IMG/VR virus record: IMGVR_UViG_3300008110_000081
Length of the DNA stretch: 64,000 bases
From: an uncultured virus (IMG/VR IMGVR_UViG_3300008110_000081)
Lineage: Duplodnaviria; Heunggongvirae; Uroviricota; Caudoviricetes
Reading direction: 5' to 3' (one strand)
The notes under the pieces were generated by a model. It did no database searches. It worked only from the letters and a program-made list of their open reading frames with translations, and had not been told where the DNA came from. Shown here piece by piece: positions 1-64,000 of this stretch; positions within the stretch are counted from its first letter, which is position 1, and every line of letters begins with the position of its first letter. The position numbers and the translations under genes were made by a program.

Positions 1-2
1 CC

Positions 3-3000
3 ACTGCCTGAAGTACCAATTGGTAAAATAATATCAGGTTTAGTACTTGTAGAAGCTTGTGGTTGCTTACTTTCAACAGGCTCTACAGTTGGAGCTACGT
101 CACCAGGAGCGACAAGGCCATCACGTATGATTGGTGTACCTAACTCATGACTAGTAGATACATATACCTTTTCAGAAGCTCTTGACATTGCAACATACTT
201 AAGTTGTTGACGTGTTTCTGGATCTCTATGACTATCAATAGTATCAGCAAGTATTAGTACTTTGTTATAGGTTCCTCCCTGTGACTTGTGGATAGTGTGA
301 GCATAACCATAGTCTAAAGTCTTTTTAACTTTTACTTTGTTGTTATCAGATACTAGATCTTTCATAAATGCAAGACTAGACTGAAGTTCATTTGCCTCAG
401 CAAAAAGTTGAGCAGAAGCACTAAACTGTCCGCGATTTCTAAAATCTTCAGCTTGTTTATTTAAACGGTCAATCTCATTCATGAAATCTTTTAACTTCTC
501 ATCTGACTCATTATTGCTTACAATAAATACACTCTTAGCAGACTCTTCTGGATCTAATACATTCTTAAGTCTAACTTGAAAACCATTAAAGCTGATTGTC
601 TTGTTACCTACAGGTAATGTTTTTACAGACTCCTCAATGCTATCAACTATATAGTCACCACTGTTTATAATCAATGGTTGCTTGGTCTTATAATCTATAT
701 CAAAGTTATTATTACCCATCAATAAATCACCTTTCACAAGTTGTTTATCAGCTTCATCACCGTAAAGTAACTCTCTTACTCTTCTGTTAATACCTGGAAG
801 AACAGCATTGGTTGCAGATAGAATTCTAAAATAAAGCTTGTTATCTTTAAACTCATCACTTGTGTAGTTTTCTCCAATTATTCTGTTTGTGAAATTAGCT
901 TCATCAGAGTATTCAACACCTTGCTCCCCAATCATTTTAGTCTGGTAATTAAAATCTTTACCATTTCTCAAGTTGGTCGCTTCTTCTAATATAGGATTGT
1001 CACCTGTTCTTTCAACTTTGGTAAGTTGTAACTGTGTTCCTTTCTCAAAAGTTTTAGACAAGTCTTTTTGCTTAACAGGTTTTAACTGAGCTGGATCACC
1101 CATGTAAATAATCTTAAGATTAAGAATCTGTTTAAACTTCTCTAAGAAATCATAAAGCGCGTCATTAACCATTGATGCTTCATCAACAATTAAGATATCA
1201 CCCTTTTGAACTTTAGCGTTTTTATTAAGCTTGCCATCTTTATCAAATGCTGCAAAATTCAAATCTCTTAAATCATAATCACCATCTTCAAATTTGATTT
1301 GACCTTTTAAACCAAACAATTTATGTAAAGTATATACTGCAGCTTTAGGATTCTTCATCTTAGTTACAGCATTAGCTCTGTGTGTTGGAGAACTGTATAG
1401 AGGTTTAACAAATTTCTTTTTTAAATAGTTATCAAAGATTGTGATGATACTAGTCTTACCTGTACCGGCATAACCAAGCAAGGTAATTTGATTATCATAC
1501 TCTCCTGGCTTGTTATAAAAATTCTCAAGAGATAACAACGCTTTCTCCTGTTGCTCATTAAGTTTGAATGGCGTATCAATAATAGTTCCGTCAGCAAATT
1601 TAAAAGTATTCTGAGCAGGTTGAGTAATGTTTTGTTGATCAGCATTTTTGTTAGAACTTTGACTTTGTACCTTAGCCATTATTTCTCTTTTAACACCATT
1701 CTCATCAGGCCAGTTCATTTTGTTATTGCTTACTTGAGATATAATAGCATTATTGTGTAATGGACTTACCCAGTACTTAACATCTCTATTGGTTAGAGAA
1801 ATAGGTTTATCCATAAGTAATGCAAAGTTGCTAGGACTAACTGCTAGTTTACTACCTATGTCAGGATTATAAAGTTGCCATGTTCCATTATCAAGCTTTT
1901 TAGTCACAATGTAATTATCACCTTTGTATTCAGCATATACTCCCACTTCTAGTTTAGGACCTGAAACAAGGTTATTAATGATTTTTTCCTGTTGTTTAAT
2001 CTCAGCTTTCATTCTTTCAGCTTCTTCTATTGAGATATCAGTTATAAGTGCGCTGTTTGGTATATTACCACTTATCATTTCATAACTCTTTTTAACAGGG
2101 AATGCAATAAGATTACTGTGTGTAGATAGGGAAGCATCAAATGCAGCCTCACCTTTTGTACCTTGACCAGCCGTAGTTCCATCAGTACCATTAAAGATAA
2201 TTACTTCTGTAGGTCTGCTTTCAAGTATGTCAGCAGCTTGAGTCATAGTTATAGCTTGCATAGTATCTTCTTTATTAAGGCTAAACTCATTAGCATGATA
2301 AAGTTTGTTACCAGCATTGTCAAGATAAAAATTATCTATTCTTGATTTTTTTTCGTTAAACATTAATTCTTTGGCACTTCCAACAGGATTGTCAACAACT
2401 TTATTTTTATCTGCAGCCATATCAAATTCAGGCACTGTGTAATCACGGTATGATGTTGAACCAGCTCTACTATTGATAGCTTTAAACTTTGTATAGTAAC
2501 GTTCAAAGGTAAGCTCATTCATGTTCTTCATAAAGTCACCCATGTATTCACTCATCATTGCAGTAAACATCTCTTGAGGAACTACTCTTGTTAATGAGAA
2601 TCTTCCACTAGTATTTAAACCTGATTGTAAAAACGCATATAGACCAAACTTGTTAAAGAATTCAGCAATACGAGTTCTCTCTTGAGCAGACTTAACATTG
2701 ATTCTTAACTTAGTAGGATCAGACATGTCTTTTAAGTTCTGATGTAACAAGTTCAACTTAGTACCATCTAAAAGAGAATCCAGTAATTGTAAGTTACCAA
2801 TACGGTTGGAATTGTTTTTATCATTACGGATTGTACCTGTAAGTATATTCATTAAGCTGTAGTTTTTTCTAAGCTCTGGATATAATGCAGCAATCTCATT
2901 AAATTGATCAGCCATAGAGGTACGACTTTGGAACATCTTCCAAGTGTTATAAGTATTCTCTAAAGCCATGTCACGTAGAGTCTCTTCATAAACTTCAGTA

Positions 3001-6000
3001 TTAATACGAGCTTCTCTCTTCTGTTTTGATTCACCTTCAAAAGTTGGCCCAGATTCTAATGCGTCTTTCAATTTGCGGGAAACATCAGCACGTTCTAATA
3101 ATACTGACCATTTTGTTTTACCAGGATACATAGCTCTTAATAACTCTCTCTCAATTACAAATTTGTAATAGGTATCAGGTGTAGGGAACGCTGCAGCATC
3201 AACATCAGCCGGTTTAATTATTGTACCGTCAGGAAGAAGGGTTGCAGTTTCTAAGCTTGTGCTGTTAGATAGTTTTGCAAAGTCTTGTCTCAACTTTACT
3301 TTATCCATATAAACAGTCAGTGCTCCCGTTTTATCCGGAGCTACAAACACACCATACTTAATACTAGGTGCTAACTTAACACCAAGAGTATCCTGAATTA
3401 CAAGACCTTTATAATCTTTAACCTTATCTATATCAAATTTGCGTATCTGATTTTGGAATAAAAAGCTTATCCAGTCATTTCTCAAGTTGTTTACAAATCT
3501 CTCATCATCACCAAAGGTTTCATCAACCTCATCTTTAAAGCCCATTTGTCTAGTCTTATTCAAGATCCACTTGTTAAGATCATCGTCATTTCTCAACTTA
3601 AATAGATTTTTCCATAAACCAATTTGAAAGTCTTGTGTAAAAAAGCTGCCTATTGGAGATTCCTCTTGGATAAGTTTTACAATTTCTGCTGGTAATTTAC
3701 CATCAGTTTGTAAATCTTTAATGATCTCATTTTTATTTTGAGCTTGAAAGATGTTGTTTGTTTTAGTTGTATCAACATTTAAAGCCATTTTAAACTTAGT
3801 TGCTGAATTAGTCATCTCTTCTACTTCAAGGAAGTGTAAGAATATAGCCTCATCTTTAACGTCATAATTGTAATTCAATGGAGCTTCTGAATCTGATGAT
3901 TCTTGTTGCTCTTTAACAGCATTAGCGTAAGCATCAATTTTATTTTTTAAATTAGCTTCAACTTTATCAGGATTAAAGAAATCAATCTCAGATCCTGTTT
4001 TCTTATCAGTAAGTTCTAAGGTACGTTTATCTAAAAACTCTTGCTTCTTCTCATTATTCTCATTAAAGACAGCCATTTGAGATGCGTCATAACCTAGTTT
4101 TTTAAAGATTACTTTACGCGCTTCACCTCTAAACAAGTTAGGATTATCAGTTCCTTTACCCATAGGTCCAGCAAATGTGCTTTTAGCTTGCTGCATTTCT
4201 TTTACATACTCTCTGATAATAGGTTGAGATACAAAATACACAGCTTGTTTTAAAGGTACACCAGCTTGAACTAAAAATAATAAAGATGGTGATATCTCTT
4301 TGTTCCCTTGTAAGTTAAAGATCCAAGCATCCTTAGCAATATCCACCCAGCCATTAATAAGCTGACCAATTATTGAAGATATACTGTTATCATTATTAAC
4401 ATCCATCAAGTGAGATAATGAAATTACATCACGGCCTTGATCATCTTGTAAAGTATTGTGATTAAATAATAAATCCAAACGTCTTTTAACATTCCTGCTA
4501 CCCCAATACTCGTAGTTCATTCTAGCACCAATACGGTTAAACACTGTATTAAAAGTATTATCTACAGCACCAAGACCTAAAGTTTGTTTACCAATACTGT
4601 TTGATGTATGCTTATACATGTTGTACGGAATCTCAAACAAACGGGTACCCGCAATACGAGAACTATTAGGTGCATCATATAAACGCTTCTTAGGATTATA
4701 ATCCATAACCTTAGATGAAAGCTCATCAGCAAGAGGCTTAACAATATCAGTACCATTAGGACGTACAAGACTCACGTAGTTCTCTTTAAGAGACAATATG
4801 TTTTTCATATCATCTAATATTCTGTTCTCAAGACCCTCTTCAGTTTTACTGTCAAATGGAAACTTTACATTTTTATCAGAGTTTTCAGCTAGTATTCTTA
4901 ATACAGCTTGATCTTCAACAGATAGTTCATCTGCTTTTCTGTTATCAATAACACGTTTAACATTCTCTGCTGATAGATCTAGGGTAGTAGATTTTTGTAA
5001 CTCTTCACGTTTACCAGATCCTTCTTCTAACCAGCTAGCCCAATTTATACCGGAGGAAATGTTAGGCATCATGAATGTGATCTTATCAATATCAAAGTCA
5101 CCACCAGATTTAGCTACAATCTCAGAAGGAAGTATAACAATGTTACCAGCTTCTCTAGGTAAGAACTCATAAACCTCAGCAAACTCCATAGAGTTATTCT
5201 CTTGAGTAGGAATACGTGGTCCAGTGATGCTAACCATTTTACGGTGATCACCTATATCTAACCAAGACTCATCTTTAAGCAGTTGATTTAATCTTTCAAT
5301 AGTACCAATCTCTTTACCATCTTTATCTTTCAAGTAAAGCAAGTTCTCAAAGCTACCTTGTAAAGCAATCTTAACTTTCATTGCTGAGGTTGTTCCATTT
5401 GGCCCACCTTTTCTTTTATAAAAAGCTAATCCATTAGTACCGTACTTAGCCTTTTCTTCATCAGTAAGTTTGCCGCGCAGAGTATCTTCAAAACCAGCAC
5501 CTGATACTTGGATCAGACCTTCCCCTTTAAACTTCTGTTTGACAAGACGTTTAACTACAATAGAGTTTAAGATCTTCTCAATCTTCTCTGCAGATAATGA
5601 ATAAGATAAATCATGAGCAAGTGTATTGTTTGTTCCTGATTTAATAAATCCTATCTCATGCTCAGCTAAGTCTTGTCTGTCTAATTCTTTTATAATGAAC
5701 TCAGCAAGTTTTTCATTGAATATAACATTACCATCTTCATCACGTTTAATGCTAGCTTCAGCCTCAAGCTTTTTCATCTTAAGCTTAGTTAAATCAGAAA
5801 GATCTTTCTCATAGTTTTTAACAAGTCTATAAAACTGAGAATTTTCTAATTTTTTTTCTAGAGAAAGTGATCTCCAAAGTTTTTCTCTTTGCTTAACAGG
5901 CAAGTGCATTTCATAATCTGTAGGTACACCAGCTTCCATTAAACCATTCTCAATTAACTTACGCATTTGAGTTGGGAATGTAACCTTACCTTTAAAGTAT

Positions 6001-9000
6001 GGAGCTATCTCTAATTGCTTTTTTAAGAATTGTAAGAACACAGTATTAGGTACCATATCTCCTGTAGCATCTACTGTTCTATCTTGACCATCAACACTAG
6101 AATAAAATTTATCTTTATCAGCTTTACCATCAGCGTTGATTCTTGTAAAGTTTGATATCTTAGATCCTGACTCAAACATAGCAAAGTCAATACCTTTTTC
6201 CATCATCCGTGTATGTAAAGCACCTAGATTTTTACCTTTAACTACATTAGGTATTAATGGGAATAAAGAAAACTTATAAAAAGCTGTTAACGGCGGGCCG
6301 TCAATAGCTTTACCATCTTTGTCTTTATGTTGGACAGGGCCCCAGTACTGATACTTTTTAGTAGGGAAGAAGTTAAGCACTTCACTGTAATCAACAGGTT
6401 CTTCATTTATGATTTTATTATAAAGTTTTTCTTGAGCTGGTGTCCATGATCCTTCTAATATTGCAGTAGCTTTGTAAAAGTCAAAAGTAATCCAGCCTTG
6501 AGCATCACCTTCATTCATCTCAGTAAAAGCATATACACTACCATTTTTAAATGGCTCATCTATTGTACCTAGCTTACCTGTTTCTTTTCCTTCCTTGTCA
6601 ACTTCAAAACCTAAAACTTTCTTAATAGCTTTTTCTCTGCTACCTAGTTTTTTTTCTTCAGAGTCTATTAAAGCATTAGCAATGTCTTCAAAGTACTCAG
6701 AACGTATATTGTTATCTTCAAGTATAGCTGACTGGAATGAACCATCACTAGCTAATTTCTTTGTTTGACCATCCTTGCCAAAGATTTTCATTTTCTCGGC
6801 ATATGTATTTGACCGACCAGGAATATTAGATAACCGGCTTTTATTATTTACATACTCAATAAATACTGGATCACTTGCAATTAATCCACCAGTAGAACCA
6901 GCACCTGCATTACGCTTATGGAACTCTTCTTTTTCTAATTTGTATTGTGCAATGTCTCCATAGATAACAGCCATTGACTCAATATTGTGTATCCAGCTGT
7001 TTACAACAAAAGATTTTATTAAAGCATTTTTAACAGTTTTATTAGTTACGTTTGCTTTATTAGCTTTATTAGCATCAGTTGCTGTTTTAACCATTAAACT
7101 CTTACTAATATAATTAGCACTGTTCATCATCCTACCAACTTGTTTGGATTGATTATCAAAGTACTTGGCTATTTCTCTATCAATATCATTACTAATATCT
7201 GGATCAACTGCTGCAGCTTCTGCTAAAGTAGGATAATTAGATAAGAATGCACGTGTCTTAGGACTAAGTACATCTTCAAAAATCACAAAGTTTTGACCCT
7301 CCTTTAAATATTTAGCGTCATATATTAAATCCTTTTGATCTTTAAGAGCTTTTAACTTAGTTATCCTTTGCATCTCAGCATCAATATATTTTTTTAAAAC
7401 ACGTGATGCATTACCATAACCCGGCACGTATTGACTACCATTATCTAAAGGCTGATTAATAAAATCAATTGTATCTACATAAGATTTATTATCTGATGAT
7501 CCTGGCGTTATTATATCACTTAACCATAAAGAGAAGGAAGTACCCTTATCAGCATGACGCATTAACTCTGGACGACCTATCACATTACTCACGTGAAAGT
7601 CAAGAATTAATTTTGTAAATTCATCAGCACTTGCTGAGGCAACACCTTCATCTCTCTTATCACTTACAATTGACACACCAGATAGATTAGACATGTTGAT
7701 TGCAGCCTTAAGATTGATATCAGATTTTTGATCACGCTTAACCCCAACCTCAGTAGTACTGCCTTTCTTATATTCATCCATTTTATATATGGAATTCAAC
7801 CAGACAGAAGCTTTTGCAAACGGGTTCTTATCAATATCTAAGTGAGCCATAAAAGGTTTACTAATTAGATCAGCATAATCTTTTGAACTGTTTATGGCAC
7901 TGATCATAATACTTATACTGTTGTGTAAGCTTTGTTCAAATTGGATATTACCTTCAGCATTATTTACAGCATAGTTAGACGCGTAGTCTGCAAATTTAAC
8001 TTCTTCATTAGCTAGGTCAGTTAATGTTGTTTCAGAACTTAAAGCCGCAATCTTATCAACAGCTGGATACTCTTTAAATATGTCTTTAAGATTATAAATC
8101 TTATCAGTACCTCTGTTTAAGATATTGTTTAATCTATCAAATATCCTAGTGGCTTTACCTTTACCTTTATTAACTATATCTCTTAGTTCATCAGAATCAC
8201 TAAGCTCTATACCAATTGCTCTAAAAAACTCATAAGAATTTTTAGCATCTTCAAAAATATATTTACCAGTACGGTCTTTTACACCAAACTGTTCAATTAC
8301 TTTTTTCACATCAAGATAAATCTCATTAGCTTTTTGAGGATCTCTCTTTCTATAATCAGAAGTTACTGTACTAAATGTATTTGTCCAACGTGTTTGAGCT
8401 ATACGAGACACTGAGTTATTAGATCCAATCTTGATTGAGTACTCATCAAGCTCACGACCCTCAATATCTTTTTCTCTAAACACAGTCATCTGCATTAAAG
8501 GAATCTCAGCTTTGTTAAACACGGTCCAGAACTTAATCCATAAATCTGTTTCAGCTGCTGTGTGAGTTTTAACAGGTCCTAATTTTTTTAACAGGTCTGC
8601 GATAATAGGATCTTTACCTGCTGCAGCTTGTAATTTTTCATACATCTCTGAAGCACTCATTGTACCTTTAAGTGTTCTAGATATTCTATTCCATACAATA
8701 GAAGGATCACTAAGCTCTTGAATACCAAAACTGTTCATAACAGGCTTTGTACCTTCCCACTTGTGAATTGTACTTAGTACATACTTAACCTCAGGCGGTG
8801 CCATATCATATGAACCAACATCATTACCTGGTCTGTCAAACTTTTCACTAGCTTTTATTAAAGCATCAACTTCACTAACCTCGTCAAGTAACTCTGCTCT
8901 ATCCTCCTCTGTCAACAACCTGGATGTTTTTAAGTGGTAACCTATTACATCTTTGCCATCTTTGTTATTTGCTAAGTTTGTAAGATCACCAAAGTTATTA

Positions 9001-12000
9001 ATTGCCCATTGTATACCTGTAATATCTTGTTCAAGAGCTATAACTTCATACTCATTATCCGGCTTAGCTTTTGCAGCAGCTAAATCTCTATTCAAATTAG
9101 ACAATACCTCATTTTCAAAAATAGATTTAATATACTTATAAACTTCAAGAGCTCTTGTTTTATCTTTCATCAAGGTAGTTGTGTAACTATATACTTGTCT
9201 ATGTACTCTTGTATCTTCTTTTAAATTTCTTGTATTAGTATATGAAGATATGATTGAGTTAACACTACTCATTATTTTATTAGTAGTCTCAAAATCAAGC
9301 TCAGGCATGTTTTCATCATTCTTACTAGCAATCATAGCATGATCTAAAGCACCTATAGTCTTATCTCTATTCTCAACATTGAAGTTGTATCCAGAAAGAT
9401 TACCAAGCTTTAAGTTCTCATACATTGCTTGTATTTTAGGAATACCTAGTGGACTATAATTAACATCATTGATGTTTACACCGGAGAAAAGCTCCTTCAA
9501 GAAGTTCATGATTCTTGTAAAGATACCGTTCTTAGTTGATGACGTTTTGTCTTTGATCTTACCGCCAGACATCATGTATGCTCTAAAGTCTTCAGCTAAA
9601 TATTCTTCTAGTTGTTTCCATTTAGCATCAGCAAAAGCTACGCGCTTACCATTGTAGTCTGTAAAAGAACCTTTTTTCTTACGCGCTTCTTCATACATTG
9701 CTTCTCTCTCTTCAGGTGTAAGGAATGTCTGAGTAAATCCGTGCCATGCTTCATGGTATAAATCCGTATAGTCACCGCTAACATCTGGGTTATTAAAGTA
9801 TCTAAATAGTGTAATACCATTAACGGCCCACCTAGCAGCTGGTCCAGGTTTTTGCGCATTCAATGCAGCTAGTACAACTTTGAATGGAAAGTGTTCTTTT
9901 AATGGACTTTTAGCATACCACTCTGCAGCAGCATCTAATTGTTCTTTAGAACCACGAGCACCTGATAACTTTAACCTTGAATTTCTTTCAAAGTCAGATT
10001 CATTACTCATGTCATTAAGGCTATTTAATATATCCTCTGGAGATAATGATGCTGTAGTCTTTGTAGTTAATGGTTCAATAGTTGGCTCAGCCGGTTTAGT
10101 CTCTGCAGCTTTTGGTTCTGCTGGTGCAAACTTTAATAAAGGGCTTATTTTTTTATCATAGTCTTCCCAAATCTTTTCATACTTCTCCCGTTCTTCCGTA
10201 GTTGGAATTAAGAAAGGATTTACTTTACCATCTACTTTATAAGCATCTATGTTAGGTATTTCTCTTTTTAGTAACTCTTGCTCTTCTGCTCTTAATCTAG
10301 CAATTTCTTCTTGGTTATCTACAGCTCCTGAGTTTTTTTCTCCTCCTGCCAACTTAATCATAGACTCAGCAGTAGGTGAAAAAGTAACTGATGAATTTAC
10401 AACCTCAATCTTTCCTTTCTCATCTGTGTTATTATAGTTGTAAGGAACAGCATTAGTTGTGAAATTATTTTTAAGAAAGTCTTTGTATGATGCATTTTTT
10501 GTATTTAAAATAACTTTATCACCCTCTTGTGTAAAAGAGATTTCATCATAGCCTGGCTCAATAAGTTTGTCAACAATAACAATTGATGGTACATTTGCAT
10601 GAAAATAATCATACTCAGGTTGTCCATTAGTTCCTACAAAATCATAATTAGTACCTTTTTGTATTGCATACACACCAGGTTTATTAACTCTTTCTAAATC
10701 ATTAGGCTTTATAGTTTTTATACCATTCTCATCAGTTTCATACTCAGCATATACAATTTGAGTATTTAAAGCACTAGCAGCTTTCAATGCTTTTGGTTTA
10801 GTATTAATTGATTTGTCTTCAGGATATCTACCGTTCTCATCATAAACAATCATGCCTGTACTTAACTGTTTTCTTATAGCAGCAGCTGCAGCTTCTTGAC
10901 CAGACTTAGATCCATCAAACTTTAAAGGGTAACGTGTTCCGTCAACCATTATGTTTATAGTACCATCTTTATCTTCATAATTAATAGTACCACTTTTTCT
11001 ATCTGCCATGAAATACACATGGTGTAAATCATTCACAATAAACTGATTAATCAGTTCTTCTCTTCTACCAATAGGAACAGGCTGTAGCACACCGTTAATA
11101 GTCATCCACAAATCTTTTGTGAATAAATCAATAACACTGTTAAGAATGTCATCTTGTTGTACTAAAGGTTTTTTATTAATAGATATTGGCTCATCAATAT
11201 TTGGATAATCAAAATAAACACCAGACTGATATACATTAGATGTTGCTGATTGAATTTCTTTTATAACACGTGGTTGGAAACCTTGTTCAAAATTAATATC
11301 TTTAAGTGGCGTTGTTACATAAGGTGAGTATGGAACAAACCCTTCAGAAGTACCTGTCATTACAGACAATAAAAATTTATCAGGGTTACTAGAATTAGCT
11401 ATAACATAATCACGCATCTTTTCTAGTACAGCATACTCTTTTTTTAATTCATCAGTAGCTCTATTTTTAAGTTCTTCATTTTCCTTATCCGTTAACTTTT
11501 TAGTGCCATACAGAGGATTATAGCTTTTAGCCATCATCTCAAGCTGCTCTTGAATACTTTTAGCAATTACTTTTACTGCCTCACTACCAGTTTTTTTAGA
11601 TATAGCACTGCTGTAATAAGGATCATTATTTACATTTTTATTAATGTATTTTTCTAAAGCCTCTTTATCTTCATGACTTATGTAATTACCTTTAGCGTCC
11701 ATTGGAGCTTTACTCTTAGCTCTTAAGTAAGAGAGTTGACCATCTTTAACTACGGTTCCTTCTGGATCAAATTGTATAGGCACACCTGCTTCATTGGTAA
11801 GGACCATGTAAATATCATACTTAGATAAGAATGGTGTCCAACCTTTTTCAGTTTTAGGAATCAATGGTGCATAATTTAATCTTAAGGTATCACCGTTCAT
11901 AGCTCTTAAGTACACACCACCTTCAACACCATCAAGTTTCATCTCAGAACTGTCATTGATACCTTGTTCAAATAAAGCTTGGTTAATCTTTTTCTGTACT

Positions 12001-12539
12001 GTAAAGTTTAAAGCTTCTTCAACTTTTGACTTCATCCAATCATTATCTTTTGGATTCTCATAATTTTTTATATCTACACGGAAAGTCTGGAAGGCCCAAG
12101 TCATAAATCTATTAAAACTCTCTTTGATTTTTGAAGTAGGTCTTTCATCTGTAACTTTTATAGAAGCGGAAGACTTAAGAGTTGAATCATCAATAGCAAC
12201 AGGTTTAGTTGCACCAACAGTTTCTCTTACAGCATCTGTATTGTTCTTAAATTTTTTTATTAATGCCAGGTTATCACTTTCAAGATCTGGATTTTTTGTT
12301 TCAATTTTATCAACTAATTCAGTATCTAAAGCAAGAATTAATTTAACTATTGTTGGTGCCATTGCTGCAGCACTAATAGCTGTAGCTTCATCTTCTGATG
12401 ATTCTTTAACAAACTCATATACTTCTTTTATATATGCGGGTAAATCAATTACCTGATCTTCTTTAGCTTTATCATATAAATCACCAGCTACTAAATCAAA
12501 TAGGGCATCTCTTATTTCTTCTTGTGATAAACAACTCAT
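3..12539 (-). CDS. Giant virion-packaged RNA polymerase polyprotein (>=4179 aa, 3' end outside window): zincin + two-barrel vRNAP + SF1B helicase + start of a P-loop domain
   Basis: ATG at 12539 (MSCLSQEEIRDALFD...). Same frame holds HEAWH (9741-9755), GPRIPTQ..SGGDFDIDK (DFDID 5085-5099), GYAGTGKT (1452-1475), ILIVDEASM, GDPAQL, YAHTIHKSQG, YVAMSRA and ILPIGTSGS at the window edge. Absence from the ORF track fits an ORF with no stop in the window. DFDID is the catalytic motif of crAss-like vRNAPs (phi14:2 gp66 type). Confidence 0.93.
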   Translation of the reverse strand, partial: MSCLSQEEIRDALFDLVAGDLYDKAKEDQVIDLPAYIKEVYEFVKESSEDEATAISAAAMAPTIVKLILALDTELVDKIETKNPDLESDNLALIKKFKNNTDAVRETVGATKPVAIDDSTLKSSASIKVTDERPTSKIKESFNRFMTWAFQTFRVDIKNYENPKDNDWMKSKVEEALNFTVQKKINQALFEQGINDSSEMKLDGVEGGVYLRAMNGDTLRLNYAPLIPKTEKGWTPFLSKYDIYMVLTNEAGVPIQFDPEGTVVKDGQLSYLRAKSKAPMDAKGNYISHEDKEALEKYINKNVNNDPYYSSAISKKTGSEAVKVIAKSIQEQLEMMAKSYNPLYGTKKLTDKENEELKNRATDELKKEYAVLEKMRDYVIANSSNPDKFLLSVMTGTSEGFVPYSPYVTTPLKDINFEQGFQPRVIKEIQSATSNVYQSGVYFDYPNIDEPISINKKPLVQQDDILNSVIDLFTKDLWMTINGVLQPVPIGRREELINQFIVNDLHHVYFMADRKSGTINYEDKDGTINIMVDGTRYPLKFDGSKSGQEAAAAAIRKQLSTGMIVYDENGRYPEDKSINTKPKALKAASALNTQIVYAEYETDENGIKTIKPNDLERVNKPGVYAIQKGTNYDFVGTNGQPEYDYFHANVPSIVIVDKLIEPGYDEISFTQEGDKVILNTKNASYKDFLKNNFTTNAVPYNYNNTDEKGKIEVVNSSVTFSPTAESMIKLAGGEKNSGAVDNQEEIARLRAEEQELLKREIPNIDAYKVDGKVNPFLIPTTEEREKYEKIWEDYDKKISPLLKFAPAEPKAAETKPAEPTIEPLTTKTTASLSPEDILNSLNDMSNESDFERNSRLKLSGARGSKEQLDAAAEWYAKSPLKEHFPFKVVLAALNAQKPGPAARWAVNGITLFRYFNNPDVSGDYTDLYHEAWHGFTQTFLTPEEREAMYEEARKKKGSFTDYNGKRVAFADAKWKQLEEYLAEDFRAYMMSGGKIKDKTSSTKNGIFTRIMNFLKELFSGVNINDVNYSPLGIPKIQAMYENLKLGNLSGYNFNVENRDKTIGALDHAMIASKNDENMPELDFETTNKIMSSVNSIISSYTNTRNLKEDTRVHRQVYSYTTTLMKDKTRALEVYKYIKSIFENEVLSNLNRDLAAAKAKPDNEYEVIALEQDITGIQWAINNFGDLTNLANNKDGKDVIGYHLKTSRLLTEEDRAELLDEVSEVDALIKASEKFDRPGNDVGSYDMAPPEVKYVLSTIHKWEGTKPVMNSFGIQELSDPSIVWNRISRTLKGTMSASEMYEKLQAAAGKDPIIADLLKKLGPVKTHTAAETDLWIKFWTVFNKAEIPLMQMTVFREKDIEGRELDEYSIKIGSNNSVSRIAQTRWTNTFSTVTSDYRKRDPQKANEIYLDVKKVIEQFGVKDRTGKYIFEDAKNSYEFFRAIGIELSDSDELRDIVNKGKGKATRIFDRLNNILNRGTDKIYNLKDIFKEYPAVDKIAALSSETTLTDLANEEVKFADYASNYAVNNAEGNIQFEQSLHNSISIMISAINSSKDYADLISKPFMAHLDIDKNPFAKASVWLNSIYKMDEYKKGSTTEVGVKRDQKSDINLKAAINMSNLSGVSIVSDKRDEGVASASADEFTKLILDFHVSNVIGRPELMRHADKGTSFSLWLSDIITPGSSDNKSYVDTIDFINQPLDNGSQYVPGYGNASRVLKKYIDAEMQRITKLKALKDQKDLIYDAKYLKEGQNFVIFEDVLSPKTRAFLSNYPTLAEAAAVDPDISNDIDREIAKYFDNQSKQVGRMMNSANYISKSLMVKTATDANKANKANVTNKTVKNALIKSFVVNSWIHNIESMAVIYGDIAQYKLEKEEFHKRNAGAGSTGGLIASDPVFIEYVNNKSRLSNIPGRSNTYAEKMKIFGKDGQTKKLASDGSFQSAILEDNNIRSEYFEDIANALIDSEEKKLGSREKAIKKVLGFEVDKEGKETGKLGTIDEPFKNGSVYAFTEMNEGDAQGWITFDFYKATAILEGSWTPAQEKLYNKIINEEPVDYSEVLNFFPTKKYQYWGPVQHKDKDGKAIDGPPLTAFYKFSLFPLIPNVVKGKNLGALHTRMMEKGIDFAMFESGSKISNFTRINADGKADKDKFYSSVDGQDRTVDATGDMVPNTVFLQFLKKQLEIAPYFKGKVTFPTQMRKLIENGLMEAGVPTDYEMHLPVKQREKLWRSLSLEKKLENSQFYRLVKNYEKDLSDLTKLKMKKLEAEASIKRDEDGNVIFNEKLAEFIIKELDRQDLAEHEIGFIKSGTNNTLAHDLSYSLSAEKIEKILNSIVVKRLVKQKFKGEGLIQVSGAGFEDTLRGKLTDEEKAKYGTNGLAFYKRKGGPNGTTSAMKVKIALQGSFENLLYLKDKDGKEIGTIERLNQLLKDESWLDIGDHRKMVSITGPRIPTQENNSMEFAEVYEFLPREAGNIVILPSEIVAKSGGDFDIDKITFMMPNISSGINWASWLEEGSGKREELQKSTTLDLSAENVKRVIDNRKADELSVEDQAVLRILAENSDKNVKFPFDSKTEEGLENRILDDMKNILSLKENYVSLVRPNGTDIVKPLADELSSKVMDYNPKKRLYDAPNSSRIAGTRLFEIPYNMYKHTSNSIGKQTLGLGAVDNTFNTVFNRIGARMNYEYWGSRNVKRRLDLLFNHNTLQDDQGRDVISLSHLMDVNNDNSISSIIGQLINGWVDIAKDAWIFNLQGNKEISPSLLFLVQAGVPLKQAVYFVSQPIIREYVKEMQQAKSTFAGPMGKGTDNPNLFRGEARKVIFKKLGYDASQMAVFNENNEKKQEFLDKRTLELTDKKTGSEIDFFNPDKVEANLKNKIDAYANAVKEQQESSDSEAPLNYNYDVKDEAIFLHFLEVEEMTNSATKFKMALNVDTTKTNNIFQAQNKNEIIKDLQTDGKLPAEIVKLIQEESPIGSFFTQDFQIGLWKNLFKLRNDDDLNKWILNKTRQMGFKDEVDETFGDDERFVNNLRNDWISFLFQNQIRKFDIDKVKDYKGLVIQDTLGVKLAPSIKYGVFVAPDKTGALTVYMDKVKLRQDFAKLSNSTSLETATLLPDGTIIKPADVDAAAFPTPDTYYKFVIERELLRAMYPGKTKWSVLLERADVSRKLKDALESGPTFEGESKQKREARINTEVYEETLRDMALENTYNTWKMFQSRTSMADQFNEIAALYPELRKNYSLMNILTGTIRNDKNNSNRIGNLQLLDSLLDGTKLNLLHQNLKDMSDPTKLRINVKSAQERTRIAEFFNKFGLYAFLQSGLNTSGRFSLTRVVPQEMFTAMMSEYMGDFMKNMNELTFERYYTKFKAINSRAGSTSYRDYTVPEFDMAADKNKVVDNPVGSAKELMFNEKKSRIDNFYLDNAGNKLYHANEFSLNKEDTMQAITMTQAADILESRPTEVIIFNGTDGTTAGQGTKGEAAFDASLSTHSNLIAFPVKKSYEMISGNIPNSALITDISIEEAERMKAEIKQQEKIINNLVSGPKLEVGVYAEYKGDNYIVTKKLDNGTWQLYNPDIGSKLAVSPSNFALLMDKPISLTNRDVKYWVSPLHNNAIISQVSNNKMNWPDENGVKREIMAKVQSQSSNKNADQQNITQPAQNTFKFADGTIIDTPFKLNEQQEKALLSLENFYNKPGEYDNQITLLGYAGTGKTSIITIFDNYLKKKFVKPLYSSPTHRANAVTKMKNPKAAVYTLHKLFGLKGQIKFEDGDYDLRDLNFAAFDKDGKLNKNAKVQKGDILIVDEASMVNDALYDFLEKFKQILNLKIIYMGDPAQLKPVKQKDLSKTFEKGTQLQLTKVERTGDNPILEEATNLRNGKDFNYQTKMIGEQGVEYSDEANFTNRIIGENYTSDEFKDNKLYFRILSATNAVLPGINRRVRELLYGDEADKQLVKGDLLMGNNNFDIDYKTKQPLIINSGDYIVDSIEESVKTLPVGNKTISFNGFQVRLKNVLDPEESAKSVFIVSNNESDEKLKDFMNEIDRLNKQAEDFRNRGQFSASAQLFAEANELQSSLAFMKDLVSDNNKVKVKKTLDYGYAHTIHKSQGGTYNKVLILADTIDSHRDPETRQQLKYVAMSRASEKVYVSTSHELGTPIIRDGLVAPGDVAPTVEPVESKQPQASTSTKPDIILPIGTSGS

Positions 12540-12541
12540 TT

Positions 12542-15500
12542 TTAACTAATTTTACAAGATTTGAATTTATTACTTATATCTTTTTTTCTTTGCTCAGTAG
12601 GTGTTTCAGCACTTTTTTTAGCTCTTGCTAAAGCCTCAGCAGGATCAATTTTATCTTTTAAAGCTTTACCTTCTGATTCAACATCAGCTTTTTCATCTTC
12701 AGTAAGATCTGGAGCTGTTGTTACATCAGCTACAAAGTCACCCACAATGTACTTGATTATATTTTTATAATCATCAGGGTTCACCTTAATTGCGTTTGCC
12801 ATATTGTTAGTTTGTTTGTCTTGAGGGGTTAGCAAATATACAGTATTTCCATCCATTTTCCCAACAATCATATTAGTATATCCGTTATTTAATAACACAA
12901 TTGTGTCAGGAATTAAATCAGTAAATTCTAACTTGTTTGCCAGTTCTACTTTTTTGTTCTGCTCTAGTTTATCAAGTAAAGCAGAGTTAAAGTTCTCACC
13001 GAATACAGAGCTGTAATAGTTCTTCTGACCAATGGTTCCTGTAGCTAAAACCTCACGGGCCTTATCCATAAACTCTTCAAGTTGTTCACCGGATTTAATC
13101 TCATTATAAAGTTCAGATAAGTCATCACCTACAGGTTCATCTATCTGAGGAAGTTCTGCTCTTCTCATACCTAATAAATCCATTAGTTCTGGACTCATTC
13201 CTTCCGTTGTAGCATCAATCTGCTGAGTTATTTTATAAAGCTCTTTAGCACTTACAGCATTTTTAATTATGTTAGACCACTTTTCAAAATGAGGATCTGT
13301 CACAGGAGCAGCAGCTATATCTTCCACAACAACAGCTTTACCTGCTGGTGTGCCTAAGTCAATAATATATTCTTCATTTGTAGCTAAATCTTTTAATACA
13401 ATGATACGTTCTGCTATACCTGTGTCAGGATCTACATTAGCACCCTGGTCTTCAACAACCTCCATATCAACTTTAGTAAGATCAATTGAGGTACCGTCTT
13501 TTCTTTGTACGGTTCCTGTAAAGCTATACCGTTTACCGGCGGACCATTTGTTTGCCGGAGCTGTGGTCTTCTTAGTAGAAGCTGCTGGTGTAGTTGTTGT
13601 AGTTCTAGTTGCAGGTTTACCACCATTGTAGTCATCAATAATTTTACCAGCTCTGTCTGATGTTTGAACATAATCTTCAAACTCTTGAGAGTCTACTAGT
13701 TCATCATCTGTTAATCCTAAAGTACCACCTTTATTTACCTTATAATAGGCGCGGTAATCAGCAGCTAAGTTTTTAAATAATACAGAAGCATCTTTCTGGA
13801 TTATACTAATAGGAGTACTACGAGTTATTGTGGTAGTTGCTGTTCCCCCTATAGCACCTGTAGTAGATGCAGCAGGCCCAGCTATATCAGCTTCTAGCTT
13901 ATTTGTTATCAAATACATTGCTTCATCCAATAAAGATGAATCAACTCTAGGGCCAAATATCTTTGTTAAAAAACGTTTAACCGTGTCAGTAAACTCTTCC
14001 CATATAGATTTCCCTGTAGCGGCGTAAGGAATGTTACTAAGCATAGCCTGGAACGTATCATTAGACAACGCTTCAGCCACAAACTCTTCAGCATTCATTG
14101 AACCGTATAAAGGTTTTGCACCAAATTGTTGTTGAGCTTCAGGTGTTCTTATATAGTTTTTAACTTCCGCTAATAACTTTTCAATATCAGCTTTGAACTT
14201 AGGGTCTGTATTTAAACCTTTTACTGTAACTTGATGTACTAATTCATGCAAGATAACATGCTCAATTGGGTGTCCTTTTTCACCTTGTCTATAATCATCA
14301 GATGAGTAACGTGCATCTACTACAGTCTCATCAGTTGCTCCATTATAAGATCCTGGTGTAGAATGGTTGTTAACAAAAGTGACTTTGGTGTCTGGCTTAA
14401 CCACAGTAAGCATACGTCTAGCTAAAGCTTTCTCTCTTGGTGTAGAATACTTACCATTTATTATTGCTCTTAATACATCATGTGCTGGTACATTTGATTT
14501 GTCAGCTGTAGGATCAAACCCAAATTCTTTAGCATGATCTTCATAAGAGCGCTTATCTCTTTCATATTTTTTTCTAGATGATGCGTTGTACTTACTCATC
14601 TCTCTAGCTTCAGCAGATGTACCAGCTTCTTTAATCTCTTTACCCTTTGTAGTTTTATTAGCTAAGCGGGCATATCTTTCAACAATCTCAAGTAACGTAT
14701 TATATTTTTCTGTACCTGGTTTTATAAGTTCTAGGTTATTGGAGGAAGCGTCATAAAAATCCACAATGTTAAACTCTTTTAGTTTATCAATGTCTTCTGG
14801 ATTAACAAAAGCTTGATTATCAAAAATCTCATTAAGCATGTCATTGTCATCTTTCATTTTTTCAAATGTCTCCAATGCTTCTTTACGCTTCTCAAGTTTT
14901 TGAGCTTGTCTCATTTTTTGAACTTCATACTGAATACCTTTATAGTACTCAAACATATCAGGATTACTCAAAGTGTTTATTGTATTAACAATACGCATTT
15001 TGTCTCTGCCTAAACGCAAGAAGTCTTTAATGTCCACAAAAGCTTCATTCAACTGATCATCAAAGGTGTAACCCTTATTCATCTTAGCTACATTCTTTAT
15101 GTATTTTTGAAATGACCCATGTAATCTGGCTATAGCATTATTTAACTCATCACCTTCTACCTCTAAATATTCAGGACTTACACCAGGAGCATCTTTACTT
15201 ACAGTGTAATTATTTTTGTTAAACTTTTTAAGTTTACCATTTTTATTGATGTACAATTCACCTTTAGCGTCAGTCTCAATTTTAAATTCTTGACCACTGT
15301 ATTTCTCAATAATTGTAGCGCCGGGTAACATTCTAGCTCTTTCTTTTCTGAGCATTCTTTCTTCCTCAGATATATTAGCTTTATGATCTGAGTCTAGATG
15401 TAAAAGATAAGTTTCAACATCTCCTTGCCAAGTTTCTAAAAAATCAAGTTGTTCTTTTAACTCAACAGCTTTAGCTTTCTGTTCAGGTGTGCCAAGCTCC

Positions 15501-17992
15501 ATAGCTGTAATCTGATTTTGTAAACTTGTTTTAGTATCAATAGATTGTATAGGATCTATCAACGCAGTTAAGTCAACAGCTGTAACATTAGCCATAGGAA
15601 TACCACCACGACTAGTGTTTAATATATTTTGATAAGCTGAATCTACACCAGCAAGCTTGTTGGCAATACCAACCATTCTCTCACCAGTTCTATCAAAGTC
15701 TTCTGTAGCAAATAAGATATCAGATACAGCTTGTTCATGAGCCATGTATTTAAAGTATTCATCTTCATAGGCATCAGGATATTTTTTAGGATCAAACATC
15801 CACGGGTTGTGTGGATTAGGATTAATCTTTTTAGCTTTATCATATCTAGCTTGATATGTTTCAGCTCTACTTTTTAAAGTCTGTAACTTTTTTCTAGCAT
15901 CACCTGCTTGAGATTCATCAAGATTATAAGCGTCTGCTAAATCTTTATCTTCAAGACTAAGCATATCATCAACATGATCTGTAATCAGTTTCATGTTTCC
16001 TGTTTTGGCAAGAATCTCAAAGTGATTAATTTGAGTTTCATCACCCATGTCATGAGCTCCTACTTTATCTCCTTCCGCAAGTCTGTTTTTCTTTTCTTGA
16101 TTTGTTAATTTTATAGCTGCAGCAAAAGATGATCTCTCATCTCCAGCTCCATAAGTCAATGCATGTTCAGCAATAGTATTGCCGGCATTCATTACCTCAT
16201 TCTTATTTTTTTCACGTTGTTGTTTTACACGGTCAGCTTCTGTTTCAGAATTCCATTCAGCACCTACCTTACCACCTGTTACACCATAAGCTGCAGCTTT
16301 AGTACCACGCACTCCTAAGTTCTTACTATTTTTTATAGCAGCTCCACCTCCTTGAATAAGAGATCCCATTAAGTAACCTTGAGCAAAAGTGTCAAGACCT
16401 TTTAGTGAAAACTGATCACCAATACCTTTACCTATTTCAGAAAGTACACTTGCATGTACAGCACTAACAGGATCACTGTATATCTTATCATAGTAACTAG
16501 AGTAACCTTGAGTAATAACTTCTTGAGCATTTTCTTGTAAAGCCTCACCAATATTACCAACCATGTACTTACGGCTCCAAGGTAAGTAAGGTGACTTAGT
16601 TAAAAAGTTAGCAACTCTTTGAGCACCTGTTCTTTTTCCTTCTTGTAACAACGCGTTTCCTGCTGTAGCTGCTGTAGCTTTCTTAAAAGCTTTACCTGCA
16701 ACTTTTAAAAATCCTTCTGTGCCTACTTCTGTAAAAGCTTTTGCTAATTGAGCGCCAGGACGTATACCTTCAAATAAATCTTCAAAGGCCAACTTGTTTG
16801 TAAAATAGATTGTTAAATCATTAGCTCCAATAACAGAAGCCTTTAAAGATTGTGCTGTGTCAAATATACGTTTAGCTTCATCACCTTCTGGCATTCTGCC
16901 ATTCTCAGCATAAAACTTATCAATCATATTATCTTGAAACTCACTAGCAGCGCCTTCACCTTCTAGCTTAGCTTCTGAGTGAGCTACATTTAACTCACGC
17001 ATATCTCTATAAAAACTACCAAAGCTTTTACTAATCTTAGCACTAGACTTTAAATTATTAAAACCATGAGTGTTGTTTAGCAAGTGACTGGTTGTCTCCA
17101 TACTACGTTCTAAAGGATTGGCCCATTTAGCAATATCTTTAGTTGTATCCCAAGCTTTTGCGGCAGTAAAAAAGTCTTTAGCTTTATCTACATTCTTAAG
17201 TTCTTTGATAAAATTAGCTGTACCTTTTAAAGCTTTAGCAATTTTGCCAATACCCATAGCGTTTCTAGTTGCTGCTAAATAAGCTACCTCAGGAGTTGCT
17301 GTACCAAATGAAGCTACTTCAACAGCGGCTAATGCGGCATCTTCTACTATTAACTCACCCATGATACCTACAGTGTAAGCACTGTTAATACCAAAGTTTG
17401 TTACCCAACCACCAACACCACCTCTTGTAGATGAACCAATAGCTAAACCTTTCTCCATATTCTCATGAGCTTCTTTTTCATCACCCCATACAGATTTAGC
17501 ACCGCCCCAAGCTAAGCCGGCCCATTGACCTTTCATTCTATTAAAGTCATCCCACCAAGATGAGTTCTCATTATAGTGAGTTTCATTATCACGGTATGGA
17601 GAAAATCCTAATTCTTTAAACTTTGGATGATTATAATATCTATCAAAGTTCATGTTCTTGCTACCAGCACCATAAGAGTAAGTACGTCCATACTTATACT
17701 TATCTTGGGACCAATTAGGATCTTGCATCATATCTCTAAGAGCTAATGCATAATCCATAGTCCCGGCTTTTTTAGCACCAGGGTTAGGACCTGTTTGATA
17801 ACTACCTTGAATATTAAGATTAGCATTTATACTAGGAGGAAGGCCTTGTGGTATAAGTGAATTTACAACAGGCATCTCAGCTCTTAGTATTGCTAAAGGA
17901 TCTGTTGATGAACCTTGCTCAGGTAATCCAGGTGTTATTGGCGCGGATTGTAATACTGGTTCTGTGGGTTGTGGTGTAACTTCTTCTGCCAT
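12542..17992 (-). CDS. Giant ejection/cargo protein with zincin metallopeptidase domain (1816 aa)
   Basis: HVILHELVH (HExxH, 14234-14248) followed by EEFVAE; Gly/Ala-rich hydrophobic N-terminal segments; directly upstream of the vRNAP gene as in crAss-like phages. Confidence 0.8.
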   Translation of the reverse strand: MAEEVTPQPTEPVLQSAPITPGLPEQGSSTDPLAILRAEMPVVNSLIPQGLPPSINANLNIQGSYQTGPNPGAKKAGTMDYALALRDMMQDPNWSQDKYKYGRTYSYGAGSKNMNFDRYYNHPKFKELGFSPYRDNETHYNENSSWWDDFNRMKGQWAGLAWGGAKSVWGDEKEAHENMEKGLAIGSSTRGGVGGWVTNFGINSAYTVGIMGELIVEDAALAAVEVASFGTATPEVAYLAATRNAMGIGKIAKALKGTANFIKELKNVDKAKDFFTAAKAWDTTKDIAKWANPLERSMETTSHLLNNTHGFNNLKSSAKISKSFGSFYRDMRELNVAHSEAKLEGEGAASEFQDNMIDKFYAENGRMPEGDEAKRIFDTAQSLKASVIGANDLTIYFTNKLAFEDLFEGIRPGAQLAKAFTEVGTEGFLKVAGKAFKKATAATAGNALLQEGKRTGAQRVANFLTKSPYLPWSRKYMVGNIGEALQENAQEVITQGYSSYYDKIYSDPVSAVHASVLSEIGKGIGDQFSLKGLDTFAQGYLMGSLIQGGGAAIKNSKNLGVRGTKAAAYGVTGGKVGAEWNSETEADRVKQQREKNKNEVMNAGNTIAEHALTYGAGDERSSFAAAIKLTNQEKKNRLAEGDKVGAHDMGDETQINHFEILAKTGNMKLITDHVDDMLSLEDKDLADAYNLDESQAGDARKKLQTLKSRAETYQARYDKAKKINPNPHNPWMFDPKKYPDAYEDEYFKYMAHEQAVSDILFATEDFDRTGERMVGIANKLAGVDSAYQNILNTSRGGIPMANVTAVDLTALIDPIQSIDTKTSLQNQITAMELGTPEQKAKAVELKEQLDFLETWQGDVETYLLHLDSDHKANISEEERMLRKERARMLPGATIIEKYSGQEFKIETDAKGELYINKNGKLKKFNKNNYTVSKDAPGVSPEYLEVEGDELNNAIARLHGSFQKYIKNVAKMNKGYTFDDQLNEAFVDIKDFLRLGRDKMRIVNTINTLSNPDMFEYYKGIQYEVQKMRQAQKLEKRKEALETFEKMKDDNDMLNEIFDNQAFVNPEDIDKLKEFNIVDFYDASSNNLELIKPGTEKYNTLLEIVERYARLANKTTKGKEIKEAGTSAEAREMSKYNASSRKKYERDKRSYEDHAKEFGFDPTADKSNVPAHDVLRAIINGKYSTPREKALARRMLTVVKPDTKVTFVNNHSTPGSYNGATDETVVDARYSSDDYRQGEKGHPIEHVILHELVHQVTVKGLNTDPKFKADIEKLLAEVKNYIRTPEAQQQFGAKPLYGSMNAEEFVAEALSNDTFQAMLSNIPYAATGKSIWEEFTDTVKRFLTKIFGPRVDSSLLDEAMYLITNKLEADIAGPAASTTGAIGGTATTTITRSTPISIIQKDASVLFKNLAADYRAYYKVNKGGTLGLTDDELVDSQEFEDYVQTSDRAGKIIDDYNGGKPATRTTTTTPAASTKKTTAPANKWSAGKRYSFTGTVQRKDGTSIDLTKVDMEVVEDQGANVDPDTGIAERIIVLKDLATNEEYIIDLGTPAGKAVVVEDIAAAPVTDPHFEKWSNIIKNAVSAKELYKITQQIDATTEGMSPELMDLLGMRRAELPQIDEPVGDDLSELYNEIKSGEQLEEFMDKAREVLATGTIGQKNYYSSVFGENFNSALLDKLEQNKKVELANKLEFTDLIPDTIVLLNNGYTNMIVGKMDGNTVYLLTPQDKQTNNMANAIKVNPDDYKNIIKYIVGDFVADVTTAPDLTEDEKADVESEGKALKDKIDPAEALARAKKSAETPTEQRKKDISNKFKSCKIS

Positions 17993-17994
17993 AA

Positions 17995-20985
17995 TTAATA
18001 ATTCTGAGTTTGTTGATAAAATATTTGAGCTAAATCAACGTCTTGTTGATTACCTGAAATTTTATCTAGAGTCATTTTAACTTCATTCAATGAGTTAACA
18101 TCAAATGTTCTTGCACCACTTTGTATAGCTGCGTTATTTTTTTTCTCCATTTCAGAAATGATATAGTTTATACCACTGTAAATACTTTGACCACCTGTCT
18201 CTGGACCATAGGGTTGTGAAATAGGTACCGGTATGTATTTTTTATCAACAGGATCCCAACTTTTTAAGTAACCTGTTACATCAATAGATTGATCAGCATT
18301 TCTTTTATTGATTGTGATCTCACCACCGTTAGGTGAAGAGATTGTTTTAGATGCATGATTTAAAATAATATCATATGGCTGAGACTTAAACGCTGTTGTC
18401 AAATCATTTTTAGCTGTGGATTTATTAAAGTAAACACCTATACCGTTTGTTAATTCTTCAGAGTCAGCCCACGTATCATCATCAGCTTCTTTTGTTGAAC
18501 CTTTGTATTTAGCTAACCAAGTCTCAGGAAATGTAATATAAGCTCCTGCAAACTTAGGATCAGTTAAAGCAATGTCTGAATAAAACAACTGACCTGCTAC
18601 AGCTTTCTTTTCATCCTCTGATAGGTTACCTGATTTAAAATCTGTAACTAATGTAGCAAGTGCTTTCTTAGCATTTTCACTAGATGCTTTTTGAGCACCT
18701 TCTAAATCCATCTGGTGACCAGCTGTAAAAAATCCACCGTTTAAAGCATCTTCATAAATACCTATTAATCCTCTTGTACCTTCACTTGCTGGACTATTAG
18801 AATTGTAAGTGTACATATAAGCATTACCTGCAGTTTTACCACCACCAGCATTACCAAAGATAGAACTTCCATTTAAAGCTGTAACACCTTTAGGACTTGA
18901 TGAATATATCTTATTGTACTCTTTACCCATCTGTGCAAACTTTTCAGCTACCTCATCATCACTAGCTTGAGCTCCAAAGTTATTAGCTGTATATGCTGAT
19001 TTATAATTCTTAGAAAACTGAATATAGTTGTTAAGACTATTGTCAGAAGCAAACATTGCATTCCAAGCAACTTGATCATTAACATCTGAGAATTGTCCAA
19101 GGTTTTTTACTACCTTGTTATTTTGAGCAAATATTTTACTACTAGCGGCGTGCAGATCTAAATTGGTTTCTACATTTCTTTTATAGACAGCACCCTGTTT
19201 ATTTAAAAATGAACTGTGAGATAATATGTCTTTATTCTTATCAGCTTCAACCAATGCGTTTTGATATAACAATTTAGAGTTAGTCTCAGTAACAACAGAA
19301 CTTGCCATTTTAGATTTATTACCTTTTGTATCAACAAAAGATTTACTTATAGGATCATAGCCTGCAGAAAGTAAAGTTCCTTTATCATCATATTGAGCTT
19401 TACCATAAATACCAATAAGTGTATTTTCAGCTTGTGTTTTAGCTGACTGGTCTGTCTGACTACTAACAATATCCATCATCTGTTGACCGTATCCGCTAGA
19501 AAAAGCATTCATACTTTCAACATAACCTTGAGCAGAAGAACCTGTAGTCTGACGCATTTCAGCAATCTCATCTACACCAGCTTCTCCAGTTGTAGCTCCT
19601 AACCAGTTTTGTACAACTACGGGTTTGTTATCTGTACCAGTAGCTGGACCACGTTTTTTATACTCTTCAATGATTTGAAATTTGTTTAACTCTAAACCTG
19701 TTTTAAATTTTTCATGCTCATTCTTTAATAAATATTCAGCATCTTGTTTTTTCATAGCAAGTGAGAAATCTAAATAAGCATTGGTCTCATGAAGTTTATA
19801 TTTATCTTCTTCTTGATCCATTCTTCCTGTAAGATTTGCAGCAAGGATAGAAGCTTTAGTAATATCATTAGTCATCTTGTTTTTAGATATAAACCCATCA
19901 ACACGTTGACGTTTCATAGCTCTGTTATCACCAGCTTCAAATATAGAATTAGCTACCTTGATTGTTTGCTCATGATGTTCTAAAGCTTTTTGTGCAGAAG
20001 CATCATCAAAACTTGCTGCTACAAAAGCATTTGCTATACCATCAGAACCTGTACTACCAGTCTCTTTAATTTGTTTTTCTATTACTTTCTTCTTAGCATC
20101 TGTACCAACTTTATTATCTTGAGCTTTTTGTAATTCAGACCTAGCTTGTTGTATTTGAGCATCAACTAATGAGAAGTAAGCATCTTCAGCTAGATCATCA
20201 TCATTGTTATAACCTTGTTTGTTACTAGCTATCCAGTCTTTTCTGTTTACATAAGACTCTGTTTCATACATTGCTTTAAAACCAGGGTCTTGAGAAAACT
20301 GATTTAACATCATATCTCTTAAAGGAGTTGCAAGTAATTCACCATTAGTAAGCTTGATATTGTATCTACCATCCTTACTTCTTATAACTTGCTGTACACC
20401 AAATGTACCTAAACCATCTTTACCTAACATCTTTTCAAGTTGTTTGTTCATCTTCTCTTGAACATTGATAAAAGGTACAAACTCACCAGGAGACATAGTC
20501 ATGGCATCTTCCTTAGAAGCTTTCTTGTATTCATCAGCTTTATAGTTTAAAGCTCTTAATGCTACATCAGAATATTTACCACCGCATTGTTCTTGATCTA
20601 TACAAAGTTTTAAACTCTCACCTTTTTGCAATTGATTTTGATATGTTTTTGTATAAGACATGTCATGTACAATGTCTTTGTTCTGGAGGAATGAATCAAA
20701 CACGCTGTCTGCAGCATCCGCATTTTGCTGTAAAGATAAATCCATACCTGATATTCTTTTAATGTCATTATCAATCACATTAAAGAACTCTTGTCTCTTC
20801 TCAATATTATCTTGACGCATCATTGGTGAGTTCAACAATGAACCATATCTTTTACTTAAAGCATCATAGTTTTTATCATATGCAGATTGTTTAGTCTGCA
20901 ATAGATTATTTAAAAAGTTTAAGTCCGGTTGATACGGTTGTATCTGAGGAATATACTGGGGTGCCCCGTTTAAATAAGATGCCAT
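17995..20985 (-). CDS. Large ejection/cargo protein (996 aa), first of the three giant genes
   Basis: Long helical ORF with 2-nt spacing to the next giant gene; position matches the crAss-like three-gene ejection/vRNAP block. Confidence 0.7.
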   Translation of the reverse strand: MASYLNGAPQYIPQIQPYQPDLNFLNNLLQTKQSAYDKNYDALSKRYGSLLNSPMMRQDNIEKRQEFFNVIDNDIKRISGMDLSLQQNADAADSVFDSFLQNKDIVHDMSYTKTYQNQLQKGESLKLCIDQEQCGGKYSDVALRALNYKADEYKKASKEDAMTMSPGEFVPFINVQEKMNKQLEKMLGKDGLGTFGVQQVIRSKDGRYNIKLTNGELLATPLRDMMLNQFSQDPGFKAMYETESYVNRKDWIASNKQGYNNDDDLAEDAYFSLVDAQIQQARSELQKAQDNKVGTDAKKKVIEKQIKETGSTGSDGIANAFVAASFDDASAQKALEHHEQTIKVANSIFEAGDNRAMKRQRVDGFISKNKMTNDITKASILAANLTGRMDQEEDKYKLHETNAYLDFSLAMKKQDAEYLLKNEHEKFKTGLELNKFQIIEEYKKRGPATGTDNKPVVVQNWLGATTGEAGVDEIAEMRQTTGSSAQGYVESMNAFSSGYGQQMMDIVSSQTDQSAKTQAENTLIGIYGKAQYDDKGTLLSAGYDPISKSFVDTKGNKSKMASSVVTETNSKLLYQNALVEADKNKDILSHSSFLNKQGAVYKRNVETNLDLHAASSKIFAQNNKVVKNLGQFSDVNDQVAWNAMFASDNSLNNYIQFSKNYKSAYTANNFGAQASDDEVAEKFAQMGKEYNKIYSSSPKGVTALNGSSIFGNAGGGKTAGNAYMYTYNSNSPASEGTRGLIGIYEDALNGGFFTAGHQMDLEGAQKASSENAKKALATLVTDFKSGNLSEDEKKAVAGQLFYSDIALTDPKFAGAYITFPETWLAKYKGSTKEADDDTWADSEELTNGIGVYFNKSTAKNDLTTAFKSQPYDIILNHASKTISSPNGGEITINKRNADQSIDVTGYLKSWDPVDKKYIPVPISQPYGPETGGQSIYSGINYIISEMEKKNNAAIQSGARTFDVNSLNEVKMTLDKISGNQQDVDLAQIFYQQTQNY

Positions 20986-21041
20986 TTTTTTATCTGTAAA
21001 TTTAATAAAATTTTTATTGTTTATACTTAAACTTTTAAAGT

Positions 21042-22415
21042 TTAACTTTCCTGATCTGCATATGGGTTTACTTGAGGTATCTGACTTTGAGCTCTTGACC
21101 TTTGGTATTCCAAGTAAGGATCTTCCTGAGTAAGAGGAATTCTTAATTGTTGCTTAGCTGCTTCTAATGCTACTTTCCTTCCTTCTGCTGTAGCATTAAG
21201 ATTATCATGTGATGCAAGAATCTCATTATAAACATCAGCAAGATTTTTCTCTTGCGTATAATTAGGTTTAAGATCACGTGGATTACTGTGGAACATAGTC
21301 TGAGTAAAAGGAGTAACAGCAAACTGAGGGCGCATCTGATTAAGATTATAAATATCAGCAGCATTCTTCATACCTGTATTAAATACTTGACTCATTACAT
21401 CTTTCTTAGCTTCTCTTTCAGCATCATAAGCCGCTTGAGCTAAATTAGATTTATCGTATAATCTTGTTTCACGGTTGGCTCTTTCTGCATCAAAAGCATT
21501 TAAAGCTTGAGCATTATAAGCATCACGTTGATTAGCTATATTTATGTTTCTACTATGTACATCTGATATAGCATTAGCTACATCACCAAGATTATTAGCA
21601 GCTAAGAAGTTAGACATGTAAGCTTGAGGATTAGTAAAGGCCGCCATGTTTTGAGCACCGATATTACGTTGCTCATTCATAGCTGCAATTCTTCTTGTAG
21701 GATCATCAAATACCGTATCAGCTTGATAGAAATTTGGTGTTGCTTCCCATGGCATTTGTTTTTTAGTACTAAAGTAACTTGAAACAGCTCTTCCCATATT
21801 GTTCATATCTTGCATAGTCCAACCAAAAGCTGGAGTGTTAATACGTGGTTCAGCTAAATGTTTATACTTAAGCGCTTCAGCAGGCATACTTGTTTTCTTG
21901 TCTGTTTGAGTTTCAGCAGGTTTTTCACCAGGTGCTTTAGTAGGTTCTTCAAAATCTTCAAAGGAAGGAACACTGTAACTTAAACGGCCAAATCTATTAG
22001 GTGCTCCAAAATCATAAGTAGGAGCTCCTTTTTCTTTAGCCATTTTGTTATACTCTTCTTGGAACCATTTCATATGGCTACTTTCAGAACCACCTTTTAA
22101 ATCCTTTTTAGTAGGATTAAATGTTTCACCAGGGTGTTCAGCTTCAAATTTTTCAATTAGTTTTTTATGTCTTCTTACAAAATCATCTTTGTAAGCACCT
22201 TCCCAATACTCATCACCAAATGCTCCTGATTTTAAAGCTTTTTGTGTAGCATCAGTCCTTGTTAATTTTTCTAGTTCCGCTTTTGATTTTAACCTACCTG
22301 TAGCATCATCAAAGAAATATGATGGCAACTTAGCTTTAAATCTAGGATCATCAATTGACATACCAGATGACTTAGCAAGTTCTGTTAAATACGCGGTCCA
22401 CTCAGGAGTATACAC
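21042..22415 (-). CDS. Cargo protein C-terminal part (457 aa from a GTG; frame is open from 22562, possibly fused to the upstream ORF)
   Basis: Gln/Asn/Ala-rich ORF. The frame stays open for 49 codons upstream of the GTG with protein-like sequence (YDSRIAKENAAAGAKAQPSSGSSSGSG) overlapping the end of 22520..25066. Confidence 0.65.
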   Translation of the reverse strand: MYTPEWTAYLTELAKSSGMSIDDPRFKAKLPSYFFDDATGRLKSKAELEKLTRTDATQKALKSGAFGDEYWEGAYKDDFVRRHKKLIEKFEAEHPGETFNPTKKDLKGGSESSHMKWFQEEYNKMAKEKGAPTYDFGAPNRFGRLSYSVPSFEDFEEPTKAPGEKPAETQTDKKTSMPAEALKYKHLAEPRINTPAFGWTMQDMNNMGRAVSSYFSTKKQMPWEATPNFYQADTVFDDPTRRIAAMNEQRNIGAQNMAAFTNPQAYMSNFLAANNLGDVANAISDVHSRNINIANQRDAYNAQALNAFDAERANRETRLYDKSNLAQAAYDAEREAKKDVMSQVFNTGMKNAADIYNLNQMRPQFAVTPFTQTMFHSNPRDLKPNYTQEKNLADVYNEILASHDNLNATAEGRKVALEAAKQQLRIPLTQEDPYLEYQRSRAQSQIPQVNPYADQES

Positions 22416-22519
22416 ACCAATAGTCGAGGCTACACTTTGACCTTTCTTTGAGGCACCAGAACCAGATGAAGATCCAGAACTCGGTTGAGCTTTTGCACCA
22501 GCTGCTGCATTTTCTTTAG

Positions 22520-25066
22520 CTATACGAGAATCATAGTATTTACTGTAGTAAAACCTCCTAGTTTATATTGATCCATTGCTCCGCCAAATTCACTTTTACC
22601 ATAACCAAATGTATTTCTACGCATAGTCATGTAACCAGGTTGTTGTACAATATTGCTATTAGGATTTTGTAATCCGTAAGCCATACCGCTTTGTACCCAA
22701 CTACCTTTATTACCAGCTTCAGGAGTAAACATACTAAATTGTTTTTCTTTCATTTTTTGCTCTAATGCTAACATCTCTTTATTTCTACCAAGAGATGATA
22801 TAAAATCCATACCACTTATAATACCTTGAGCAGTAGCTGGTCCTGACACACCATATTTTGGACCCCATTTAATTTGAGTATCCTTATATGCTAAATTTTT
22901 ATTTTCAGTATTAGTAGGTTTGGTAGCGTCTGAAGCTGTAAAATCTAATTTAGTTGCAGGTTTCTTTAGAGGACTTGTTTCAGGGATTGTTGCATCTAAA
23001 CTATAGTTAGTATTAATAGCAGCCTGAGCAGCATAATTAGGATTATTAAAATCAAGTTGAACCCCTGGTTGCATTAAAGGACTGTTGACTGGTATAGTAC
23101 TTCCATACTGAGCTTTTTGTAAACTACTAGGTAAACCAGTTATTCTTACTTTCTTAGTTGCGCCACCATATCTTTTTTTAGGCTTTGCTTCATCTGCTGC
23201 AATTGCTGAATCTAATTGAGCTAAAGTCCATTTAGGTTTAAAACCAGCTTCTTGAACTGTATTTGTTTTAGGAGCTACTTTAGTTACTGTATCTTTTTTA
23301 GGTTGTAAATAAGCTTGTTTATATTTATTTATTAAATCATAGTCTTTAGCATTATAAAAATCAGGAGTAAACTCATTTGCATCATAAGAAACTGTACCCA
23401 TTATTGATGGTCCACCACTAACCCCAGATGAGACATGTTTTTTTAAATAATCAGGATGTAATGCAGATAATGTATCCAGTCTACCTCTTAATTCTTGTTT
23501 AGCTGGACCAGCTGGTAACTTTGCATATTCATCATAAACTTTTTGATAAACCTCTTTTGCACTTTTTGCAGCTTCTATATTTTTTGTTGACGTTTTAGGT
23601 TTAGCTTTTGGATAAGCTTTTTCATATAATATGTTAGCTAAGTCTTGAAACTTATCAGCATTTGAATTAGGATACCATTTTGCAGAATACCAAGGTGTTG
23701 CTGAACTAGCACGGCTGATAAGTTGATCTGCTACGGTAGCCATCTTTTTTGGATCATTGCTTTTTAATGCATCCATGTAAGCCTCATAATCATCTTTATA
23801 AGTACCTGCAAATTCTTGTTCATCATCTTCATCATCAACACCAAAGCCTCCACCAAAACCTGGTGTAGGTTCTTTTGCTGGCATTACAGGATATGCATCA
23901 CTAGCAGCTTGTATGTCAGGATGTACATAAGGTTCTCCTAACTCAAATTCATTTCTATCTCCACTTCCTTTAAGTCCTAGTTCAGAACCTTGCTGTTTTG
24001 ATTTAATTAATCTGTCAAGTCTAGGTAAAAGATTTTTATAAACTTCAGGTTGTGTTTCTTTATAAGAATTGATTAATGCAATTTGCTCATCTAATTTTTT
24101 AATAGCATCATCATCAACTTGCCCAAGACGTTTATCAGTACCTTTATAAGAATCCCAAATACGTTCTTGTATATTATAAAAATCATAAGGATTGTCAATT
24201 TGGTAATTATCCCAATTGCTTATATCTTTATAACGGTTAGGTTCTTCTTTAACAGCTCCAGCAGTTTGATATCTTTTTAAGCCACCCATGGCAAAGTAAT
24301 CTGGTCCACCGTCTTGTAGATACTGAAGAGGAGCGCCTGGTTGCTGAGCCATTACAGGCCCACCAATTTCCATAGCACTTTCCTGACCTGCTGCATCTTC
24401 TCCTTCTTGTGGCGCACCTGGATTCTGTTGCATTAAGTCTTCAGGGTTAATCTCCATTGCTTCTAAATAAGGCATAGCAATTTCTGGAATACCTTGAGGA
24501 AAGCCTTTCATTGACTCTTGAATCAAAGCAAGCTTACCCAACTTTAAATTAAAGTTAGACAACATTAGCTCTGCTGTTTCACGTTGTAAGTCATCAGTGT
24601 TTTTATCAGCTAGTATTTTTTTATACGGAGCTGTGTTATATTTTTTAGCAATCTCTGCTGGTGTGTAGCCATTCTTTTTAGGGGACAAACCAAACTGAGC
24701 TAAGACAGCAGGATCTTTAATCCTCATCTTAGCAGTGTCACTAAATATAAAAGAATTCTCAGGTAGGTTCAATGGTGTTCCTCCCTGTGTATGACGCTTA
24801 CCACCAATAGTGTAAGTATCAGGAATACTACCTTGACCAGGTATCATAGCTACCTCATCTTTTTCAGCTTCAAGGTTAGCCTCTTCTCTTGGTATAGGTT
24901 TTAGTTTAGAGTTTACTTTTATAGGAGGTGCAGACATCTTACCTGCCATGATTGGCCAAGGCATTACATTAGAGTTAAATCCTAGACCGGCTCTTAAGTG
25001 ATCCATTTTTACCTCAAGTCCTGATTGCCCCGTAGGTAATCCTGTTATTCTAACTTTTTTTTTCAT
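22520..25066 (-). CDS. Virion cargo protein (848 aa) with repeated xGG motifs
   Basis: NLEAEKDEV..GGKRHTQGG..SFIFSD segment resembling crAss-like cargo proteins; repeated YFAMGG, RYGG, EFGG, YKLGG; duplicated KKVRITGLP. Confidence 0.65.
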   Translation of the reverse strand: MKKKVRITGLPTGQSGLEVKMDHLRAGLGFNSNVMPWPIMAGKMSAPPIKVNSKLKPIPREEANLEAEKDEVAMIPGQGSIPDTYTIGGKRHTQGGTPLNLPENSFIFSDTAKMRIKDPAVLAQFGLSPKKNGYTPAEIAKKYNTAPYKKILADKNTDDLQRETAELMLSNFNLKLGKLALIQESMKGFPQGIPEIAMPYLEAMEINPEDLMQQNPGAPQEGEDAAGQESAMEIGGPVMAQQPGAPLQYLQDGGPDYFAMGGLKRYQTAGAVKEEPNRYKDISNWDNYQIDNPYDFYNIQERIWDSYKGTDKRLGQVDDDAIKKLDEQIALINSYKETQPEVYKNLLPRLDRLIKSKQQGSELGLKGSGDRNEFELGEPYVHPDIQAASDAYPVMPAKEPTPGFGGGFGVDDEDDEQEFAGTYKDDYEAYMDALKSNDPKKMATVADQLISRASSATPWYSAKWYPNSNADKFQDLANILYEKAYPKAKPKTSTKNIEAAKSAKEVYQKVYDEYAKLPAGPAKQELRGRLDTLSALHPDYLKKHVSSGVSGGPSIMGTVSYDANEFTPDFYNAKDYDLINKYKQAYLQPKKDTVTKVAPKTNTVQEAGFKPKWTLAQLDSAIAADEAKPKKRYGGATKKVRITGLPSSLQKAQYGSTIPVNSPLMQPGVQLDFNNPNYAAQAAINTNYSLDATIPETSPLKKPATKLDFTASDATKPTNTENKNLAYKDTQIKWGPKYGVSGPATAQGIISGMDFISSLGRNKEMLALEQKMKEKQFSMFTPEAGNKGSWVQSGMAYGLQNPNSNIVQQPGYMTMRRNTFGYGKSEFGGAMDQYKLGGFTTVNTMILV

Positions 25067-25073
25067 GTTCTAA

Positions 25074-26846
25074 TTAGTCTAAGTATTCTAGTGTACCACC
25101 CATTGCTAAGTAATTTGCAATAGCTTCTTCATCCATTTCTAATTCAGCACCTTCTTCATAAGGCGTTCCTCCAAAAGCTAACCCTGGACCATAACCTTTA
25201 GCAGGTTCTAAATTAACATTATTCCAAACAGGAAATCCAGCAGGATTCATATTAGAGGTTGGTAAAAAATGTTGAGGCATATTAGCATCATAAGGACTTG
25301 CAGGATACTTTTGTGGAAAAATAGAATTAGGATTTGTAGGAGCTATATGAACAGAAGGATAACCACTAGTAAATGCTTGTTGATTAGTAGTTGGAGGTTG
25401 TGTGTTATCTTTAGTTGCTTGCTTACCAGCCTTACGTTGTTTGTTTTTAGCTATTAAGTTTTTAATAAAGCCTGGACCTTTAGCTTCTTGACCAGTTTTT
25501 GTAGAATCATAATTTCTAGCCTGTTTACTTTGGTCTGTAGGTATTTGTACTGTTTTACCAGTACTAGGATCATACACTGTTCTGAAGGTAGCTTTACCTT
25601 TTCTTCCATAACCTTTCCAAGCTATATCTTTTAAAGCACTATTATTTAAAAACTGTGACATAGGAAACTGACCTTTTGGATCATAAGCTTGATAACTAGG
25701 AGCGTAAGCATTTTGATTATAGAAACTTTGCATCATTTGTTGAAATGCTGCAATTTGCTCCGGTGTATATTTTCCCTGACTTGATTGTGGTAACTGAGTC
25801 ATGTTTTGAACACCTTGAGTATTTGCAGCTGCTTGAGCTGCATTACCTTTATAAGATTGAGCACTACTTTGTCCAAAAGTAGGACGAGCTTGACCTTTCA
25901 TTAAAATATCTTGAACTCGGTTTTGGTAATTCATTTTATTTTCAGATCCGCCATTTTGAAAAAAGTCACCACCATATTCTTTAAACATATTACCTGCAGC
26001 TTGTTTAGCTGCCATGTTAGAACGAGTATCTGCCCAGTTATTAGATGTACCAACTGGAGAAGCTGCAGGTCCCATCATACCTGATCCAACAGTTTTAGTT
26101 TTATAAGACATAGGCTTTTGATAAATAGAACTACCTATATTAGTCATGTTTCTTCCTAAGTCAAAAATACTTGTTTGTTTATTTTTAAGAGCATCAATTC
26201 TATCTTGCATTGATGACATTTGATCAACAGCATTCATGTCAAGAGTATTAAAGTTATTATTAACTTCAGTACCGTAATTAGCATAACCAGCTTCTTGTAC
26301 ATTGCCCATTGGCATAGGTTGAGCAGACATGTTAAAATCAGCAAGACTCTTCATATAATCTTGAGCCATTCCATTTGTATACTGACCTTGATCCATTTCT
26401 GTTGTACCACCAGGTTGCATATAACCACCATAAGCCATATTACCACCACACTCTAAACAAGGCATGTCATTAGAACCACCAGGTAATCCTCCCATATCAT
26501 ATTTAGGTTGCCAAGGGAAGGCACTAAAATTAATACGCTCCGTTGGTTGTTGAGGAAATGCTATTTCATCTGTCATACCACCATGCTCATAAAAACCTAT
26601 TGGTCCATTCCATGGCATTACATTAGGAGCAAAGAAACCACCCTTCTCGTAATACGGCGCTTTATTAGATGACGCATCAGGTTGTTGCGGAAATGCTATC
26701 CCATCAGTAAGGCCTCCGCCGTATTCTTTTTTTGAATTATACCAAGCATCAAATGCTGCTTTACTTGTAAATCTTTGATGGAATTTTGCTCTTCCTGCTG
26801 TGGTATTAGGCTCACCTGCTGCGGCCAACATTTGTGCTGCGTTCAT
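25074..26846 (-). CDS. Low-complexity Met/Gln/Gly-rich putative cargo protein (590 aa)
   Basis: Repeated EYGG/YEKGG/YEHGG/YDMGG/AYGG/AFGG; internal repeat GG(L/M)TD(G/E)IAFPQQP; lies between muzzle and ejection genes. Confidence 0.6.
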   Translation of the reverse strand: MNAAQMLAAAGEPNTTAGRAKFHQRFTSKAAFDAWYNSKKEYGGGLTDGIAFPQQPDASSNKAPYYEKGGFFAPNVMPWNGPIGFYEHGGMTDEIAFPQQPTERINFSAFPWQPKYDMGGLPGGSNDMPCLECGGNMAYGGYMQPGGTTEMDQGQYTNGMAQDYMKSLADFNMSAQPMPMGNVQEAGYANYGTEVNNNFNTLDMNAVDQMSSMQDRIDALKNKQTSIFDLGRNMTNIGSSIYQKPMSYKTKTVGSGMMGPAASPVGTSNNWADTRSNMAAKQAAGNMFKEYGGDFFQNGGSENKMNYQNRVQDILMKGQARPTFGQSSAQSYKGNAAQAAANTQGVQNMTQLPQSSQGKYTPEQIAAFQQMMQSFYNQNAYAPSYQAYDPKGQFPMSQFLNNSALKDIAWKGYGRKGKATFRTVYDPSTGKTVQIPTDQSKQARNYDSTKTGQEAKGPGFIKNLIAKNKQRKAGKQATKDNTQPPTTNQQAFTSGYPSVHIAPTNPNSIFPQKYPASPYDANMPQHFLPTSNMNPAGFPVWNNVNLEPAKGYGPGLAFGGTPYEEGAELEMDEEAIANYLAMGGTLEYLD

Positions 26847-26866
26847 TGTAGTTGTTTTATGCTGTT

Positions 26867-26891
26867 AATATACAAAAAATTATTTAAACTT
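26867..26891 (-). promoter_or_regulatory. Putative late promoter (AAGTTTA..TTTGTATATT)
   Basis: Motif recurs in several intergenic gaps upstream of minus-strand genes. Confidence 0.5.
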
Positions 26892-26909
26892 ATAATGTTT
26901 ATTTGGTTA

Positions 26910-29732
26910 TTATTTATAGCTGTCTAGCCACCCTCCGTACTTTTGTTCTTCTAAAGCTTTTGATCCCAGATAACCTGCTCCAAGATATGGGAATAAGCTT
27001 CTTATCATTCTGAATTGTTCCCTTCCATTAGCATCAACTTCATCTATTGCTTTTGGATCAATAGGTGTATTATTTTTACCTTTAGTTTTAGCCCAGTTTT
27101 GCCAACCTAATTGACCACGTCTAGCTCTTTCATCAATGCCAGTTATAGGATTTTCAAGAACTGTTTCTACAAAATGTTTATCTGATTTAAGACCACCTCT
27201 AGTATCTTTAATACCATGGTGAATACCTCTATACAAAGCTTCACCAAATTTATTATCATTGTTCTCTTGTAATCTTTTCATGATTTCAGAAGCTTCTTTT
27301 TTAGCAGCTTCTTGAGTACCAATTTTATATCTTTCAAAATCATTTGCATTAAACAGACCTCTGTCTAATGAATTCTGAAGAGCTTCTTCATTTCTTTTTA
27401 ATAATCTTTGTTCAAGAAATGTTTGAGCAGCATCTGTATTTTCAAGGTTTAATCTATCAAAATTAACACCGTGATATTTATGAGCAAGTCCAGAACTTCC
27501 AACATATCCTTTACTGTCTATATCAATACTTCCTAGAATGTTACCGTCTTGATCAACTAAATGTTTTAGACTATAACTGCTTTCAGGATTACTTGAAACA
27601 ATAGATAAGTTTTCTTTAGCCTTTCCCCCTTTTGTTTTAACCTCTTTAGTATATTCTTCTCTTAACCACTTTGTAGCTTTTAAGTCTTCAAGTTGTGTAA
27701 TAAGTTTCTGTCTTAATTTATGATTTTGAGGTGTATTACTAATTACTTTTTCAAAACCTTCAATAAGACTATTTAGGTTATCAGAAGAAGGTATAGCACT
27801 TTTATCTATAAGTGTTTGATTTGTTGTATTAGCAACATCACTGTAGTTAATTCTACCAGTTACAGTTTTATCTTTTTCTAATTGTTTTTTAATATCACTG
27901 AGTATATCAGTACTCTCTTTACTTTGTTTTAAGTTTTCAGTAATCTCATCCCAAGGATCTGGCCGACTACCATAACCATGCTTTTCTAAAAGAGTAACTT
28001 GTTCTGGAGAAGGTCCTGCAAACGGGTTACTGTTATCCCAATAAACTCTCCTTGCTTCATCTATATCAGTTTGTGAATAACCTACTGGTGCAGAAGCTGC
28101 TTGTCGGGATGTTCTAATTCCATCTCTAAGTCTGGTTATTCCACTAAGATCTATTTGACCAATAATTCTAGGTGTTGGTTGTACGTTTGGTGTAGTACCA
28201 ACATATGACCCACTTTGATAACCACCTGTAGGTGATGTTTGTGGTGTACCAAATAATCCTGGAGCGTTTCTTATCCAATCAGGTTCATTAGAATTACCCC
28301 ATTGATCTGTTCCCCAAGTTGACTCATATCGTGGTGGAGTTGATTGTAAAGGAGGTGTTGGTGTATTATTTATATACTCATACTGTTCACGTGATAGCGG
28401 TGTTGTACCTATATATGAAGCATTATCAAGATATTGTTCATATGTTGGTGGAGGAGGTATTGAAGAAGGAGGTGTAATATTCAACGGTTGAATATTAGGC
28501 ATATCTCTTTGAACTAAATTAGCCATAGCTTGTTCGCGTATACCTTCTGTAGTGTTTGGTATATTAGAAGGTGGTTGTGTACCAACAGCATCTCTGTATG
28601 CGCCAAAGAAATCATCACTGTCACCAAAAAGTTCTATACCACCTTCAAGTTCATCATCACTATATTGACTAGCTAAAGCATCTAAACGATCTTGTTCAAG
28701 TTGTTGTAACCACTGTTCGTCTTCAGCTGCTTTCTTTTCATAAATCCTTGCTTCAGCTAAATCTCTTTTAGGTTGTTGAGCAAAGTAGTCAGTCATCTCA
28801 GGATTTGAGAATTCATAATGATTAGGATCAAACTCTGCATTCTGTACAGGTTTTCCGCGTAAGCCTTTTAAACTCATTCCTGCAAAAGGATTAAAAACAT
28901 TGTTTAAAAACTGACCTGTATTTTTAGCACCAACACCAGCCAGAGCTCCTTGAAATAATGGAGCACCTATAGCTTTAAGATAAGGCATGTAAGAATCTTC
29001 TTGTTGTGCTCTTAGTGGAGCAGAACCTAAAGAAGATGCCATACTACCTATTCCTCCGGTAACATCTAAAATGTCTGGTACATACTGTCCAATACCAGGT
29101 AAGTTTTGTAAACTTAACTTGTCACCCGTAGCTTGAGTTTGATCAGCCCATTCTTGTCTAGTTGTAGGAAAGCCTTGTTCTTTTTGAGCTTTATCAGAAG
29201 CTCTTATTCTTTGAATCTTAGCTAACTTCTCATTAGCCTTTTGTAAATCTCTAGAAGCTTGCTTTACAGCATATTGTTTTGCTTCTTGTTGCTCAGCTTT
29301 TGTTAAAGGCTTTTTAGGAAGGTTAGGTATAACTACTCTAGTATTATCTTGAGTAGGTCTTAGGTCTCCAAATCTGCCACCAACTTGATACTCATCTAAC
29401 CATCCTCCATACTTAGCCATACGTTCTTCTCTTACATAAGGTGTACCCATATTATGGATACCGGAGTAAGGTGGTAAGTACTGCCCGTTGGCCATCAAAG
29501 GTATTCCAGTCTGTGACATATCAATCATACCGTTTGGAGTATGAATGTCAATTGAGCTTCTCTCTCTGTATGGTGAGTCATCTCTATAACCCATCATACT
29601 TAAGTCATCATCAAAAGCATCTAGCCAGTCTTCTGTTGAAGACCTACCAATAATTTTATCTTTAGGTTTTGCTACACCCTTGTTAGATTTAGCTGCTCTA
29701 ACGTCTCTGGAAAAAGTATTTGAATTGCCCAT
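26910..29732 (-). CDS. Putative cargo protein (940 aa), possible C-terminal GNAT-like domain
   Basis: KYGGWLD motif near both ends; Pro/Thr-rich middle; start overlaps the muzzle stop (TAATG). Confidence 0.55.
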   Translation of the reverse strand: MGNSNTFSRDVRAAKSNKGVAKPKDKIIGRSSTEDWLDAFDDDLSMMGYRDDSPYRERSSIDIHTPNGMIDMSQTGIPLMANGQYLPPYSGIHNMGTPYVREERMAKYGGWLDEYQVGGRFGDLRPTQDNTRVVIPNLPKKPLTKAEQQEAKQYAVKQASRDLQKANEKLAKIQRIRASDKAQKEQGFPTTRQEWADQTQATGDKLSLQNLPGIGQYVPDILDVTGGIGSMASSLGSAPLRAQQEDSYMPYLKAIGAPLFQGALAGVGAKNTGQFLNNVFNPFAGMSLKGLRGKPVQNAEFDPNHYEFSNPEMTDYFAQQPKRDLAEARIYEKKAAEDEQWLQQLEQDRLDALASQYSDDELEGGIELFGDSDDFFGAYRDAVGTQPPSNIPNTTEGIREQAMANLVQRDMPNIQPLNITPPSSIPPPPTYEQYLDNASYIGTTPLSREQYEYINNTPTPPLQSTPPRYESTWGTDQWGNSNEPDWIRNAPGLFGTPQTSPTGGYQSGSYVGTTPNVQPTPRIIGQIDLSGITRLRDGIRTSRQAASAPVGYSQTDIDEARRVYWDNSNPFAGPSPEQVTLLEKHGYGSRPDPWDEITENLKQSKESTDILSDIKKQLEKDKTVTGRINYSDVANTTNQTLIDKSAIPSSDNLNSLIEGFEKVISNTPQNHKLRQKLITQLEDLKATKWLREEYTKEVKTKGGKAKENLSIVSSNPESSYSLKHLVDQDGNILGSIDIDSKGYVGSSGLAHKYHGVNFDRLNLENTDAAQTFLEQRLLKRNEEALQNSLDRGLFNANDFERYKIGTQEAAKKEASEIMKRLQENNDNKFGEALYRGIHHGIKDTRGGLKSDKHFVETVLENPITGIDERARRGQLGWQNWAKTKGKNNTPIDPKAIDEVDANGREQFRMIRSLFPYLGAGYLGSKALEEQKYGGWLDSYK

Positions 29733-32700
29733 TATCTTGGAGAGTAAAGTTCTTTATTATTTGTCAATATTACAAGCATTTTTTTATCACCACAAACTTT
29801 TTTTCTTAAGAACACTGTGTTGGTGTAATGTCTGAATTTCTTTCTTTGGAATGAAGGCTTGTTGTAATTTAAGTTGTTAGGGTTCAGAGTTCTGTTATAA
29901 CCATTTGCTCCTGTGTTCCAAATCATACGTTGAGCATTAGGATTATATTCACCTCTGTTATCTGTGATATCCCAGAACTGGTTGAATCTGTACTTGTTCT
30001 CAACCTTTGAGTAAAGTATATCAATCATGTTTAAATGTATGATTGGATACTTGATCATCTCCATTGGCTTATTCTTGGGAGCAAGGTTTAAGTTTAACAT
30101 ACCTGAGACCTGCTCTGTATTATAAACCACAGCTTGATCAAAGTTAAAATCTAATACATGGAACCGGTCATAGTTGTTAGGTGCATATTTGAAACACTCA
30201 AGTTGGTACTCAATACTTCTTACAGTGTTTATTGTCTGTACTGTGTCAACCATATACTCAACTTCAAATGGATAATCTTTACCATAGAAGTTACAATAGG
30301 TATTAGCTGTTACAGAATTATGAATCCATATACCTGAATCTTTAACTGTAAGGAAAGTGTTTTTACCTGGCATCATTAAGCTAGGGTGCCAGTCATGGTA
30401 AGATATCCAGTTCTTAGTTTTAGGATCATAGCTTATTGTCCAAGACGCGTCTTCAAAAAATCTCTCATCTCCTAGTAACACTTGGAATGATACTCGATCA
30501 TTATTAAGCACGTTGAATATATTTGAAGTTACATAATCCAAGGTAGTTCCTGCAGGTAAATCTGTTTTAACAACATAATCTTTTTTGGTAAAATAGATTA
30601 AACCATTCTGATTATCAAACATTGATTGACAGCCTATACCAATTACAGGATTGTCAGTTAACTCAAAATTTGGATATGTTTCTGTAAGCTTATAAGGCAG
30701 GTACATAATCAACCACCATTTTAAATCTTGCATGGATATTTCAGTTAATCCGCCAGAGTAACTAAATATCTTTCCTTGATTTTGACTCATCCAGTATGGC
30801 CCGATCGGAGTATTAATTACACTCAGTCTATCCTGACATGAGGCATACTCATAAGGTCTATCAGCATTTACAATTGCTTGTTGTGGTTGTGAAAATAACT
30901 GACCATCACCAATAGTAAGTGCAGTACCAGTTCCTGTTTGTAACTGATCAAGACCTTGAAACATTATAGGACTTTGTGAGTCAAAGAAGAACATAGCTCC
31001 ACTCTTGTTTATATTCTTAACATTGGTTACTATAGAATCAAAGTCATAATAGTTATTTGGTAAGAAGTCTCTCCAGTAATCATGTAAATTTTCATACTGT
31101 ACAGGTAAAGAATAAATTACGCGAGAATCTTTATACACATAACAGGTCTCTGCTAAAAAAGGATCATAATTATATCTTTGAGTTGTAGCCCAGCTAACAT
31201 AATTTAAAAATATTTTAGAAATACTTAAAGAGTCATCATACTTATAATAGTTACCTGCTTTAATAACATCAGTGCTAAACATTGATTTTAAATCAGTAAA
31301 TCTATATGGATCATAATGTTGTTGCTCTATTGTTTCTCCCCAATCTCTTAAATCAATATTATAATCTGACTCAACATAAAAGTCTTTAACTCCTGAATTA
31401 AATAAATAAAACCAAGCATTTTTAATTGATAATCTGAAATTATTAAACGCAGAAGAAACACTAAAAGGCAATGGTGGACAAGAGTCACCGTCTAAACTGT
31501 AAAAACTACTTGGTAAAACTAAATTATTAGAAAATGAAGCACTACCTAAAGCTGAACCTAATGAAGACATAAAATCTCCGGTTTCAAACTGATTAAAGTT
31601 CCCCCAAAATCTAGGCCACGCTACCATTTGATTTCTTGTATAATCAAATTGAGCACCATCAGGCTGACCATATAACCAATTAAAGAAATAATAAAATGTA
31701 TTCTTCTCCGTGTATCTTCCTATATAAGTATCTCCTCCAAATACAACATCTGATGAAGTTGTTGATCCCAATGGATTTCTGGCAGGAGCAGGGAAAGAGC
31801 AATAAGAAGCAGGTACTATTATTACACCTGTGATTTGACCATACTGATTTCTAATACGTTGTTTAAGTGATCCATAAAATGAGGAAGCTCTTTGAGGAGT
31901 TCCACCACTACCTAAATTGGTATAACTATTTTGTAAACCAATTTCAATTTTTGTAGGATCTCTTGGTACAGGTGTAGTATTACCAGATATTGTAGGATCT
32001 ACTTCAAGTAAATCTAAACATTGTGTAGCTAATATTCTAGTTCTTTCTACAAGTGTAGGATCTTGAGCAAGTCCTGATTGTAAAGAATTTATTTCTAATT
32101 TAATTCCAACAGTTTTTGCTCTGTATAAATTATTAACTCTACTTGTTAAATCAAAGTTTGTAACTTGAGGACCTATATATAAAGAATTTTCTATACTGTA
32201 TCTTATTTGGCTACTAGGTGCTGGAGGTAAATAGCTATCATAATAACAGTGTGATTGATATCTTAATGCATAATCTTTATAAGATACAAAAGTTCTTATA
32301 AGCTCTAAAGTTGAATCAGTACCTTGAGTCCAGTAATTTAAAAATAAAGGTATATTACCAGCAAGACCCATACCAGATCCCATAGCATTTAACGGACCAT
32401 CTTCTTGATCCATGCTTTTTAAATATTTTTGAACACCTCGTGAAGAAATACCTATTAAGTTAGCAATACCTAATGCAACATCTCCTGAAGCTGGAGAACC
32501 TATAGCAGTCGTAGTAACAACATTAAGATTTGATGGAGATTGACCAGCTAAAAATAAAGGTATACGGATTCCACCCGTTGTCCAAAATGCTTGAGATGCT
32601 ACACTTTGAATTTGTCCAAATATTGAGTTTATGATTTGAGCAAATTGATCAAGTGGTGAAGTAATACTACCTTGACCAACCGGTGACACATTCGCTTGTA

Positions 32701-34996
32701 CACTTGTTGGTAGAGTATACTTAGCACTTCTTTTACCATTCATAGCTAATAGACCAATACCTAATCCAGCAATAGCAGATATAACAAATGTAAAATTAGT
32801 TATAAGCTTATGTTTAGGATGCTCTTCAGATTTTTGAAATTGTCCAATAACACCTCCATTCATTTCACCATGCAGTTTTAATTCACTACTTGATAGATAA
32901 GGATCTTTAAAATTAGTATCAGGGCTGTGAAAAGTAAGATATTGTTTTGAAGTATTACCATAACCTACAGCATTATAATTTGTAGATGGGCTATTGGTTC
33001 CATTAAAAGGAGAACAAACCTGAGGTGTTATTTCACTGGTTGATAAAAAAGGATCATCATATAAATCATTATATGGATAGTTAGGGTATAAACCATTTAT
33101 GTTACTGTTAGGTATATCATAAGTTCTCATGTTTGAGATGAGACCTTTGGCTAATATTGTTTTATTACCGTTACGCGTACCTCTTAATATTTCATAACCA
33201 ACAACACCAGGTATAGCTGTTACACCATCATTCATTAATGGGTATTTGATATTCTCAAACTTAACACCCATTATTCTTATTTTATCTTTTGTTGCATTCA
33301 AATATTCTATAGGTCCTACTACTTGATTTGGTGGTGGTATAGACCCTAAAGGTAGATCAGGAAATCTATGATGTCTAATAGGTGTACCACAAAGATCTAA
33401 AGTGGTTAATGGAATACTAATACCAGCAGCAACTAAATCATAAGGATTAACTGATGTGTTAAAACCTCCTGTGTTAGGAATGTTATTAATCAAGCCTAAC
33501 GGATTAGTCACTGAATTCCAAACTTGTGGTTTCTTATCAGGATATAATTCTGTAGATTCCCAGTATCCCATAAGACCTTCACCAACAACTACACCTCCAT
33601 CTGATAATACAGTATTAGGAAAACCTGTAATTATTGCTGTATTTTCAACTAGCCATTTATAATTAATAAGCCCGCTAATTTCATCTTCTAAAGCATTAGA
33701 AGTTGTTGGAGCTAATTCAGATGGTATAGCTCCTCTACCAGGAATATGGTATGCTGATGATTTGTCTCCGGTGTCATATACCCAACGGATAAAGAAGGGA
33801 TAAACCTCATCACGCATGTAGTTAGTCTTGTTACCACCATTTCTGTAATAATTTGTTGGGTATTCTACAGACTGCCATTTAACAACAATTTGATTTGCTA
33901 AAGGCTGGTAGTTAAAATCTTCTTTTGTAGTTGTTCCAGATCTTACTAGATAATCTCCAACATTAAACATAGCATCTGTTTTTTCAATAACAGGTGTCAT
34001 GATTGGAATTTGAGAAATAGGTATAGATGGCCAAGTTGAATCTATTGTGTCAAAACTTAATCTTTTCTGACGTGTGCTATAAACACCAGCTTGTCTTGCT
34101 ATACTTTGTTCATTAGTATATGAGATAATAGCAATAATTACTTCATCAAAAGTCTGATCAAGACTATTCATAGAAACATCTATAGATGATGCAATATTAT
34201 TGTGATCAAATAAAGCTTGTATATTAGACACATACCAATCACTGGCTTTAATTCCATTTATAGCATAAGCAACAGCTATAGCATAAGAACCGTTTAACAG
34301 TGTTCCACCGCTGATTCCTTTTAAAATCTCAACACAAGGTACTTCTATTAAACGTGATATACGTATTTTTTCACAATCAATCTGATATGTATTATCACAA
34401 GTAACACAATTGTTTGTTGTAACACAATTGGTAACCCAAGGGATTGGTGAATTAGGATTTGTTTGTTGTGGTACAATAGGCTGATAATTTGAGTCAACCA
34501 GGAAAGGGAAGTTATTACCAATATTCTCAATATCAACATTGATTGTTCTTGATACATTGTTTGTATCATCCCAGTAAATACCAAATACACAAGTGCTATT
34601 AGCTCTTGATACACCTTTAATAAGATTGGTTGTTTTAAAGTTTAAACAAGTATTATCTTCAATGATGGATATCATTTGACAAAGGTTTTCTTTAAAAATA
34701 CTAATCTGTGATATAGTATTGTTTGTAGAAAATATTGCCCAGATATCTGCATATAAATGTACAACACCTATTATGGTTAAACGTGTTCCAGGATTTATCC
34801 TAGTAGTAATTGCTTCACCACATGGTAAGTTTGAAGGCTCATTACCTAACTTACCTAAATCACCAGTTCTAGAATTATTAATAGCATTGCGCGCGTGCGT
34901 CCAAGAGTTCTCCGGTAAATGATAATCATTTACATCTTCATTTAAACTCTTATCAAACCGGCGAGTTGATGTTGGGTTATTATCTTGTTGTGCCAT
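29732..34996 (-). CDS. Tail muzzle / tail stabilization protein (P22 gp10-like, crAss type; 1754 aa)
   Basis: Beta-rich; YMRDEVYPFFIRWVYDTG..SAYHIPGR, FHSPD, FGGDTYI and WTISYDP..WISYHDW segments typical of crAss muzzle proteins; follows ring-protein genes. Confidence 0.8.
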   Translation of the reverse strand: MAQQDNNPTSTRRFDKSLNEDVNDYHLPENSWTHARNAINNSRTGDLGKLGNEPSNLPCGEAITTRINPGTRLTIIGVVHLYADIWAIFSTNNTISQISIFKENLCQMISIIEDNTCLNFKTTNLIKGVSRANSTCVFGIYWDDTNNVSRTINVDIENIGNNFPFLVDSNYQPIVPQQTNPNSPIPWVTNCVTTNNCVTCDNTYQIDCEKIRISRLIEVPCVEILKGISGGTLLNGSYAIAVAYAINGIKASDWYVSNIQALFDHNNIASSIDVSMNSLDQTFDEVIIAIISYTNEQSIARQAGVYSTRQKRLSFDTIDSTWPSIPISQIPIMTPVIEKTDAMFNVGDYLVRSGTTTKEDFNYQPLANQIVVKWQSVEYPTNYYRNGGNKTNYMRDEVYPFFIRWVYDTGDKSSAYHIPGRGAIPSELAPTTSNALEDEISGLINYKWLVENTAIITGFPNTVLSDGGVVVGEGLMGYWESTELYPDKKPQVWNSVTNPLGLINNIPNTGGFNTSVNPYDLVAAGISIPLTTLDLCGTPIRHHRFPDLPLGSIPPPNQVVGPIEYLNATKDKIRIMGVKFENIKYPLMNDGVTAIPGVVGYEILRGTRNGNKTILAKGLISNMRTYDIPNSNINGLYPNYPYNDLYDDPFLSTSEITPQVCSPFNGTNSPSTNYNAVGYGNTSKQYLTFHSPDTNFKDPYLSSSELKLHGEMNGGVIGQFQKSEEHPKHKLITNFTFVISAIAGLGIGLLAMNGKRSAKYTLPTSVQANVSPVGQGSITSPLDQFAQIINSIFGQIQSVASQAFWTTGGIRIPLFLAGQSPSNLNVVTTTAIGSPASGDVALGIANLIGISSRGVQKYLKSMDQEDGPLNAMGSGMGLAGNIPLFLNYWTQGTDSTLELIRTFVSYKDYALRYQSHCYYDSYLPPAPSSQIRYSIENSLYIGPQVTNFDLTSRVNNLYRAKTVGIKLEINSLQSGLAQDPTLVERTRILATQCLDLLEVDPTISGNTTPVPRDPTKIEIGLQNSYTNLGSGGTPQRASSFYGSLKQRIRNQYGQITGVIIVPASYCSFPAPARNPLGSTTSSDVVFGGDTYIGRYTEKNTFYYFFNWLYGQPDGAQFDYTRNQMVAWPRFWGNFNQFETGDFMSSLGSALGSASFSNNLVLPSSFYSLDGDSCPPLPFSVSSAFNNFRLSIKNAWFYLFNSGVKDFYVESDYNIDLRDWGETIEQQHYDPYRFTDLKSMFSTDVIKAGNYYKYDDSLSISKIFLNYVSWATTQRYNYDPFLAETCYVYKDSRVIYSLPVQYENLHDYWRDFLPNNYYDFDSIVTNVKNINKSGAMFFFDSQSPIMFQGLDQLQTGTGTALTIGDGQLFSQPQQAIVNADRPYEYASCQDRLSVINTPIGPYWMSQNQGKIFSYSGGLTEISMQDLKWWLIMYLPYKLTETYPNFELTDNPVIGIGCQSMFDNQNGLIYFTKKDYVVKTDLPAGTTLDYVTSNIFNVLNNDRVSFQVLLGDERFFEDASWTISYDPKTKNWISYHDWHPSLMMPGKNTFLTVKDSGIWIHNSVTANTYCNFYGKDYPFEVEYMVDTVQTINTVRSIEYQLECFKYAPNNYDRFHVLDFNFDQAVVYNTEQVSGMLNLNLAPKNKPMEMIKYPIIHLNMIDILYSKVENKYRFNQFWDITDNRGEYNPNAQRMIWNTGANGYNRTLNPNNLNYNKPSFQRKKFRHYTNTVFLRKKVCGDKKMLVILTNNKELYSPR

Positions 34997-34997
34997 A

Positions 34998-36065
34998 TTA
35001 CATATATAAACCTGATCTTGTTCCTGTTATTCCTTCTCCTCTAAAATCATTAGGATTCTTATCCCATTGATACCATGGATATGATTTAAACATGTCATAG
35101 TATCTTGCATACTGAGCTCTTCTATTCATCCACCATACACGTTTCATTTCTGCAAAGTTAGGTGTATTAACAATTGATAAAGCTTGGTTTCTAGCTGCCC
35201 TTAATCTTGCTTCTACAAGTTGTAATTTAGCTGTTACATTCTCGTCATTCATTAAAAGATTTTCAAGAATACGTTGTTTAACAGCATATTCATAATACTC
35301 ATTAATCATATCATGATCAGGAATAAGCAAGTTACCATTATCGTCTTCAAGAGCACCTTGATAATTTATATACACTTTACCTGTTCTGAATGTTGTGTAT
35401 AGATAACCATCTCTAATCCAAGCTTGGTTATTAGTGTTTAAGTATAAGTTAGGGCAATCACAATCAATACTTTGAGGATTCTCAAGTATTCTAAGCGGCG
35501 CTAATCTCCTGTATGTATTTGTTCTTGTTCCTACAACTTGAACTAACTCATAACAATCATCTTTACAATTCATAAACACGCGTGGTTTAATACATGTGTT
35601 ACCATATTGTTCAAGAGGATTATAAACACAATTAGAAGGTTGAGTATTACAAGAACAAGAACAAGGTGCTGATTGACATACTGTACAATTTACTGTACCA
35701 TCAGTACAAGCGCTTATAACTTGAGGAGTTTCCCTGTACTTAGCCACCATTGGAGTATTGATAGGTATCTCCTGTATGTTAGTTCCTTGTGGAAAAGTCT
35801 GATCAACAGAAAAATCATCACACACCATTGCAAAGTTTAACACAAAAAAGTCATCTGGTAATTTAACACGTCCTCTGTCAACTTCAAGTAAAGTTTCTTT
35901 AGTCATGTAAACTCTTAGACCCAAATCATAATTAATCCTCTTAGCAACCTTGATTAATTGCTGAGGTTCTATCATGTTCTGTAATGATAAGTTTTGAAAG
36001 TCAACCTGAACATCACTGAGTAACTGCTCAAAAGTTCTGTATTTTAGTGTGTAATTGTAACTCAT
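34998..36065 (-). CDS. Tail ring (tubular) protein with Cys-rich insertion (355 aa)
   Basis: VKLPDDF..., GKVYINYQG..DDNGNLLIPD..YYEYAVK pattern of crAss ring proteins; adjacent to muzzle gene. Confidence 0.65.
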   Translation of the reverse strand: MSYNYTLKYRTFEQLLSDVQVDFQNLSLQNMIEPQQLIKVAKRINYDLGLRVYMTKETLLEVDRGRVKLPDDFFVLNFAMVCDDFSVDQTFPQGTNIQEIPINTPMVAKYRETPQVISACTDGTVNCTVCQSAPCSCSCNTQPSNCVYNPLEQYGNTCIKPRVFMNCKDDCYELVQVVGTRTNTYRRLAPLRILENPQSIDCDCPNLYLNTNNQAWIRDGYLYTTFRTGKVYINYQGALEDDNGNLLIPDHDMINEYYEYAVKQRILENLLMNDENVTAKLQLVEARLRAARNQALSIVNTPNFAEMKRVWWMNRRAQYARYYDMFKSYPWYQWDKNPNDFRGEGITGTRSGLYM

Positions 36066-36093
36066 TGTTAAATGTTTTATTCAGTGTTGTTAA

Positions 36094-36768
36094 TTAACTA
36101 CGTAATGGTGATTGCTTATCTGCCGTTGCTTCTTGCGGAGCTTGCAACAAAAATGTTAAATCTTTAATTACAGCTTGTTCAATTTCTGCAAATAGATACT
36201 CGGGGAAATGAGTGGCGTCATCCTGGCGTAGTTGGCAAACATCACCATCGCAGATATACATATTAATGCTCTCATCCCATAAACCTTCAATCCGTACAGC
36301 TTCCCAAGATATATTAGGGAAATACAGATAGCCATTCAAGTACCAGTAATATTTATTCTTGTTGTATTTAAAATTTGTAGTACGTGTCATTGACGCGTAA
36401 GTAGTAGGATAAGTCTTGAAACATTCCTGAGATCCGTCCATAGAACTTACAGTTCTGAACAAAGGTCCATAAGCTCCTTCAAGTACAGTAGGCAACTTGT
36501 CCTTTGTACGCATGATCATACAATTAGTTTTAATGTCATTGCAGCAGGCCTCTATTCGGTCTACCTCAACAAGATCTACGCAAGGTAATGGTTCAAACAA
36601 ACTCTGGAAACGCATGATTTTGTTTTCAGTATCCTGTCTTTTAATGTACAACTTTGCGTACTTAAGTACTAGACTATAAAGAAAACGGTCAGTCAAGAAA
36701 GCATCTTCCTTAACTCCTTTTACAAGATTTCTTACTCTTGATATTGTATCACCAATTGATGTTGCCAT
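36094..36768 (-). CDS. Tail ring protein (224 aa)
   Basis: YYWYLNGYLYFPN and FPEYLFAEIEQ pattern; synteny HU-ring-ring-muzzle. Confidence 0.6.
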   Translation of the reverse strand: MATSIGDTISRVRNLVKGVKEDAFLTDRFLYSLVLKYAKLYIKRQDTENKIMRFQSLFEPLPCVDLVEVDRIEACCNDIKTNCMIMRTKDKLPTVLEGAYGPLFRTVSSMDGSQECFKTYPTTYASMTRTTNFKYNKNKYYWYLNGYLYFPNISWEAVRIEGLWDESINMYICDGDVCQLRQDDATHFPEYLFAEIEQAVIKDLTFLLQAPQEATADKQSPLRS

Positions 36769-36779
36769 TGTATTAATTT

Positions 36780-37355
36780 TTAATCCATATCAAACTCATT
36801 GTAATCAAGCACGTCTGTTTCATGCTTCTTCTCAAAGAATTCTTTTACTGTTCTTTTTTTGTAAAGACTATTAATCATCTGAAAGTTCTCAACTTGTACA
36901 TAACGTTTCCAGTTTTCCGGATAAGTTCTACTAACAAGTCTTGTAAAATCTCTTATACCTTTAAATTGCCACAACTCTCTATCTCTAAACTTATACTTAT
37001 TAGCATAATTGGTATAAAAGATTTTTGCAACATAAGAGTCTGATTCAAAGTTGCGGTGTTGTAAAGCTGTCTTGTATTTGATAGAAGTTGGGTAATCTGT
37101 GTTGTGCTTCCTTGGTGGTTTACAGGTGCCAATAAAGACGTAACCTAAGTTCTCTGGTAATTCAACACCATCTCTATTATCAATGATTTCATTGTACATT
37201 AAAAGAGAATGTGTGTTAATTATCTTTTTTAAGGTACTATTAGGAACAGCGGCATACTCAGGATATTTCTTTTTAAACACTCTGTAGAATTTTTTTGTTA
37301 AGACTGTAAACCTTACCGGTCTAAATCTAGGAGCTGATAAATCTGGTTGTCTCAT
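36780..37355 (-). CDS. HU/IHF-like DNA-binding protein (191 aa)
   Basis: Basic; helix-helix then GVELPENLGYVFIG resembling the HU beta-arm; crAss-like phages carry an IHF-like gene in the tail module. Confidence 0.6.
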   Translation of the reverse strand: MRQPDLSAPRFRPVRFTVLTKKFYRVFKKKYPEYAAVPNSTLKKIINTHSLLMYNEIIDNRDGVELPENLGYVFIGTCKPPRKHNTDYPTSIKYKTALQHRNFESDSYVAKIFYTNYANKYKFRDRELWQFKGIRDFTRLVSRTYPENWKRYVQVENFQMINSLYKKRTVKEFFEKKHETDVLDYNEFDMD

Positions 37356-37384
37356 CTGTTTTTATGTTGTTGGTATACAAGCAC

Positions 37385-37420
37385 AATATACAAAAATTTT
37401 TTAAATTTTAAAATAAACTT
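37385..37420 (-). promoter_or_regulatory. Putative late promoter (AAGTTTA..TTTGTATATT) after terminator
   Basis: Same motif, between the terminator and the HU-like gene. Confidence 0.55.
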
Positions 37421-37428
37421 TTTAAGTG

Positions 37429-37461
37429 TAAAAGCAAATACCCCAGATTACTCTGGGGCAT
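37429..37461 (-). terminator. Rho-independent terminator after the Cys-rich operon
   Basis: Minus strand TGCCCCAGA-GTAA-TCTGGGGTA followed by TTTGCTTTT. Confidence 0.75.
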
Positions 37462-37503
37462 CCACCTGTCAGTCACGTTATACCAACAAACCGTGACATT
37501 ATC
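37429..37503 (-). ncRNA. Candidate 3'UTR-derived antisense sRNA
   Basis: Hairpin GTCACG-GTTTGTTGGTATAA-CGTGAC plus terminator; complementary to leader motifs of six genes in the window (see findings). Expression not shown. Confidence 0.45.
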
Positions 37504-37785
37504 TTATGGTGCCGGTGGGCAAGGTGCATAGGTTACAGTAAAAGGAGCTCTTGCTTCTGTTGATTCTTCAGGTTCACACAATGGTTGTAAGTAACCCTCA
37601 AATTCAATATTGTCACAATCTGGTGGTGTAATACCTGTTGATATTACTACACTACATGCTCCAACAGTAGGTGTACATGTTACTAATGAACATACATATG
37701 GACTTGGTGATCCAACTATGTGCCAACAAAGTCTATACTGTCCTAAAAAGTATGTACTTGTAAAGTTTATTGTTAAGTCAATCAT
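37504..37785 (-). CDS. Small Cys-rich putative virion protein (93 aa)
   Basis: Tightly packed last ORF of the Cys-rich block; beta-rich with several Cys. Confidence 0.65.
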   Translation of the reverse strand: MIDLTINFTSTYFLGQYRLCWHIVGSPSPYVCSLVTCTPTVGACSVVISTGITPPDCDNIEFEGYLQPLCEPEESTEARAPFTVTYAPCPPAP

Positions 37786-37787
37786 AA

Positions 37788-38333
37788 TTAAACAGTTAAA
37801 GGTTTAGTAGTAAAAGATATTGTAACTGATCTACATCCGTAATTACCATCACAACCCGTTGTTACTCTTACATAGTATTTAGTATTAGGTGTTAATCCCG
37901 TTATGGTTGCTGTATTAGTTGAAGAAACTGAACTTGTCCATGTTATGTTATCAGTACTATATTCAACTTTATAAGTTACAGTAACAGAAGGTACAACAAT
38001 AGCATTCCAATATAAGGATACACTTGTAGTTGTAACATTTGTTGTTTGTAAATTAACAGGTGATCTTTTACATAAATCAGGATTTGTTACACAGTCTTTG
38101 TCAATAGTTGTATAAATAGCTATTTTTTGTAAAATAACACATAAAGGGTCACCTGTTTCAATACCCATATTTACAATAGGATCACCGGTATGTATAATAC
38201 AACAATCATCAAATGTTTCTGGACAAGCTGATGGTGGTGGACATGTTACTACATCACATGAGCAAGGTGCCGGCGTTGTTAAACCGGTATCTCTGCATCC
38301 ACAATTTTTATTTTTACAAGTATTTGTTGTCAT
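37788..38333 (-). CDS. Cys-rich protein with C-terminal fibronectin type III domain (181 aa; start revised to 38333)
   Basis: MTTNTCKNKNCGC start sits 2 nt after the upstream stop; FN3 signature PVNLQTTNVTTTSVSLYW..TYKVEYS..ATITGLTPNTKYYVRV. Confidence 0.75.
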   Translation of the reverse strand: MTTNTCKNKNCGCRDTGLTTPAPCSCDVVTCPPPSACPETFDDCCIIHTGDPIVNMGIETGDPLCVILQKIAIYTTIDKDCVTNPDLCKRSPVNLQTTNVTTTSVSLYWNAIVVPSVTVTYKVEYSTDNITWTSSVSSTNTATITGLTPNTKYYVRVTTGCDGNYGCRSVTISFTTKPLTV

Positions 38334-38335
38334 GA

Positions 38336-39892
38336 TTATGGTAAAGGTATTGATGCGGTTACTACTAAATCTGTTATTGCTAAACACGGATAAGCCAATG
38401 TTGTTACTTCTGTAAAGTTACAAGTTACTTCAGAACATCCTGTACATCCTGTTGTAACAATTTTAATACGTATGTTATAAGTTGTGCCATCAGTTAAACC
38501 TGTAAAGCTTCCTGTTATTAAACCACCTGTGGATACAACAGTTTGCGTTGAAACAATTGATGTCATTAAAGCATTCCACAACTCAATCGTATAAGTATAG
38601 TTACCTACAGGCGCTGTAAAGTTATAAGTAATTTGATCAAATAAAGGTGATGTAGTTACATTAGGACAAACAGCTTGATTAGATACATAATACTCTAAAC
38701 AAGATTCACAAGTTGTTCCTGTACTATTATCTCTTAAACAAGGCTCAACTTCAACTTCAAGATCCAAAGTTGTATTAAGGATTGTACTAGCTAAAGATAT
38801 AGCATATCCACCTAAGAAGTTTAAATTGGCAATCATGTCATAAGTAAAAGTAACTGAATTACCAGCACTATCTGTAACTTTCACAGTTGTATTCCCAGTA
38901 CATTGTGTAAAATTAGAAGGTATTGTACCATTTATATAAATGGTAAGATATTCAGTCACACTGTCAAATGATGCTATTAAGCTAAGAGATATACCATCAC
39001 AACCAGAAGGACAGCAATTAGCTTGAATATTTTGAATTGCAGCGCGCATATCACAAATTGTAATCCACAGGTTACCAACAGAGTCTGCTAAGTTATCAAC
39101 AGTATTATTCCATCCTAGTATAGCTGACATGGGTCCTCCTCCTGGTGCTAGTTTTGGAGATGTTCCTAAACCACTACACTGTTTTGCTATATTAAGATAC
39201 AACTCAGTTGGGGTACCGGTAGCATACTGCAAGTTACAAAATTGAGTTTCCAGTGCTGTTAGTACTAAATTCATATCCGTTGGTACGGAAGGCAATACAC
39301 ATACTGGTGTAATTAGTGGTGCAATATATTGTGTGTCTTCTAATATAGTAACTTGAGTTTCTAAATTACCTACTCTAGCTCCTACAGCTGCTACTGCAGT
39401 ATCTGTAAGATTATTAGAAATAATTAAATTACAAATTTTATTACCAATAGCAGTTACATAATCTTTTAACTGTAAAACAGTTACAGTATCACCTATACCA
39501 TTTACAAATTCAAAGCACGGTGCTATTGTCATTTCACAGTCTGGACAACCATCTGCAGGTACTGGTGGTGGAACTGGAAATGTACCATCACAAGTTGGTG
39601 CACAACCAGTACAAGCTTCTAAATTGCAAATCCTATCAATTAATAAATTTATTAATTCTGTAAAGTCACTAGGTAAGCAGGTTGTTAAATTAAAACATGA
39701 TATATCATATTTACCATCAGCTAGTGATAATATATCCTGTAACCTACACAATTCTGTAGCTACATCATATACAACATCACTTACTGTATCACCTTTACAT
39801 AAATTAATACATGCTATGTCTGGACCTTGCCAGATAACACAATTAGATGATATTGGGTTACATCCTGGATTATCGTTGTTTAATGGTTTCAT
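38336..39892 (-). CDS. Cys-rich fibre-like virion protein with coiled-coil and C-terminal FN3-like domain (518 aa)
   Basis: Many Cys; heptad-like VAAVGARVGNLETQVTILED; C-terminal FTGLTDGTTYNIRI. Confidence 0.7.
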   Translation of the reverse strand: MKPLNNDNPGCNPISSNCVIWQGPDIACINLCKGDTVSDVVYDVATELCRLQDILSLADGKYDISCFNLTTCLPSDFTELINLLIDRICNLEACTGCAPTCDGTFPVPPPVPADGCPDCEMTIAPCFEFVNGIGDTVTVLQLKDYVTAIGNKICNLIISNNLTDTAVAAVGARVGNLETQVTILEDTQYIAPLITPVCVLPSVPTDMNLVLTALETQFCNLQYATGTPTELYLNIAKQCSGLGTSPKLAPGGGPMSAILGWNNTVDNLADSVGNLWITICDMRAAIQNIQANCCPSGCDGISLSLIASFDSVTEYLTIYINGTIPSNFTQCTGNTTVKVTDSAGNSVTFTYDMIANLNFLGGYAISLASTILNTTLDLEVEVEPCLRDNSTGTTCESCLEYYVSNQAVCPNVTTSPLFDQITYNFTAPVGNYTYTIELWNALMTSIVSTQTVVSTGGLITGSFTGLTDGTTYNIRIKIVTTGCTGCSEVTCNFTEVTTLAYPCLAITDLVVTASIPLP

Positions 39893-39907
39893 TTTAACTC
39901 TTTATTT

Positions 39908-39917
39908 AATATACAAA
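39908..39917 (-). promoter_or_regulatory. Putative late promoter core TTTGTATATT
   Basis: Exact copy of the motif upstream of 39892. Confidence 0.45.
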
Positions 39918-39941
39918 TAATTTTTATAATATGCTAATTTA

Positions 39942-42911
39942 TTATGGCTGCTCTTTACATTCTTCTGTTGCACAATCTAAAGATAATGGCGTAATGACAG
40001 ATATAAATCCAGTAAAAGTTGGTACAGTTGTAGAACATATATATTTAACTGTTCTTGAATCCCCTGGTATTGTAATAGTCTGAACAACATTATTACAATC
40101 AGTGTATGTTAAATAACAAAATCTAGATGCTGTACATTCAAGTTTAACTTCGTAGCAAATACACGTGGGTACAACAGGTTCTGGAGGACAGTTGCAATTT
40201 TGTAAATTACAAGTATTACAAGGCTCCGGTGTAGGACAACAAACAAATTCAGTATTTCTGATAGAGTCCAAGTCAAGTAATTCTTTTTTAATTAACCACT
40301 TGTCAAATGATTCATCACAGCATACTGTTAAACCATATCTTGCAGAAAGCATTCTGTTATAAAGTTGATCTCCATAATTGCAATTTACTTTCTCTGTATA
40401 TTCAGGGGAGCAAAAAGGCGTAGTGTAACCAGGTTTAACAAAACGGGTATTTAATACTAAAGGAGGTTCTGGTTCTGGTTGTGGTAAACAAGCATCACAA
40501 TTAGGTTGTGATATAGTTATACAATTTTCTACATTTAATACATCTTGTTCAATACCATCACCTAAAGTAATTGGACCATAAGTACTGTTTCCATATACTA
40601 CTATTATAAGTTCACCACCCACAATAGTATAACCAAACACACCTTGATTTAAAGAGTTTAACCAATTTATTAATTTATTAACTCCAAAACCAGTAAGAAC
40701 AGTAGATAATACAACACCGTTAATTGTTATAGTAACATTTGTTGATGGTAATAAATTACCATCCCCTAACTGTAAAGCTTGATATATGCAACTTTTTGTG
40801 TAAAAAACACATGTAGGTAATTCACAAGTTTGAGGTAGCGTTAAATAATTAATACATATTTGTTGGTAATTAGCGCTACCCGCAACATTTAAAATTATAG
40901 ATCCACCACCACCACCACCACCATTTGTAAATTCACCTATACTTAATGCATTAAGATCATCAATTATATTTGGACCAAATGGTACATTATAAGTTACATT
41001 ATCAACAGTAATGTCAACACTAACCGCTGAAGGATGTATTGGTTTAAAAGAGTATTTACATATTTTTTGATCTGAATCAAGTGGTGGATAATAAGATATT
41101 ATCTCAACCTCACCACCACAATCATCACAGTTTTCTGCTTCTGAAACAATCCAGCATGTATCTTTACAATTTTTAATTGTTATTACACCACCTAAATAAT
41201 CTGATAGATCTGTACCTGTAACTAAAGTAACGTCAGGATCAATACAGCTTGTTAATAAATAACAAAATGGTGGACAATTAATACAATCTTCACAAGTTGG
41301 TACAGTATTAATACTTGCTGTAGCTACTTGCCATGGTATAATAATAGGAGTAGTAGTTACTTTTGTTATGTCAATCTCAGTAAGTTTAAAACAACCAGTA
41401 ATATCATTAACATTTGTAATTATTACAGATGCTAAATCAGATGGTGCTAAACCTGATGGTGAAACACAATTATATTTTAAAATAACTATTCCATTAATAA
41501 TAGCACTATTAACTACATAAGGCTCATCTGTACAACAATCATTTAATGTAAAATAATAACCTTTACAACAAGGACAAGAGCCATATGATGTGTTAAGAAT
41601 AACACTAATAGGATTATTAATAACTGTAGTTTCTGTTACTGTCCAACATTTATCAGATCCCTGAATACTTATAGTTTGACCAATAGCAGCAGATAAATTT
41701 GTGTAAGTTGTAATAGTATTAGATGGATCATTACAATCCGTTAATAAATAAAAGCAACTTTGACACTGTGAAGATTCACAAGTTAAACCTAAACTAGTTG
41801 AAAAATTTACTAAAGCTGGTGCATTAACCGTACCAGTAAGAGTTGTAAACTCACTATAAGCATAACAAATATTTGGATATAAGGTATTGCCAAAACCGTC
41901 TGCTATAGGTGACCCATTATAAATGTATACATTACCTTCTGATAAATATGGAGATGTTGAGCTTAACTTAAAATAAGCTGTAAAACCACAACAAGAAGTA
42001 AACATTACTGATTTTTCATTACACTTTTCACAACTTGCATAAGATTGTGATGGATAAACCGGAATAGGTGTTGGTGATGACAGGTCAGTTTCTGTAACAA
42101 TCCAACAAGCTGCTGAATCAGCTATTGTGATAACTTGACCTAAGTAAATTGATAAATTACTGTATGATATTATAAAATCTTCAGAATCATTACAGTTACT
42201 TAATTTATAAAAACAATGTTGACACTGATCTAAATTACATGATTCAGGATTAATACCTAACAATGGGCCAAAATATATAGGAAGAGGGGCATTAATTCTA
42301 GGTGGTGTAAAACCATCACCCTTACCTGATATATAATAACATTGACCAGGATACATAATAGTTCCCTCAGAATCTGCTATGGGCGGTCCGTTATAAATAT
42401 AAGTATCATTTACATTACCATATAAAGCTAAAGAACTAGATGATATCTGAAAATAAACTCTTGCACCACAACAAGAAATAAAATCCAAGTTCACATAGCT
42501 CGTTGGATCAGCGCATTCTATACAATCTGTATATGCACTACTAATAGCAACTGGTGTATTAGTCAAACATTCTTTTGCTGCTGCTACTTGCCAACAAAGT
42601 TCTGAACCAGTAATTTTTACAGTTTGACCTACATATGCGCCTAAATTAGTTGATGTATTAATTATGTTAGTTGAATTATTACAAGCTGTAAGTTTATATT
42701 TATACACTGATGTAACAACATAAGTAATCCCAGAAGGGGCAAAAACTATTGGAATAACACTATTTGCCCAAATGTGTACAATAGGTGTAATAACAGGATC
42801 AACGACAATAGTTGTTGGAACGCCTGAACAATCAGTATATTGTATAGAATAGGTGGAAGTAGTAGGTGTTGTTAAAAATACTTCATATCCAAAACATGTG
42901 CAAATAGGCAT
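39942..42911 (-). CDS. Very Cys-rich modular repeat protein (989 aa), putative virion surface/fibre
   Basis: Four copies of Y(K/L)L(T/S)xC..LxxxxG..CWxV and two of FxSCCG..YIYNGxPIAD..YPxxCY; Gly6 linker. Confidence 0.7.
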   Translation of the reverse strand: MPICTCFGYEVFLTTPTTSTYSIQYTDCSGVPTTIVVDPVITPIVHIWANSVIPIVFAPSGITYVVTSVYKYKLTACNNSTNIINTSTNLGAYVGQTVKITGSELCWQVAAAKECLTNTPVAISSAYTDCIECADPTSYVNLDFISCCGARVYFQISSSSLALYGNVNDTYIYNGPPIADSEGTIMYPGQCYYISGKGDGFTPPRINAPLPIYFGPLLGINPESCNLDQCQHCFYKLSNCNDSEDFIISYSNLSIYLGQVITIADSAACWIVTETDLSSPTPIPVYPSQSYASCEKCNEKSVMFTSCCGFTAYFKLSSTSPYLSEGNVYIYNGSPIADGFGNTLYPNICYAYSEFTTLTGTVNAPALVNFSTSLGLTCESSQCQSCFYLLTDCNDPSNTITTYTNLSAAIGQTISIQGSDKCWTVTETTVINNPISVILNTSYGSCPCCKGYYFTLNDCCTDEPYVVNSAIINGIVILKYNCVSPSGLAPSDLASVIITNVNDITGCFKLTEIDITKVTTTPIIIPWQVATASINTVPTCEDCINCPPFCYLLTSCIDPDVTLVTGTDLSDYLGGVITIKNCKDTCWIVSEAENCDDCGGEVEIISYYPPLDSDQKICKYSFKPIHPSAVSVDITVDNVTYNVPFGPNIIDDLNALSIGEFTNGGGGGGGSIILNVAGSANYQQICINYLTLPQTCELPTCVFYTKSCIYQALQLGDGNLLPSTNVTITINGVVLSTVLTGFGVNKLINWLNSLNQGVFGYTIVGGELIIVVYGNSTYGPITLGDGIEQDVLNVENCITISQPNCDACLPQPEPEPPLVLNTRFVKPGYTTPFCSPEYTEKVNCNYGDQLYNRMLSARYGLTVCCDESFDKWLIKKELLDLDSIRNTEFVCCPTPEPCNTCNLQNCNCPPEPVVPTCICYEVKLECTASRFCYLTYTDCNNVVQTITIPGDSRTVKYICSTTVPTFTGFISVITPLSLDCATEECKEQP

Positions 42912-42917
42912 AGTTAA

Positions 42918-43088
42918 TTATTTTTTTTGATATAGAACTTTTGTTGCTGTAGGATTTACCACAGGCTTGTTTCCTAAAGAGGCTTCATATGTTCCAATAC
43001 AAGTACTACATACAGCCATTCCGTTACTTGCTGTTCTTCTTTGACAGCCACAGGATAACGCTTTTTTACAATTTGAGCAAGTTGACAT
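42918..43088 (-). CDS. Small Cys-rich protein (56 aa, below ORF-track cut-off)
   Basis: Translated by eye: MSTCSNCKKALSCGCQRRTASNGMAVCSTCIGTYEASLGNKPVVNPTATKVLYQKK; CxxC, CxC, CxxC; fills the gap between neighbours. Confidence 0.75.
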   Translation of the reverse strand: MSTCSNCKKALSCGCQRRTASNGMAVCSTCIGTYEASLGNKPVVNPTATKVLYQKK

Positions 43089-43111
43089 TTTCTTTGTTGG
43101 TTTAAAGATTA

Positions 43112-43669
43112 TTAATTTCTACAAGATGAACATGTTAGCTTTTCAAGTAATTTAACAGCATAGTTATAAAGTTCCATACCTTTTCTTGGTTGGTTGCAAT
43201 ATTCCACATATGCTTTAGCAGCTTTTAAATACTGCTGGATAAATTGAAGCTTGTCTAGTTTTTGTTTTAATTGCACCGGAGGATCACATGTTCCTAAATC
43301 CAGATCGCAATATACAGCCTGAACTTTGTTCAAAGCTTTAGTTTCTCTTAAATGATTATATTCTACATAGACATACTCATTAGGAGACACACTATATTTA
43401 ATTATATAAATACCATCAGGTAAATCATTATAACTTGTACCACAATTAGCAGTTTGAATACCAAGATCACAAGCAGTTAAATTCAACGTAAATCCAGGTT
43501 GAAGATCAGGATCAGTAAACTGAACCGGTGTATTGAACCCAGGTAATGTTATTTGTAACAATAAACATTTAACAGGAATTTGACTATTATAAACACTTGT
43601 ATCTACTATACGTAATATACATTTATTTAGGGTATCGGGTGCTTCAAGACTTAATACGTGCTGTGCCAT
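43112..43669 (-). CDS. Putative structural protein (start revised to MAQHVLSLEAP at 43669)
   Basis: The longer track start lies inside a terminator hairpin; LPDGIYIIKYSVSP motif resembles a crAss tail/hub structural family. Confidence 0.6.
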   Translation of the reverse strand: MAQHVLSLEAPDTLNKCILRIVDTSVYNSQIPVKCLLLQITLPGFNTPVQFTDPDLQPGFTLNLTACDLGIQTANCGTSYNDLPDGIYIIKYSVSPNEYVYVEYNHLRETKALNKVQAVYCDLDLGTCDPPVQLKQKLDKLQFIQQYLKAAKAYVEYCNQPRKGMELYNYAVKLLEKLTCSSCRN

Positions 43670-43681
43670 TTTATATGAATT

Positions 43682-43723
43682 AAAAAAAAATGGAGAGGAG
43701 AGATTGACTCTCACTCTCCATTT
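43682..43723 (-). terminator. Rho-independent terminator
   Basis: Minus strand AAATGGAGAGTGAGAG-TCAAT-CTCTCCTCTCCA followed by a 9-T tract, just after 43744..45192. Confidence 0.85.
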
Positions 43724-43743
43724 AATTTAAGTTAAGTTATTTA

Positions 43744-45192
43744 CTATGGTGCTGGAGCTGGTGGTACTGGAGCAGCTTCATCAGGTATAATCTCACAACC
43801 ATTAACTAGCTCGTAAGTTTCTAAACCTGCGCAAGCTGGACAATTTGTAGACCATGCAGCTAAGAAATCTTCTAAATCACCATTTACACCTTGAGTAATG
43901 ATCTCTAACAAGTAACGGTCATTATCAAATGTACCAGTTGGATTGTTAAATCTTGGAACACTGTGTAAAATGAAGTAACGTGTATATAACGCATCACGGT
44001 CAATAGCATCAAGGATTTGATTACCTTGAGTAATCTCCCTGATACGAATATCTGTAGAGAAGAAGTTTTGTAAGTAAGACTCAGCTTTGATCAAGTCACG
44101 AACAACTTGCTCACCAAAGCCCATACCTTGAACTCCTAAACAGTCATTGTAAACACAAAGACCTTCAAATACGCAAGGATCACCGTTGTAATCAACTAAT
44201 GAAGCATATAAACGTACTGGCTCTTTTTCAAAGAAGTCAGTGATTTGGAAAGAACAGTTACCGAATTTAGTCTCAATATAAGCACCAAATAAACGCATAC
44301 CTGCTTCACATGAAGTACCATCCCAAACAGATGTGTCATAATTAGTCCACCATTGAGCTGGAGTAACTACTGTTTCAGTTCCATCATAAGTCATTGTTGT
44401 ACCTGGAGCATACCAAGCAACACCAGTAGTATCATAAACTACAGGAGCAACTAAGTCTTTTAAGTAGTTGTTTTGAATTAATGCACTTGCCCAAGTAATA
44501 TAAACTGTAGCAGGGTCAACATTAACTGGAGCAACAGCACCAGTTGGACAACATCCTGTGTAAGCAGATAATGTTTGGTAAGCATTATGGTTTAAGAAAC
44601 GTAATGCTGGAGATCCTTTGATGTCAATTCTTAAGTAGAAAGTCTCACCACATAAGAAATTGTAGCAGCAATTTGCTTGTACAGTTCCACCTTGGAAACC
44701 TTCAGCAGGTAATCCTGGGATAATTGTTTGTGGTGTAGTACCAATTGAAATTACTGATTGTTGAGGAACAACAGAATCTACACGGTACATCTTTTGTACG
44801 TAACGTGGATTAATAGTCTTAGACTTGTTAGACTCTTTGTAACCTCCAATGTATTGGTTTAATTTATCTTTGCTCAATAAAGAAGCAGAAGCTAAAACTA
44901 AAGGACAACATTGAGAAGGTGCTGAAATTGTTCCAGGTGTAGGTCCAGCAGGAGCATCAAACCAACTTGCATCAACTGACTCCCAAGTGTTAGGATCAAA
45001 GAATCCGTAAGATCCTGGTCCGTAATTGTTAGCAGGTGTTGTACTAGTTTGACTTAAAGCAACTGATGGTACACCAGCTGTAATTAAGAAACCGTCAACT
45101 AAGTTTGGGTTTGCATTGTAGTTAGGTTGTCCTATTGTAGAGGACTGCGTGCCAAGAAATATCTTGTTAAACGCGTGATTAAAATAAGCCAT
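43744..45192 (-). CDS. Probably abundant structural protein (auxiliary capsid/decoration-like, 482 aa)
   Basis: Own A-rich leader and terminator, like the MCP gene; position downstream of MCP and ring genes. Specific role is inferred. Confidence 0.55.
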   Translation of the reverse strand: MAYFNHAFNKIFLGTQSSTIGQPNYNANPNLVDGFLITAGVPSVALSQTSTTPANNYGPGSYGFFDPNTWESVDASWFDAPAGPTPGTISAPSQCCPLVLASASLLSKDKLNQYIGGYKESNKSKTINPRYVQKMYRVDSVVPQQSVISIGTTPQTIIPGLPAEGFQGGTVQANCCYNFLCGETFYLRIDIKGSPALRFLNHNAYQTLSAYTGCCPTGAVAPVNVDPATVYITWASALIQNNYLKDLVAPVVYDTTGVAWYAPGTTMTYDGTETVVTPAQWWTNYDTSVWDGTSCEAGMRLFGAYIETKFGNCSFQITDFFEKEPVRLYASLVDYNGDPCVFEGLCVYNDCLGVQGMGFGEQVVRDLIKAESYLQNFFSTDIRIREITQGNQILDAIDRDALYTRYFILHSVPRFNNPTGTFDNDRYLLEIITQGVNGDLEDFLAAWSTNCPACAGLETYELVNGCEIIPDEAAPVPPAPAP

Positions 45193-45272
45193 TTTGTTTT
45201 TTGTTTTTTGAGTTTATAAATATATGAATTAAATGTACATAATCTTTTTCAATTTTGCAAGTTTTTTCTCAA

Positions 45273-45722
45273 CTATTTTAAGAAAATTAATTTGTACTTG
45301 CCTGAATTAATTGTTGACTTAATCATGTCTAAGTCATTTACTATTTCTGAGTAGGGCATTTTAGCTTGTAAGCCATTCACCATCTCAGTCATTTCTTTTA
45401 AATAATCAATAGCTTCAGCTACTGTATTTAAGGTTCTTGGTGCAGCTTCTTTGTATGTTAAAAGTTTTTCAGAAGCTCCTTGGAAACCTTCAGCTAAGTC
45501 ATCAGCATGTCCAGGTAGAGCATCATAAAGTTCATTGAGAGCTTTATGGGCAGCATAGGATCCTGATCCTGATACCTTTAAATGCAATTTGTGGATGGCG
45601 GTTGCAGCATTCATTAATTCTGATACACATGCAGCTGTCATGGAATCTACTGATCCTGTTGTGGGAGCAGTATACTTAGCAGCTGCACCACCATCTCTTT
45701 TTAAAAATCTTTGTTGTTCCAT
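45273..45722 (-). CDS. Dps/ferritin-like protein (149 aa)
   Basis: HKLHLKVSGSGSYAAHKALNELYDALPGHADDLAE matches the Dps H-x(11)-H..D-x3-E ferroxidase pattern. Confidence 0.75.
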   Translation of the reverse strand: MEQQRFLKRDGGAAAKYTAPTTGSVDSMTAACVSELMNAATAIHKLHLKVSGSGSYAAHKALNELYDALPGHADDLAEGFQGASEKLLTYKEAAPRTLNTVAEAIDYLKEMTEMVNGLQAKMPYSEIVNDLDMIKSTINSGKYKLIFLK

Positions 45723-45727
45723 TATAT

Positions 45728-46435
45728 CTAGTTATTATTTTCTACTACTTGTTGTTGTCTTTGCATTTGTAATTGAGACTCAATATCACCAGCTATAATT
45801 TTAGCACACTCATCTATTAACAACTCTATCATATCTTCTTTAAAAGCAGACTCAACATCTACAGAAGGAATGAGTCCGGTGTAAGGATCTTGGACACCCG
45901 CAATTTGGATACCAACAGGTTGTGTATAATATGTTAATGTAGGCTCAACAATTTCAAACTTGTTATTTGTGTAAATCTGAACCTTGTTGTCTTGAAATGT
46001 AGCAAAGGTTTCAGCCCACTCAAAGCTAGGTTGTTTATTCTTATCTCTCAATAAAGTATCTACGTTAGCTTGTTCTGCAAGATAGACCACCATACGTCTT
46101 GCCTCACAACAGTCATTCTTACCTTTACTAGATATTCTCTTCCACTGTAAATAATTTGTAGGAATATCAGTGCTCTCATAGTAAAGACCTTTATCAACAA
46201 CAGATAAGTTAACCGTAGTAAGCAAGTGTTGTAAGTCATCAATACGGCGGGTTGATTGTTCATCCCCCTCTTTAACAATATTTAAACCATGAAGGTTTCT
46301 ACGGCACCAGTCTACCTGACCCTTATTGAAAGCTTCAATAACTTGCCAGTCTTGAATGTTATCGTAATCATTACTGGCTAGCTTGTTTAAGCGTTGTTTT
46401 ACTTTTATGAGTATAGTTGAGTTTAGCATTTCCAT
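45728..46435 (-). CDS. Head-tail ring/adaptor protein (about 235 aa; start may be 46429)
   Basis: LNKLASNDY..FNKGQ..EQSTRRIDDLQ..IPTNYL pattern of crAss ring proteins. Confidence 0.6.
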   Translation of the reverse strand: MEMLNSTILIKVKQRLNKLASNDYDNIQDWQVIEAFNKGQVDWCRRNLHGLNIVKEGDEQSTRRIDDLQHLLTTVNLSVVDKGLYYESTDIPTNYLQWKRISSKGKNDCCEARRMVVYLAEQANVDTLLRDKNKQPSFEWAETFATFQDNKVQIYTNNKFEIVEPTLTYYTQPVGIQIAGVQDPYTGLIPSVDVESAFKEDMIELLIDECAKIIAGDIESQLQMQRQQQVVENNN

Positions 46436-46671
46436 TTACGTAAAGCCTTGTTAATCCTTGAATCAGGATCTCTGGCTGTTTTTGCACTAGTTAATTTTTT
46501 CTTCATGCCAGACATACGAGCACAAAAAGAATCTCTTCTTGATCCGCCTTCTGGTTGAGGAGCTTTTAAGTTTCCTCCAGTTTCTCTGTTATAAGAAGCT
46601 CGGCCTTTAGCATTAAGACCCCCACTAGGAGCCTTACCTTCTTTACGTTGCCATGCTGGTGACTTTGCCAT
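46423..46671 (-). CDS. Small basic protein, DUF6321-like (82 aa; start revised to MAKSPAW)
   Basis: MAKSPAWQRKEGKAPSGGLNAKGRASY..RRDSFCARM..INKALRKWKC recalls a widespread phage family; start is 1 nt after the upstream stop. Confidence 0.7.
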   Translation of the reverse strand: MAKSPAWQRKEGKAPSGGLNAKGRASYNRETGGNLKAPQPEGGSRRDSFCARMSGMKKKLTSAKTARDPDSRINKALRKWKC

Positions 46672-46672
46672 A

Positions 46673-46894
46673 TTAACCTTTTTTACTAATTCTTTTTTGT
46701 AAAGCTTTTTGCATAGGCTCACTTAAATTATTAAAGTAATAACCTAGAGAATCTTGTTTCTGTTCATTGCCTGATTTTAATATGTTATAGGCACCTCTAT
46801 AATTTCTTTTTTGTTCTTCAGCATCATTCATCATTTTCATTTTGTCATTGTTTTGTTTATCAATGTTAGTGCTGTTTTTTTTGTTATCAGGCAT
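46673..46894 (-). CDS. Small hypothetical protein (73 aa)
   Basis: Fits the tightly packed minus-strand array. Confidence 0.6.
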   Translation of the reverse strand: MPDNKKNSTNIDKQNNDKMKMMNDAEEQKRNYRGAYNILKSGNEQKQDSLGYYFNNLSEPMQKALQKRISKKG

Positions 46895-46912
46895 TGTCTA
46901 TAGTGTTTTAAG

Positions 46913-47062
46913 TTATTTCTTTTTAGCCATTTTTTTAAAAGTCAAAGCTAATGCTTTTGCTTTACCTGTGCAACCTGGTTTAGTAATTGGTGTACACTTG
47001 CCTTCAGTTCCTCTTCTTTTAATAGAGGCTGTAGCTTTCTGTATCCATTTCTTATCAGCCAT
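46913..47062 (-). CDS. Lys-rich micro-protein (49 aa)
   Basis: MADKKWIQKATASIKRRGTEGKCTPITKPGCTGKAKALALTFKKMAKKK, translated by eye. Confidence 0.75.
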   Translation of the reverse strand: MADKKWIQKATASIKRRGTEGKCTPITKPGCTGKAKALALTFKKMAKKK

Positions 47063-47063
47063 G

Positions 47064-47270
47064 TTATTTCTTTACTGCATTGTTTACAATATTTTGCATT
47101 TCAGTAGCCGCTTTTTTAACGTCAGCCATCAATCTTAAATCTTTTCTAATTTCTTCTGCTCTCTTTAAAGTACTTAAAGCAGAGTCAACTTCCCACTTTC
47201 TTTCTTGGGATTTACTTGATCCAATTATAGATACTGAAACTGATTTTGATTTTGTTGGTTTCTTTGCCAT
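47064..47270 (-). CDS. Small basic protein (68 aa; start revised to MAKKPTKSK)
   Basis: ATG 1 nt after the upstream TAA; ends AVKK. Confidence 0.7.
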   Translation of the reverse strand: MAKKPTKSKSVSVSIIGSSKSQERKWEVDSALSTLKRAEEIRKDLRLMADVKKAATEMQNIVNNAVKK

Positions 47271-47271
47271 G

Positions 47272-47421
47272 TTATTTCTTTTTAGCGGTTTTAGCAGATT
47301 TAATAAAGTCTTGTTTACTAGGGGCTCCTTTAGCGCCGGGCTTGCGCATTTTCTCGCCAGAGCCCGCTGCGATGCGGGCTTTCTTAGCGTGAATGTTTGC
47401 ATATAATCCTGGTTTAGCCAT
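47272..47421 (-). CDS. Lys/Ala-rich micro-protein (49 aa)
   Basis: MAKPGLYANIHAKKARIAAGSGEKMRKPGAKGAPSKQDFIKSAKTAKKK; TAATG overlap with upstream ORF. Confidence 0.8.
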   Translation of the reverse strand: MAKPGLYANIHAKKARIAAGSGEKMRKPGAKGAPSKQDFIKSAKTAKKK

Positions 47422-47591
47422 TACTTTTTCTTAGAAGGTATAGCTCCTTTAGGTGGAGTGTTTACCCCACCTGAAGATTTAGCTTTAATATTAGTTTGTT
47501 TTTTAGCAACACCGTTTCCACCGTGTTGTTTACCTGTAGCTTTTTTAGCTGCCGTTACTTTAGCGTTTGCAGTTTTCATTTGTCCGGCCAT
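47421..47591 (-). CDS. Lys-rich micro-protein (56 aa)
   Basis: MAGQMKTANAKVTAAKKATGKQHGGNGVAKKQTNIKAKSSGGVNTPPKGAIPSKKK. Confidence 0.75.
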   Translation of the reverse strand: MAGQMKTANAKVTAAKKATGKQHGGNGVAKKQTNIKAKSSGGVNTPPKGAIPSKKK

Positions 47592-47593
47592 GA

Positions 47594-47740
47594 TTATTTC
47601 TTTTTAGATTTAACAATACCACCTTTTTTCATAGCAGGCGCAGGACCTGTTTTAGTTTTAGGTGCTTTGTAATTTTCATAATTAGTTACAACACCTTTTA
47701 CAAATTTACCACCGTCTGTTTTTTTAGTTGCCTTTGCCAT
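47594..47740 (-). CDS. Lys-rich micro-protein (48 aa)
   Basis: MAKATKKTDGGKFVKGVVTNYENYKAPKTKTGPAPAMKKGGIVKSKKK. Confidence 0.75.
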   Translation of the reverse strand: MAKATKKTDGGKFVKGVVTNYENYKAPKTKTGPAPAMKKGGIVKSKKK

Positions 47741-47744
47741 GATC

Positions 47745-47915
47745 TTACTTTTTTAATTTTCCTGTTGGAACATCACACACAGCTTTATTCATTCCTCCTG
47801 TGTATCTTGTAGGATTAGTTACTACTATAGGACATGCATTCATGCCACCCTTGTATTGAGTAGGCTTTTGCACTACTTCAGGGAATTTGTTTTGGGTTTT
47901 CATTGTACCAGCCAT
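47745..47915 (-). CDS. Basic micro-protein with internal repeat (56 aa)
   Basis: MAGTMKTQNKFPEVVQKPTQYKGGMNACPIVVTNPTRYTGGMNKAVCDVPTGKLKK. Confidence 0.75.
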   Translation of the reverse strand: MAGTMKTQNKFPEVVQKPTQYKGGMNACPIVVTNPTRYTGGMNKAVCDVPTGKLKK

Positions 47916-47932
47916 GATATTTAGTTTTTAAG

Positions 47933-48946
47933 TTAATTCCAATTCTTTTCTAGTTTCTTGGTAATATCAACTAGAATGTTTTCCTGTAAAGGATTCTTTA
48001 AGAACTCAAGACACTCTGCAGCGTTACGACCCATTTGTGAACTTGAATCAACATGATAGATAAATCCATCAGGTTTTGCAGCTATGATTTTATAGAATGT
48101 TGCATCTTTAACCATGGCTCTAATCTTAAGAGTTTCCATGTCAAGTTCAACAGCATCTAAAAATGTCTGAGCTGCTCTCTTTAAGTTTTTCTCAATACCT
48201 TCACCATTAATATACGCGTCCATGTTAGAATATGTAACATCATGTGGTGTAGTCTTTTTGTACTGTACACTATTACCGTCTACAACTTTAGCAACATAAA
48301 ACAACTTGTTCTGATTCTTGTTAAATAATTTATCAAGTTCAGAGATAGCTCTGTTTTTAAGTTTAATAACTTCAGTCTTAGTGGATATAGTCTCAACGTA
48401 CTTATCAAGGTAAAACTTAGGTGGGACGTTTTTAGTTCTTGCAGCATCGTAACTAGGAGAGATCATTGCAAATCCTCCCGCTTCAATAGCGTATAATTTA
48501 ATCAAGTCATACGGATCTTTAGCAGGATCTAATGGAATGATCTCATTACCACAACGCATTGTGATTTTATTCCAGAACTCGTGGTTATCAGGTTTTAATA
48601 ATTTGATTTCATTCCAGAAATTAGGACTAGCTGGATCAACTACGTTTACAGCCAACTCTCTTTCAAGTTGTGCTACTACATTACGGATCTCTTTAATCTT
48701 AGCTTCACGCGTCTCTTTGTCTGCTATAAGTTTTACCTCAGGGGCAAATTCATTTAAGCCGGTTATGTAACGCATTATACCGTTACGCTCAATACAGGCA
48801 AGTTGTTCTTCATGGAATACCCCATCATAAAGGGCAATGCCATATTTTTCTAATCCTAAATTACTTGAGTTAGGATCAAAGTAGGGTTTAACGGATATAC
48901 GTCCGCTTTTTACATCATAAGGTGTTGAAACAATTGAAATGCTCAT
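47933..48946 (-). CDS. Conserved capsid-module protein downstream of MCP (337 aa)
   Basis: Synteny with the crAss-like gene following MCP; function unknown. Confidence 0.55.
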   Translation of the reverse strand: MSISIVSTPYDVKSGRISVKPYFDPNSSNLGLEKYGIALYDGVFHEEQLACIERNGIMRYITGLNEFAPEVKLIADKETREAKIKEIRNVVAQLERELAVNVVDPASPNFWNEIKLLKPDNHEFWNKITMRCGNEIIPLDPAKDPYDLIKLYAIEAGGFAMISPSYDAARTKNVPPKFYLDKYVETISTKTEVIKLKNRAISELDKLFNKNQNKLFYVAKVVDGNSVQYKKTTPHDVTYSNMDAYINGEGIEKNLKRAAQTFLDAVELDMETLKIRAMVKDATFYKIIAAKPDGFIYHVDSSSQMGRNAAECLEFLKNPLQENILVDITKKLEKNWN

Positions 48947-48993
48947 AATTTTTTTTTTGGTTTTAGTTGGTTGTTATTTGACTGACATTAATT

Positions 48994-49023
48994 AAAAAGA
49001 GGGGAGATTGCTCTCCCCCTTTT
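48994..49023 (-). terminator. Rho-independent terminator after MCP (possibly bidirectional)
   Basis: Minus strand AAAAGGGGGAGA-GCAA-TCTCCCCTCTTTTT; GNRA loop; A/T tracts on both sides. Confidence 0.85.
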
Positions 49024-49030
49024 ATGGTTA

Positions 49031-50656
49031 CTAGAATGATCCTCCAGTGATTGGATTTCTCATTACGATTTTTAATACTTTGGTTGGATCTTTTACCCAG
49101 ATAGCTGGCATAGTCTGAGTCATCATCACACGGTAACCGTTGAATTGACCAGAGCTTTGGAAGCCTTGAGTACGGCCCATGTAATCCATGGTTCCGTTTT
49201 GATACCACCATTTTAATTGATTATCCCAAGATAACTTCAACATGTAAATGTTGTCATTTCCAGTATCAGTGATATCAAAAATGATGAAGCTATAAGATGA
49301 TAACGGGTTACCATCAATGATTGGGTTCTCAATGTCATTTGTATGTAAGTTATCAAACGCTGGGTTTAACACAAATTTCACGTTAGCCAAGAATGGAATA
49401 ACGTAAGAAGTAAATGCAAATCCAAAGTTTAAGTCCATACCTTGACCAGAGATTGCACCAATACCATTGTTGCTAGCAGCTTGGATTACTAAACCAGAGT
49501 TAACAGCTTCACGCTTGATAGCCTCGTTTACTAAACGCATACCGCCCATACCTGTTTGAACAATGATTTGGCGTTTTGGATCTGGACCTTGGAACTCCAC
49601 ACGACCTGCGTAGAAGTTGTAGATCTCACCGCGGAATAACTCTAAGCTAAAGTTAGACTTATTGTACACACGTTTGAAAGAGTTATCTAACTGCTTCCAT
49701 AAACCTACTGATAAACGCATATCATCTGGACCATCTTGCTTAACACGTCCACCATGTCCCCACATTAAGTAGGTCTCGATGTCTGTAGCAATTTTAGTTA
49801 AGTGAGCTGCTTCCATTGTAGTTAAGAAAGTACGTGTTAAAGTACCATTTCCTACAGCGCGCTTCAAGTAATCTTTACCCATTCTTGACGCAATGTCTTC
49901 AATCTTAGTGATTGCTGGATCCATTGTCTTGTCAAAGTTTCTCCAGATCTCAGTTACAGGAACTGTACCATCTGCATTCATTCCTCCTTTGATCATCATG
50001 TCTGCACGAGATGATACTGAATAATGAACGTGAGCTTCTGCACCTCCTACGAAGTTATAGAATTCACGGAAACCTGCACGTGTTTGGATATCAGAGAATC
50101 TCTCACCGTACTCACCACGAGCAGAACCTTTACGGAACACTTTAGTTTGTGGGTTTAAGTATTTGTTGTCCAAAAACTTGTAGTTGTCGTTGTTTACTAA
50201 CTGTACAGTGTAGATAAAACCATCACCCATAGGTAAGATATCATCTGCAGTAATGTACATCTCAACACCGTTGTATTTGTCATAAGTGATGATATCACCA
50301 TGTCCAAATTCACGTCTGTTGATTTTGATTTTGAAGGTTGTACCGTCAATACCTTTGTTCTCATTTTGTGGCTCAATGTCTTCAAGAATATAAGCTAAGT
50401 CCTGAGATACAGGAGTTTGCCATTTATATTCTCCACGCGCATTGTCTACCATGATGATGTTCTTACCACCAAAAGATGATAACTGGTATAAAGGCATTTC
50501 GATTTTTTGGGTCATTGCCCAAATGTCAACTGGACCCATGTCCATTGGTTCAGCATCTTTCAACATATTCACTAAGTGATATGAGTCTACGTGTGAACTA
50601 GCATTGTAGTTAGTGTCACGTAGGAAGAGGCCATTGTTTAAAACTGGAGTGCTCAT
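49031..50656 (-). CDS. Major capsid protein (crAss-like HK97 fold, 541 aa)
   Basis: Order terL-portal-scaffold-MCP; size, EYKWQ, IETYLMWG, SVGLWKQL and VQTGMGG segments; followed by a strong terminator. Confidence 0.85.
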   Translation of the reverse strand: MSTPVLNNGLFLRDTNYNASSHVDSYHLVNMLKDAEPMDMGPVDIWAMTQKIEMPLYQLSSFGGKNIIMVDNARGEYKWQTPVSQDLAYILEDIEPQNENKGIDGTTFKIKINRREFGHGDIITYDKYNGVEMYITADDILPMGDGFIYTVQLVNNDNYKFLDNKYLNPQTKVFRKGSARGEYGERFSDIQTRAGFREFYNFVGGAEAHVHYSVSSRADMMIKGGMNADGTVPVTEIWRNFDKTMDPAITKIEDIASRMGKDYLKRAVGNGTLTRTFLTTMEAAHLTKIATDIETYLMWGHGGRVKQDGPDDMRLSVGLWKQLDNSFKRVYNKSNFSLELFRGEIYNFYAGRVEFQGPDPKRQIIVQTGMGGMRLVNEAIKREAVNSGLVIQAASNNGIGAISGQGMDLNFGFAFTSYVIPFLANVKFVLNPAFDNLHTNDIENPIIDGNPLSSYSFIIFDITDTGNDNIYMLKLSWDNQLKWWYQNGTMDYMGRTQGFQSSGQFNGYRVMMTQTMPAIWVKDPTKVLKIVMRNPITGGSF

Positions 50657-50697
50657 TCTGTTTTGTTTTTGTTTTTAGGGTTTATATTTATTTGTTT

Positions 50698-51939
50698 TTA
50701 ACGTTTAAAAAATCCTCCTGTGTTTCTTGGTATTTTGAAACTACCTCTGCTCTTGTTGTCATCAACTTGCTCATCAATATGGGAAGATATCTTGTTACTT
50801 TGTTCTGATTTTAATTTACGTACTGTCTCAGCAATTACTTCTTTTTTATTATTCTCACGCACCTTAGACTCATACCCTTGTTCATCAGCAAGTAGCCAAA
50901 GTACTTTAGCAATAAGACCATGGTTAGGTTCTACATACTGGTATTTTTCTAATAAGTGACCTAATAAGTTAGTTGGGTTACCGGAGGCAGATTGGTAGCT
51001 TGGCTGAACCAGTCCTGTGAATAATAAGTTTTGCGTTCTTCTGTCTAGCTTAAGACCGTTTAATTCACCAGGCTCTAATGTTTTATAAACATTATCCATA
51101 TAATGTTTCATTTGAGCTTGTTGTTGTTTTTGCATTTCAGCTTGTTGAGCAAGTTTATATTGAACTTGTCTCTCTGTCATTGCATCCAACTTAGGCTTAA
51201 ACTTAGAAGCTTTGTTCTCTAATTGATTTGCATCTTCCCATTCAGTAATCTGCTCTTCAATTTCATCTGGTGTACCAAAGTTAGTTGCTTGTAAATAACT
51301 TCTTGAGATATGCTTAGCATCATTTTCATCAGCTGGATCCATCTGACGTACTTCCTCAACTTGAGCAAGTGTTCTGAATAAACCTTTTAAATCTGTACCA
51401 CCTTTGGATACATATTCTGCAGCGTATTGAAACTCTGGAGGAAGCGCCTCAAAAAACTGATTTGAGATACGACCGCCCAACTCTTCTTCCTTGTGATTAA
51501 AGTTAGCTTCAATTAACTCTTCAAAATCTTGCAGAGTGTATTTGTCTAAAGGTTTCTCATCATCAAAAGGAACTAGCAAGTTCTTCTCAATAAGTTTGCT
51601 AGTTAATTCTACTAGACCATTTTTACGTCCTGTAGATTTTGAAGGTCCTGCTGTTGAATCATCATCAGTATCTTCATTCAACATTTGATCTAATTCTGAC
51701 TTAGACACTGGCGCTGGCGCAGGTGTTGTTGCAGGATCTGCTGATGTTGTTGTCTCAGGTTCTGATTTTGTTACTGGTTTATCTAAGAAAGATAAATCTT
51801 CTTTGCCGCGGGAAAAAATGTTTTTCTTTTCAGGCTCATCCGTAGCTGCAGGTAACATAACGCTATCCCCGATATTGAGTATCTGGTTTAGGTCCATGTC
51901 TACCGTCTCTACGGTTGTGTTGTCTGTTGTGTTGCTCAT
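50698..51939 (-). CDS. Acidic scaffold-like protein between portal and MCP (413 aa)
   Basis: Acidic disordered N-terminus and coiled-coil C-terminus; conserved crAss position. Confidence 0.65.
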   Translation of the reverse strand: MSNTTDNTTVETVDMDLNQILNIGDSVMLPAATDEPEKKNIFSRGKEDLSFLDKPVTKSEPETTTSADPATTPAPAPVSKSELDQMLNEDTDDDSTAGPSKSTGRKNGLVELTSKLIEKNLLVPFDDEKPLDKYTLQDFEELIEANFNHKEEELGGRISNQFFEALPPEFQYAAEYVSKGGTDLKGLFRTLAQVEEVRQMDPADENDAKHISRSYLQATNFGTPDEIEEQITEWEDANQLENKASKFKPKLDAMTERQVQYKLAQQAEMQKQQQAQMKHYMDNVYKTLEPGELNGLKLDRRTQNLLFTGLVQPSYQSASGNPTNLLGHLLEKYQYVEPNHGLIAKVLWLLADEQGYESKVRENNKKEVIAETVRKLKSEQSNKISSHIDEQVDDNKSRGSFKIPRNTGGFFKR

Positions 51940-51984
51940 CTTTTTATTTTTTGTTGGTTATTTTTGACTGACGGTCATATACTT

Positions 51985-52012
51985 AATATAACAAAATTAT
52001 ACAAATAAACTT
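51985..52012 (-). promoter_or_regulatory. Putative promoter for scaffold-MCP (AAGTTTA..TTTGTTATATT)
   Basis: Variant of the motif in the portal-scaffold gap. Confidence 0.45.
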
Positions 52013-52069
52013 TATAAATTTGACTTTTTTTTCAGGTCTATAAAGTTTTTCTGCATTATAACGCTAGTT

Positions 52070-54853
52070 TTACTTTTTCTTGTTGTTTTTGCTATTTTCC
52101 TGAGCCTTCTTTTTTAGGTCAAACTGGTTCTTATTCTCTTTTGCTATGTTAACATCCATCTGCTTCATGGCTAATTGAGTTTGCATTTTCTCTCTAGAGA
52201 TATTATTTTTATCTGCATTTAAAGATTGTTTAGTTCTCTCTTTACCTTGTTCAAAGTTCATAGTTTGTTCAAACTCATTTGAGCTCTTGATATCCTTCAT
52301 AGCATCAATAAAATCAGACTGCTTGTTAGCATTCATATCTTGCATAGCTCCATAACCTGCAGACTTAATTTCAGCAGCAAGCAATGTGGTTCTGTTACGC
52401 ATTTCTTCTTTACGCATATCGGCATCAATCTCCATTTGTTTTTGTTGCAATGCTGTTTGATTAGCTTGTTCAGCCATTTGCTGTTCATGCTGCATTTGTT
52501 CCTGACGTTGAGCTTGAGCTTTTCTATCAGTTTCTTTTAATACATGATTAACCTCAGCTAAGGATTCAGCCTGCATAACATTACCTAGGTCAAAGATTGT
52601 TGCTCCTGTAGTATTGTTGCCAATAACCATTTGTTTCATCTGTTCAAGTATTGCTCTCTGGTTGGCCTTTGTTGTACAGAAGATATTAAGATCTCTCAGT
52701 AATAAGTCAGTACCGTTCATCTCAAAGTTAACTTTCTCATCAGTGCTTGTGATATACTGCAAGCGTAATGATGGTTTTGAGGAATGATAAAACTGCGCTA
52801 AGTCAGTTCTCATCTGATGTACGCGTGGCATCAAATAATCACAGTGTTGCATGAAGTAAGTTTCCGTCTGGGCGTACGAACCGGTTACAGCCTGTTCAAT
52901 ACCTTTAGCGGTCTCTGTTTGACCTATTTGCTGACCCAGACGTTGAGGTGTGATACCTATCACCTCAAAACATTGTTGTTTAAAATAATTAGCCATTTGA
53001 ATCCTGGACATCATACGATTTGTTTGCTCAAGATTTAATGTCTGGAAGTGTTGGAAGTTAAGTGCATTTTCAGTGTTAGTGATGGATGTATCCAACGGTA
53101 ACATCTGGAAGTTCTTCATTGCAACATAGGCTTTGGCCAAGTTGTTCTTACCCCAGTCTTCATTCATAGAATGTCTTGGCAAAGCATTCTGATCTAACAG
53201 AATCACAGTACCTAATTCATCTACTAAGATATCAGCTATCTGGTTATTAACAATGTTGTATCCAATTTGGAAAGGCTTCATTAAGTCAACCATTGCTGTT
53301 GATCTAGTATTACGATCAGAGAATACAGCTCCTTCTACAGGAAGTTTACAGCCATACAAAGTTTTATCTCCTTTGAACTGAAACTTTAATGGTCTAATTG
53401 TGTTGCTATCAATACCTAAGTACATTGGATTAATACCACCTGGGTTATTCATACCCCAGAAGGAAGGATGATTAGGGCCAATTTTAATACCGCCCCATAC
53501 TTCATTAATCCAGATCCAATCAATGTGTTCTCCAAAGACAAGATTATCTTTAGTTTTGTTTTGCATTAACCGTGTATTGTACACAGGCTTATCAACTATT
53601 TTGTAACTTTCATCAATGATGTCTACAATGGTCTCTCCGTTTTCAGTAATCTTAGTAAGATGTCCTACCTTACGTTGAGACTTCCAGTAAGCTGTTGTAA
53701 CACGGAGCAAAAAGGCAGCTCCCATCGGAGCATAGTCTTCTCCTTCAGCCATGATCCAGTTGATAATGTCTCCTCCGGGAGCAATAGAATTATCCCACAT
53801 TGAAGTGTATTGACGGTAAGCTAAACCAGGCATATTAACGTTCCAATCATGATTTTTTGTAGCATCATAGTAAGAACCATCATTCTGATATCCTTGTAAT
53901 GGATAACCTGCAGATCTTACTGGATAAATTGCTTCAATAGATTCTAGTTGTTCTTGGGTCATCATGTAACCGTACTTGTCAATTACATCAGAGATAGTCA
54001 TCATATCAATACGGCCAACCCAGTTACCTTGAGAAATGTACCTTGCTTCTGGTGACTTGTGATAAAAAGTAGTTACTGGATTCCAAAGCTCAACATCATA
54101 ATCATCTTCCATCATGCGCATGTGCCAGAACTCTCTATCGGTAATAAGCATATCTCTAAAAGCTCTTTCCTCAAGTTCATCCATTCTAAATCTTTCCTCA
54201 TCAACTTTCATCTGATGAGCAGCCCATTGCTCACACATGCTCCTGTAATCTTTATCAAAGTAATTTTGTATCTCAGGAAGAGTCTTAAGATTTTCAGGAT
54301 TCATTTGTTGTTGCATTTGCTCTTGCATTTGTGGATCATTCATATCCATTCCTTGTTCAAGCATCTGAGCTAATAACTTTTGCTCAGCTTTTGCAAATAA
54401 AACATCTTCTACTTGTTTACGTTTTTCTTCTAGCTGCTCATTATAAGTAAACTCATCAACCCCGCGGAAGGTTGCCTTAGTATTTCTTTTAGCAAACTCA
54501 GATACAAGCACGTTAACCACATTAGGAATAATAGGATAAAACTTAAGTTCTAAAGCTGTAGTATCTTCTTGGATAAGAGTTTCAACTAAGTCTCTCATCT
54601 CATTGTCATCTTCAACAATGTAATCAGCTTTGTCAATAACTCCTTTAGCAAGCTTATAGTTTTTCATAAGCCGGCGCGCATTACGGCGGATCTGTTTTAA
54701 ACCATTCCACTCTAACCAGTCAAGATTCCAGGCTGTCCATTCAGCATCTTTCTCATCACGTGGAAGAAATTGAACAGGCTGTGTGATACTACCCATACGG
54801 TTAGTTTCAGATTTGGCACCAGCCTTAAGTTGCATTGCGTTTAATACTTTCAT
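52070..54853 (-). CDS. Portal protein (927 aa)
   Basis: Directly after terL; FYPIIPNVVNVLVSE, MVDLMKPFQIGYNI, GITPQRLGQ; long Gln-rich C-terminal coiled-coil. Confidence 0.88.
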   Translation of the reverse strand: MKVLNAMQLKAGAKSETNRMGSITQPVQFLPRDEKDAEWTAWNLDWLEWNGLKQIRRNARRLMKNYKLAKGVIDKADYIVEDDNEMRDLVETLIQEDTTALELKFYPIIPNVVNVLVSEFAKRNTKATFRGVDEFTYNEQLEEKRKQVEDVLFAKAEQKLLAQMLEQGMDMNDPQMQEQMQQQMNPENLKTLPEIQNYFDKDYRSMCEQWAAHQMKVDEERFRMDELEERAFRDMLITDREFWHMRMMEDDYDVELWNPVTTFYHKSPEARYISQGNWVGRIDMMTISDVIDKYGYMMTQEQLESIEAIYPVRSAGYPLQGYQNDGSYYDATKNHDWNVNMPGLAYRQYTSMWDNSIAPGGDIINWIMAEGEDYAPMGAAFLLRVTTAYWKSQRKVGHLTKITENGETIVDIIDESYKIVDKPVYNTRLMQNKTKDNLVFGEHIDWIWINEVWGGIKIGPNHPSFWGMNNPGGINPMYLGIDSNTIRPLKFQFKGDKTLYGCKLPVEGAVFSDRNTRSTAMVDLMKPFQIGYNIVNNQIADILVDELGTVILLDQNALPRHSMNEDWGKNNLAKAYVAMKNFQMLPLDTSITNTENALNFQHFQTLNLEQTNRMMSRIQMANYFKQQCFEVIGITPQRLGQQIGQTETAKGIEQAVTGSYAQTETYFMQHCDYLMPRVHQMRTDLAQFYHSSKPSLRLQYITSTDEKVNFEMNGTDLLLRDLNIFCTTKANQRAILEQMKQMVIGNNTTGATIFDLGNVMQAESLAEVNHVLKETDRKAQAQRQEQMQHEQQMAEQANQTALQQKQMEIDADMRKEEMRNRTTLLAAEIKSAGYGAMQDMNANKQSDFIDAMKDIKSSNEFEQTMNFEQGKERTKQSLNADKNNISREKMQTQLAMKQMDVNIAKENKNQFDLKKKAQENSKNNKKK

Positions 54854-54857
54854 AATC

Positions 54858-57065
54858 TTATCTTATATTTTTAAAAGGATTTCTTGGTGCTTGCATGCGA
54901 CCAGGATTTCCTCTACCTTTTCCAATATGCCGGAAAGGGCTGTTACTTAATTTAAACAAATTTGCTGACTTTTCCAAGTGTTTTCTGTCAGTATTTTCAA
55001 CTCTTTTTTTATAACCCCTATTTGCTTGCTGAACTTTAGCAAAAGCAATCAGTGCTCCTAGTGCTACCAGCCTATCCACGTTTATGTCTGAGTTATAAGC
55101 TTGCATCTCTTTCATGGCCATTGGATCAGGAATACGCTCAATGCCATAATATGTTTTTACAATAGTACCATCATCTTTAGTGTCAACATCTAATTCTTCT
55201 TTGAGAAACTCAATAAGATAACTTAAGATGTGATTCTTAAACAATGTTCCTGTATTCTTCCAACCATATTCTTGAAACACGTTCCGGTTTGAGGACAACT
55301 CTTTCAAGAAAAAGATCTGATCTTTAGGTACAAGATAGCGCTGTTTGTGCTTACTTATCATGTACTGTATAAACAAAGATACGTTATTTTCTATTAAAGT
55401 CCACGAGTTATACCACTCAATTATTAAAGCAAGTCTTTCATGAGTTTTATTGATGTCATCAAAACGTCCGCACCATGCAGCAACAATCTTATCTCTCTCA
55501 ATATAAGTCTCTGTTTTATCAGCATCAATCTTAGTTACTTCTACAGGATTCTTATAAACGTAAATAGAACATAAAGATTCTGAGGTAGTTGTTTTACCTT
55601 CTGACACTGGGTCAATAGAAGCGTAGTAAGTTCCCCACTCTGCATTAGGATCAGGTCTTTCCCACACAACTAATGTTCCTGTTTTGTCTTCAGTGTTTTT
55701 AGTTATTGGGAATTCAGATATAGGAAGCTTGGTTGTTAGATGAGGTTCTATTTTACCTGAGGCATCACGTTCAAGATTTATAAACTCGTAAGCATAATCT
55801 TTTTCTTCAATACGGCGAGTTTGTGCAGCTACTAAGTTTTGCGGGAATAGTGATACACTCCTGTAAGCAAATGCTTCAGCAATATTACGCGGATGCTGAG
55901 ATATACGCAATTGGTATTTTTCTGGTGTAAGATCTTTCTTCCACTTTTCAAATTTAGCATTTAAAGATTCTAAGGCTTCTTCAACAAGTGAGTTACCATA
56001 CTTATCAATATATGGAGGCATTGACCATTGTTCAGGAATAAACAAAGCTGATTCTCCTATAGTGCCTTTATCATCAATTAAGTTACTAGTGACAGGGTAG
56101 ATACTATTCACAACGGGATATATTGTCATTTGCTTCAGTGGCTCACACTGATCTAAATCACCTACTGTTCCTGCTGCAATAAAGATACCTGTTGTAATAT
56201 TACCTGATTGTAATGCTGGAAATAAGTACTCAACAGTCTTGTCCATATGTGGTGCAACACCGGCTTCTTCATAGAAGAAAATACGTACAGCACCACCGAC
56301 ACCTGAGGTATCACTCTTTTCAAAACTCACACCTTGTATTGTACCTTTTAAACCTTTTAATGTTGATCTACCATCTGAACCGGTATCTTCAATTTGTTGT
56401 TGCCACATTAAAACTTTACTAGGATTCATAGGACGGTACCAAGCAGTCTTATCATCTAAGAATGACTTATACTCAGTTAAGAACTTCCATGAACCTTTAT
56501 CATTAATGTAATCTTTTAATGAAGCACCTATCTTAAGGATTGGTGTTTCCTCAAACCAAATCTGATTAATCATTTTGGCCATATGGTAATAGGAGGAACC
56601 AAACTGCCTTTTCTTTAATACGGCCGCGTGCATCCAATGTAATTCTGCCAACAACTCATATAGAGCCATGTGATACTGACTATCCCAGATATCTGGAAAA
56701 TCAAATTTCTTTTTTACTTTATCATTGATTGGTAGGAAATTGACCCACATGTAATACTCACGTGGTAAATACCAAGTGTCATTCTTACCTTTAAAAATAA
56801 CACCGTTACGGCATTTGTTTTTCTGATCATTCCAATAAGCTAAGAAATCTTTACTGCCCTCAGGATAAGGACAAAAATAACGTAGCTTGTTAAATTTTCT
56901 TGCTTGAGTATTAAACTCAAAAGCCGTTTCATCAAAATTGTACTGACCAGGTTCTTTAAATAAAGATAAAACAAAATCTTTAAACTCATCCCGTGTATTA
57001 AACGTGGTTGTGGACCATTCATCATTTTCCCAAGTAGGAACTACTATGTATGGTTTATCATCCAT
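54858..57065 (-). CDS. terL: Terminase large subunit (735 aa)
   Basis: Walker A-like VLKKRQFGSS, Walker B FFYEEAG, coupling motif GTVG, RNase H-like YYASIDPV and C-terminal NVDRLVA. Confidence 0.92.
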   Translation of the reverse strand: MDDKPYIVVPTWENDEWSTTTFNTRDEFKDFVLSLFKEPGQYNFDETAFEFNTQARKFNKLRYFCPYPEGSKDFLAYWNDQKNKCRNGVIFKGKNDTWYLPREYYMWVNFLPINDKVKKKFDFPDIWDSQYHMALYELLAELHWMHAAVLKKRQFGSSYYHMAKMINQIWFEETPILKIGASLKDYINDKGSWKFLTEYKSFLDDKTAWYRPMNPSKVLMWQQQIEDTGSDGRSTLKGLKGTIQGVSFEKSDTSGVGGAVRIFFYEEAGVAPHMDKTVEYLFPALQSGNITTGIFIAAGTVGDLDQCEPLKQMTIYPVVNSIYPVTSNLIDDKGTIGESALFIPEQWSMPPYIDKYGNSLVEEALESLNAKFEKWKKDLTPEKYQLRISQHPRNIAEAFAYRSVSLFPQNLVAAQTRRIEEKDYAYEFINLERDASGKIEPHLTTKLPISEFPITKNTEDKTGTLVVWERPDPNAEWGTYYASIDPVSEGKTTTSESLCSIYVYKNPVEVTKIDADKTETYIERDKIVAAWCGRFDDINKTHERLALIIEWYNSWTLIENNVSLFIQYMISKHKQRYLVPKDQIFFLKELSSNRNVFQEYGWKNTGTLFKNHILSYLIEFLKEELDVDTKDDGTIVKTYYGIERIPDPMAMKEMQAYNSDINVDRLVALGALIAFAKVQQANRGYKKRVENTDRKHLEKSANLFKLSNSPFRHIGKGRGNPGRMQAPRNPFKNIR

Positions 57066-57270
57066 TCTTTAAAAGCTTTTTGATCTTTGCTTCATCTCCA
57101 CCAGTCTTCTGAATAATATCCACTAGTGTATTATGATTTTTTGAAGTTAGCACATTTTGTAATTCTCCATTGAAGTATTTGCTAATATCTTCTCTTTTAA
57201 AAGCGGTCCAGCTTTTAACATAATGGTTGTAGTGAAACAACCAGTCATACAATTCATCTTTATTGGTCAT
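57058..57270 (-). CDS. Small hypothetical protein (70 aa)
   Basis: Overlaps both neighbours in the operon. Confidence 0.65.
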   Translation of the reverse strand: MTNKDELYDWLFHYNHYVKSWTAFKREDISKYFNGELQNVLTSKNHNTLVDIIQKTGGDEAKIKKLLKNG

Positions 57271-57784
57271 AAGCTAATTTTTTATTTCCGCGTGTACGGC
57301 CTTTTAATTCTTCAAGTTCTTGTAAAGCAACCTTTTCAAGTTGTTTAAATTCCATGATTGTTTTACCAACTGATTTTACTTGTGACTGTAAAGCCCCTAT
57401 ATTACCATCTCTCCCTGTAGTAACTTCAGCAGTTCTTACAAAGCTACCTAATCTTTCCATCAAACGCTTATTGTCTAGATAATAACGGTATGTAGGAGTT
57501 ACTGTTAAAGAATCAAGTTTAGTCATAGCAGCTATCATAACCTCATCTTCTAAAGTGTATTCACCAGGAAAGTCTCCCAGTATAATATCTTCTTTAGCAT
57601 CTTCTTCTATATTAGCATATGCACTTTCAGGATCAAATTTATAAAATAAAAAGTTAAATGCTGGAATAGGATTCTCATAAGCATCATGTACAGCTTTAAG
57701 TTCCGGTATTGATAAACAATTATGATTTATAACCACTTGTCCATTCACTATATCAAAAAATTTTAATGTCATGTCTTTCTCCAT
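57260..57784 (-). CDS. Hypothetical protein upstream of terL (174 aa; terminase small subunit candidate)
   Basis: Helical, basic C-terminus, near terL; function inferred from position only. Confidence 0.5.
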   Translation of the reverse strand: MEKDMTLKFFDIVNGQVVINHNCLSIPELKAVHDAYENPIPAFNFLFYKFDPESAYANIEEDAKEDIILGDFPGEYTLEDEVMIAAMTKLDSLTVTPTYRYYLDNKRLMERLGSFVRTAEVTTGRDGNIGALQSQVKSVGKTIMEFKQLEKVALQELEELKGRTRGNKKLAYDQ

Positions 57785-57963
57785 TTAAAGTGAATACCAA
57801 TGCATAAAATGCAGATAGTCATATCTACATAATGATCCATTGGAAATGAGACACCCAAGCACAACCCTGGGTAAATCTGAAAATCTATTTTAATTCTTTT
57901 TTTCTTGTTCATTTTTACATTGTTACAAAATAACTCTCTGTGTTCATAAGGATCATTGCTCAT
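57769..57963 (-). CDS. Small hypothetical protein (64 aa)
   Basis: ATGA overlap with upstream gene. Confidence 0.5.
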   Translation of the reverse strand: MSNDPYEHRELFCNNVKMNKKKRIKIDFQIYPGLCLGVSFPMDHYVDMTICILCIGIHFKWRKT

Positions 57964-58778
57964 TTTTTCTGTTCTTGAATATAGTTTATCATGTTAATAA
58001 TCTCTCTTTTTAAATAAGGTGTTTCATAAGGCACAACTGTTTTTACAACAGGTTCATTATTAGCATCCTTGCGCAGTATGGGATTACCAAATTTGTCTTC
58101 ACCATCCTTTTCAAAAATTACATGGTGTAACATCATCTTACCTGGTTTGTAATTAGGATTATGTTTTAAGATCATGTACATATAAGCACTTAACTGTAAA
58201 GCATAATGATTAAAGTTGCAATCATCTAAATGAGCGCATGGACCCGTCATCTTCTTAGAGATGCCTTCCCAGCTCTTAAAGGATTCTTTTTTAATCTCTT
58301 TATTTGTTTTATAATCAATTATGTCCACAGTATCTTTTACTACTTCAACTCTATCTGACTGACCACATAGACCTACTGATTTCAAATATACAAAATGTTC
58401 TGGATAAATCCCCTCTGTAAGTTTTTGAGACGGTGAATGTTTTACACCATTATCATAAATAGGTTTGATAATAGGTATTGCTACACCTTGTCTCTGAATT
58501 GTATCAATGCTAAGTAAATCTGATTCACGTTGATCATGATAAAATGTACCTGCTGATAAAGCTCTGTCTGTTTCATTTGACCAGTGAGCTTGTATTTCCT
58601 CAGGAGGAATACCATACCACTTAGACTTTTTATTCTTAGAAGATTTGATTGACTGCGCTACCGGATCAAACTTCTGTTTAAACTGTCCAACAAATGTTGT
58701 GACACTCAACCATGTTATACGGTCATTAGGATCTAAGCTCTCATACTTATGATCCTCTGCTTTAAATGTTACTGCCAT
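57960..58778 (-). CDS. PD-(D/E)xK nuclease (272 aa)
   Basis: LSVTT, GTFYH, PE..GLCGQSDRV..IIDYKT, HYALQLSAY. Confidence 0.85.
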   Translation of the reverse strand: MAVTFKAEDHKYESLDPNDRITWLSVTTFVGQFKQKFDPVAQSIKSSKNKKSKWYGIPPEEIQAHWSNETDRALSAGTFYHDQRESDLLSIDTIQRQGVAIPIIKPIYDNGVKHSPSQKLTEGIYPEHFVYLKSVGLCGQSDRVEVVKDTVDIIDYKTNKEIKKESFKSWEGISKKMTGPCAHLDDCNFNHYALQLSAYMYMILKHNPNYKPGKMMLHHVIFEKDGEDKFGNPILRKDANNEPVVKTVVPYETPYLKREIINMINYIQEQKK

Positions 58779-59304
58779 TATGAGTTATTGTTTGATTGGG
58801 TTGATCTTTTAAAACATGATTATAATACCATTTGTGAGAAAGTTCTTCATCTTGATTTGTTGGTTTATACTCTAATTTTTCTTTATCTTCTTCAGTTAAT
58901 TTTATATAAAGACTGTGAAATACATCTCTACCTCTTTCTTCATCAATCTTTTTTAGAGCTGGATCCATAAGTCTTTCCATTCTTATTTCATCTTTTTCTT
59001 CCTCTGTTCTTTTTAAAGCATTAGCAGGCTTAATATGATAAGGAAGCTCTCCTGTTTTATCTAGCTCATCTATAACATTTTTCATGTGTTCTTCTGCAAA
59101 TACATTTATTTGAGCATCTTTAAGAAAAGTAGACGTTTCCTTTTCAACTTTTTCAATACTTGCTCTATTTGGTGGCAAGCCGGTCATCTCACTAATTATT
59201 CTTGCTCCTTTACAAGTTGGACAAGGCCAAGTTGATCTAGGCAATTCTAATACAAAAGGATCATCTCCTGTACCATTACATATTGGACATTTTTGAAAAC
59301 TCAT
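58762..59304 (-). CDS. Protein with N-terminal DnaJ-type zinc finger (180 aa)
   Basis: CPICNGTG..CPTCKGAR. Confidence 0.65.
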   Translation of the reverse strand: MSFQKCPICNGTGDDPFVLELPRSTWPCPTCKGARIISEMTGLPPNRASIEKVEKETSTFLKDAQINVFAEEHMKNVIDELDKTGELPYHIKPANALKRTEEEKDEIRMERLMDPALKKIDEERGRDVFHSLYIKLTEEDKEKLEYKPTNQDEELSHKWYYNHVLKDQPNQTITHNGSNI

Positions 59305-59306
59305 GA

Positions 59307-59654
59307 TTAATCTTTTTTAGTTGGTGAATAAGGATCATACTTTATTGAATCATAGATTCTGTCTTGTTCTTCTTCTGATAATACAGCTCTCCACTTGGGC
59401 CCATTAGGATGTGCACATTCTGCAGCAAGTGATCTTACTTTAAATGCTAAGCAACATCCACAAGCTGAACAACAAGGCGCTGTTCCTGGTACCATACAGC
59501 TATCACCTTTATTATCAAAAAGGCCGCAGTCTTCACAGATAGCCAATCTTCTTGTAGCTTCTTCTTCAATCATTTTCTTGTATATCATTCTGTTCCAAAA
59601 GCCCTCCCATATCTGAGCTCTGTTCTCCCATATCTTTTTGAGTTTTTTCCACAT
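59307..59654 (-). CDS. Cys-rich metal-binding protein, DUF6171-like (115 aa)
   Basis: RLAICEDC..CCSACGCCLAFKVR..ECAHP..KW. Confidence 0.6.
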   Translation of the reverse strand: MWKKLKKIWENRAQIWEGFWNRMIYKKMIEEEATRRLAICEDCGLFDNKGDSCMVPGTAPCCSACGCCLAFKVRSLAAECAHPNGPKWRAVLSEEEQDRIYDSIKYDPYSPTKKD

Positions 59655-60039
59655 AGCGTTTATGTTTTATTTGTTTTTGTTTTTCACTTTCTTGATTTAT
59701 TTTTACTTGTAGTTCATTGAGTATGTTTAATCTTTGCTCTGTCTCTTTGAGTATTGTAAATTTCTGAAAAGACGCAGTCTCTGGGTCATCTGTAAGAGTT
59801 TTATATTTGTTGTGAATTCTCTCATACTTGGCTATTGTGTCAGGTAATCTCCAGGGTTTAGCTTTAAATGTACCAAGACCTTCTAGTATAATATTAGGAC
59901 TAAGACCTTTAAGCATGGCTTGCTTCACATCTTTCCAGTAGTATTCTATAAGCTCTGCTACAAATTTCTCAGTTATGTTAAGCTCATTAGCAACGGGAGC
60001 ATATAAATCTTTAGGCTTCTTGGGGTTCAACGTACACAA
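59566..60039 (-). CDS. HU/IHF-like DNA-binding protein (about 157 aa)
   Basis: DLYAPVANELNITEKFVAELIEYYW..NIILEGLGTFKAK fits the HU fold. Confidence 0.65.
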   Translation of the reverse strand: MCTLNPKKPKDLYAPVANELNITEKFVAELIEYYWKDVKQAMLKGLSPNIILEGLGTFKAKPWRLPDTIAKYERIHNKYKTLTDDPETASFQKFTILKETEQRLNILNELQVKINQESEKQKQIKHKRYVEKTQKDMGEQSSDMGGLLEQNDIQEND

Positions 60040-60433
60040 TTTTATAGTTTAACAATACAGAACCATTTATCTGAATCTTTAAATCTGGATTAAGACTTAT
60101 CTTCTTACGTCCTTTACCAGCTTTTACAAGAAGCTTATCTTTCTCAACTTTAATAAGGACATTCCTTATTGTTTGTGGAGAAGGGTCTGGTTTTCTCTCA
60201 TTAGGTCTAGAAGGCTTCCAAGTCTTTAATTTTTCTTCAAGTCTCTTCTCTGCCATTATTGAACAAAATTCTGTGAGTTCTGATTCACCCATTTTACCAA
60301 GACTTATTAAGCAATCAAGATCAAGCTCACTCAAGGCTATATGGTTAATATAGCAGTGAGTGATCAATTGATATCTAATTATGTCATCCAAATCCATTCT
60401 GACTTGTTTGTTGACAACGTTTACTTTTGCCAT
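60011..60433 (-). CDS. Putative winged-helix DNA-binding protein (140 aa)
   Basis: LSELDLDCLISL..SPQTIRNVLIKVEKDKLLVK..KKISLNP. Confidence 0.55.
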   Translation of the reverse strand: MAKVNVVNKQVRMDLDDIIRYQLITHCYINHIALSELDLDCLISLGKMGESELTEFCSIMAEKRLEEKLKTWKPSRPNERKPDPSPQTIRNVLIKVEKDKLLVKAGKGRKKISLNPDLKIQINGSVLLNYKIVYVEPQEA

Positions 60434-60450
60434 GTTGGTATACTGACAGT

Positions 60451-60741
60451 TTAAACTTTAAGCTTACGCTCTTTCTTTTCAGTTTTGTCCACATCTAAAT
60501 CTGAACCATCCTCAGATTCTTCTGGTGGAGGTGTCATCATTTGAGCAATTCTGATATTCATACTAATTCTACGAGCTCTTGCTTCTTCAATATCAGCTAG
60601 GTATTTCTCATACTCAGCTTGAATTTTTACTAAAGGTAGTTGCTCCTTGTAATACGCCTGCATGTTAGTGCGCATTTGTTTGATTTCTTCTGGGGTAGGC
60701 TCACGCAGGTCTTGCGGATCCATGTTGGTTGTTTCTGACAT
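60451..60741 (-). CDS. Small coiled-coil protein (96 aa; true start may be 60723)
   Basis: ORF in operon; the leader motif GTCAG..ACCAAC directly precedes the second ATG. Confidence 0.65.
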   Translation of the reverse strand: MSETTNMDPQDLREPTPEEIKQMRTNMQAYYKEQLPLVKIQAEYEKYLADIEEARARRISMNIRIAQMMTPPPEESEDGSDLDVDKTEKKERKLKV

Positions 60742-60803
60742 AATAAACTTTTTAAATATTAAACTTATACAAATATAATATAAAAAGTTTAAACTTACAA
60801 AAT

Positions 60804-61352
60804 TTATTTCAGGAAGGGTAAATAGGCTTTAAGGTAACTTTTACCTAATTTGATTAAGATCCACAGAGCTAATATACCTGCAGTAATCCAAAACCACCAC
60901 CAGGTAAATCCATCAAACTTTGTTCTATGCTCAAGTTCACAAGGCTTTTGTACTGTATTCTCAGTATGACTTTTCTCTATATCTATGATATGATGTTCAA
61001 GATATTGGATCTTTGCTTTTAAGGAGTCTGTTTCACACTCTACTACTAGTACATTTCCTACTGACTTAATAGTGCTTTTTAAGCCATTTTTTTTACCAGT
61101 CTTAATAAAAGGTTTAAGATTACCCAATGAATCACATAATAACTTGCATGGATTTTCTAAATAAATTGGTGTGTTTACAATAGTGGGAATATATATAGTA
61201 GTATCCTTAAGGACTATAGAGTCTTTCTTGATATAGACTATGCTATCTTTTCTCTCACAGTACTTAGCTAAGAAGTTGTTCTTCTGCTTTTTAGTAAGCA
61301 CACAACTACTAAACATTGTTAGGATTAGTAGTAATTTACTCAGGTTTTTCAT
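60804..61352 (-). CDS. Unimolecular spanin-like lipoprotein (182 aa)
   Basis: Signal peptide with lipobox (MKNLSKLLLILTMFSS-C) plus C-terminal TM helix (FTWWWFWITAGILALWILI); next to holin-like genes. Confidence 0.65.
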   Translation of the reverse strand: MKNLSKLLLILTMFSSCVLTKKQKNNFLAKYCERKDSIVYIKKDSIVLKDTTIYIPTIVNTPIYLENPCKLLCDSLGNLKPFIKTGKKNGLKSTIKSVGNVLVVECETDSLKAKIQYLEHHIIDIEKSHTENTVQKPCELEHRTKFDGFTWWWFWITAGILALWILIKLGKSYLKAYLPFLK

Positions 61353-61566
61353 CTGTGAAAAAGTTAGTTAAGAATTTACCAGCTATACCTACTACCAAAG
61401 CTGCTCCTATAAACATCTTCAGTTCTTTAGGAGTGTAGATATCTTTTAACTGATCATAGGCTAGGATACCACCACCACCTATTAGGCCGGCACATGCTAA
61501 TAAAGCATCACCTAGTTTTCTCCATTTCTTAGGAGTGGGCTTGTAGTAATTTTTTAAGGTCTTCAT
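61336..61566 (-). CDS. Holin-like membrane protein (76 aa, 2 TM)
   Basis: Basic N-terminus, two hydrophobic helices, lysis-cassette context. Confidence 0.55.
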   Translation of the reverse strand: MKTLKNYYKPTPKKWRKLGDALLACAGLIGGGGILAYDQLKDIYTPKELKMFIGAALVVGIAGKFLTNFFTDEKPE

Positions 61567-61985
61567 ATTTCTTTTTTAGCTTTTAAGTATCCTGTTAATT
61601 CAGCCAGGGAAGTGCTCATATCTCTCTGCATTGTTTCTACAGTGTCTAGCTTTAACCAAAGCTTTTCATGAGCATCTTGTTGTTCTTTTTTTAACTCACT
61701 AATTCTAGTGTAGATCTGAGATTCTTTTTTCTCAACATCATCTTTGTTTTTCTGCATTGCATCCATAATATATTGAATATTAGCTTTTTTAGAGTTCTTA
61801 CCATGTACAAACTTCTCATTTGTAGAAGCCTTAAAGTCTTCAAGATCTTTTTTTATTGTTGCTGCATTTTCAGTTGCTTTATCAGCATTCCTTTTAAGAG
61901 CATATAGAAAGCCCAAGATACTTATAACAGCAACTATAATTGCTGCTACATCTTTGGCTCCAAAGGTTATTTCAGTTGCATCCAT
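61563..61985 (-). CDS. Single-TM coiled-coil protein (140 aa), lysis-associated
   Basis: VAAIIVAVISILGFLYAL followed by a long coiled-coil. Confidence 0.55.
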   Translation of the reverse strand: MDATEITFGAKDVAAIIVAVISILGFLYALKRNADKATENAATIKKDLEDFKASTNEKFVHGKNSKKANIQYIMDAMQKNKDDVEKKESQIYTRISELKKEQQDAHEKLWLKLDTVETMQRDMSTSLAELTGYLKAKKEI

Positions 61986-62020
61986 ATAATAATATACTAA
62001 AAAATTACTACTACACCAAA

Positions 62021-62281
62021 TTAATTTTCATCTACTGGTACTAAAGGGCTCTCTTTAGGGACATACAATATTAAGTCTAGATCTTTAACCCACATATAGT
62101 TTGGGTTGACACAATATTCCATCTCCTCAATAGAGATAACCCAATTATCAGCGTTATCTTGGATAGGATTAAAATAAGAATCTGGAGCATACATTTGCCC
62201 TACTAATTCATCCTTTTGTTCTACTGTTAGAAGTCCTACATAAGTAGTATATTCTGCTCTTGTTATATCTGTTAGTTTCAT
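62021..62281 (-). CDS. Small acidic hypothetical protein (86 aa)
   Basis: Follows the fibre-like gene; possible chaperone (inference). Confidence 0.6.
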   Translation of the reverse strand: MKLTDITRAEYTTYVGLLTVEQKDELVGQMYAPDSYFNPIQDNADNWVISIEEMEYCVNPNYMWVKDLDLILYVPKESPLVPVDEN

Positions 62282-62293
62282 AATTTATATTTT

Positions 62294-63883
62294 TTAAACA
62301 TTTCTAGCTAAGGTTACTTGGAAGGCATTAACTGCATTGTATAGTGCTAAGGCTTCTGCATCTGTTAATCCATCTCCTATTGATGCAAAAGCACATTGTT
62401 TATTTGAATAATTAGCTGTAGTACCCAACATATTTCCAGCACCTAAATACATATTAACATTAACATAGGCTGCTGTATCACTTACAACTGAGGTTGTTTC
62501 TGAAATTCCATTTTTATAAACTTCTCTATCAGTATTACTTCTTTTACTACCTACCCAAAAACCTTGAGCATTAAGTGTTGATGTAAAAGGTACTATTACA
62601 GTGGTGCTTCCTGCTATAAAATTAGCAGCAGCTCTTAAATGAAGATAACTTGCACCTCCATTACTAACACCAATTTCTATAGTTGCACCAACTGGAGTTG
62701 CAGTTCTTGAATAGTAACTTAAATGAGTTGATGTTGCTGTTAATTGGGTTGATGGATTTAAAAAAGTATTTGCAAAAGCATTTGTACCATTTGGTAAATA
62801 TCCATTTGCACTAAACGTACCACCACCACTAAACACTAATCTAAATGCTTCATTAGTATCTTGTGCATTAACTAAATTAAACTTACAAGTAGTAGCAGTT
62901 CCACCAACCATAGGGTAGATAGCTTTCATCTTAGTAAAGATATTAGCAGTCTTTAAATCACTAACTAAAGTATTAGTAGCAGTTTGAATAGTAGTATCTG
63001 TTATCTGTGTACTAAATAAGAAAGCATTAGTTTCATTGTTGTATGCAGGATTGTAATAAAAAGATTGAGCAGGATATATACTTCTACTTAAAGCTACTTG
63101 GTATTTTTCTGTAATTTGATAAAGCAATAAAGATTCATTTTGTGTTAGAAAATCACTACAAAAAGCAAATGCAATATTCCCTGTTGAATAACTACCTATT
63201 GTGCCATTACTATTAGTTGCACCTAAAACAATATCTGTTGTTGCATAAGTAGCTACTGCTGTTGTTGCACTTGATACAAATGTTCTATTTCTATTCATTA
63301 TGTAAGTATCTGCTGCACCTACTCTTGAATTTACAATAAAACCATCCATAGATAGCGTAGCAGTAACAGTTGTATTTGTAGAAGCCTTATTTGCACCCCT
63401 AACAAAAGTAGTATTTACCAAAATATCCATATTTGTTGAACCCATAGGTCTTGCCCCACCGACTGTTAAGGCTTGGTTTATATAAATACCAATAGCTGCA
63501 TAACCACTACCAAAAACAGTATTTGGTATTAAGAATGTACTTGCATAAGCATTTGTACCATTTGGTAAAGCACCATTGGAACTATGTGTCCATCCACCGT
63601 TAAAAGCTAATCTAAATGCAGCATTGGTATCTAAAGGATTTTTAAGGTTGAATTTATGAGAGGTTGCAGTTCCACCTACCATTGGATAAATAGCTTTAAA
63701 TTTAGTCCAAATATTAGCTGCTTTGCTATCTACTACCCATTGATTAACTGCATCTTTTTGAGTAGTAGTAAGAGTTACTCCTGCTGCACTTTCAGCATTA
63801 AAGAATAGTTGAGCATCTGGGTCATAAGTTGGTCCAGTTACTGTAGTCTGAAGACCAGCTCCCATTAGTAGTATAGATCCCAT
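62294..63883 (-). CDS. Putative receptor-binding/fibre protein made of two tandem lectin-like beta domains (529 aa)
   Basis: Internal duplication: ANIWTKFKAIYPMVGGTAT..FNLKN..FRL versus ANIFTKMKAIYPMVGGTAT..FNLVN..FRL; Thr/Ala/Ser/Gly-rich. Confidence 0.6.
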   Translation of the reverse strand: MGSILLMGAGLQTTVTGPTYDPDAQLFFNAESAAGVTLTTTQKDAVNQWVVDSKAANIWTKFKAIYPMVGGTATSHKFNLKNPLDTNAAFRLAFNGGWTHSSNGALPNGTNAYASTFLIPNTVFGSGYAAIGIYINQALTVGGARPMGSTNMDILVNTTFVRGANKASTNTTVTATLSMDGFIVNSRVGAADTYIMNRNRTFVSSATTAVATYATTDIVLGATNSNGTIGSYSTGNIAFAFCSDFLTQNESLLLYQITEKYQVALSRSIYPAQSFYYNPAYNNETNAFLFSTQITDTTIQTATNTLVSDLKTANIFTKMKAIYPMVGGTATTCKFNLVNAQDTNEAFRLVFSGGGTFSANGYLPNGTNAFANTFLNPSTQLTATSTHLSYYSRTATPVGATIEIGVSNGGASYLHLRAAANFIAGSTTVIVPFTSTLNAQGFWVGSKRSNTDREVYKNGISETTSVVSDTAAYVNVNMYLGAGNMLGTTANYSNKQCAFASIGDGLTDAEALALYNAVNAFQVTLARNV

Positions 63884-63885
63884 AA

Positions 63886-63999
63886 TTATGCAGCTTTATA
63901 ACCAGAAGCAGATACATAAACATTTGCAGCTATACTACAAATAGCTTGTAATTTTGTATTAGCTGAAGGCATTTTTATTGGAGTAGGTAGACTTACTGA
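63886..63999 (-). CDS. C-terminal fragment of an upstream gene (partial)
   Basis: Open frame SVSLPTPIKMPSANTKLQAICSIAANVYVSASGYKAA-stop, ending 2 nt before the next ATG. Confidence 0.6.
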   Translation of the reverse strand, partial: SVSLPTPIKMPSANTKLQAICSIAANVYVSASGYKAA

Positions 64000-64000
64000 G

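Follow-up and report, generated by a model that had tools for sequence, protein, structure and literature searches.

A single minus-strand reading frame at the start of the analysed window (a 64,000-nucleotide stretch of the uncultured virus record IMGVR_UViG_3300008110_000081) encodes a giant protein in which a gp66-type virion RNA polymerase region is followed by a complete Dda-like SF1B helicase domain, and comparison with relatives places the helicase inside an inserted cassette. The ORF listing and translation show 4179 codons with zero stops (3..12539, minus strand), and the frame runs off the window start. These codons correspond to amino acids (aa) 1-4179 of a 4641-aa protein with an estimated mass, from its length, of ∼525 kDa. 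The final 462 codons lie past window base 1 and were taken from the near-identical record G001 (L002:2338-16260), which is 100% identical across window positions 1-22537 and has the same unbroken frame. The initial annotation, which had described a polymerase and a complete SF1B helicase fused in one frame, is borne out by the frame, profile matches, motifs and helicase model, and the gene as it was read in the window is incomplete. A second, diverged contig (L012) also carries the frame unbroken, and dN/dS against it is 0.10-0.27 through the polymerase, the linker and the helicase, so this region is under purifying selection. The frame is a single, genuine gene belonging to a deep-branching crAss-like phage.

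The polymerase region was located by profile and BLASTP searches at aa 1250-3000 (3540..8792, minus strand; gp66 matches ∼1250-2800). The profile of aa 1250-1900 matches residues 236-912 of gp66 of Cellulophaga phage phi14:2 with an E-value of 2e-39, and that of aa 1900-3000 matches residues 872-1693 of PDB 6vr4_A with an E-value of 4.4e-67. BLASTP of the giant protein against gp66 gave E-values of 5e-13 and 6e-9, and the crAss001 'putative RNA polymerase' matched at 2e-14. The catalytic metal-binding motif DFDID was found where it had been reported, at aa 2481-2485 (5085..5099, minus strand), aligned with gp66 DFDID 1361-1365; D2481, F2482, D2483, D2485 and K2486 are invariant across 28 giant homologues. 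The DFDxD motif, together with homology extending beyond it, identifies this region by sequence as a gp66-type virion RNA polymerase, while for a pair of double-psi beta-barrels within a single chain the only pointer is the length of the alignment to 6vr4_A. The giant shares with gp66 (PDB 6VR4) the DFDID motif, profile homology over gp66 residues 236-1693 and a gene position that closes the structural block. The two proteins differ in that gp66 has 2180 aa, about half the length of the giant as the initial annotation had noted, and is a separate gene between gp67 and gp65, whereas in the giant ∼1200 additional residues, among them an HExxH motif, precede the polymerase, and the cassette and a C-terminal domain are present as well.

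The helicase occupies aa 3644-4132 (144..1610, minus strand), as delimited by profiles, motifs and a structural model, and includes the Walker A GTGKT, DEASM, GDPAQL, HKSQG and the SRA arginine. All nine motifs listed previously were found at their places: LNEQQ at aa 3660 (window 1562-1548, minus strand), GYAGTGKT at 3689, SPTHRA at 3717, TLHKL at 3737, DEASM at 3786, GDPAQL at 3814, LTKVER at 3839, YAHTIHKSQG at 4079 and YVAMSRA at 4115 (window 197-177, minus strand). LNEQQ starts 1179 codons after DFDID, in agreement with the earlier figure of about 1200. Failure to match SF1B profiles had been named as grounds for rejecting the domain; instead, the segment matches Pfam, PHROG and PDB profiles. 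The Pfam matches, all over curated cut-offs, are AAA_30 (E 3e-17; 63 bits, cut-off 27), AAA_19 (E 1e-10) and UvrD_C_2 (E 1e-10; 41 bits, cut-off 27.4). PHROG_325 'Dda-like helicase' matches across aa 3562-4127 with an E-value of 1.2e-71, and the match to PDB 9kwf_B covers residues 6-428 of 434. The helicase model has a pLDDT above 90, and Foldseek returned T4 Dda (8s9i_A, E 5.5e-25; 3upu_A, E 1.5e-24) with TM scores of 0.74-0.76 on the target; against RecD2 the TM score is ∼0.5. The catalytic columns are invariant in the 28 giants, and in a mixed set of 50 sequences there is no variation at G-T-G-K, D-E, G-D..Q, Q-G and R. The full motif set, profiles over cut-off and Dda-like fold assign the domain to the SF1B (Dda/RecD2/Pif1) helicases, with ATP-driven unwinding in the 5'-3' direction as its predicted activity. 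The structural match spans the whole chain of T4 Dda (3UPU, 8S9I), an SF1B 5'-3' helicase that shares the full motif set, but Dda is a free ∼440-aa protein of replication and recombination and sequence identity is ∼20%.

The initial annotation was right that the helicase is fused in frame, but it is not a plain appendage. The domain order is an HExxH N-terminal region, the polymerase, the cassette and a conserved C-terminal domain (∼135 aa), with the cassette comprising a small beta unit, the Dda-like helicase, a kinase resembling PNK and a further, uncharacterised part termed module A. Since helicase-less close relatives align to aa ∼3500 and then jump to ∼4505 (the last ∼135 residues), the helicase, kinase and unknown module make up a recombining cassette that has been inserted between polymerase body and C-terminal domain. 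By this comparison the cassette spans aa ∼3510-4500, and its in-window part, from aa ∼3510 onward, covers 3..2012 (minus strand). The C-terminal module was found in 106 of the 120 polymerase relatives, and the slot before it is enlarged in 25 of these 106. At aa ∼3640, dS against L012 leaps from 0.09-0.11 to 0.58.

Within the N-terminal region, the zincin-like HExxH motif HEAWH (aa 929-933; 9741..9755, minus strand) is near-invariant in giant homologues, is followed by a conserved E...LAEDFR and is present in long frames of 16 loci; Y928, H929, E930 and E979 are conserved in at least 90% of the 28 giants. Ahead of the helicase, a small beta-strand unit (aa 3544-3575; 1815..1910, minus strand) was modelled with moderate confidence (pLDDT ∼70) and adjoins the start of the PHROG_325 match at aa 3562. 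Two of three QP[QA][AQ] junction motifs were mapped on the minus strand, QPAQ at the junction directly preceding the helicase (1611..1622) and QPQA in a Pro/Thr/Ser-rich linker between helicase and kinase (54..65). The first nine codons of an AAA_33 PNK-like P-loop domain (aa 4171-4307) occupy 3..29 (minus strand), the remainder lying outside the window; this kinase and two more modules past the window start had been missed previously. The domain matches AAA_33 (E 8e-17; 62 bits, cut-off 27), the polynucleotide kinase family phrog_505 (E 2.6e-16) and the kinase chains 4gp7/4jst (E 1e-5); by fold it is supported weakly, by similarity to Pnkp1 and T4 PNK at Z 6.1-6.4. Its Walker A and AAA_33 score identify it by sequence as a PNK-like P-loop kinase, of putative kinase function.

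The giant gene ends a TerL-portal-capsid block on the same strand. Upstream in this block lie a gene of 1816 aa (12542..17992, minus strand), whose weak similarity to phi14:2 gp65 (E 1.4e-6) centres around the gp65 HExxH motif, and a gene of 996 aa (17995..20985, minus strand), for which searching gave no matching family. The phi14:2 genes g065-g067, annotated from virion MS/MS, hold the same block position.

A survey of orthologues, suggested by the initial annotation, showed that the fusion recurs but is not general to the polymerase. Both domains, polymerase first, are present in 111 of 120 helicase-anchored giant homologues, and in one frame at 18 of 82 viral loci, a count that includes L023, where the order is reversed, and L015, which qualifies only with TAG read-through. 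Among the 120 closest polymerase relatives, the helicase was detected in 7 (HMM built here) to 14 (Pfam PF13604). Searches of the whole records of phi14:2, cr108_1, cr10_1 and cr1_1 found no such helicase, and P0273, a relative 77% identical, also lacks it; this optional occurrence counts against the favoured functional reading given below. Given its presence in 7-14 of 120 relatives and its absence from phi14:2, whose virion polymerase is the characterised one, the helicase is not a general requirement of the polymerase, and these comparisons indicate an optional accessory. The Suoliviridae giants cr50_1 (QOR58058.1, 4774 aa) and cr118_1 (YP_010110531.1) share the layout of polymerase first and Dda-like helicase in one frame, but their helicases are only 33-42% identical to that of the window, and the cr50_1 helicase (aa 4229-4717 of 4775) lies very near the C-terminus, unlike the window helicase inside its insert. 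TerL of the window phage is at most 26% identical to that of any GenBank phage, which therefore places it in another lineage than cr50_1 and cr118_1. Database names are 'DNA helicase' for the cr50_1 giant and 'exonuclease V' for that of cr118_1, with the polymerase unnamed in both. The architecture is thus already in public databases, and the window protein adds another member.

From sequence and position, we infer that the giant gene is the counterpart of phi14:2 gp66 and of the crAss001 polymerase proteins. Three polymerase-associated proteins were detected by mass spectrometry of the crAss001 virion, according to the available text (PMC10172136). Because these counterparts were found in virions, the giant protein is likely to be packaged whole inside the capsid and to be ejected together with the genome. 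Capsid exit is described as needing partial unfolding of cargo proteins (PMC10172136), so helicase activity after ejection presumes refolding. In the accessible part of the gp66 study, gp66 transcribes single-stranded or denatured DNA and hardly double-stranded DNA, its authors propose that single-stranded DNA displaces a cleft-blocking domain, early promoters have no common motif, and the related QDE-1 needs RPA and QDE-3, termed only a 'DNA helicase' (bioRxiv 10.1101/2020.03.07.982082). The favoured reading, held tentatively and with slightly less than even confidence, is a gp66-type polymerase gene with a cassette whose co-ejected accessory helicase aids early transcription. In that case the helicase, linked to the polymerase, would be on hand from the very start of infection. 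Its most likely job would be to run 5'-3' along the incoming genome as an ATP-driven motor and so expose the single-stranded template preferred by gp66 in vitro and proposed to displace its cleft-blocking domain; it may also strip bound proteins and thereby raise early transcription. Template opening, protein stripping and help in drawing DNA into the cell, all put forward by the initial annotation, would be candidate roles. As in Neurospora with QDE-1, QDE-3 and RPA, a polymerase of the two-barrel class would use single-stranded DNA supplied by a helicase, but those components are separate proteins and the parallel would be functional only. QDE-3 belongs to the RecQ (SF2) class.

A different division of labour is possible, and appreciably less probable in our view: the polymerase giant may be a delivery scaffold, with helicase, kinase and unknown modules acting as independent early tools uncoupled from transcription, the cassette enzymes protecting or repairing the incoming genome or countering host defence. 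The slot before the C-terminal domain is variable and recombining, and relatives fill it with NADAR, AlkB-type, acetyltransferase, ART-PolyVal (PF18760, in P0057 and P0371), zeta/AAA_33 kinase and other domains, as read from precomputed Pfam lists. Kinase-PolyVal adjoins the helicase in L023 and NADAR in L035, the giants P0097 and P0103 retain the kinase without the helicase, and Dda-like helicases also occur in giants that lack any match to the polymerase (L035/L082, L049, L076 and L085). The kinase and the NADAR, AlkB-type and ART-PolyVal companions have no evident link to transcription, so the logic of a passenger enzyme fits equally well. The concept has a published precedent in polyvalent proteins, described in the available text as huge polypeptides that combine several enzymes and are believed to reach the host along with DNA (Iyer et al., 2017; PMC5512222). 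The giant resembles them in joining polymerase, helicase, kinase, HExxH region and two further modules in one polypeptide, and its relatives share the polyvalent-type domains Kinase-PolyVal, ART-PolyVal and NADAR; yet Pfam found no PolyVal signature domain in the giant protein itself at E≤1. The helicases named in the accessible portion of that article are SF2 (SWI2/SNF2-type, DinG/RAD3-like) or UvrD-like, the same portion makes no mention of a crAss-type polymerase, and a term search of the article returned no occurrence of SF1, Dda or RecD. Against the scaffold reading, the helicase is by far the most conserved part of the giants, and its recurrence with the polymerase in either order points to selection acting on the pairing as such.

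It is unlikely that the domain is simply the usual SF1 helicase with which the lineage replicates or recombines its DNA, fused incidentally and acting late or after proteolytic release. In favour of this origin, a single clade of 35 rows in the tree (SH-aLRT 90) contains all 29 polymerase-fused helicases, and its nearest outgroups are SF1 helicases that stand alone in Crevaviridae cr127_1 and Intestiviridae cr110_1, encoded beside UDG and DNA polymerase in crAss replication modules; this placement also weighs against a transcription role. No other SF1 helicase is encoded in the composite genome of 103 kb, and flexible linkers with the repeated QPQA motif flank the modules as possible cleavage sites. 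Against such an origin, the domain is embedded, as the giant's own conserved C-terminal domain comes after it, the gene sits in the structural (late) block, and close relatives as well as Suoliviridae cr10_1 and cr1_1 manage without any SF1 helicase. A fusion produced by mis-assembly, a lost stop codon or a decaying helicase is highly improbable and ruled out for practical purposes: the same frame occurs in independent contigs and hundreds of cluster representatives, purifying selection spans the polymerase-helicase junction, every catalytic motif is invariant and the model is confident. Nothing was found in favour of such an artefact, the sole caveat being the separate record from which the final 462 codons were read.

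The fusion bears on the way in which virion polymerases of the crAss type begin transcription of a duplex phage genome; purified gp66, in the available account, works on single strands only. Natural polymerase-helicase fusions in hundreds of uncultured crAss-like phages provide a testable candidate for the missing activity, and the cassette layout supplies a matched natural control in close relatives that lack the insert. The polymerase in these giants is masked by database labels like 'exonuclease V' and 'DNA helicase'. More speculatively, and with rather low confidence, the variable polymerase slot may be a 'cargo slot' of an injection scaffold, to be filled by phages with differing enzymes, with the Dda-like helicase as a recurrent load and the QPQA motifs as module joints for recombination or proteolytic release. 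The helicase load may recur because it makes single-stranded DNA, both a template and a means of releasing the polymerase from its self-inhibited state, and the fusion would be a natural counterpart of the QDE-1/QDE-3 pairing. If the slot idea is true, the giants would be a catalogue of the enzymes injected at the onset of infection by gut and environmental phages.

The giant, i.e. the minus-strand gene 12539..3 together with 462 codons read from the near-identical virus record G001, was shown to join in one genuine reading frame, kept under selection, a polymerase of the gp66 type (gp66 is the virion RNA polymerase of Cellulophaga phage phi14:2) and an intact Dda-like motor placed in an exchangeable slot. 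The stop-free minus frame proposed for 12539..3 in the initial annotation was borne out by translation, which gave 4179 codons with 0 stops and a frame open at the window edge, and no rival frame of at least 100 aa was present in the ORF listing across window 1-12000. G001 is 100% identical to the window over 1-22537, and nearly so to 33887 with two indels, and its 462 codons past the window edge bring the protein to 4641 aa. All statements on residues beyond 4179 are taken from the G001 sequence. The sole differences within the shared 1-33887 are a ~60-base segment present in G001 and missing from the window at 22537-22538, and a break at 26406-26432 where G001 has ~900 non-aligning bases; both fall in large unassigned genes, 22520-25066 and 25074-26846. 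GenBank phages gave no megablast match to window 1-12539, and a search for close-relative loci returned only two.

The polymerase identity put forward earlier is upheld by BLASTP and profile homology to gp66, with DFDID in place at aa 2481 (window 5099-5085), where the motif had been located. BLASTP against phi14:2 proteins aligned aa 2434-2787 with gp66 1314-1666 (E 5e-13) and aa 1982-2128 with gp66 932-1066 (E 6e-9). Using a profile of aa 1900-3000 built from the giant and nine related loci (10 sequences), the gp66 structure, PDB 6vr4_A, was matched over residues 872-1693 with an E of 4.4e-67, and a profile of aa 1250-1900 matched gp66 236-912 (E 2e-39). The 'putative RNA polymerase' of the crAss-like phage crAss001 was reached by tblastn (E 2e-14). 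Phmmer with the whole giant against PDB missed 6VR4, which only the 10-sequence profile matched, and Pfam and PHROGs gave nothing usable on the polymerase and N-terminal parts. Ahead of the polymerase lies an HExxH...E...LAEDFR motif (minus strand, window 9741-9755, aa 929), nearly invariant among giants, and no Pfam family matched this region.

The helicase motifs listed in the initial annotation were all found where it had placed them, from LNEQQ at aa 3660 (window 1562-1548) to YVAMSRA at aa 4115 (window 197-177), and its spacing of about 1200 codons proved to be 1179 between DFDID and LNEQQ. Its assignment to SF1B agrees with matches to Pfam, to PHROG_325 and to T4 Dda structures. Pfam AAA_30, AAA_19 and UvrD_C_2 all scored above their cut-offs, PHROG_325 'Dda-like helicase' matched with an E of 1e-71, and the match to PDB chain 9kwf_B takes in residues 6-428 of its 434. 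When aa 3290-4170 were modeled with AlphaFold, pLDDT was >90 across the helicase. The closest folds to this model are T4 Dda (8s9i_A, E 5.5e-25; 3upu_A, E 1.5e-24; TM 0.74-0.76 on the target), with RecD2 (TM ~0.5) and Pif1 next. The catalytic positions (Walker A, DE pair, motif III, motif V QG and motif VI arginine) never vary across 28 giants, whose overall identity is 19-93%, or across a 50-sequence mixed alignment.

Directly after the helicase comes a P-loop kinase resembling polynucleotide kinases (AAA_33, E 8e-17; phrog_505, E 2.6e-16; PDB kinase chains 4gp7 and 4jst, E 1e-5), with weak support from fold comparison. Beyond it, outside the window and read in G001, lie module A (aa ~4320-4510) and the conserved C-terminal module B (aa ~4512-4641). 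The region spanning both (L002:15295-16260 on the G001 record, aa ~4320-4641) matched 453 relatives (E<=0.001), which include other giants as well as small free proteins. Both modules are predicted to fold confidently (pLDDT 85-98). No Pfam family covered either module in 10 relatives scanned, the sole Pfam match there being NADAR in the homologous protein P0220, outside the modules. Foldseek gave no match for either at E<=0.001, module A had no Atlas match, and a wide VIA structure search with the C-terminal region returned matches dominated by the kinase part. As modeled, modules A and B are thus domains with no family or fold match in these searches, which does not imply a novel fold.

Comparison with relatives delimits the exchangeable slot. 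Helicase-less relatives, among them P0273 (77% identical), match aa 1-~3500 and then pass straight to the last ~135-250 residues. Module B is present in 106 of the best 120 of 696 polymerase relatives and lies <=15 residues from the C-terminus in 76; the spacing between polymerase core and module B measures 373-600 aa in 81 of the 106, 602-1674 aa in 25, and 1505 aa in the giant. The alignment jump in helicase-less relatives, with the position and spacing of module B, therefore marks residues ~3510-4500 as a cassette in a variable slot. Within it lie a small beta unit, the helicase, the kinase and module A. Judged from sequence comparison, this cassette has its own history, separate from that of the polymerase. 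Comparison with L012, a locus on another viral contig, shows a mosaic (window 144-2012 against L012:8736-11429): polymerase and linker are 95-97% identical with dS 0.09-0.11, identity falls to 82% and dS rises to 0.58 in the helicase, and the kinase regions are unrelated. The break lies near aa 3640, and dN/dS is 0.10-0.27 wherever the alignment is good. Another homolog, P0003, shares 94% identity as far as aa 4194 and 98% across module B, and in the stretch between NADAR is listed in place of the kinase family. Homologs P0097 and P0103 carry polymerase and kinase with the helicase absent, so parts of the cassette travel separately; module A also occurs in P0097.

The peptide QP[QA][AQ] occurs in three copies in the 4641 residues, all at module boundaries: before the helicase (aa 3640, window 1611-1622), between helicase and kinase (aa 4159, window 54-65), and between kinase and module A (aa 4323, L002:15304-15315, outside the window). 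The expectation is 0.07 copies, and three were reached in 0 of 5000 shuffles. These peptides could mark points of recombination or of cleavage. Copies 2 and 3 have most of ~24 nucleotides in common, and QPQA-like junctions are also found in the homologs P0004 and P0275.

A survey of polymerase orthologs for the fusion, proposed in the initial annotation, gave a divided answer: the fusion holds for 111 of the 120 giants listed from the helicase side and is absent from most of the best 120 (of 696) relatives on the polymerase side. The helicase-side search, with helicase plus C-terminal region as query and proteins of 2552-8122 aa only, yielded 373 proteins with E<=0.001 out of 1135 scored candidates. 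In those 111 of the 120 matches listed (of 373), both HMMs were detected, the polymerase always first; the remaining nine had helicase only (5), polymerase only (3) or neither (1). From the polymerase side, 696 proteins were obtained, the best 120 being 40-97% identical, and among these a helicase was detected in 7 by our own HMM and in 14 by PF13604 (precomputed lists). Our HMM was built from the fused clade and missed seven more divergent SF1 domains seen by Pfam; four of these were rechecked, hence both counts are given. Median length is 3505 aa among the 113 relatives without an own-HMM helicase. On viral contigs, both domains share one frame at 18 of 82 loci, giants with no polymerase match account for five, and the remaining loci hold free genes 360-670 aa long. 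Two of the 18 are special cases. L023 (7991-18907) has the reverse domain order, with Kinase-PolyVal (aa 442-607), helicase (669-1200) and polymerase (2184-3096), and L015 (5291-11467) is counted only with 13 in-frame TAG codons read through. The L015 frame is broken by TAG alone, never by TAA or TGA, which fits a TAG-reassigned crAss-like phage. GenBank/RefSeq contain the fusion in the crAss-like phages cr50_1 (4774 aa, 'DNA helicase') and cr118_1 ('exonuclease V'), and no such helicase was found anywhere in the records of phi14:2, cr108_1, cr10_1 and cr1_1.

A structural block of crAss type occupies the minus strand of the window, with TerL at 54858-57065, portal at 52070-54853 and capsid protein at 49031-50656. 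The block closes with three very large genes (996, 1816 and 4641 aa). In G001 the giant is followed by one more gene, of 1938 aa (L003:269-6085), whose residue 179 bears an HExxH motif; the strand switches beyond this gene. The same layout is seen in phi14:2, where g067, g066 and g065 are annotated from virion MS/MS. HExxH also occurs in phi14:2 gp65, to which the 1816-aa gene upstream of the giant shows weak similarity around the motif. TerL shares no more than 25.8% identity with any GenBank phage, its nearest matches being in the Suoliviridae cr1_1 and cr55_1 and in Flavobacterium phage FpV4; membership in Suoliviridae was rejected on this low identity, and the phage is therefore called crAss-like with no family assigned. 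In FpV4, the cultured TerL relative, the helicase is matched only weakly by a 284-aa frame (L097/L098, 78209-79027, E 4e-5) that resembles either a remnant or a strongly diverged copy. The composite 103-kb genome (window plus G001) showed no terminal repeat.

A quick LG+G4 tree of 89 helicase domains, with SH-aLRT as its only support measure, was inferred after dropping rows that covered <380 profile positions and excluding 12 loci: duplicates L011, L017, L030-L033 and L082, fragmented L015, and partial L047, L056, L080 and L088. All 29 polymerase-fused rows fall in one 35-row clade (SH-aLRT 90). The other six rows are three giants with no polymerase HMM match and three free helicases on contigs of ~180 kb, so a single origin of the fusion is not demonstrated.

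The giant is presumably packed and ejected as its homologs are, to judge from gene position and published phi14:2 and crAss001 proteomics. According to the available text of the gp66 report (bioRxiv 10.1101/2020.03.07.982082), gp66 takes single-stranded DNA as template and duplex DNA scarcely at all, its authors propose that the cleft-blocking domain is pushed aside by a single strand, and the related polymerase QDE-1 depends on a helicase and RPA. Given this single-strand preference and the QDE-1 dependence, we tentatively favor a tethered helicase that would expose the template on the entering genome. A more doubtful reading, though a serious one, is that the cassette enzymes are cargo carried as passengers; the slot is variable, the fellow enzymes in it are unrelated, and many relatives have no helicase. 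Relocation of a replication helicase into the gene is possible but improbable. The nearest domains outside the fused clade are free SF1 helicases of the crAss-like phages cr127_1 and cr110_1, beside UDG and DNA polymerase, and no second SF1 helicase was detected at E<=10 in the composite genome, which is possibly incomplete.

The architecture is already in public records, half-annotated there. The crAss transcription block has been described, in the text available, as holding 'several large, multidomain proteins' and polyproteins (PMC7886860; bioRxiv 10.1101/2020.03.07.982082), and polyvalent proteins in general terms (PMC5512222). The literature text searched held no statement of a polymerase-SF1B fusion; figures (e.g. 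Yutin et al. 2021, Fig. 3) and supplements may show one. Most worth following are the cargo-slot layout and the QPQA junctions.

What the first reader, a model, noticed from the sequence alone, without database searches (positions are those of the whole stretch)
37429..37503. Candidate phage sRNA antisense to a shared leader motif of six genes
Seen: after the stop of 37504..37785 the minus strand reads AATGTCACGGTTTGTTGGTATAACGTGACTGACAGG and then a terminator. GTCACG/CGTGAC forms a stem exposing TTTGTTGGTATA. Its reverse complement (CTGTCAGTCA-CGTTAT-ACCAACAAA) recurs in the sense orientation just upstream of start codons: scaffold 51939 (GTCAGTCA-AAAATA-ACCAACAAA, same 6-nt spacing), 48946 (TGTCAGTCA-AATAACA-ACCAAC), 60433 (CTGTCAGT-ATACCAAC-ATG), 60723 (TGTCAG-AAACA-ACCAAC-ATG), HU-like 37355 (TATACCAACAA) and 43088 (ACCAACAAA). 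The 37468-37490 copy is the only inverted one I found. Inference: a 3'UTR-derived trans-acting RNA pairs with these initiation regions and coordinates translation of assembly and DNA-binding genes. Alternatively the element is a decoy or an inverted protein-binding site. I know of no such regulon in crAss-like phages.
Basis: partly seen in the sequence, partly recalled or inferred. Interest (0 to 1): 0.9.

Follow-up and report, generated by a model that had tools for sequence, protein, structure and literature searches.

The report
Conserved phage hairpin RNA mirroring leaders
A large group of uncultured crAss-like phages keeps one small RNA hairpin just before a terminator, and its unchanging loop is the mirror image of a short tag in front of the start codons of a few virion genes, so it is a good but unproven candidate for a phage-made RNA that controls their translation.

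Summary
The sequence is as described. On the minus strand, 3 nt after the stop codon of ORF 37504-37785, lies a 6-bp hairpin (37497-37472) with a 14-nt loop, then a long intrinsic terminator (37467-37432).

It is a real, selected element, with one copy per genome. A covariance model finds it in 37 of 80 related loci. In 10 or 11 of 14 further records it lies about 1.5 kb further upstream. The stems change completely and keep G.U pairs on the gene strand only. The loop core GTTGGT never changes. A terminator follows in 37 of 37 loci.

The loop is complementary to an A/C-rich motif, (A)AACCAAC(A)AA, which stands 0-20 nt before start codons. ACCAAC is in 89 of 1820 leaders against 20 expected; its reverse complement is in 5.

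The "six-gene regulon" shrinks. Leaders 51939, 48946, 60433 and the small ORF at 43088 are conserved. The 60723 site is coding sequence. The 37355 leader carries the motif in this phage only. The leader of the 337-aa gene is the one constant partner.

The second half-site (GTCAGTCA against TGACTGAC) is confined to one clade. Changes in the loop are not matched by changes in the leaders, or the reverse. No transcript ends were seen.

Verdict: the RNA element is real. An antisense role is the leading reading but unproven (about 0.45).

The parts
37504..37785 (-). Upstream ORF (93 aa, Cys-rich, no family match). Its stop codon is 6 nt before the hairpin. In relatives the gene at this place varies (93 to 880 aa).
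37472..37497 (-). Hairpin 1: 5' arm GTCACG 37497-37492, 14-nt loop 37491-37478, 3' arm CGTGAC 37477-37472.
   Evidence: Stems covary in relatives. Sense-strand G.U pairs. The only model hit in the window.
37478..37491 (-). Loop GTTTGTTGGTATAA. The core GTTGGT is invariant in 27 of 27 aligned variants. It is the complement of the leader motif ACCAAC(A)AA.
37465..37471 (-). Tail TGACAGG. With the 3' arm it gives TGACTGAC, the complement of GTCAGTCA in the leaders, in one clade only. ACAGG is also the foot of the terminator stem.
37430..37467 (-). Intrinsic terminator: 16-bp stem (core CCCCAG/CTGGGG 37458-37441) and a U-rich tail.
   Evidence: A terminator-like hairpin with a T-rich tail follows the element in 37 of 37 related loci. 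The tool's own scan did not list it.
37385..37424 (-). Promoter-like block AAAAGTTTATTTTAAAATTTAAAAAATTTTTGTATATT of the next gene. It is conserved in relatives and recurs before other genes.
   Evidence: Compare the tripartite middle/late promoters of crAss-like phages, bioRxiv 10.1101/2020.03.07.982082 (passages).
37367..37377 (-). TATACCAACAA in the leader of ORF 36780-37355 (191 aa): an 11-nt complement to the loop. Absent from the 5 closest relatives.
48966..48987 (-). Leader of the 337-aa gene (47933-48946): TGTCAGTCA-aataaca-ACCAAC, directly after the terminator that follows the capsid gene (49019-49000). This leader is the conserved partner in all 18 hairpin genomes where it could be read.
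51950..51972 (-). Leader of the 413-aa gene (50698-51939): GTCAGTCA-aaaata-ACCAACAAA, downstream of a conserved promoter block.
60434..60449 (-). Leader of the 140-aa gene (60011-60433): CTGTCAGTATACCAAC, then ATG.
43089..43101 (-). Leader of a 56-aa Cys-rich ORF (42918-43088): ACCAACAAAgaaa, then ATG. Conserved before the homologous 61-73-aa ORFs of relatives.
60724..60741 (-). ATGTCAGAAACAACCAAC: not a leader but codons 1-6 of ORF 60451-60741.

Best explanation
The element is a conserved structured RNA at the 3' end of a late virion-gene transcript. It is a short hairpin that displays an invariant U/G-rich loop, (U)UUGUUGGU(U)U, followed at once by the intrinsic terminator.

I take the loop to base-pair, as a loop-to-single-strand 'kissing' contact of 6-12 nt, with the A/C-rich motif (A)AACCAAC(A)AA. 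This motif lies 0-20 nt before the start codons of a few virion genes, above all the 337-aa gene that follows the capsid gene. Pairing there would cover the ribosome's landing site and lower translation.

The RNA could act in trans, as a stable 3' fragment protected by the terminator (a 3'UTR-derived sRNA). It could also act in cis, as a 5'-3' contact within the roughly 11.5-kb transcript that may run from the 337-aa gene's leader to this terminator.

Shown: the structure, its conservation, its strand, the terminator, the complementarity, and the enrichment of the motif in leaders. Inferred: that the RNA accumulates, that the pairing happens, and the direction of its effect.
For: (1) Real structure.
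- Stems of 5-9 bp with many different sequences in 27 variants.
- On the model alignment 81% of cells are paired, against 20-42% when the partner is slid. There are 13 double-change cells against 5.7 in shuffles. The covariation score is 0.311 against 0.215, reached by 1 of 500 shuffles.
- The stems are longer on the gene strand in 15 of 27 variants and never shorter. Mean MFE is -8.75 against -6.05 kcal/mol.

(2) Selection.
- The loop core GTTGGT is invariant in 27 of 27 variants, while the flanking 191-aa protein is only 40-64% identical.
- There is one model hit in the 64-kb window.
- The element is found in 37 of 80 loci anchored on the 191-aa gene.
- It is found displaced upstream in G017, G018 and G020 and in G019, G024-G029, and probably G023.
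- A terminator follows it in 37 of 37 loci.

(3) Complementarity with leaders.
- ACCAAC is in 89 of 1820 40-nt leaders of 20 genomes against 20.3 expected. Its reverse complement is in 5.
- AACCAAC or AAACCAA is among the ten most enriched leader 7-mers in 9 of 20 genomes.
- The 337-aa gene's leader holds a 6-12-nt exact complement of the genome's own loop in 18 of 18 hairpin genomes. Among 36-135 leaders it ranks first in 8 genomes and within the top four in 16.

(4) In the window, 3 of the 5 best duplex sites are leaders. For shuffled queries the figure is 0 of 20.

(5) Joint absence. G021 has neither the hairpin nor the motif: 0 of 92 leaders carry it and the 337-aa gene's leader lacks it. 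G028 shares G021's distinctive intergenic block before the 191-aa gene, although how closely the two are related was not measured. G028 keeps the hairpin and ACCAAC in just that one leader.

(6) Position. The motif ends 0-5 nt before ATG in most conserved leaders. That is inside the stretch a 30S subunit covers (general knowledge).
Against: - No compensatory change. Loop variants in G007 (complement AAACCAACTTTAC), G008 (AAACCAACTAAAC) and G009 (AAACCAACCAAAC) face unchanged ACCAACAA leaders. G017 and G020 changed their leaders to ACCAAAC while the loop stayed the same.
- Leaders are A/C-rich and the loop is U/G-rich, so some complementarity comes cheaply. Duplex energies (-25 kcal/mol) are no better than those of shuffled queries. 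By energy, leaders clearly exceed the background in only 5 of 19 genomes.
It may reflect a single origin.
- No small RNA was shown. Metatranscriptome contigs of two runs of one study cover 37475/6-37667/87. They carry no strand, they may hold DNA, and they probably break where related phages share the conserved block.
- The host is unknown, and so is any RNA chaperone.
Confidence: 0.45

Rival explanations
1. The hairpin is a protein-binding or polymerase-acting RNA signal tied to the terminator. It could be a 3'-end stabiliser, a termination enhancer, or a nut/boxB-like site read by a phage or host factor. Its likeness to the leader motif would be a by-product of U/G-rich against A/C-rich composition.
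For: The element is always 3-15 nt before an intrinsic terminator (37 of 37). It stays with the terminator when another gene is inserted before the 191-aa gene. The loop does not covary with the leaders. In G028 the loop is unchanged although only one leader keeps the motif. Lambda nutR likewise sits between the end of a gene and a terminator (general knowledge).
Against: It does not explain why the invariant hexamer is the exact complement of the leaders' invariant hexamer. It does not explain why the same leader is first in 8 and in the top four in 16 of 18 genomes, or the joint absence in G021. A promoter follows the terminator everywhere, so read-through is not needed. No candidate binding protein was identified.
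Confidence: 0.25
2. Decoy or mimic. The leader motif is a ribosome-recruiting tag that contacts a fixed host component, such as an rRNA segment or ribosomal protein S1. The hairpin loop imitates or competes with that contact. Both loop and leader would then be held constant by the host, not by each other.
For: It explains the strict invariance without covariation. It also fits the motif's position right at the start codon in many genes, including early-strand genes.
Against: No host is known and no rRNA match was tested. A 12-nt loop on a 6-bp stem is a poor mimic of a ribosomal site. This is pure inference.
Confidence: 0.1
3. A double-stranded DNA site, the reader's 'inverted protein-binding site'. 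A phage regulator binds GTCAGTCA-N6-ACCAACAAA at late promoters, and this copy is the same site turned round.
For: The motif lies just downstream of a conserved promoter block in the 413-aa gene's leader. A DNA site works in either orientation.
Against: The flanking arms covary to unrelated sequences and keep pairing through G.U, which is a mismatch on the other strand (15 of 27 against 0). In leaders the motif is strongly strand-specific (89 against 5). The GTCAGTCA half is missing outside one clade.
Confidence: 0.05
4. No function beyond termination: a tandem hairpin kept by chance or by descent.
For: Tandem hairpins at ends of operons are common (general knowledge).
Against: The loop is invariant while the stems and the terminator turn over completely. 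The window's element folds with z = -5.4.
Confidence: 0.05

Closest known systems
3'UTR-derived base-pairing sRNAs of enterobacteria (CpxQ, SroC, DapZ type; recalled from general knowledge, no call)
   Same: It lies in the 3'UTR of a protein gene and shares that mRNA's intrinsic terminator. It has a short conserved single-stranded seed complementary to translation-initiation regions of several mRNAs.
   Different: It is encoded by a phage and targets the phage's own late genes. The seed sits in a hairpin loop rather than an open 5' stretch. No processed species has been shown. An Hfq or ProQ partner is unknown.
Phage P1/P7 C4 and P4 CI antisense RNAs (Rfam RF01695; mechanism recalled)
   Same: A phage RNA hairpin whose loops pair with short repeated target sequences in the phage's own transcripts near ribosome binding sites. 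The RNA is cut from a longer transcript.
   Different: There is no sequence or structure match: no Rfam family reached its gathering score. At relaxed threshold five matches to unrelated families appeared, all far below their gathering scores, the best 19.4 bits against 100. In P1/P7 the loops and targets covary and set immunity specificity; here they do not. This is a late structural module, not an immunity region.
Lambda nut sites (boxA/boxB; recalled)
   Same: A small conserved hairpin in the transcript between the end of a gene and a terminator.
   Different: No boxA consensus or N-like protein was identified. A promoter follows the terminator, so read-through is not required. The loop is 12-14 nt, not a GNRA-like pentaloop.
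Tripartite middle/late promoters of crAss-like phages (phi14:2; bioRxiv 10.1101/2020.03.07.982082, passages read)
   Same: A conserved promoter block stands before the structural gene next to portal and before the gene downstream of the element, as reported for phi14:2 gp092, portal and IHF.
   Different: That work describes promoters. The passages seen mention no terminator-proximal hairpin or leader motif. Its logo figure and supplementary file could not be seen.

Membership tests
3'UTR-derived base-pairing sRNA | Lies downstream of a stop codon and ends at the mRNA's own intrinsic terminator | tested here: met
   (37 of 37 relatives)
3'UTR-derived base-pairing sRNA | Conserved accessible seed complementary to target initiation regions | tested here: met
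   Loop core invariant in 27 of 27. Complement in leaders.
3'UTR-derived base-pairing sRNA | A discrete small RNA accumulates, by processing or from an internal promoter | tested here: inconclusive
   Only unstranded metatranscriptome contigs over 37475-37687.
3'UTR-derived base-pairing sRNA | Seed and target co-evolve, or regulation is shown by compensatory mutants | tested here: not met
   Loop variants (G007-G009) and leader variants (G017, G020) are uncompensated. No experiment was possible.
3'UTR-derived base-pairing sRNA | Dependence on an RNA chaperone (Hfq or ProQ) | not testable with these tools
   Host unknown.
P1/P7 C4 - P4 CI antisense RNA (RF01695) and any other Rfam family | Match to the family covariance model | tested here: not met
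   0 matches at gathering score in the window. Only sub-threshold chance matches in 37350-37600.
Intrinsic (Rho-independent) terminator | G+C-rich hairpin followed by a U run at the end of a gene, stem covarying in relatives | tested here: met
   The consensus scan did not list it.
Structured RNA on the gene strand | Base pairs kept through compensatory and G.U changes on one strand only | tested here: met
Lambda-type nut site | boxA consensus plus a boxB hairpin bound by an N-like protein, needed to pass downstream terminators | not tested
   No boxA or N search was done. A promoter follows the terminator.

The most novel reading that the evidence does not exclude
A whole environmental lineage of crAss-like phages encodes a hairpin RNA at the end of its virion-gene transcript. 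Its invariant loop kisses the start regions of head and assembly mRNAs, either in trans as a stable 3' fragment or by closing the long late mRNA into a 5'-3' loop. This would set the translation of the gene after the capsid gene. It would be the first post-transcriptional regulon described for this phage group, in hosts that probably initiate translation without Shine-Dalgarno pairing.
Probability: 0.4. Interest if true: 0.8.

Novelty: new variant of a known kind. Interest (0 to 1): 0.62.

Why it matters
Gene control in crAss-like phages is known only at the level of promoters and the injected RNA polymerase. A conserved, single-copy RNA with a 12-nt invariant loop gives a precise and cheap handle on control after transcription. 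One hairpin and one leader can be tested with gel shifts, toeprints and reporter fusions, even without a cultured host. If the pairing is real, it shows how a phage times or balances virion proteins in hosts whose ribosomes rely on unstructured A-rich leaders. If it is not, the loop still marks an unknown RNA-protein contact kept by dozens of phage lineages. The element is also a compact marker for this phage group in metagenomes.

Tried and rejected
- blastn of 35000-40000 against cultured-phage records: no match. The nearest cultured capsid protein is Leptolyngbya phage Lbo-JY46 at 28% identity.
- Rfam: nothing at gathering score; only chance matches at relaxed threshold.
- The nearest held record, G001, is the same phage but covers only window 1-33887, so it says nothing on the element.
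- RNA evidence: six metatranscriptome runs hold 5-15% of the words of 36000-40000. Four were laid. Contigs only, with no strand and no ends. The lack of cover between the element and 37355 is not evidence.
- Co-occurrence of element and leader motif across clades. I first took G017, G018 and G020 to lack the element and to be counter-examples, but they carry it 1.5 kb further upstream. That leaves only G021 as a joint absence.
- The loose pattern AACCAA-N(0-10)-ATG equals its control and tells nothing.
- Correlated presence of the TGACTGAC tail and GTCAGTCA leaders: 7 genomes have both and 7 have neither. The 7 with both fall in one clade of 9, so this may be a single event.
- A loop-tail pseudoknot (UUUGU with ACAGG): dropped, because ACAGG is in the terminator stem.
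- A likeness of the element to the base of 16S rRNA helix 44 (from memory): dropped, because the stem sequence is not conserved.
- Model hits in G022 (the reverse complement of a leader) and G030 (E = 0.89) were not counted as elements.
- Literature: the listings showed no paper on such an element in crAss-like phages. Searches were swamped by unrelated papers, so this is not proof that none is in print. PMC8375218 (passages) deals with host promoters only.

Full report
**What is there.**
All long ORFs of the window lie on the minus strand. PHROG matches name a terminase large subunit (54858-57065), a portal (52070-54853), a major head protein (49031-50656) and several virion proteins. The capsid protein's nearest cultured relative is Leptolyngbya phage Lbo-JY46 at 28% identity, with weaker matches to uncultured crAss-like phages. 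The window is therefore a distant, environmental crAss-like phage.

After the stop codon of ORF 37504-37785 the minus strand reads gataat-GTCACG-GTTTGTTGGTATAA-CGTGAC-TGACAGG, followed by a terminator. Folded as RNA, 37503-37429 gives a 6-bp hairpin with a 14-nt loop, a 4-nt linker and a 16-bp terminator hairpin. The MFE is -31.6 kcal/mol, z = -5.4, and 0 of 200 shuffles fold as well. A conserved promoter-like block and the 191-aa gene 36780-37355 follow.

**The element is conserved and is RNA.**
- A first protein-anchored search gave one relative with the same arrangement but a changed stem (L002).
- A pattern scan gave 7 homologues among 15 matches.
- An unbiased search with an alignment of the 191-aa protein returned 80 loci. 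Their upstream sequences and a covariance model built from 27 variants show the element in 37 of the 80. The model hits the window once, both strands included.
- The stems differ widely (GTCACG/CGTGAC, ATCACG/CGTGAT, GCTGTGA/TCGCAGC, GTTGCAG/CTGTAAC, GTCGTAG/CTGCGGC and others). GTTGGT is invariant in 27 of 27 variants.
- On the model alignment 81% of cells pair, against 20-42% when the partner is slid. Double changes number 13 cells against 5.7 in shuffles. The covariation score is reached by 1 of 500 shuffles. This alignment was fitted to the model, so it leans towards the structure.
- Stems are longer on the gene strand in 15 of 27 variants and never shorter, because of G.U pairs. The fold therefore belongs to the sense transcript.
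- A G+C-rich hairpin with a T-rich tail follows in 37 of 37 loci, with different stems.

**The 'lacking' loci.**
Of the 43 loci without the element in their 1.2-kb flank, I examined 14 whole records.
- The hairpin plus terminator lies about 1.5 kb further upstream, before an inserted gene, in G017, G018 and G020.
- The same holds in G019, G024, G025, G026, G027, G028 and G029, and probably in G023.
- G022 (half a genome) and G030 gave no convincing hit.
- G021 has none.

The element thus travels with the terminator at the end of the preceding gene, not with the promoter of the 191-aa gene. The gene before it varies from 93 to 880 aa.

**The leader motif.**
With crude gene calls for 20 genomes, ACCAAC occurs in 89 of 1820 40-nt leaders against 20.3 expected. 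Its reverse complement occurs in 5. AACCAAC or AAACCAA is among the ten most enriched leader 7-mers in 9 of 20 genomes.

The motif stands before homologous genes across the group:
- the 413-aa gene between portal and capsid,
- the 337-aa gene after the capsid gene,
- the 140-aa gene,
- a 56-73-aa Cys-rich ORF.

In most conserved leaders it ends 0-5 nt before ATG.

The site at 37355 is found only in this phage (0 of 5 closest relatives). The site at 60723 is the conserved coding start MSETTN of ORF 60451-60741. The 191-aa protein has no HU/IHF match in PHROGs or Pfam.

**Loop against leaders.**
- In the window, 3 of the element's 5 best duplex sites are the leaders of 51939, 60433 and 48946, although leader windows are 3.3% of all windows. 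For four shuffled queries, 0 of 20 top sites are leaders. The energies are not unusual.
- Across genomes the constant partner is the leader of the 337-aa gene. In 18 of 18 hairpin genomes where it is on the contig, it holds a 6-12-nt exact complement of that genome's own loop.
- That leader ranks first in 8 genomes and within the top four in 16, among 36-135 leaders. It ranks 6th in the window and 7th in G002.
- G028 keeps the hairpin and has ACCAAC only in this leader. G021 has neither the hairpin nor the motif.
- In the window the only strong minus-strand terminator between 36000 and 55900, other than the element's own, is the one after the capsid gene, just before this leader. The leader and the element may therefore be the two ends of one unit of about 11.5 kb. 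This is inference: no transcript ends are known, and an internal promoter-like block stands before 38336-39892.

**What speaks against antisense action.**
- The loop varies in G007, G008 and G009, and the leaders vary in G017 and G020 (ACCAAAC). Neither kind of change is answered on the other side.
- By duplex energy, leaders clearly exceed the background in only 5 of 19 genomes.
- The second half-site (GTCAGTCA in leaders, TGACTGAC in the element) is present together in 7 genomes and absent together in 7. The 7 with both fall in one clade of 9 on a capsid tree, so this may be one event. GTCAGTCA lies 5-12 nt after the conserved TATATTA of the promoter block, so it may simply mark the transcription start. 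Part of the 'tail' is in the terminator stem.
- RNA-library contigs of two runs of one study cover 37475/6-37667/87. They have no strand and may contain DNA. They probably stop where related phages share the conserved 36-nt block. I count this as no evidence either way.

**Reading.**
The structured RNA is established (about 0.9). The exact match between the invariant loop hexamer and the invariant leader hexamer, the repeated top rank of one homologous leader, and the joint absence in G021 make RNA-RNA pairing at the start region the best single explanation (0.45). The likely effect is lower translation of the 337-aa gene and, in this clade, of the 413-aa, 140-aa and 56-aa genes.

The rivals are:
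- an RNA signal bound by a protein or polymerase and tied to the terminator (0.25),
- a decoy for a host ribosomal contact (0.1),
- a duplex-DNA site (0.05),
- no function beyond termination (0.05).

**Known or new.**
No Rfam family matches. The phi14:2 study (passages) describes host-type tripartite middle/late promoters in crAss-like phages, which fits the promoter blocks seen here, but the passages read do not mention this hairpin. My paper searches listed nothing on such an element.

Four earlier notes of this scan describe the same hairpin in other genomes. They agree with my reading but are not independent evidence.

The closest known kinds are 3'UTR-derived base-pairing sRNAs and the P1/P7 C4 antisense RNA. 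This element works like them on paper, but it fails the covariation feature and lacks proof of a discrete RNA.

Noticed in passing
window 51973-52020; 37385-37424; upstream of ATGs 39892, 26846 and 60741: A recurring promoter-like block (AAGTTTA...TTTG.TATATT(A)) stands before several genes and is conserved before the homologous genes of relatives. It resembles in position the tripartite middle/late promoters reported for crAss-like phages. The published logo could not be seen.
   Followed up: partly
window 60724-60741: The first six codons of ORF 60451-60741 (ATG TCA GAA ACA ACC AAC) look like the leader motif at nucleotide level. They are conserved as ATGTCAGA..ACCAAC in at least 7 relatives, and in G007 and G008 GTCAGTC/ATCAGTC directly precedes the ATG. 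It is unclear whether this is coding constraint or a start signal overlapping the start codon.
   Followed up: partly
G007, G008, G009 upstream of the 337-aa gene homologue (oriented positions about 19000, 47500, 83000): A tRNA-like 3' end (GGTTCGATCCTGATCT) lies directly before the leader of the 337-aa gene homologue, where the window has a terminator instead.
   Followed up: no
window 22537/22538 and 26406-26432 against record G001: G001 is the same phage at 99.9-100% identity over window 1-33887. It aligns in three pieces, with about 61 and about 900 extra bases in G001 at the two junctions, so there are indels or repeats there. G001 extends about 39 kb beyond the window's start.
   Followed up: no
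window 39942-42911: A 989-aa Cys-rich protein with visibly repeated modules and no family match. The small ORFs before the element (93 aa) and at 42918-43088 (56 aa) are also Cys-rich.
   Followed up: no
window 3-12539, 12542-17992, 29732-34996: Three giant ORFs (over 4179, 1816 and 1754 aa), typical of the crAss-like polymerase and ejection-protein block. Not analysed.
   Followed up: no
window 45273-45722: A 149-aa protein matching DUF5856 and PHROG 'starvation-inducible regulator / DNA binding protein' (ferritin/Dps-like). This, rather than the 191-aa protein, is the DNA-binding candidate of the module.
   Followed up: no

What the first reader, a model, noticed from the sequence alone, without database searches (positions are those of the whole stretch)
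48966..60740. Bipartite GTCAG(TCA)-N-ACCAAC motif in translation-initiation regions
Seen at 48966-48986, 51952-51972, 60433-60447 and 60723-60740 (minus strand), with half-sites at 37368-37377 and 43095-43101. It is not Shine-Dalgarno-like and its spacing varies, which suits an RNA-level element better than a DNA operator. The marked genes (scaffold, post-MCP gene, wHTH, HU-like, small coiled-coil) look mostly non-virion or assembly related, while the MCP, portal and muzzle leaders lack it. It also suggests 60723 rather than 60741 as a start codon.
Basis: partly seen in the sequence, partly recalled or inferred. Interest (0 to 1): 0.7.

Follow-up and report, generated by a model that had tools for sequence, protein, structure and literature searches.

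The report
Phage antisense RNA matching gene leaders
The two-part motif in front of a few phage genes is real, and it is the exact mirror image of a small conserved RNA hairpin that the same phage carries behind its tail genes, so the hairpin RNA probably pairs with these messages to control their translation.

Summary
GTCAG-N(1-14)-ACCAAC occurs 5 times in the window against 0.29 expected.

- **ACCAAC half:** it is gene-specific across 80 related crAss-like phage loci. It precedes the 413-aa pre-MCP gene in 37/40 leaders, the 337-aa post-MCP gene in 23/23 and a 56-aa Cys-rich gene in 32/34. It is absent from MCP (0/63), portal (0/60) and terminase (0/45) leaders. It usually ends 3-6 nt before the ATG, and its reverse complement is absent from start regions.
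- **Fifth hit:** the plus-strand hit at 37468-37487 means the coding strand carries the anti-motif. It sits in the loop and 3' arm of a hairpin followed by a terminator, in the 3' UTR of gene 37504..37785.
- **Hairpin conservation:** 31 copies, 24 distinct, with 93% of cells paired and compensatory changes at 5 of 6 pairs. No Rfam family matches.
- **GTCAG half:** it is confined to the sub-clade whose hairpin carries the complementary UGACUGAC.

Best reading: a 3'-UTR-borne phage antisense RNA that pairs with these start regions, probably to repress translation. No transcript was seen. The proposed start at 60723 is not supported.

The parts
37472..37497 (-). Hairpin 1 of the candidate antisense RNA. 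The stem is 37492-37497 paired with 37472-37477 (GUCACG/CGUGAC). The 14-nt loop is 37478-37491 (GUUUGUUGGUAUAA). GUUGGU at 37482-37487 is the complement of ACCAAC.
   Evidence: Sequence. MFE and centroid fold (z -4.49). Covariance model hit of 49.2 bits. Covariation counts.
37468..37475 (-). UGACUGAC, made of the 3' arm of the stem plus the linker. It is the exact complement of the leader half-site GUCAGUCA.
   Evidence: Plus-strand pattern hit at 37468-37487. Duplex predictions. Clade correlation.
37424..37467 (-). Second, G+C-rich hairpin (CCCCAGA/UCUGGGG core) with a U-rich tail. It is a presumed intrinsic terminator that ends the tail-gene transcript and the candidate RNA.
   Evidence: Folds. 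An equivalent hairpin plus T-run follows hairpin 1 in all 13 relatives folded. The simple terminator scan did not list it.
51953..51972 (-). Target site GUCAGUCAAAAAUAACCAAC in the leader of the 413-aa gene 50698..51939, which lies between portal and MCP.
   Evidence: Predicted duplex of -25.4 to -27.8 kcal/mol. ACCAAC present in 37/40 orthologous leaders.
48966..48986 (-). Target site GUCAGUCAAAUAACAACCAAC in the leader of the 337-aa post-MCP gene 47933..48946. It lies directly behind the MCP terminator.
   Evidence: Predicted duplex of -22.0 to -25.5 kcal/mol. ACCAAC present in 23/23 orthologous leaders.
60434..60447 (-). Target site GUCAGUAUACCAAC abutting the ATG of the 140-aa gene 60011..60433.
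   Evidence: Predicted duplex of -24.0 kcal/mol. ACCAAC present in only 6/31 orthologous leaders.
60724..60739 (-). Site GUCAGAAACAACCAAC inside codons 1-6 of the 96-aa gene 60451..60741.
   Evidence: Orthologues carry ACCAAC at +0..+25 in 19/24 cases. N-termini aligned. Predicted duplex of only -16.3 kcal/mol.
43093..43103 (-). Half-site AAACCAACAAA ending 7 nt (ACCAAC core) before the ATG of the 56-aa Cys-rich ORF 42918..43088.
   Evidence: ACCAAC present in 32/34 orthologous leaders, within a stop-to-start spacer of about 24 nt.
37367..37377 (-). Half-site UAUACCAACAA in the leader of the 191-aa gene 36780..37355. It has 11 contiguous complementary bases to the hairpin loop.
   Evidence: The duplex appears. 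It is not conserved in the orthologue leaders seen.

Best explanation
The motif is the target box of a phage-encoded antisense RNA.

**The RNA.** The transcript of the tail-gene block ends, behind gene 37504..37785, in a module of hairpin, short A/C-rich linker and terminator (window 37424-37497, minus strand). The hairpin loop exposes GUUUGUUGGU.

**The targets.** The loop is complementary to (A)AACCAACAAA in the start regions of a small regulon:
- the 413-aa pre-MCP gene;
- the 337-aa post-MCP gene;
- the 56-aa Cys-rich gene;
- the 96-aa gene, where the box lies in its first codons;
- in some lineages the 140-aa gene and others.

**The second half.** In the window's own sub-clade, pairing can extend from the loop into the 3' arm and linker (UGACUGAC), which is the complement of the leader half-site GUCAGUCA. 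This explains a bipartite motif with a variable spacer: two helices separated by an internal loop.

**Likely effect.** The leaders are A/C-rich and unstructured, the host evidently does not use Shine-Dalgarno sequences, and the box lies within the ribosome footprint. Pairing therefore most likely blocks 30S binding and represses translation. That would couple the output of head-assembly genes to transcription of the tail operon.

**Shown:** motif statistics, gene-specific conservation, hairpin structure with covariation, complementarity, and lineage-specific co-variation.

**Inferred:** that the hairpin RNA accumulates, whether processed or as an mRNA 3' end; that it pairs in vivo; and the sign of the effect.
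For: **1. The motif is real and sits at start regions.**
- 5 matches against 0.29 expected.
- In 1188 unique leaders of the window plus 80 related loci, ACCAAC occurs 195 times in -30..-1. Every non-overlapping permutation of the same composition occurs 15 times or fewer.
- 116 of the 214 copies in -60..-1 end 3-6 nt before the ATG.
- GTTGGT is absent from every bin between -30 and +30 in 1196 start regions.

**2. The motif is gene-specific and conserved** while flanking bases and proteins diverge: 37/40, 23/23 and 32/34 in three gene families, against 0/63, 0/60 and 0/45 for MCP, portal and terminase, and 3/364 for unmatched ORFs.

**3. The anti-motif lies in a conserved structured element.**
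- The only intergenic coding-strand GTTGGT in the window is in this hairpin.
- One such hairpin plus terminator was found in 12 of 12 related records that are at least 60% complete and come from MCP relatives, L082 or L342.
- Covariance-model hits occurred in 20 of 46 further records. Most records without a hit are fragments 12-30% complete.
- In 31 copies (24 distinct), 93% of cells are paired against 25-34% when the partner columns are slid. Five of 6 pairs show changes on both sides, and 0 of 500 shuffles reach the observed score.
- RNAalifold finds the same helix independently.
- The loop core TGTTGG is invariant.

**4. Predicted pairing picks out the marked genes.**
- Window: three start regions at -22 kcal/mol or lower, against a mean of 0.15 (maximum 2) for 150 shuffled RNAs. 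No shuffle reaches the observed third-best energy.
- G002: four such start regions against a mean of 0.19, and 0 of 80 shuffles.
- The top hits are the 337-, 413- and 140-aa genes.

**5. The RNA and its targets change together.**
- Each genome's own RNA pairs better with its own leaders than with other genomes' leaders: -15.11 against -13.98 kcal/mol, 0 of 2000 permutations.
- The signal comes from five or six diverged lineages, each with its own second pairing block.
- GTCAG..ACCAAC leaders occur in 3/4 and 2/3 leaders of two genomes whose RNA carries CUGAC, and at three start sites of a third such genome, G060. They occur in 0 of 82 leaders of the 23 genomes whose RNA lacks CUGAC.
Against: - No transcript, 5' end or processing site has been observed. 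The RNA-library contigs that hold parts of this phage are too short to show ends, and the stretch I laid did not include the hairpin.
- The hairpin was found by searching for the reverse complement of the motif, so its complementarity is partly by construction. Only its structure, synteny, single-copy status and covariation are independent of that search.
- The own-versus-cross signal disappears in the 20 main-clade genomes, whose RNAs barely vary (p = 0.21). Relatedness also inflates permutation tests.
- One genome (G008/L068) has CUGAC in the RNA but no GTCAG in either of its 2 leaders.
- In main-clade genomes the A-U-rich 9-11 bp loop match gives duplex energies that do not stand out from in-gene controls.
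- Single shuffled RNAs can reach comparable best energies, with a lowest value of -30.1 kcal/mol.
- The simple terminator scan did not call the second hairpin.
- The direction of regulation, repression or activation, is not addressed by any result.
Confidence: 0.7

Rival explanations
1. ACCAAC is the operator of a sequence-specific RNA-binding protein, a translational repressor or activator in the manner of T4 RegA. On this reading the complementary hairpin is unrelated, or at most a decoy.
For: The motif is gene-specific, anchored to the start codon and strand-specific. These are also the properties expected of a protein operator. Several motif-bearing genes encode small proteins of unknown function that could be autoregulators, for example the 56-aa Cys-rich protein.
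Against: - A protein would recognise the same sequence at each site, not its complement.
- It does not explain an invariant complementary loop in a covarying hairpin.
- It does not explain the lineage-specific second blocks that match each genome's own hairpin.
- No RNA-binding domain was detected in the window proteins scanned.
Confidence: 0.1
2. ACCAAC is an intrinsic translation enhancer read by the ribosome or protein bS1 of a host that lacks Shine-Dalgarno sequences. It would be an A/C-rich unstructured leader for highly expressed genes, and the hairpin match would be coincidental.
For: Leaders are 44-52% A and 8-10% G, and SD-like 4-mers are rare at 2/31, 7/89, 1/91 and 2/82 genes. The spacing of 3-6 nt to the ATG resembles that of a ribosome-binding signal.
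Against: - It is absent from the MCP leaders (0/63), although MCP is presumably the most highly expressed gene, and from almost all other genes.
- Same-composition permutations are not enriched.
- In the window's clade the box lies 13-19 nt from the ATG.
- In the 96-aa gene the box lies inside the coding region.
- It leaves the conserved anti-motif loop unexplained.
Confidence: 0.08
3. The motif is a double-stranded DNA operator for a phage transcription factor, and the plus-strand copy at 37468-37487 is simply a fifth site in the other orientation.
For: The plus-strand copy exists. It lies roughly 60-90 bp upstream of a promoter-like box for gene 36780..37355.
Against: - There are about 200 copies in start regions, all in one orientation, against 0 reverse copies.
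- The distance to the promoter-like box varies while the distance to the ATG is fixed.
- The motif is present in a spacer of about 24 nt with no room for a promoter and inside codons.
- The single reverse copy sits in a hairpin whose stem keeps pairing through G-U pairs (UG 9 and GU 6 of 24 distinct rows at two pairs). That is meaningful in RNA and not in duplex DNA.
Confidence: 0.05
4. GTCAG(TCA)...ACCAAC marks a transcription start or a late-promoter element.
For: In the 413-aa gene leader, GTCAG begins about 12 nt after the TATATT box.
Against: - The same module follows a terminator directly, with no promoter box, in front of the 337-aa gene.
- ACCAAC is anchored to the ATG rather than to the box.
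- A separate conserved promoter-like box, AAGTTTA..TTTGTATATT, already lies upstream.
Confidence: 0.03

Closest known systems
3'-UTR-derived base-pairing small RNAs of bacteria, in particular the autoregulatory OppZ and CarZ of Vibrio cholerae (Hoyos et al. 2020, PMC7398697; abstract and outline read)
   Same: - The element lies at the 3' end of an operon and shares its terminator.
- A short exposed seed is complementary to translation-start regions.
- One predicted target, the 56-aa gene, lies upstream on the same strand with no strong terminator called in between. Feedback on its own transcript is therefore possible.
   Different: - It is encoded by a virulent-type crAss-like phage and aimed at the phage's own head and assembly genes.
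- The seed sits in a hairpin loop, with a second block in the stem arm and linker.
- Processing by RNase E and dependence on Hfq are unknown. That Bacteroidota generally lack Hfq is my recollection and was not tested here.
- No expression data exist.
c4 antisense repressor RNA of phages P1 and P7 (recalled from general knowledge; Rfam RF01695 as named in an earlier scan note)
   Same: It is a phage-made trans-acting antisense RNA that pairs through two separate short blocks with a target mRNA, covers the ribosome-binding region and blocks translation.
   Different: - There is no sequence or structure match. The Rfam scan of 36500-38500 returned only two chance-level hits to other families.
- c4 controls a single immunity operon of temperate phages. 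This element has 4-8 dispersed targets among virion-module genes.
Phage T4 RegA translational repressor regulon (PMC3014915 seen only in a search listing; mechanism recalled)
   Same: A phage-encoded factor acts on the translation-start regions of a defined subset of phage messages.
   Different: RegA is a protein that recognises loosely defined A/U-rich sites. Here the recognising partner appears to be an RNA with exact complementarity.
Known phage-derived sRNAs reviewed in PMC12197685 (passages read): OOP, sar, aQ, VpdS, PreS, 24B_1 and others
   Same: They are small regulatory RNAs encoded by phages that act through base pairing.
   Different: - Those described in the passages I read are mostly from temperate phages. 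They are cis-antisense or aimed at host genes or lysis-lysogeny switches.
- The review text has 0 occurrences of 'Bacteroid'.
- No trans-acting RNA aimed at a regulon of structural or assembly genes appears in the passages shown.

Membership tests
3'-UTR-derived base-pairing sRNA | Lies in the 3' UTR of a protein-coding transcript and ends at that transcript's intrinsic terminator | tested here: met
   The hairpin starts 7 nt after the stop codon of 37504..37785, on the coding strand. A G+C-rich hairpin with a U-rich tail follows it. The arrangement is the same in 13 of 13 relatives folded.
3'-UTR-derived base-pairing sRNA | Accumulates as a discrete small RNA, through processing or its own promoter | not testable with these tools
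   Only short contigs of RNA libraries were available, and the laid stretch (42000-61500) did not include the element. No conserved promoter box was seen upstream.
3'-UTR-derived base-pairing sRNA | An exposed conserved seed is complementary to target mRNAs, typically at the start region | tested here: met
   The loop core is invariant in 31 copies. Complementarity to the leader boxes runs to 9-11 nt, and duplex energies exceed shuffled controls.
3'-UTR-derived base-pairing sRNA | Changes target translation or stability | not testable with these tools
   This needs reporter or infection experiments.
P1/P7 c4 antisense RNA family (Rfam) | Match to the family's covariance model | tested here: not met
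   The Rfam 15 scan of window 36500-38500 at E up to 1 returned only ARRPOF (E 0.058) and GlsR20 (E 0.41). Both are far below their gathering scores.
Shine-Dalgarno-type general ribosome-binding site | Present upstream of most genes of the genome | tested here: not met
   ACCAAC occurs in 161 of 1188 unique leaders, concentrated in 3-5 gene families. It is absent from MCP (0/63), portal (0/60) and terminase (0/45) leaders.
Shine-Dalgarno-type general ribosome-binding site | Complementary to the 3' tail of the host's 16S rRNA | not testable with these tools
   The host is unknown. No whole genome is held for the window.
Promoter element | Fixed distance to the other promoter boxes or the transcription start, and dispensable where no promoter exists | tested here: not met
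   The distance to the TATATT box varies from about 12 to 26 nt, while the distance to the ATG is 2-5 nt. The motif is also present directly behind a terminator and in a spacer of about 24 nt.

The most novel reading that the evidence does not exclude
The hairpin is released from the 3' end of the tail-gene transcript and acts in trans as the master translational regulator of a head-assembly regulon. It would be an RNA counterpart of protein repressors such as T4 RegA. It would be conserved across hundreds of environmental crAss-like phages whose hosts lack Shine-Dalgarno recognition. It would evolve by co-variation of a two-block interaction: loop kissing followed by invasion of its own stem.
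Probability: 0.45. Interest if true: 0.8.

Novelty: new variant of a known kind. Interest (0 to 1): 0.65.

Why it matters
Gene regulation in crAss-like phages after transcription is essentially uncharted. Their presumed Bacteroidota-type hosts start translation without Shine-Dalgarno pairing, so how individual messages are tuned is an open question.

A conserved phage RNA with a defined seed and a small, conserved set of targets would give a directly testable mechanism, through compensatory mutations in reporters. It would also provide a marker for annotating start codons and regulons in thousands of uncultured phage genomes, and an example of a virulent-type phage using a trans-acting RNA on its own structural module.

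My searches of the held literature found no description of it. They used crAss-like with promoter or late genes, ACCAAC with translation initiation, Bacteroidetes with Shine-Dalgarno and phage, crAss-like with small RNA, and phage-encoded sRNA. Subscription journals are not covered. Earlier notes of this same scan describe the same hairpin in other genomes, so within the scan it is a repeat sighting.

Tried and rejected
- **RNA evidence.** Four RNA-library runs hold short contigs matching parts of window 42000-61500. Their contigs at 99% identity or better number 20, 31, 11 and 3. Contigs cannot show ends, strand or level, and the laid stretch did not include 37400-37500. I draw no conclusion on expression, and none on habitat.
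- **Whole genome.** None is held for the window. The nearest record, G001, lacks the 35000-40000 region altogether. Its lack of hairpin and motif hits is therefore uninformative.
- **Collection scan with the loop pattern.** By my reading of the printed contexts they are almost all from unrelated viruses and coding sequence. I abandoned this route for record-by-record searches.
- **Sliding-window duplex scan.** I replaced it with scoring of start regions against in-gene and shuffled controls.
- **Function of the marked genes.** PHROGs, Pfam and the Atlas gave no family.
- **Megablast against cultured phages.** No match. By protein, the best MCP hit is Leptolyngbya phage Lbo-JY46 at 27.9% identity, followed by Cellulophaga phages and gut crAss-like phages. 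The host cannot be inferred from this.
- **Pairing of ACCAAC with 16S rRNA.** Considered from recalled E. coli and Bacteroidota 3'-end sequences. Dropped because the host is unknown, the recalled complementary stretch is not free, and the motif is gene-specific.
- **Resemblance to the 3' end of initiator tRNA.** 'fMet-ACCAAC-5'' appears in PMC4611024. That sequence is written 3' to 5', so this is a coincidence.
- **Loop-linker pseudoknot (UUGUU with AACAA).** Considered unlikely, because only 1-2 nt connect the stem to the linker.
- **crAss001 paper (PMC8375218, passages read).** It deals with host invertible promoters, not phage leaders.


Full report
**What is in the window.** All long ORFs lie on the minus strand. 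PHROGs identifies the major capsid protein (MCP; 49031..50656), the portal (52070..54853) and the large terminase (54858..57065). By protein the MCP is only 23-28% identical to cultured phages: Leptolyngbya phage Lbo-JY46, Cellulophaga phages and gut crAss-like phages. The window is therefore a divergent, uncultured crAss-like phage of unknown host. Its leaders are A-rich and G-poor (49% A, 9% G). Only 2 of 31 genes of at least 100 aa have an SD-like 4-mer in their leader.

**The observation.**
- GTCAG-N1-14-ACCAAC occurs 5 times against 0.29 expected, and 0 of 100 shuffles reach 5.
- ACCAAC alone occurs 49 times against 26.4.
- GTCAGTCA occurs 6 times against 1.75.
- Seven of the 27 coding-strand ACCAAC copies lie at gene starts, against 1.1 expected by length. 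The reverse complement occurs in no start region.
- One half-site precedes a 56-aa Cys-rich ORF (42918..43088) that a 60-aa ORF list misses.

**Conservation.**
- The MCP has 606 confirmed relatives in IMG/VR. I used the best 80 loci, with MCP identity of 84-97%.
- In 1188 unique leaders, ACCAAC occurs 195 times in -30..-1. Apart from the overlapping CCAACA (173), no permutation of the same composition exceeds 15. A third of all coding-strand copies (195 of 586) fall in these 30-nt stretches. Of the 214 copies in -60..-1, 116 end 3-6 nt before the ATG.
- The motif is gene-specific. Among N-terminally aligned unique leaders it is present in 37/40 for the 413-aa gene between portal and MCP, 23/23 for the 337-aa post-MCP gene, 32/34 for the 56-aa gene and 6/31 for the 140-aa gene. 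It is present in 0/63 for MCP, 0/60 for portal, 0/45 for terminase and 3/364 for unmatched ORFs.
- With a wider window (-36..+25), the 96-aa gene carries the motif in its first codons in 19/24 relatives, and the terminase does so in 15/58. GTTGGT is absent from every bin between -30 and +30.
- In the 413-aa family a separate conserved promoter-like box (AAGTTTA..TTTGTATATT) lies upstream at a variable distance. In the 56-aa family the box sits in a stop-to-start spacer of about 24 nt. In the 337-aa family it follows a terminator directly.
- The ACCAAC box is therefore a message-level element anchored to the start codon. It is not a promoter and not a general ribosome-binding site.
- The GTCAG half is found only in the nearest relatives: L001, L002, L004/5, L007, L008 and L011.

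**The fifth hit.**
- The plus-strand match at 37468-37487 means that the coding strand reads GUUGGUAUAACGUGACUGAC. This is the exact complement of both halves, and it lies 7 nt behind the stop codon of gene 37504..37785.
- It folds as a 6-bp hairpin (GUCACG/CGUGAC) with the loop GUUUGUUGGUAUAA, then UGAC, then a G+C-rich hairpin with a U-rich tail. The energy is -31.6 kcal/mol, with z = -4.49 against shuffles.
- It is the only intergenic coding-strand GTTGGT in the window.

**The hairpin in relatives.**
- The same module, at a similar distance downstream of the MCP gene (about 13 kb in the window, about 15 kb in G008), is present in every related record that is complete enough to contain it. 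These are G002-G012 and G060, 12 of 12 at 60% completeness or more.
- A covariance model built from 13 copies found it in 20 of 46 further records. Most records without a hit are fragments 12-30% complete. Three more distant records of at least 60% completeness (G001, G038, G045) have none, and G001 lacks the whole region.
- In 31 aligned copies (24 distinct), 93% of cells are paired against 25-34% when the partner columns are slid. Five of 6 pairs show changes on both sides, and 0 of 500 shuffles reach the observed score.
- RNAalifold predicts the same helix.
- The loop core TGTTGG never varies.
- Rfam has no matching family.

**Pairing.**
- In the main clade the loop UUUGUUGGUUU is the complement of the leader consensus AAACCAACAAA.
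- In the window, the start regions with the best predicted duplexes are those of the 337-aa (-25.5), 413-aa (-25.4) and 140-aa (-24.0 kcal/mol) genes. In-gene controls average -11.35 with sd 2.9 and a minimum of -22.8 among about 1500.
- Against shuffled RNAs, three start regions reach -22 or lower where a mean of 0.15 is expected, and 0 of 150 shuffles match the third-best energy. In G002 four start regions do so against a mean of 0.19, with 0 of 80 shuffles.
- Caveats: a single shuffled RNA can reach -30.1, and in main-clade genomes the A-U-rich match does not stand out energetically.

**Co-variation.**
- Across 26 genomes with both parts known, each RNA pairs better with its own 91 leaders than when RNAs are permuted among genomes: -15.11 against -13.98 kcal/mol, 0 of 2000 permutations.
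- The signal remains when the window and G002 are left out. It disappears (p = 0.21) among the 20 genomes whose RNAs barely differ.
- The diverged lineages each have their own second block. The window and G002 pair GUCAGUCA with UGACUGAC. L017 pairs GUCAAUUACA and GUUAAUCAUA with UGUGAUUGAC. L024 pairs AGCUAAACCAAC with GUUGGUUUAGCU.
- GTCAG..ACCAAC leaders occur in 3/4 (window) and 2/3 (G002) leaders, and at three start sites of a third genome, G060, whose RNA is of the same type. They occur in 0 of 82 leaders of the 23 genomes whose RNA lacks CUGAC.
- One genome, G008, has CUGAC but 0 of 2 such leaders.

**Mechanism.**
- The simplest account is a 3'-UTR-borne antisense RNA. Its loop nucleates on the ACCAAC box. 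In this sub-clade, pairing then extends into its own 3' stem arm and linker across an internal loop.
- The box lies within the region a 30S subunit covers, and the leaders are otherwise unstructured. Repression of initiation is therefore the likeliest outcome, but nothing here measures it.
- No strong terminator was called on the coding strand between the 56-aa gene and the hairpin. One target may therefore share a transcript with the RNA, as in OppZ and CarZ.

Orthologues of the 96-aa gene begin MSE.. (L011, L073, L055) at the ATG equivalent to 60741 and have no Met at the second position. In most relatives the box is encoded by codons 2-5, MENQQ. The start at 60741 stands.

**Earlier notes of this scan.** After reaching this reading I found seven earlier notes that describe the same anti-leader hairpin in other genomes. 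They agree with my reading but are not independent evidence.

Noticed in passing
window 51980-52010, 37385-37410, 39895-39925, 26850-26880 and 60745-60790 (minus strand); L001-L080 upstream of the 413-aa gene: A conserved promoter-like box, AAGTTTA-N(5-14)-TTTGTATATT, precedes several genes and is strongly conserved upstream of the 413-aa gene in relatives. It partly resembles the Bacteroidota -7 element TAnnTTTG, which I recall rather than tested.
   Followed up: partly
window 42918-43088 (minus): A 56-aa Cys-rich ORF (CxxC..CxC..CxxC) is missed at a 60-aa threshold. It is conserved in 34 unique relatives and carries the ACCAAC box. It could be a zinc-ribbon protein. Its function is unknown.
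   Followed up: partly
window 37468-37471 and alignment A4 columns 37-45: The linker between hairpin and terminator is conserved as YRACAAG. Its AACAA could pair with the loop UUGUU, but the 1-2 nt connector makes a pseudoknot unlikely. In some lineages the linker forms part of the second pairing block.
   Followed up: partly
window 49000-49019: A strong hairpin directly behind the MCP gene is called as terminator-like on both strands. Relatives carry an equivalent hairpin at the same place.
   Followed up: no
relatives of window 54858..57065 (terminase): In 15 of 58 unique terminase start regions, ACCAAC lies within the first 25 nt of the coding region. The window's own terminase lacks it.
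   Followed up: no
G060:C1:80-95 and 128481-128496: The same GTCAGAAACAACCAAC site occurs at both ends of a 128.6-kb record rated 100% complete. This suggests a terminal repeat or a circularly permuted assembly.
   Followed up: no
window 3-12539 (minus): An ORF of more than 4179 aa runs off the window end and is followed by ORFs of 1816 and 996 aa. I did not examine them.
   Followed up: no
G039-G044 (L296-L299, L301): A more distant phage group, whose 191-aa protein is about 40% identical, has weak model hits (E 4e-4 to 9e-3) to a hairpin with the loop GGUUUUGUUGGUUUCC. In G039 only 2 start regions carry ACCAAC, which is no enrichment (2 against 2.3 expected).
   Followed up: partly
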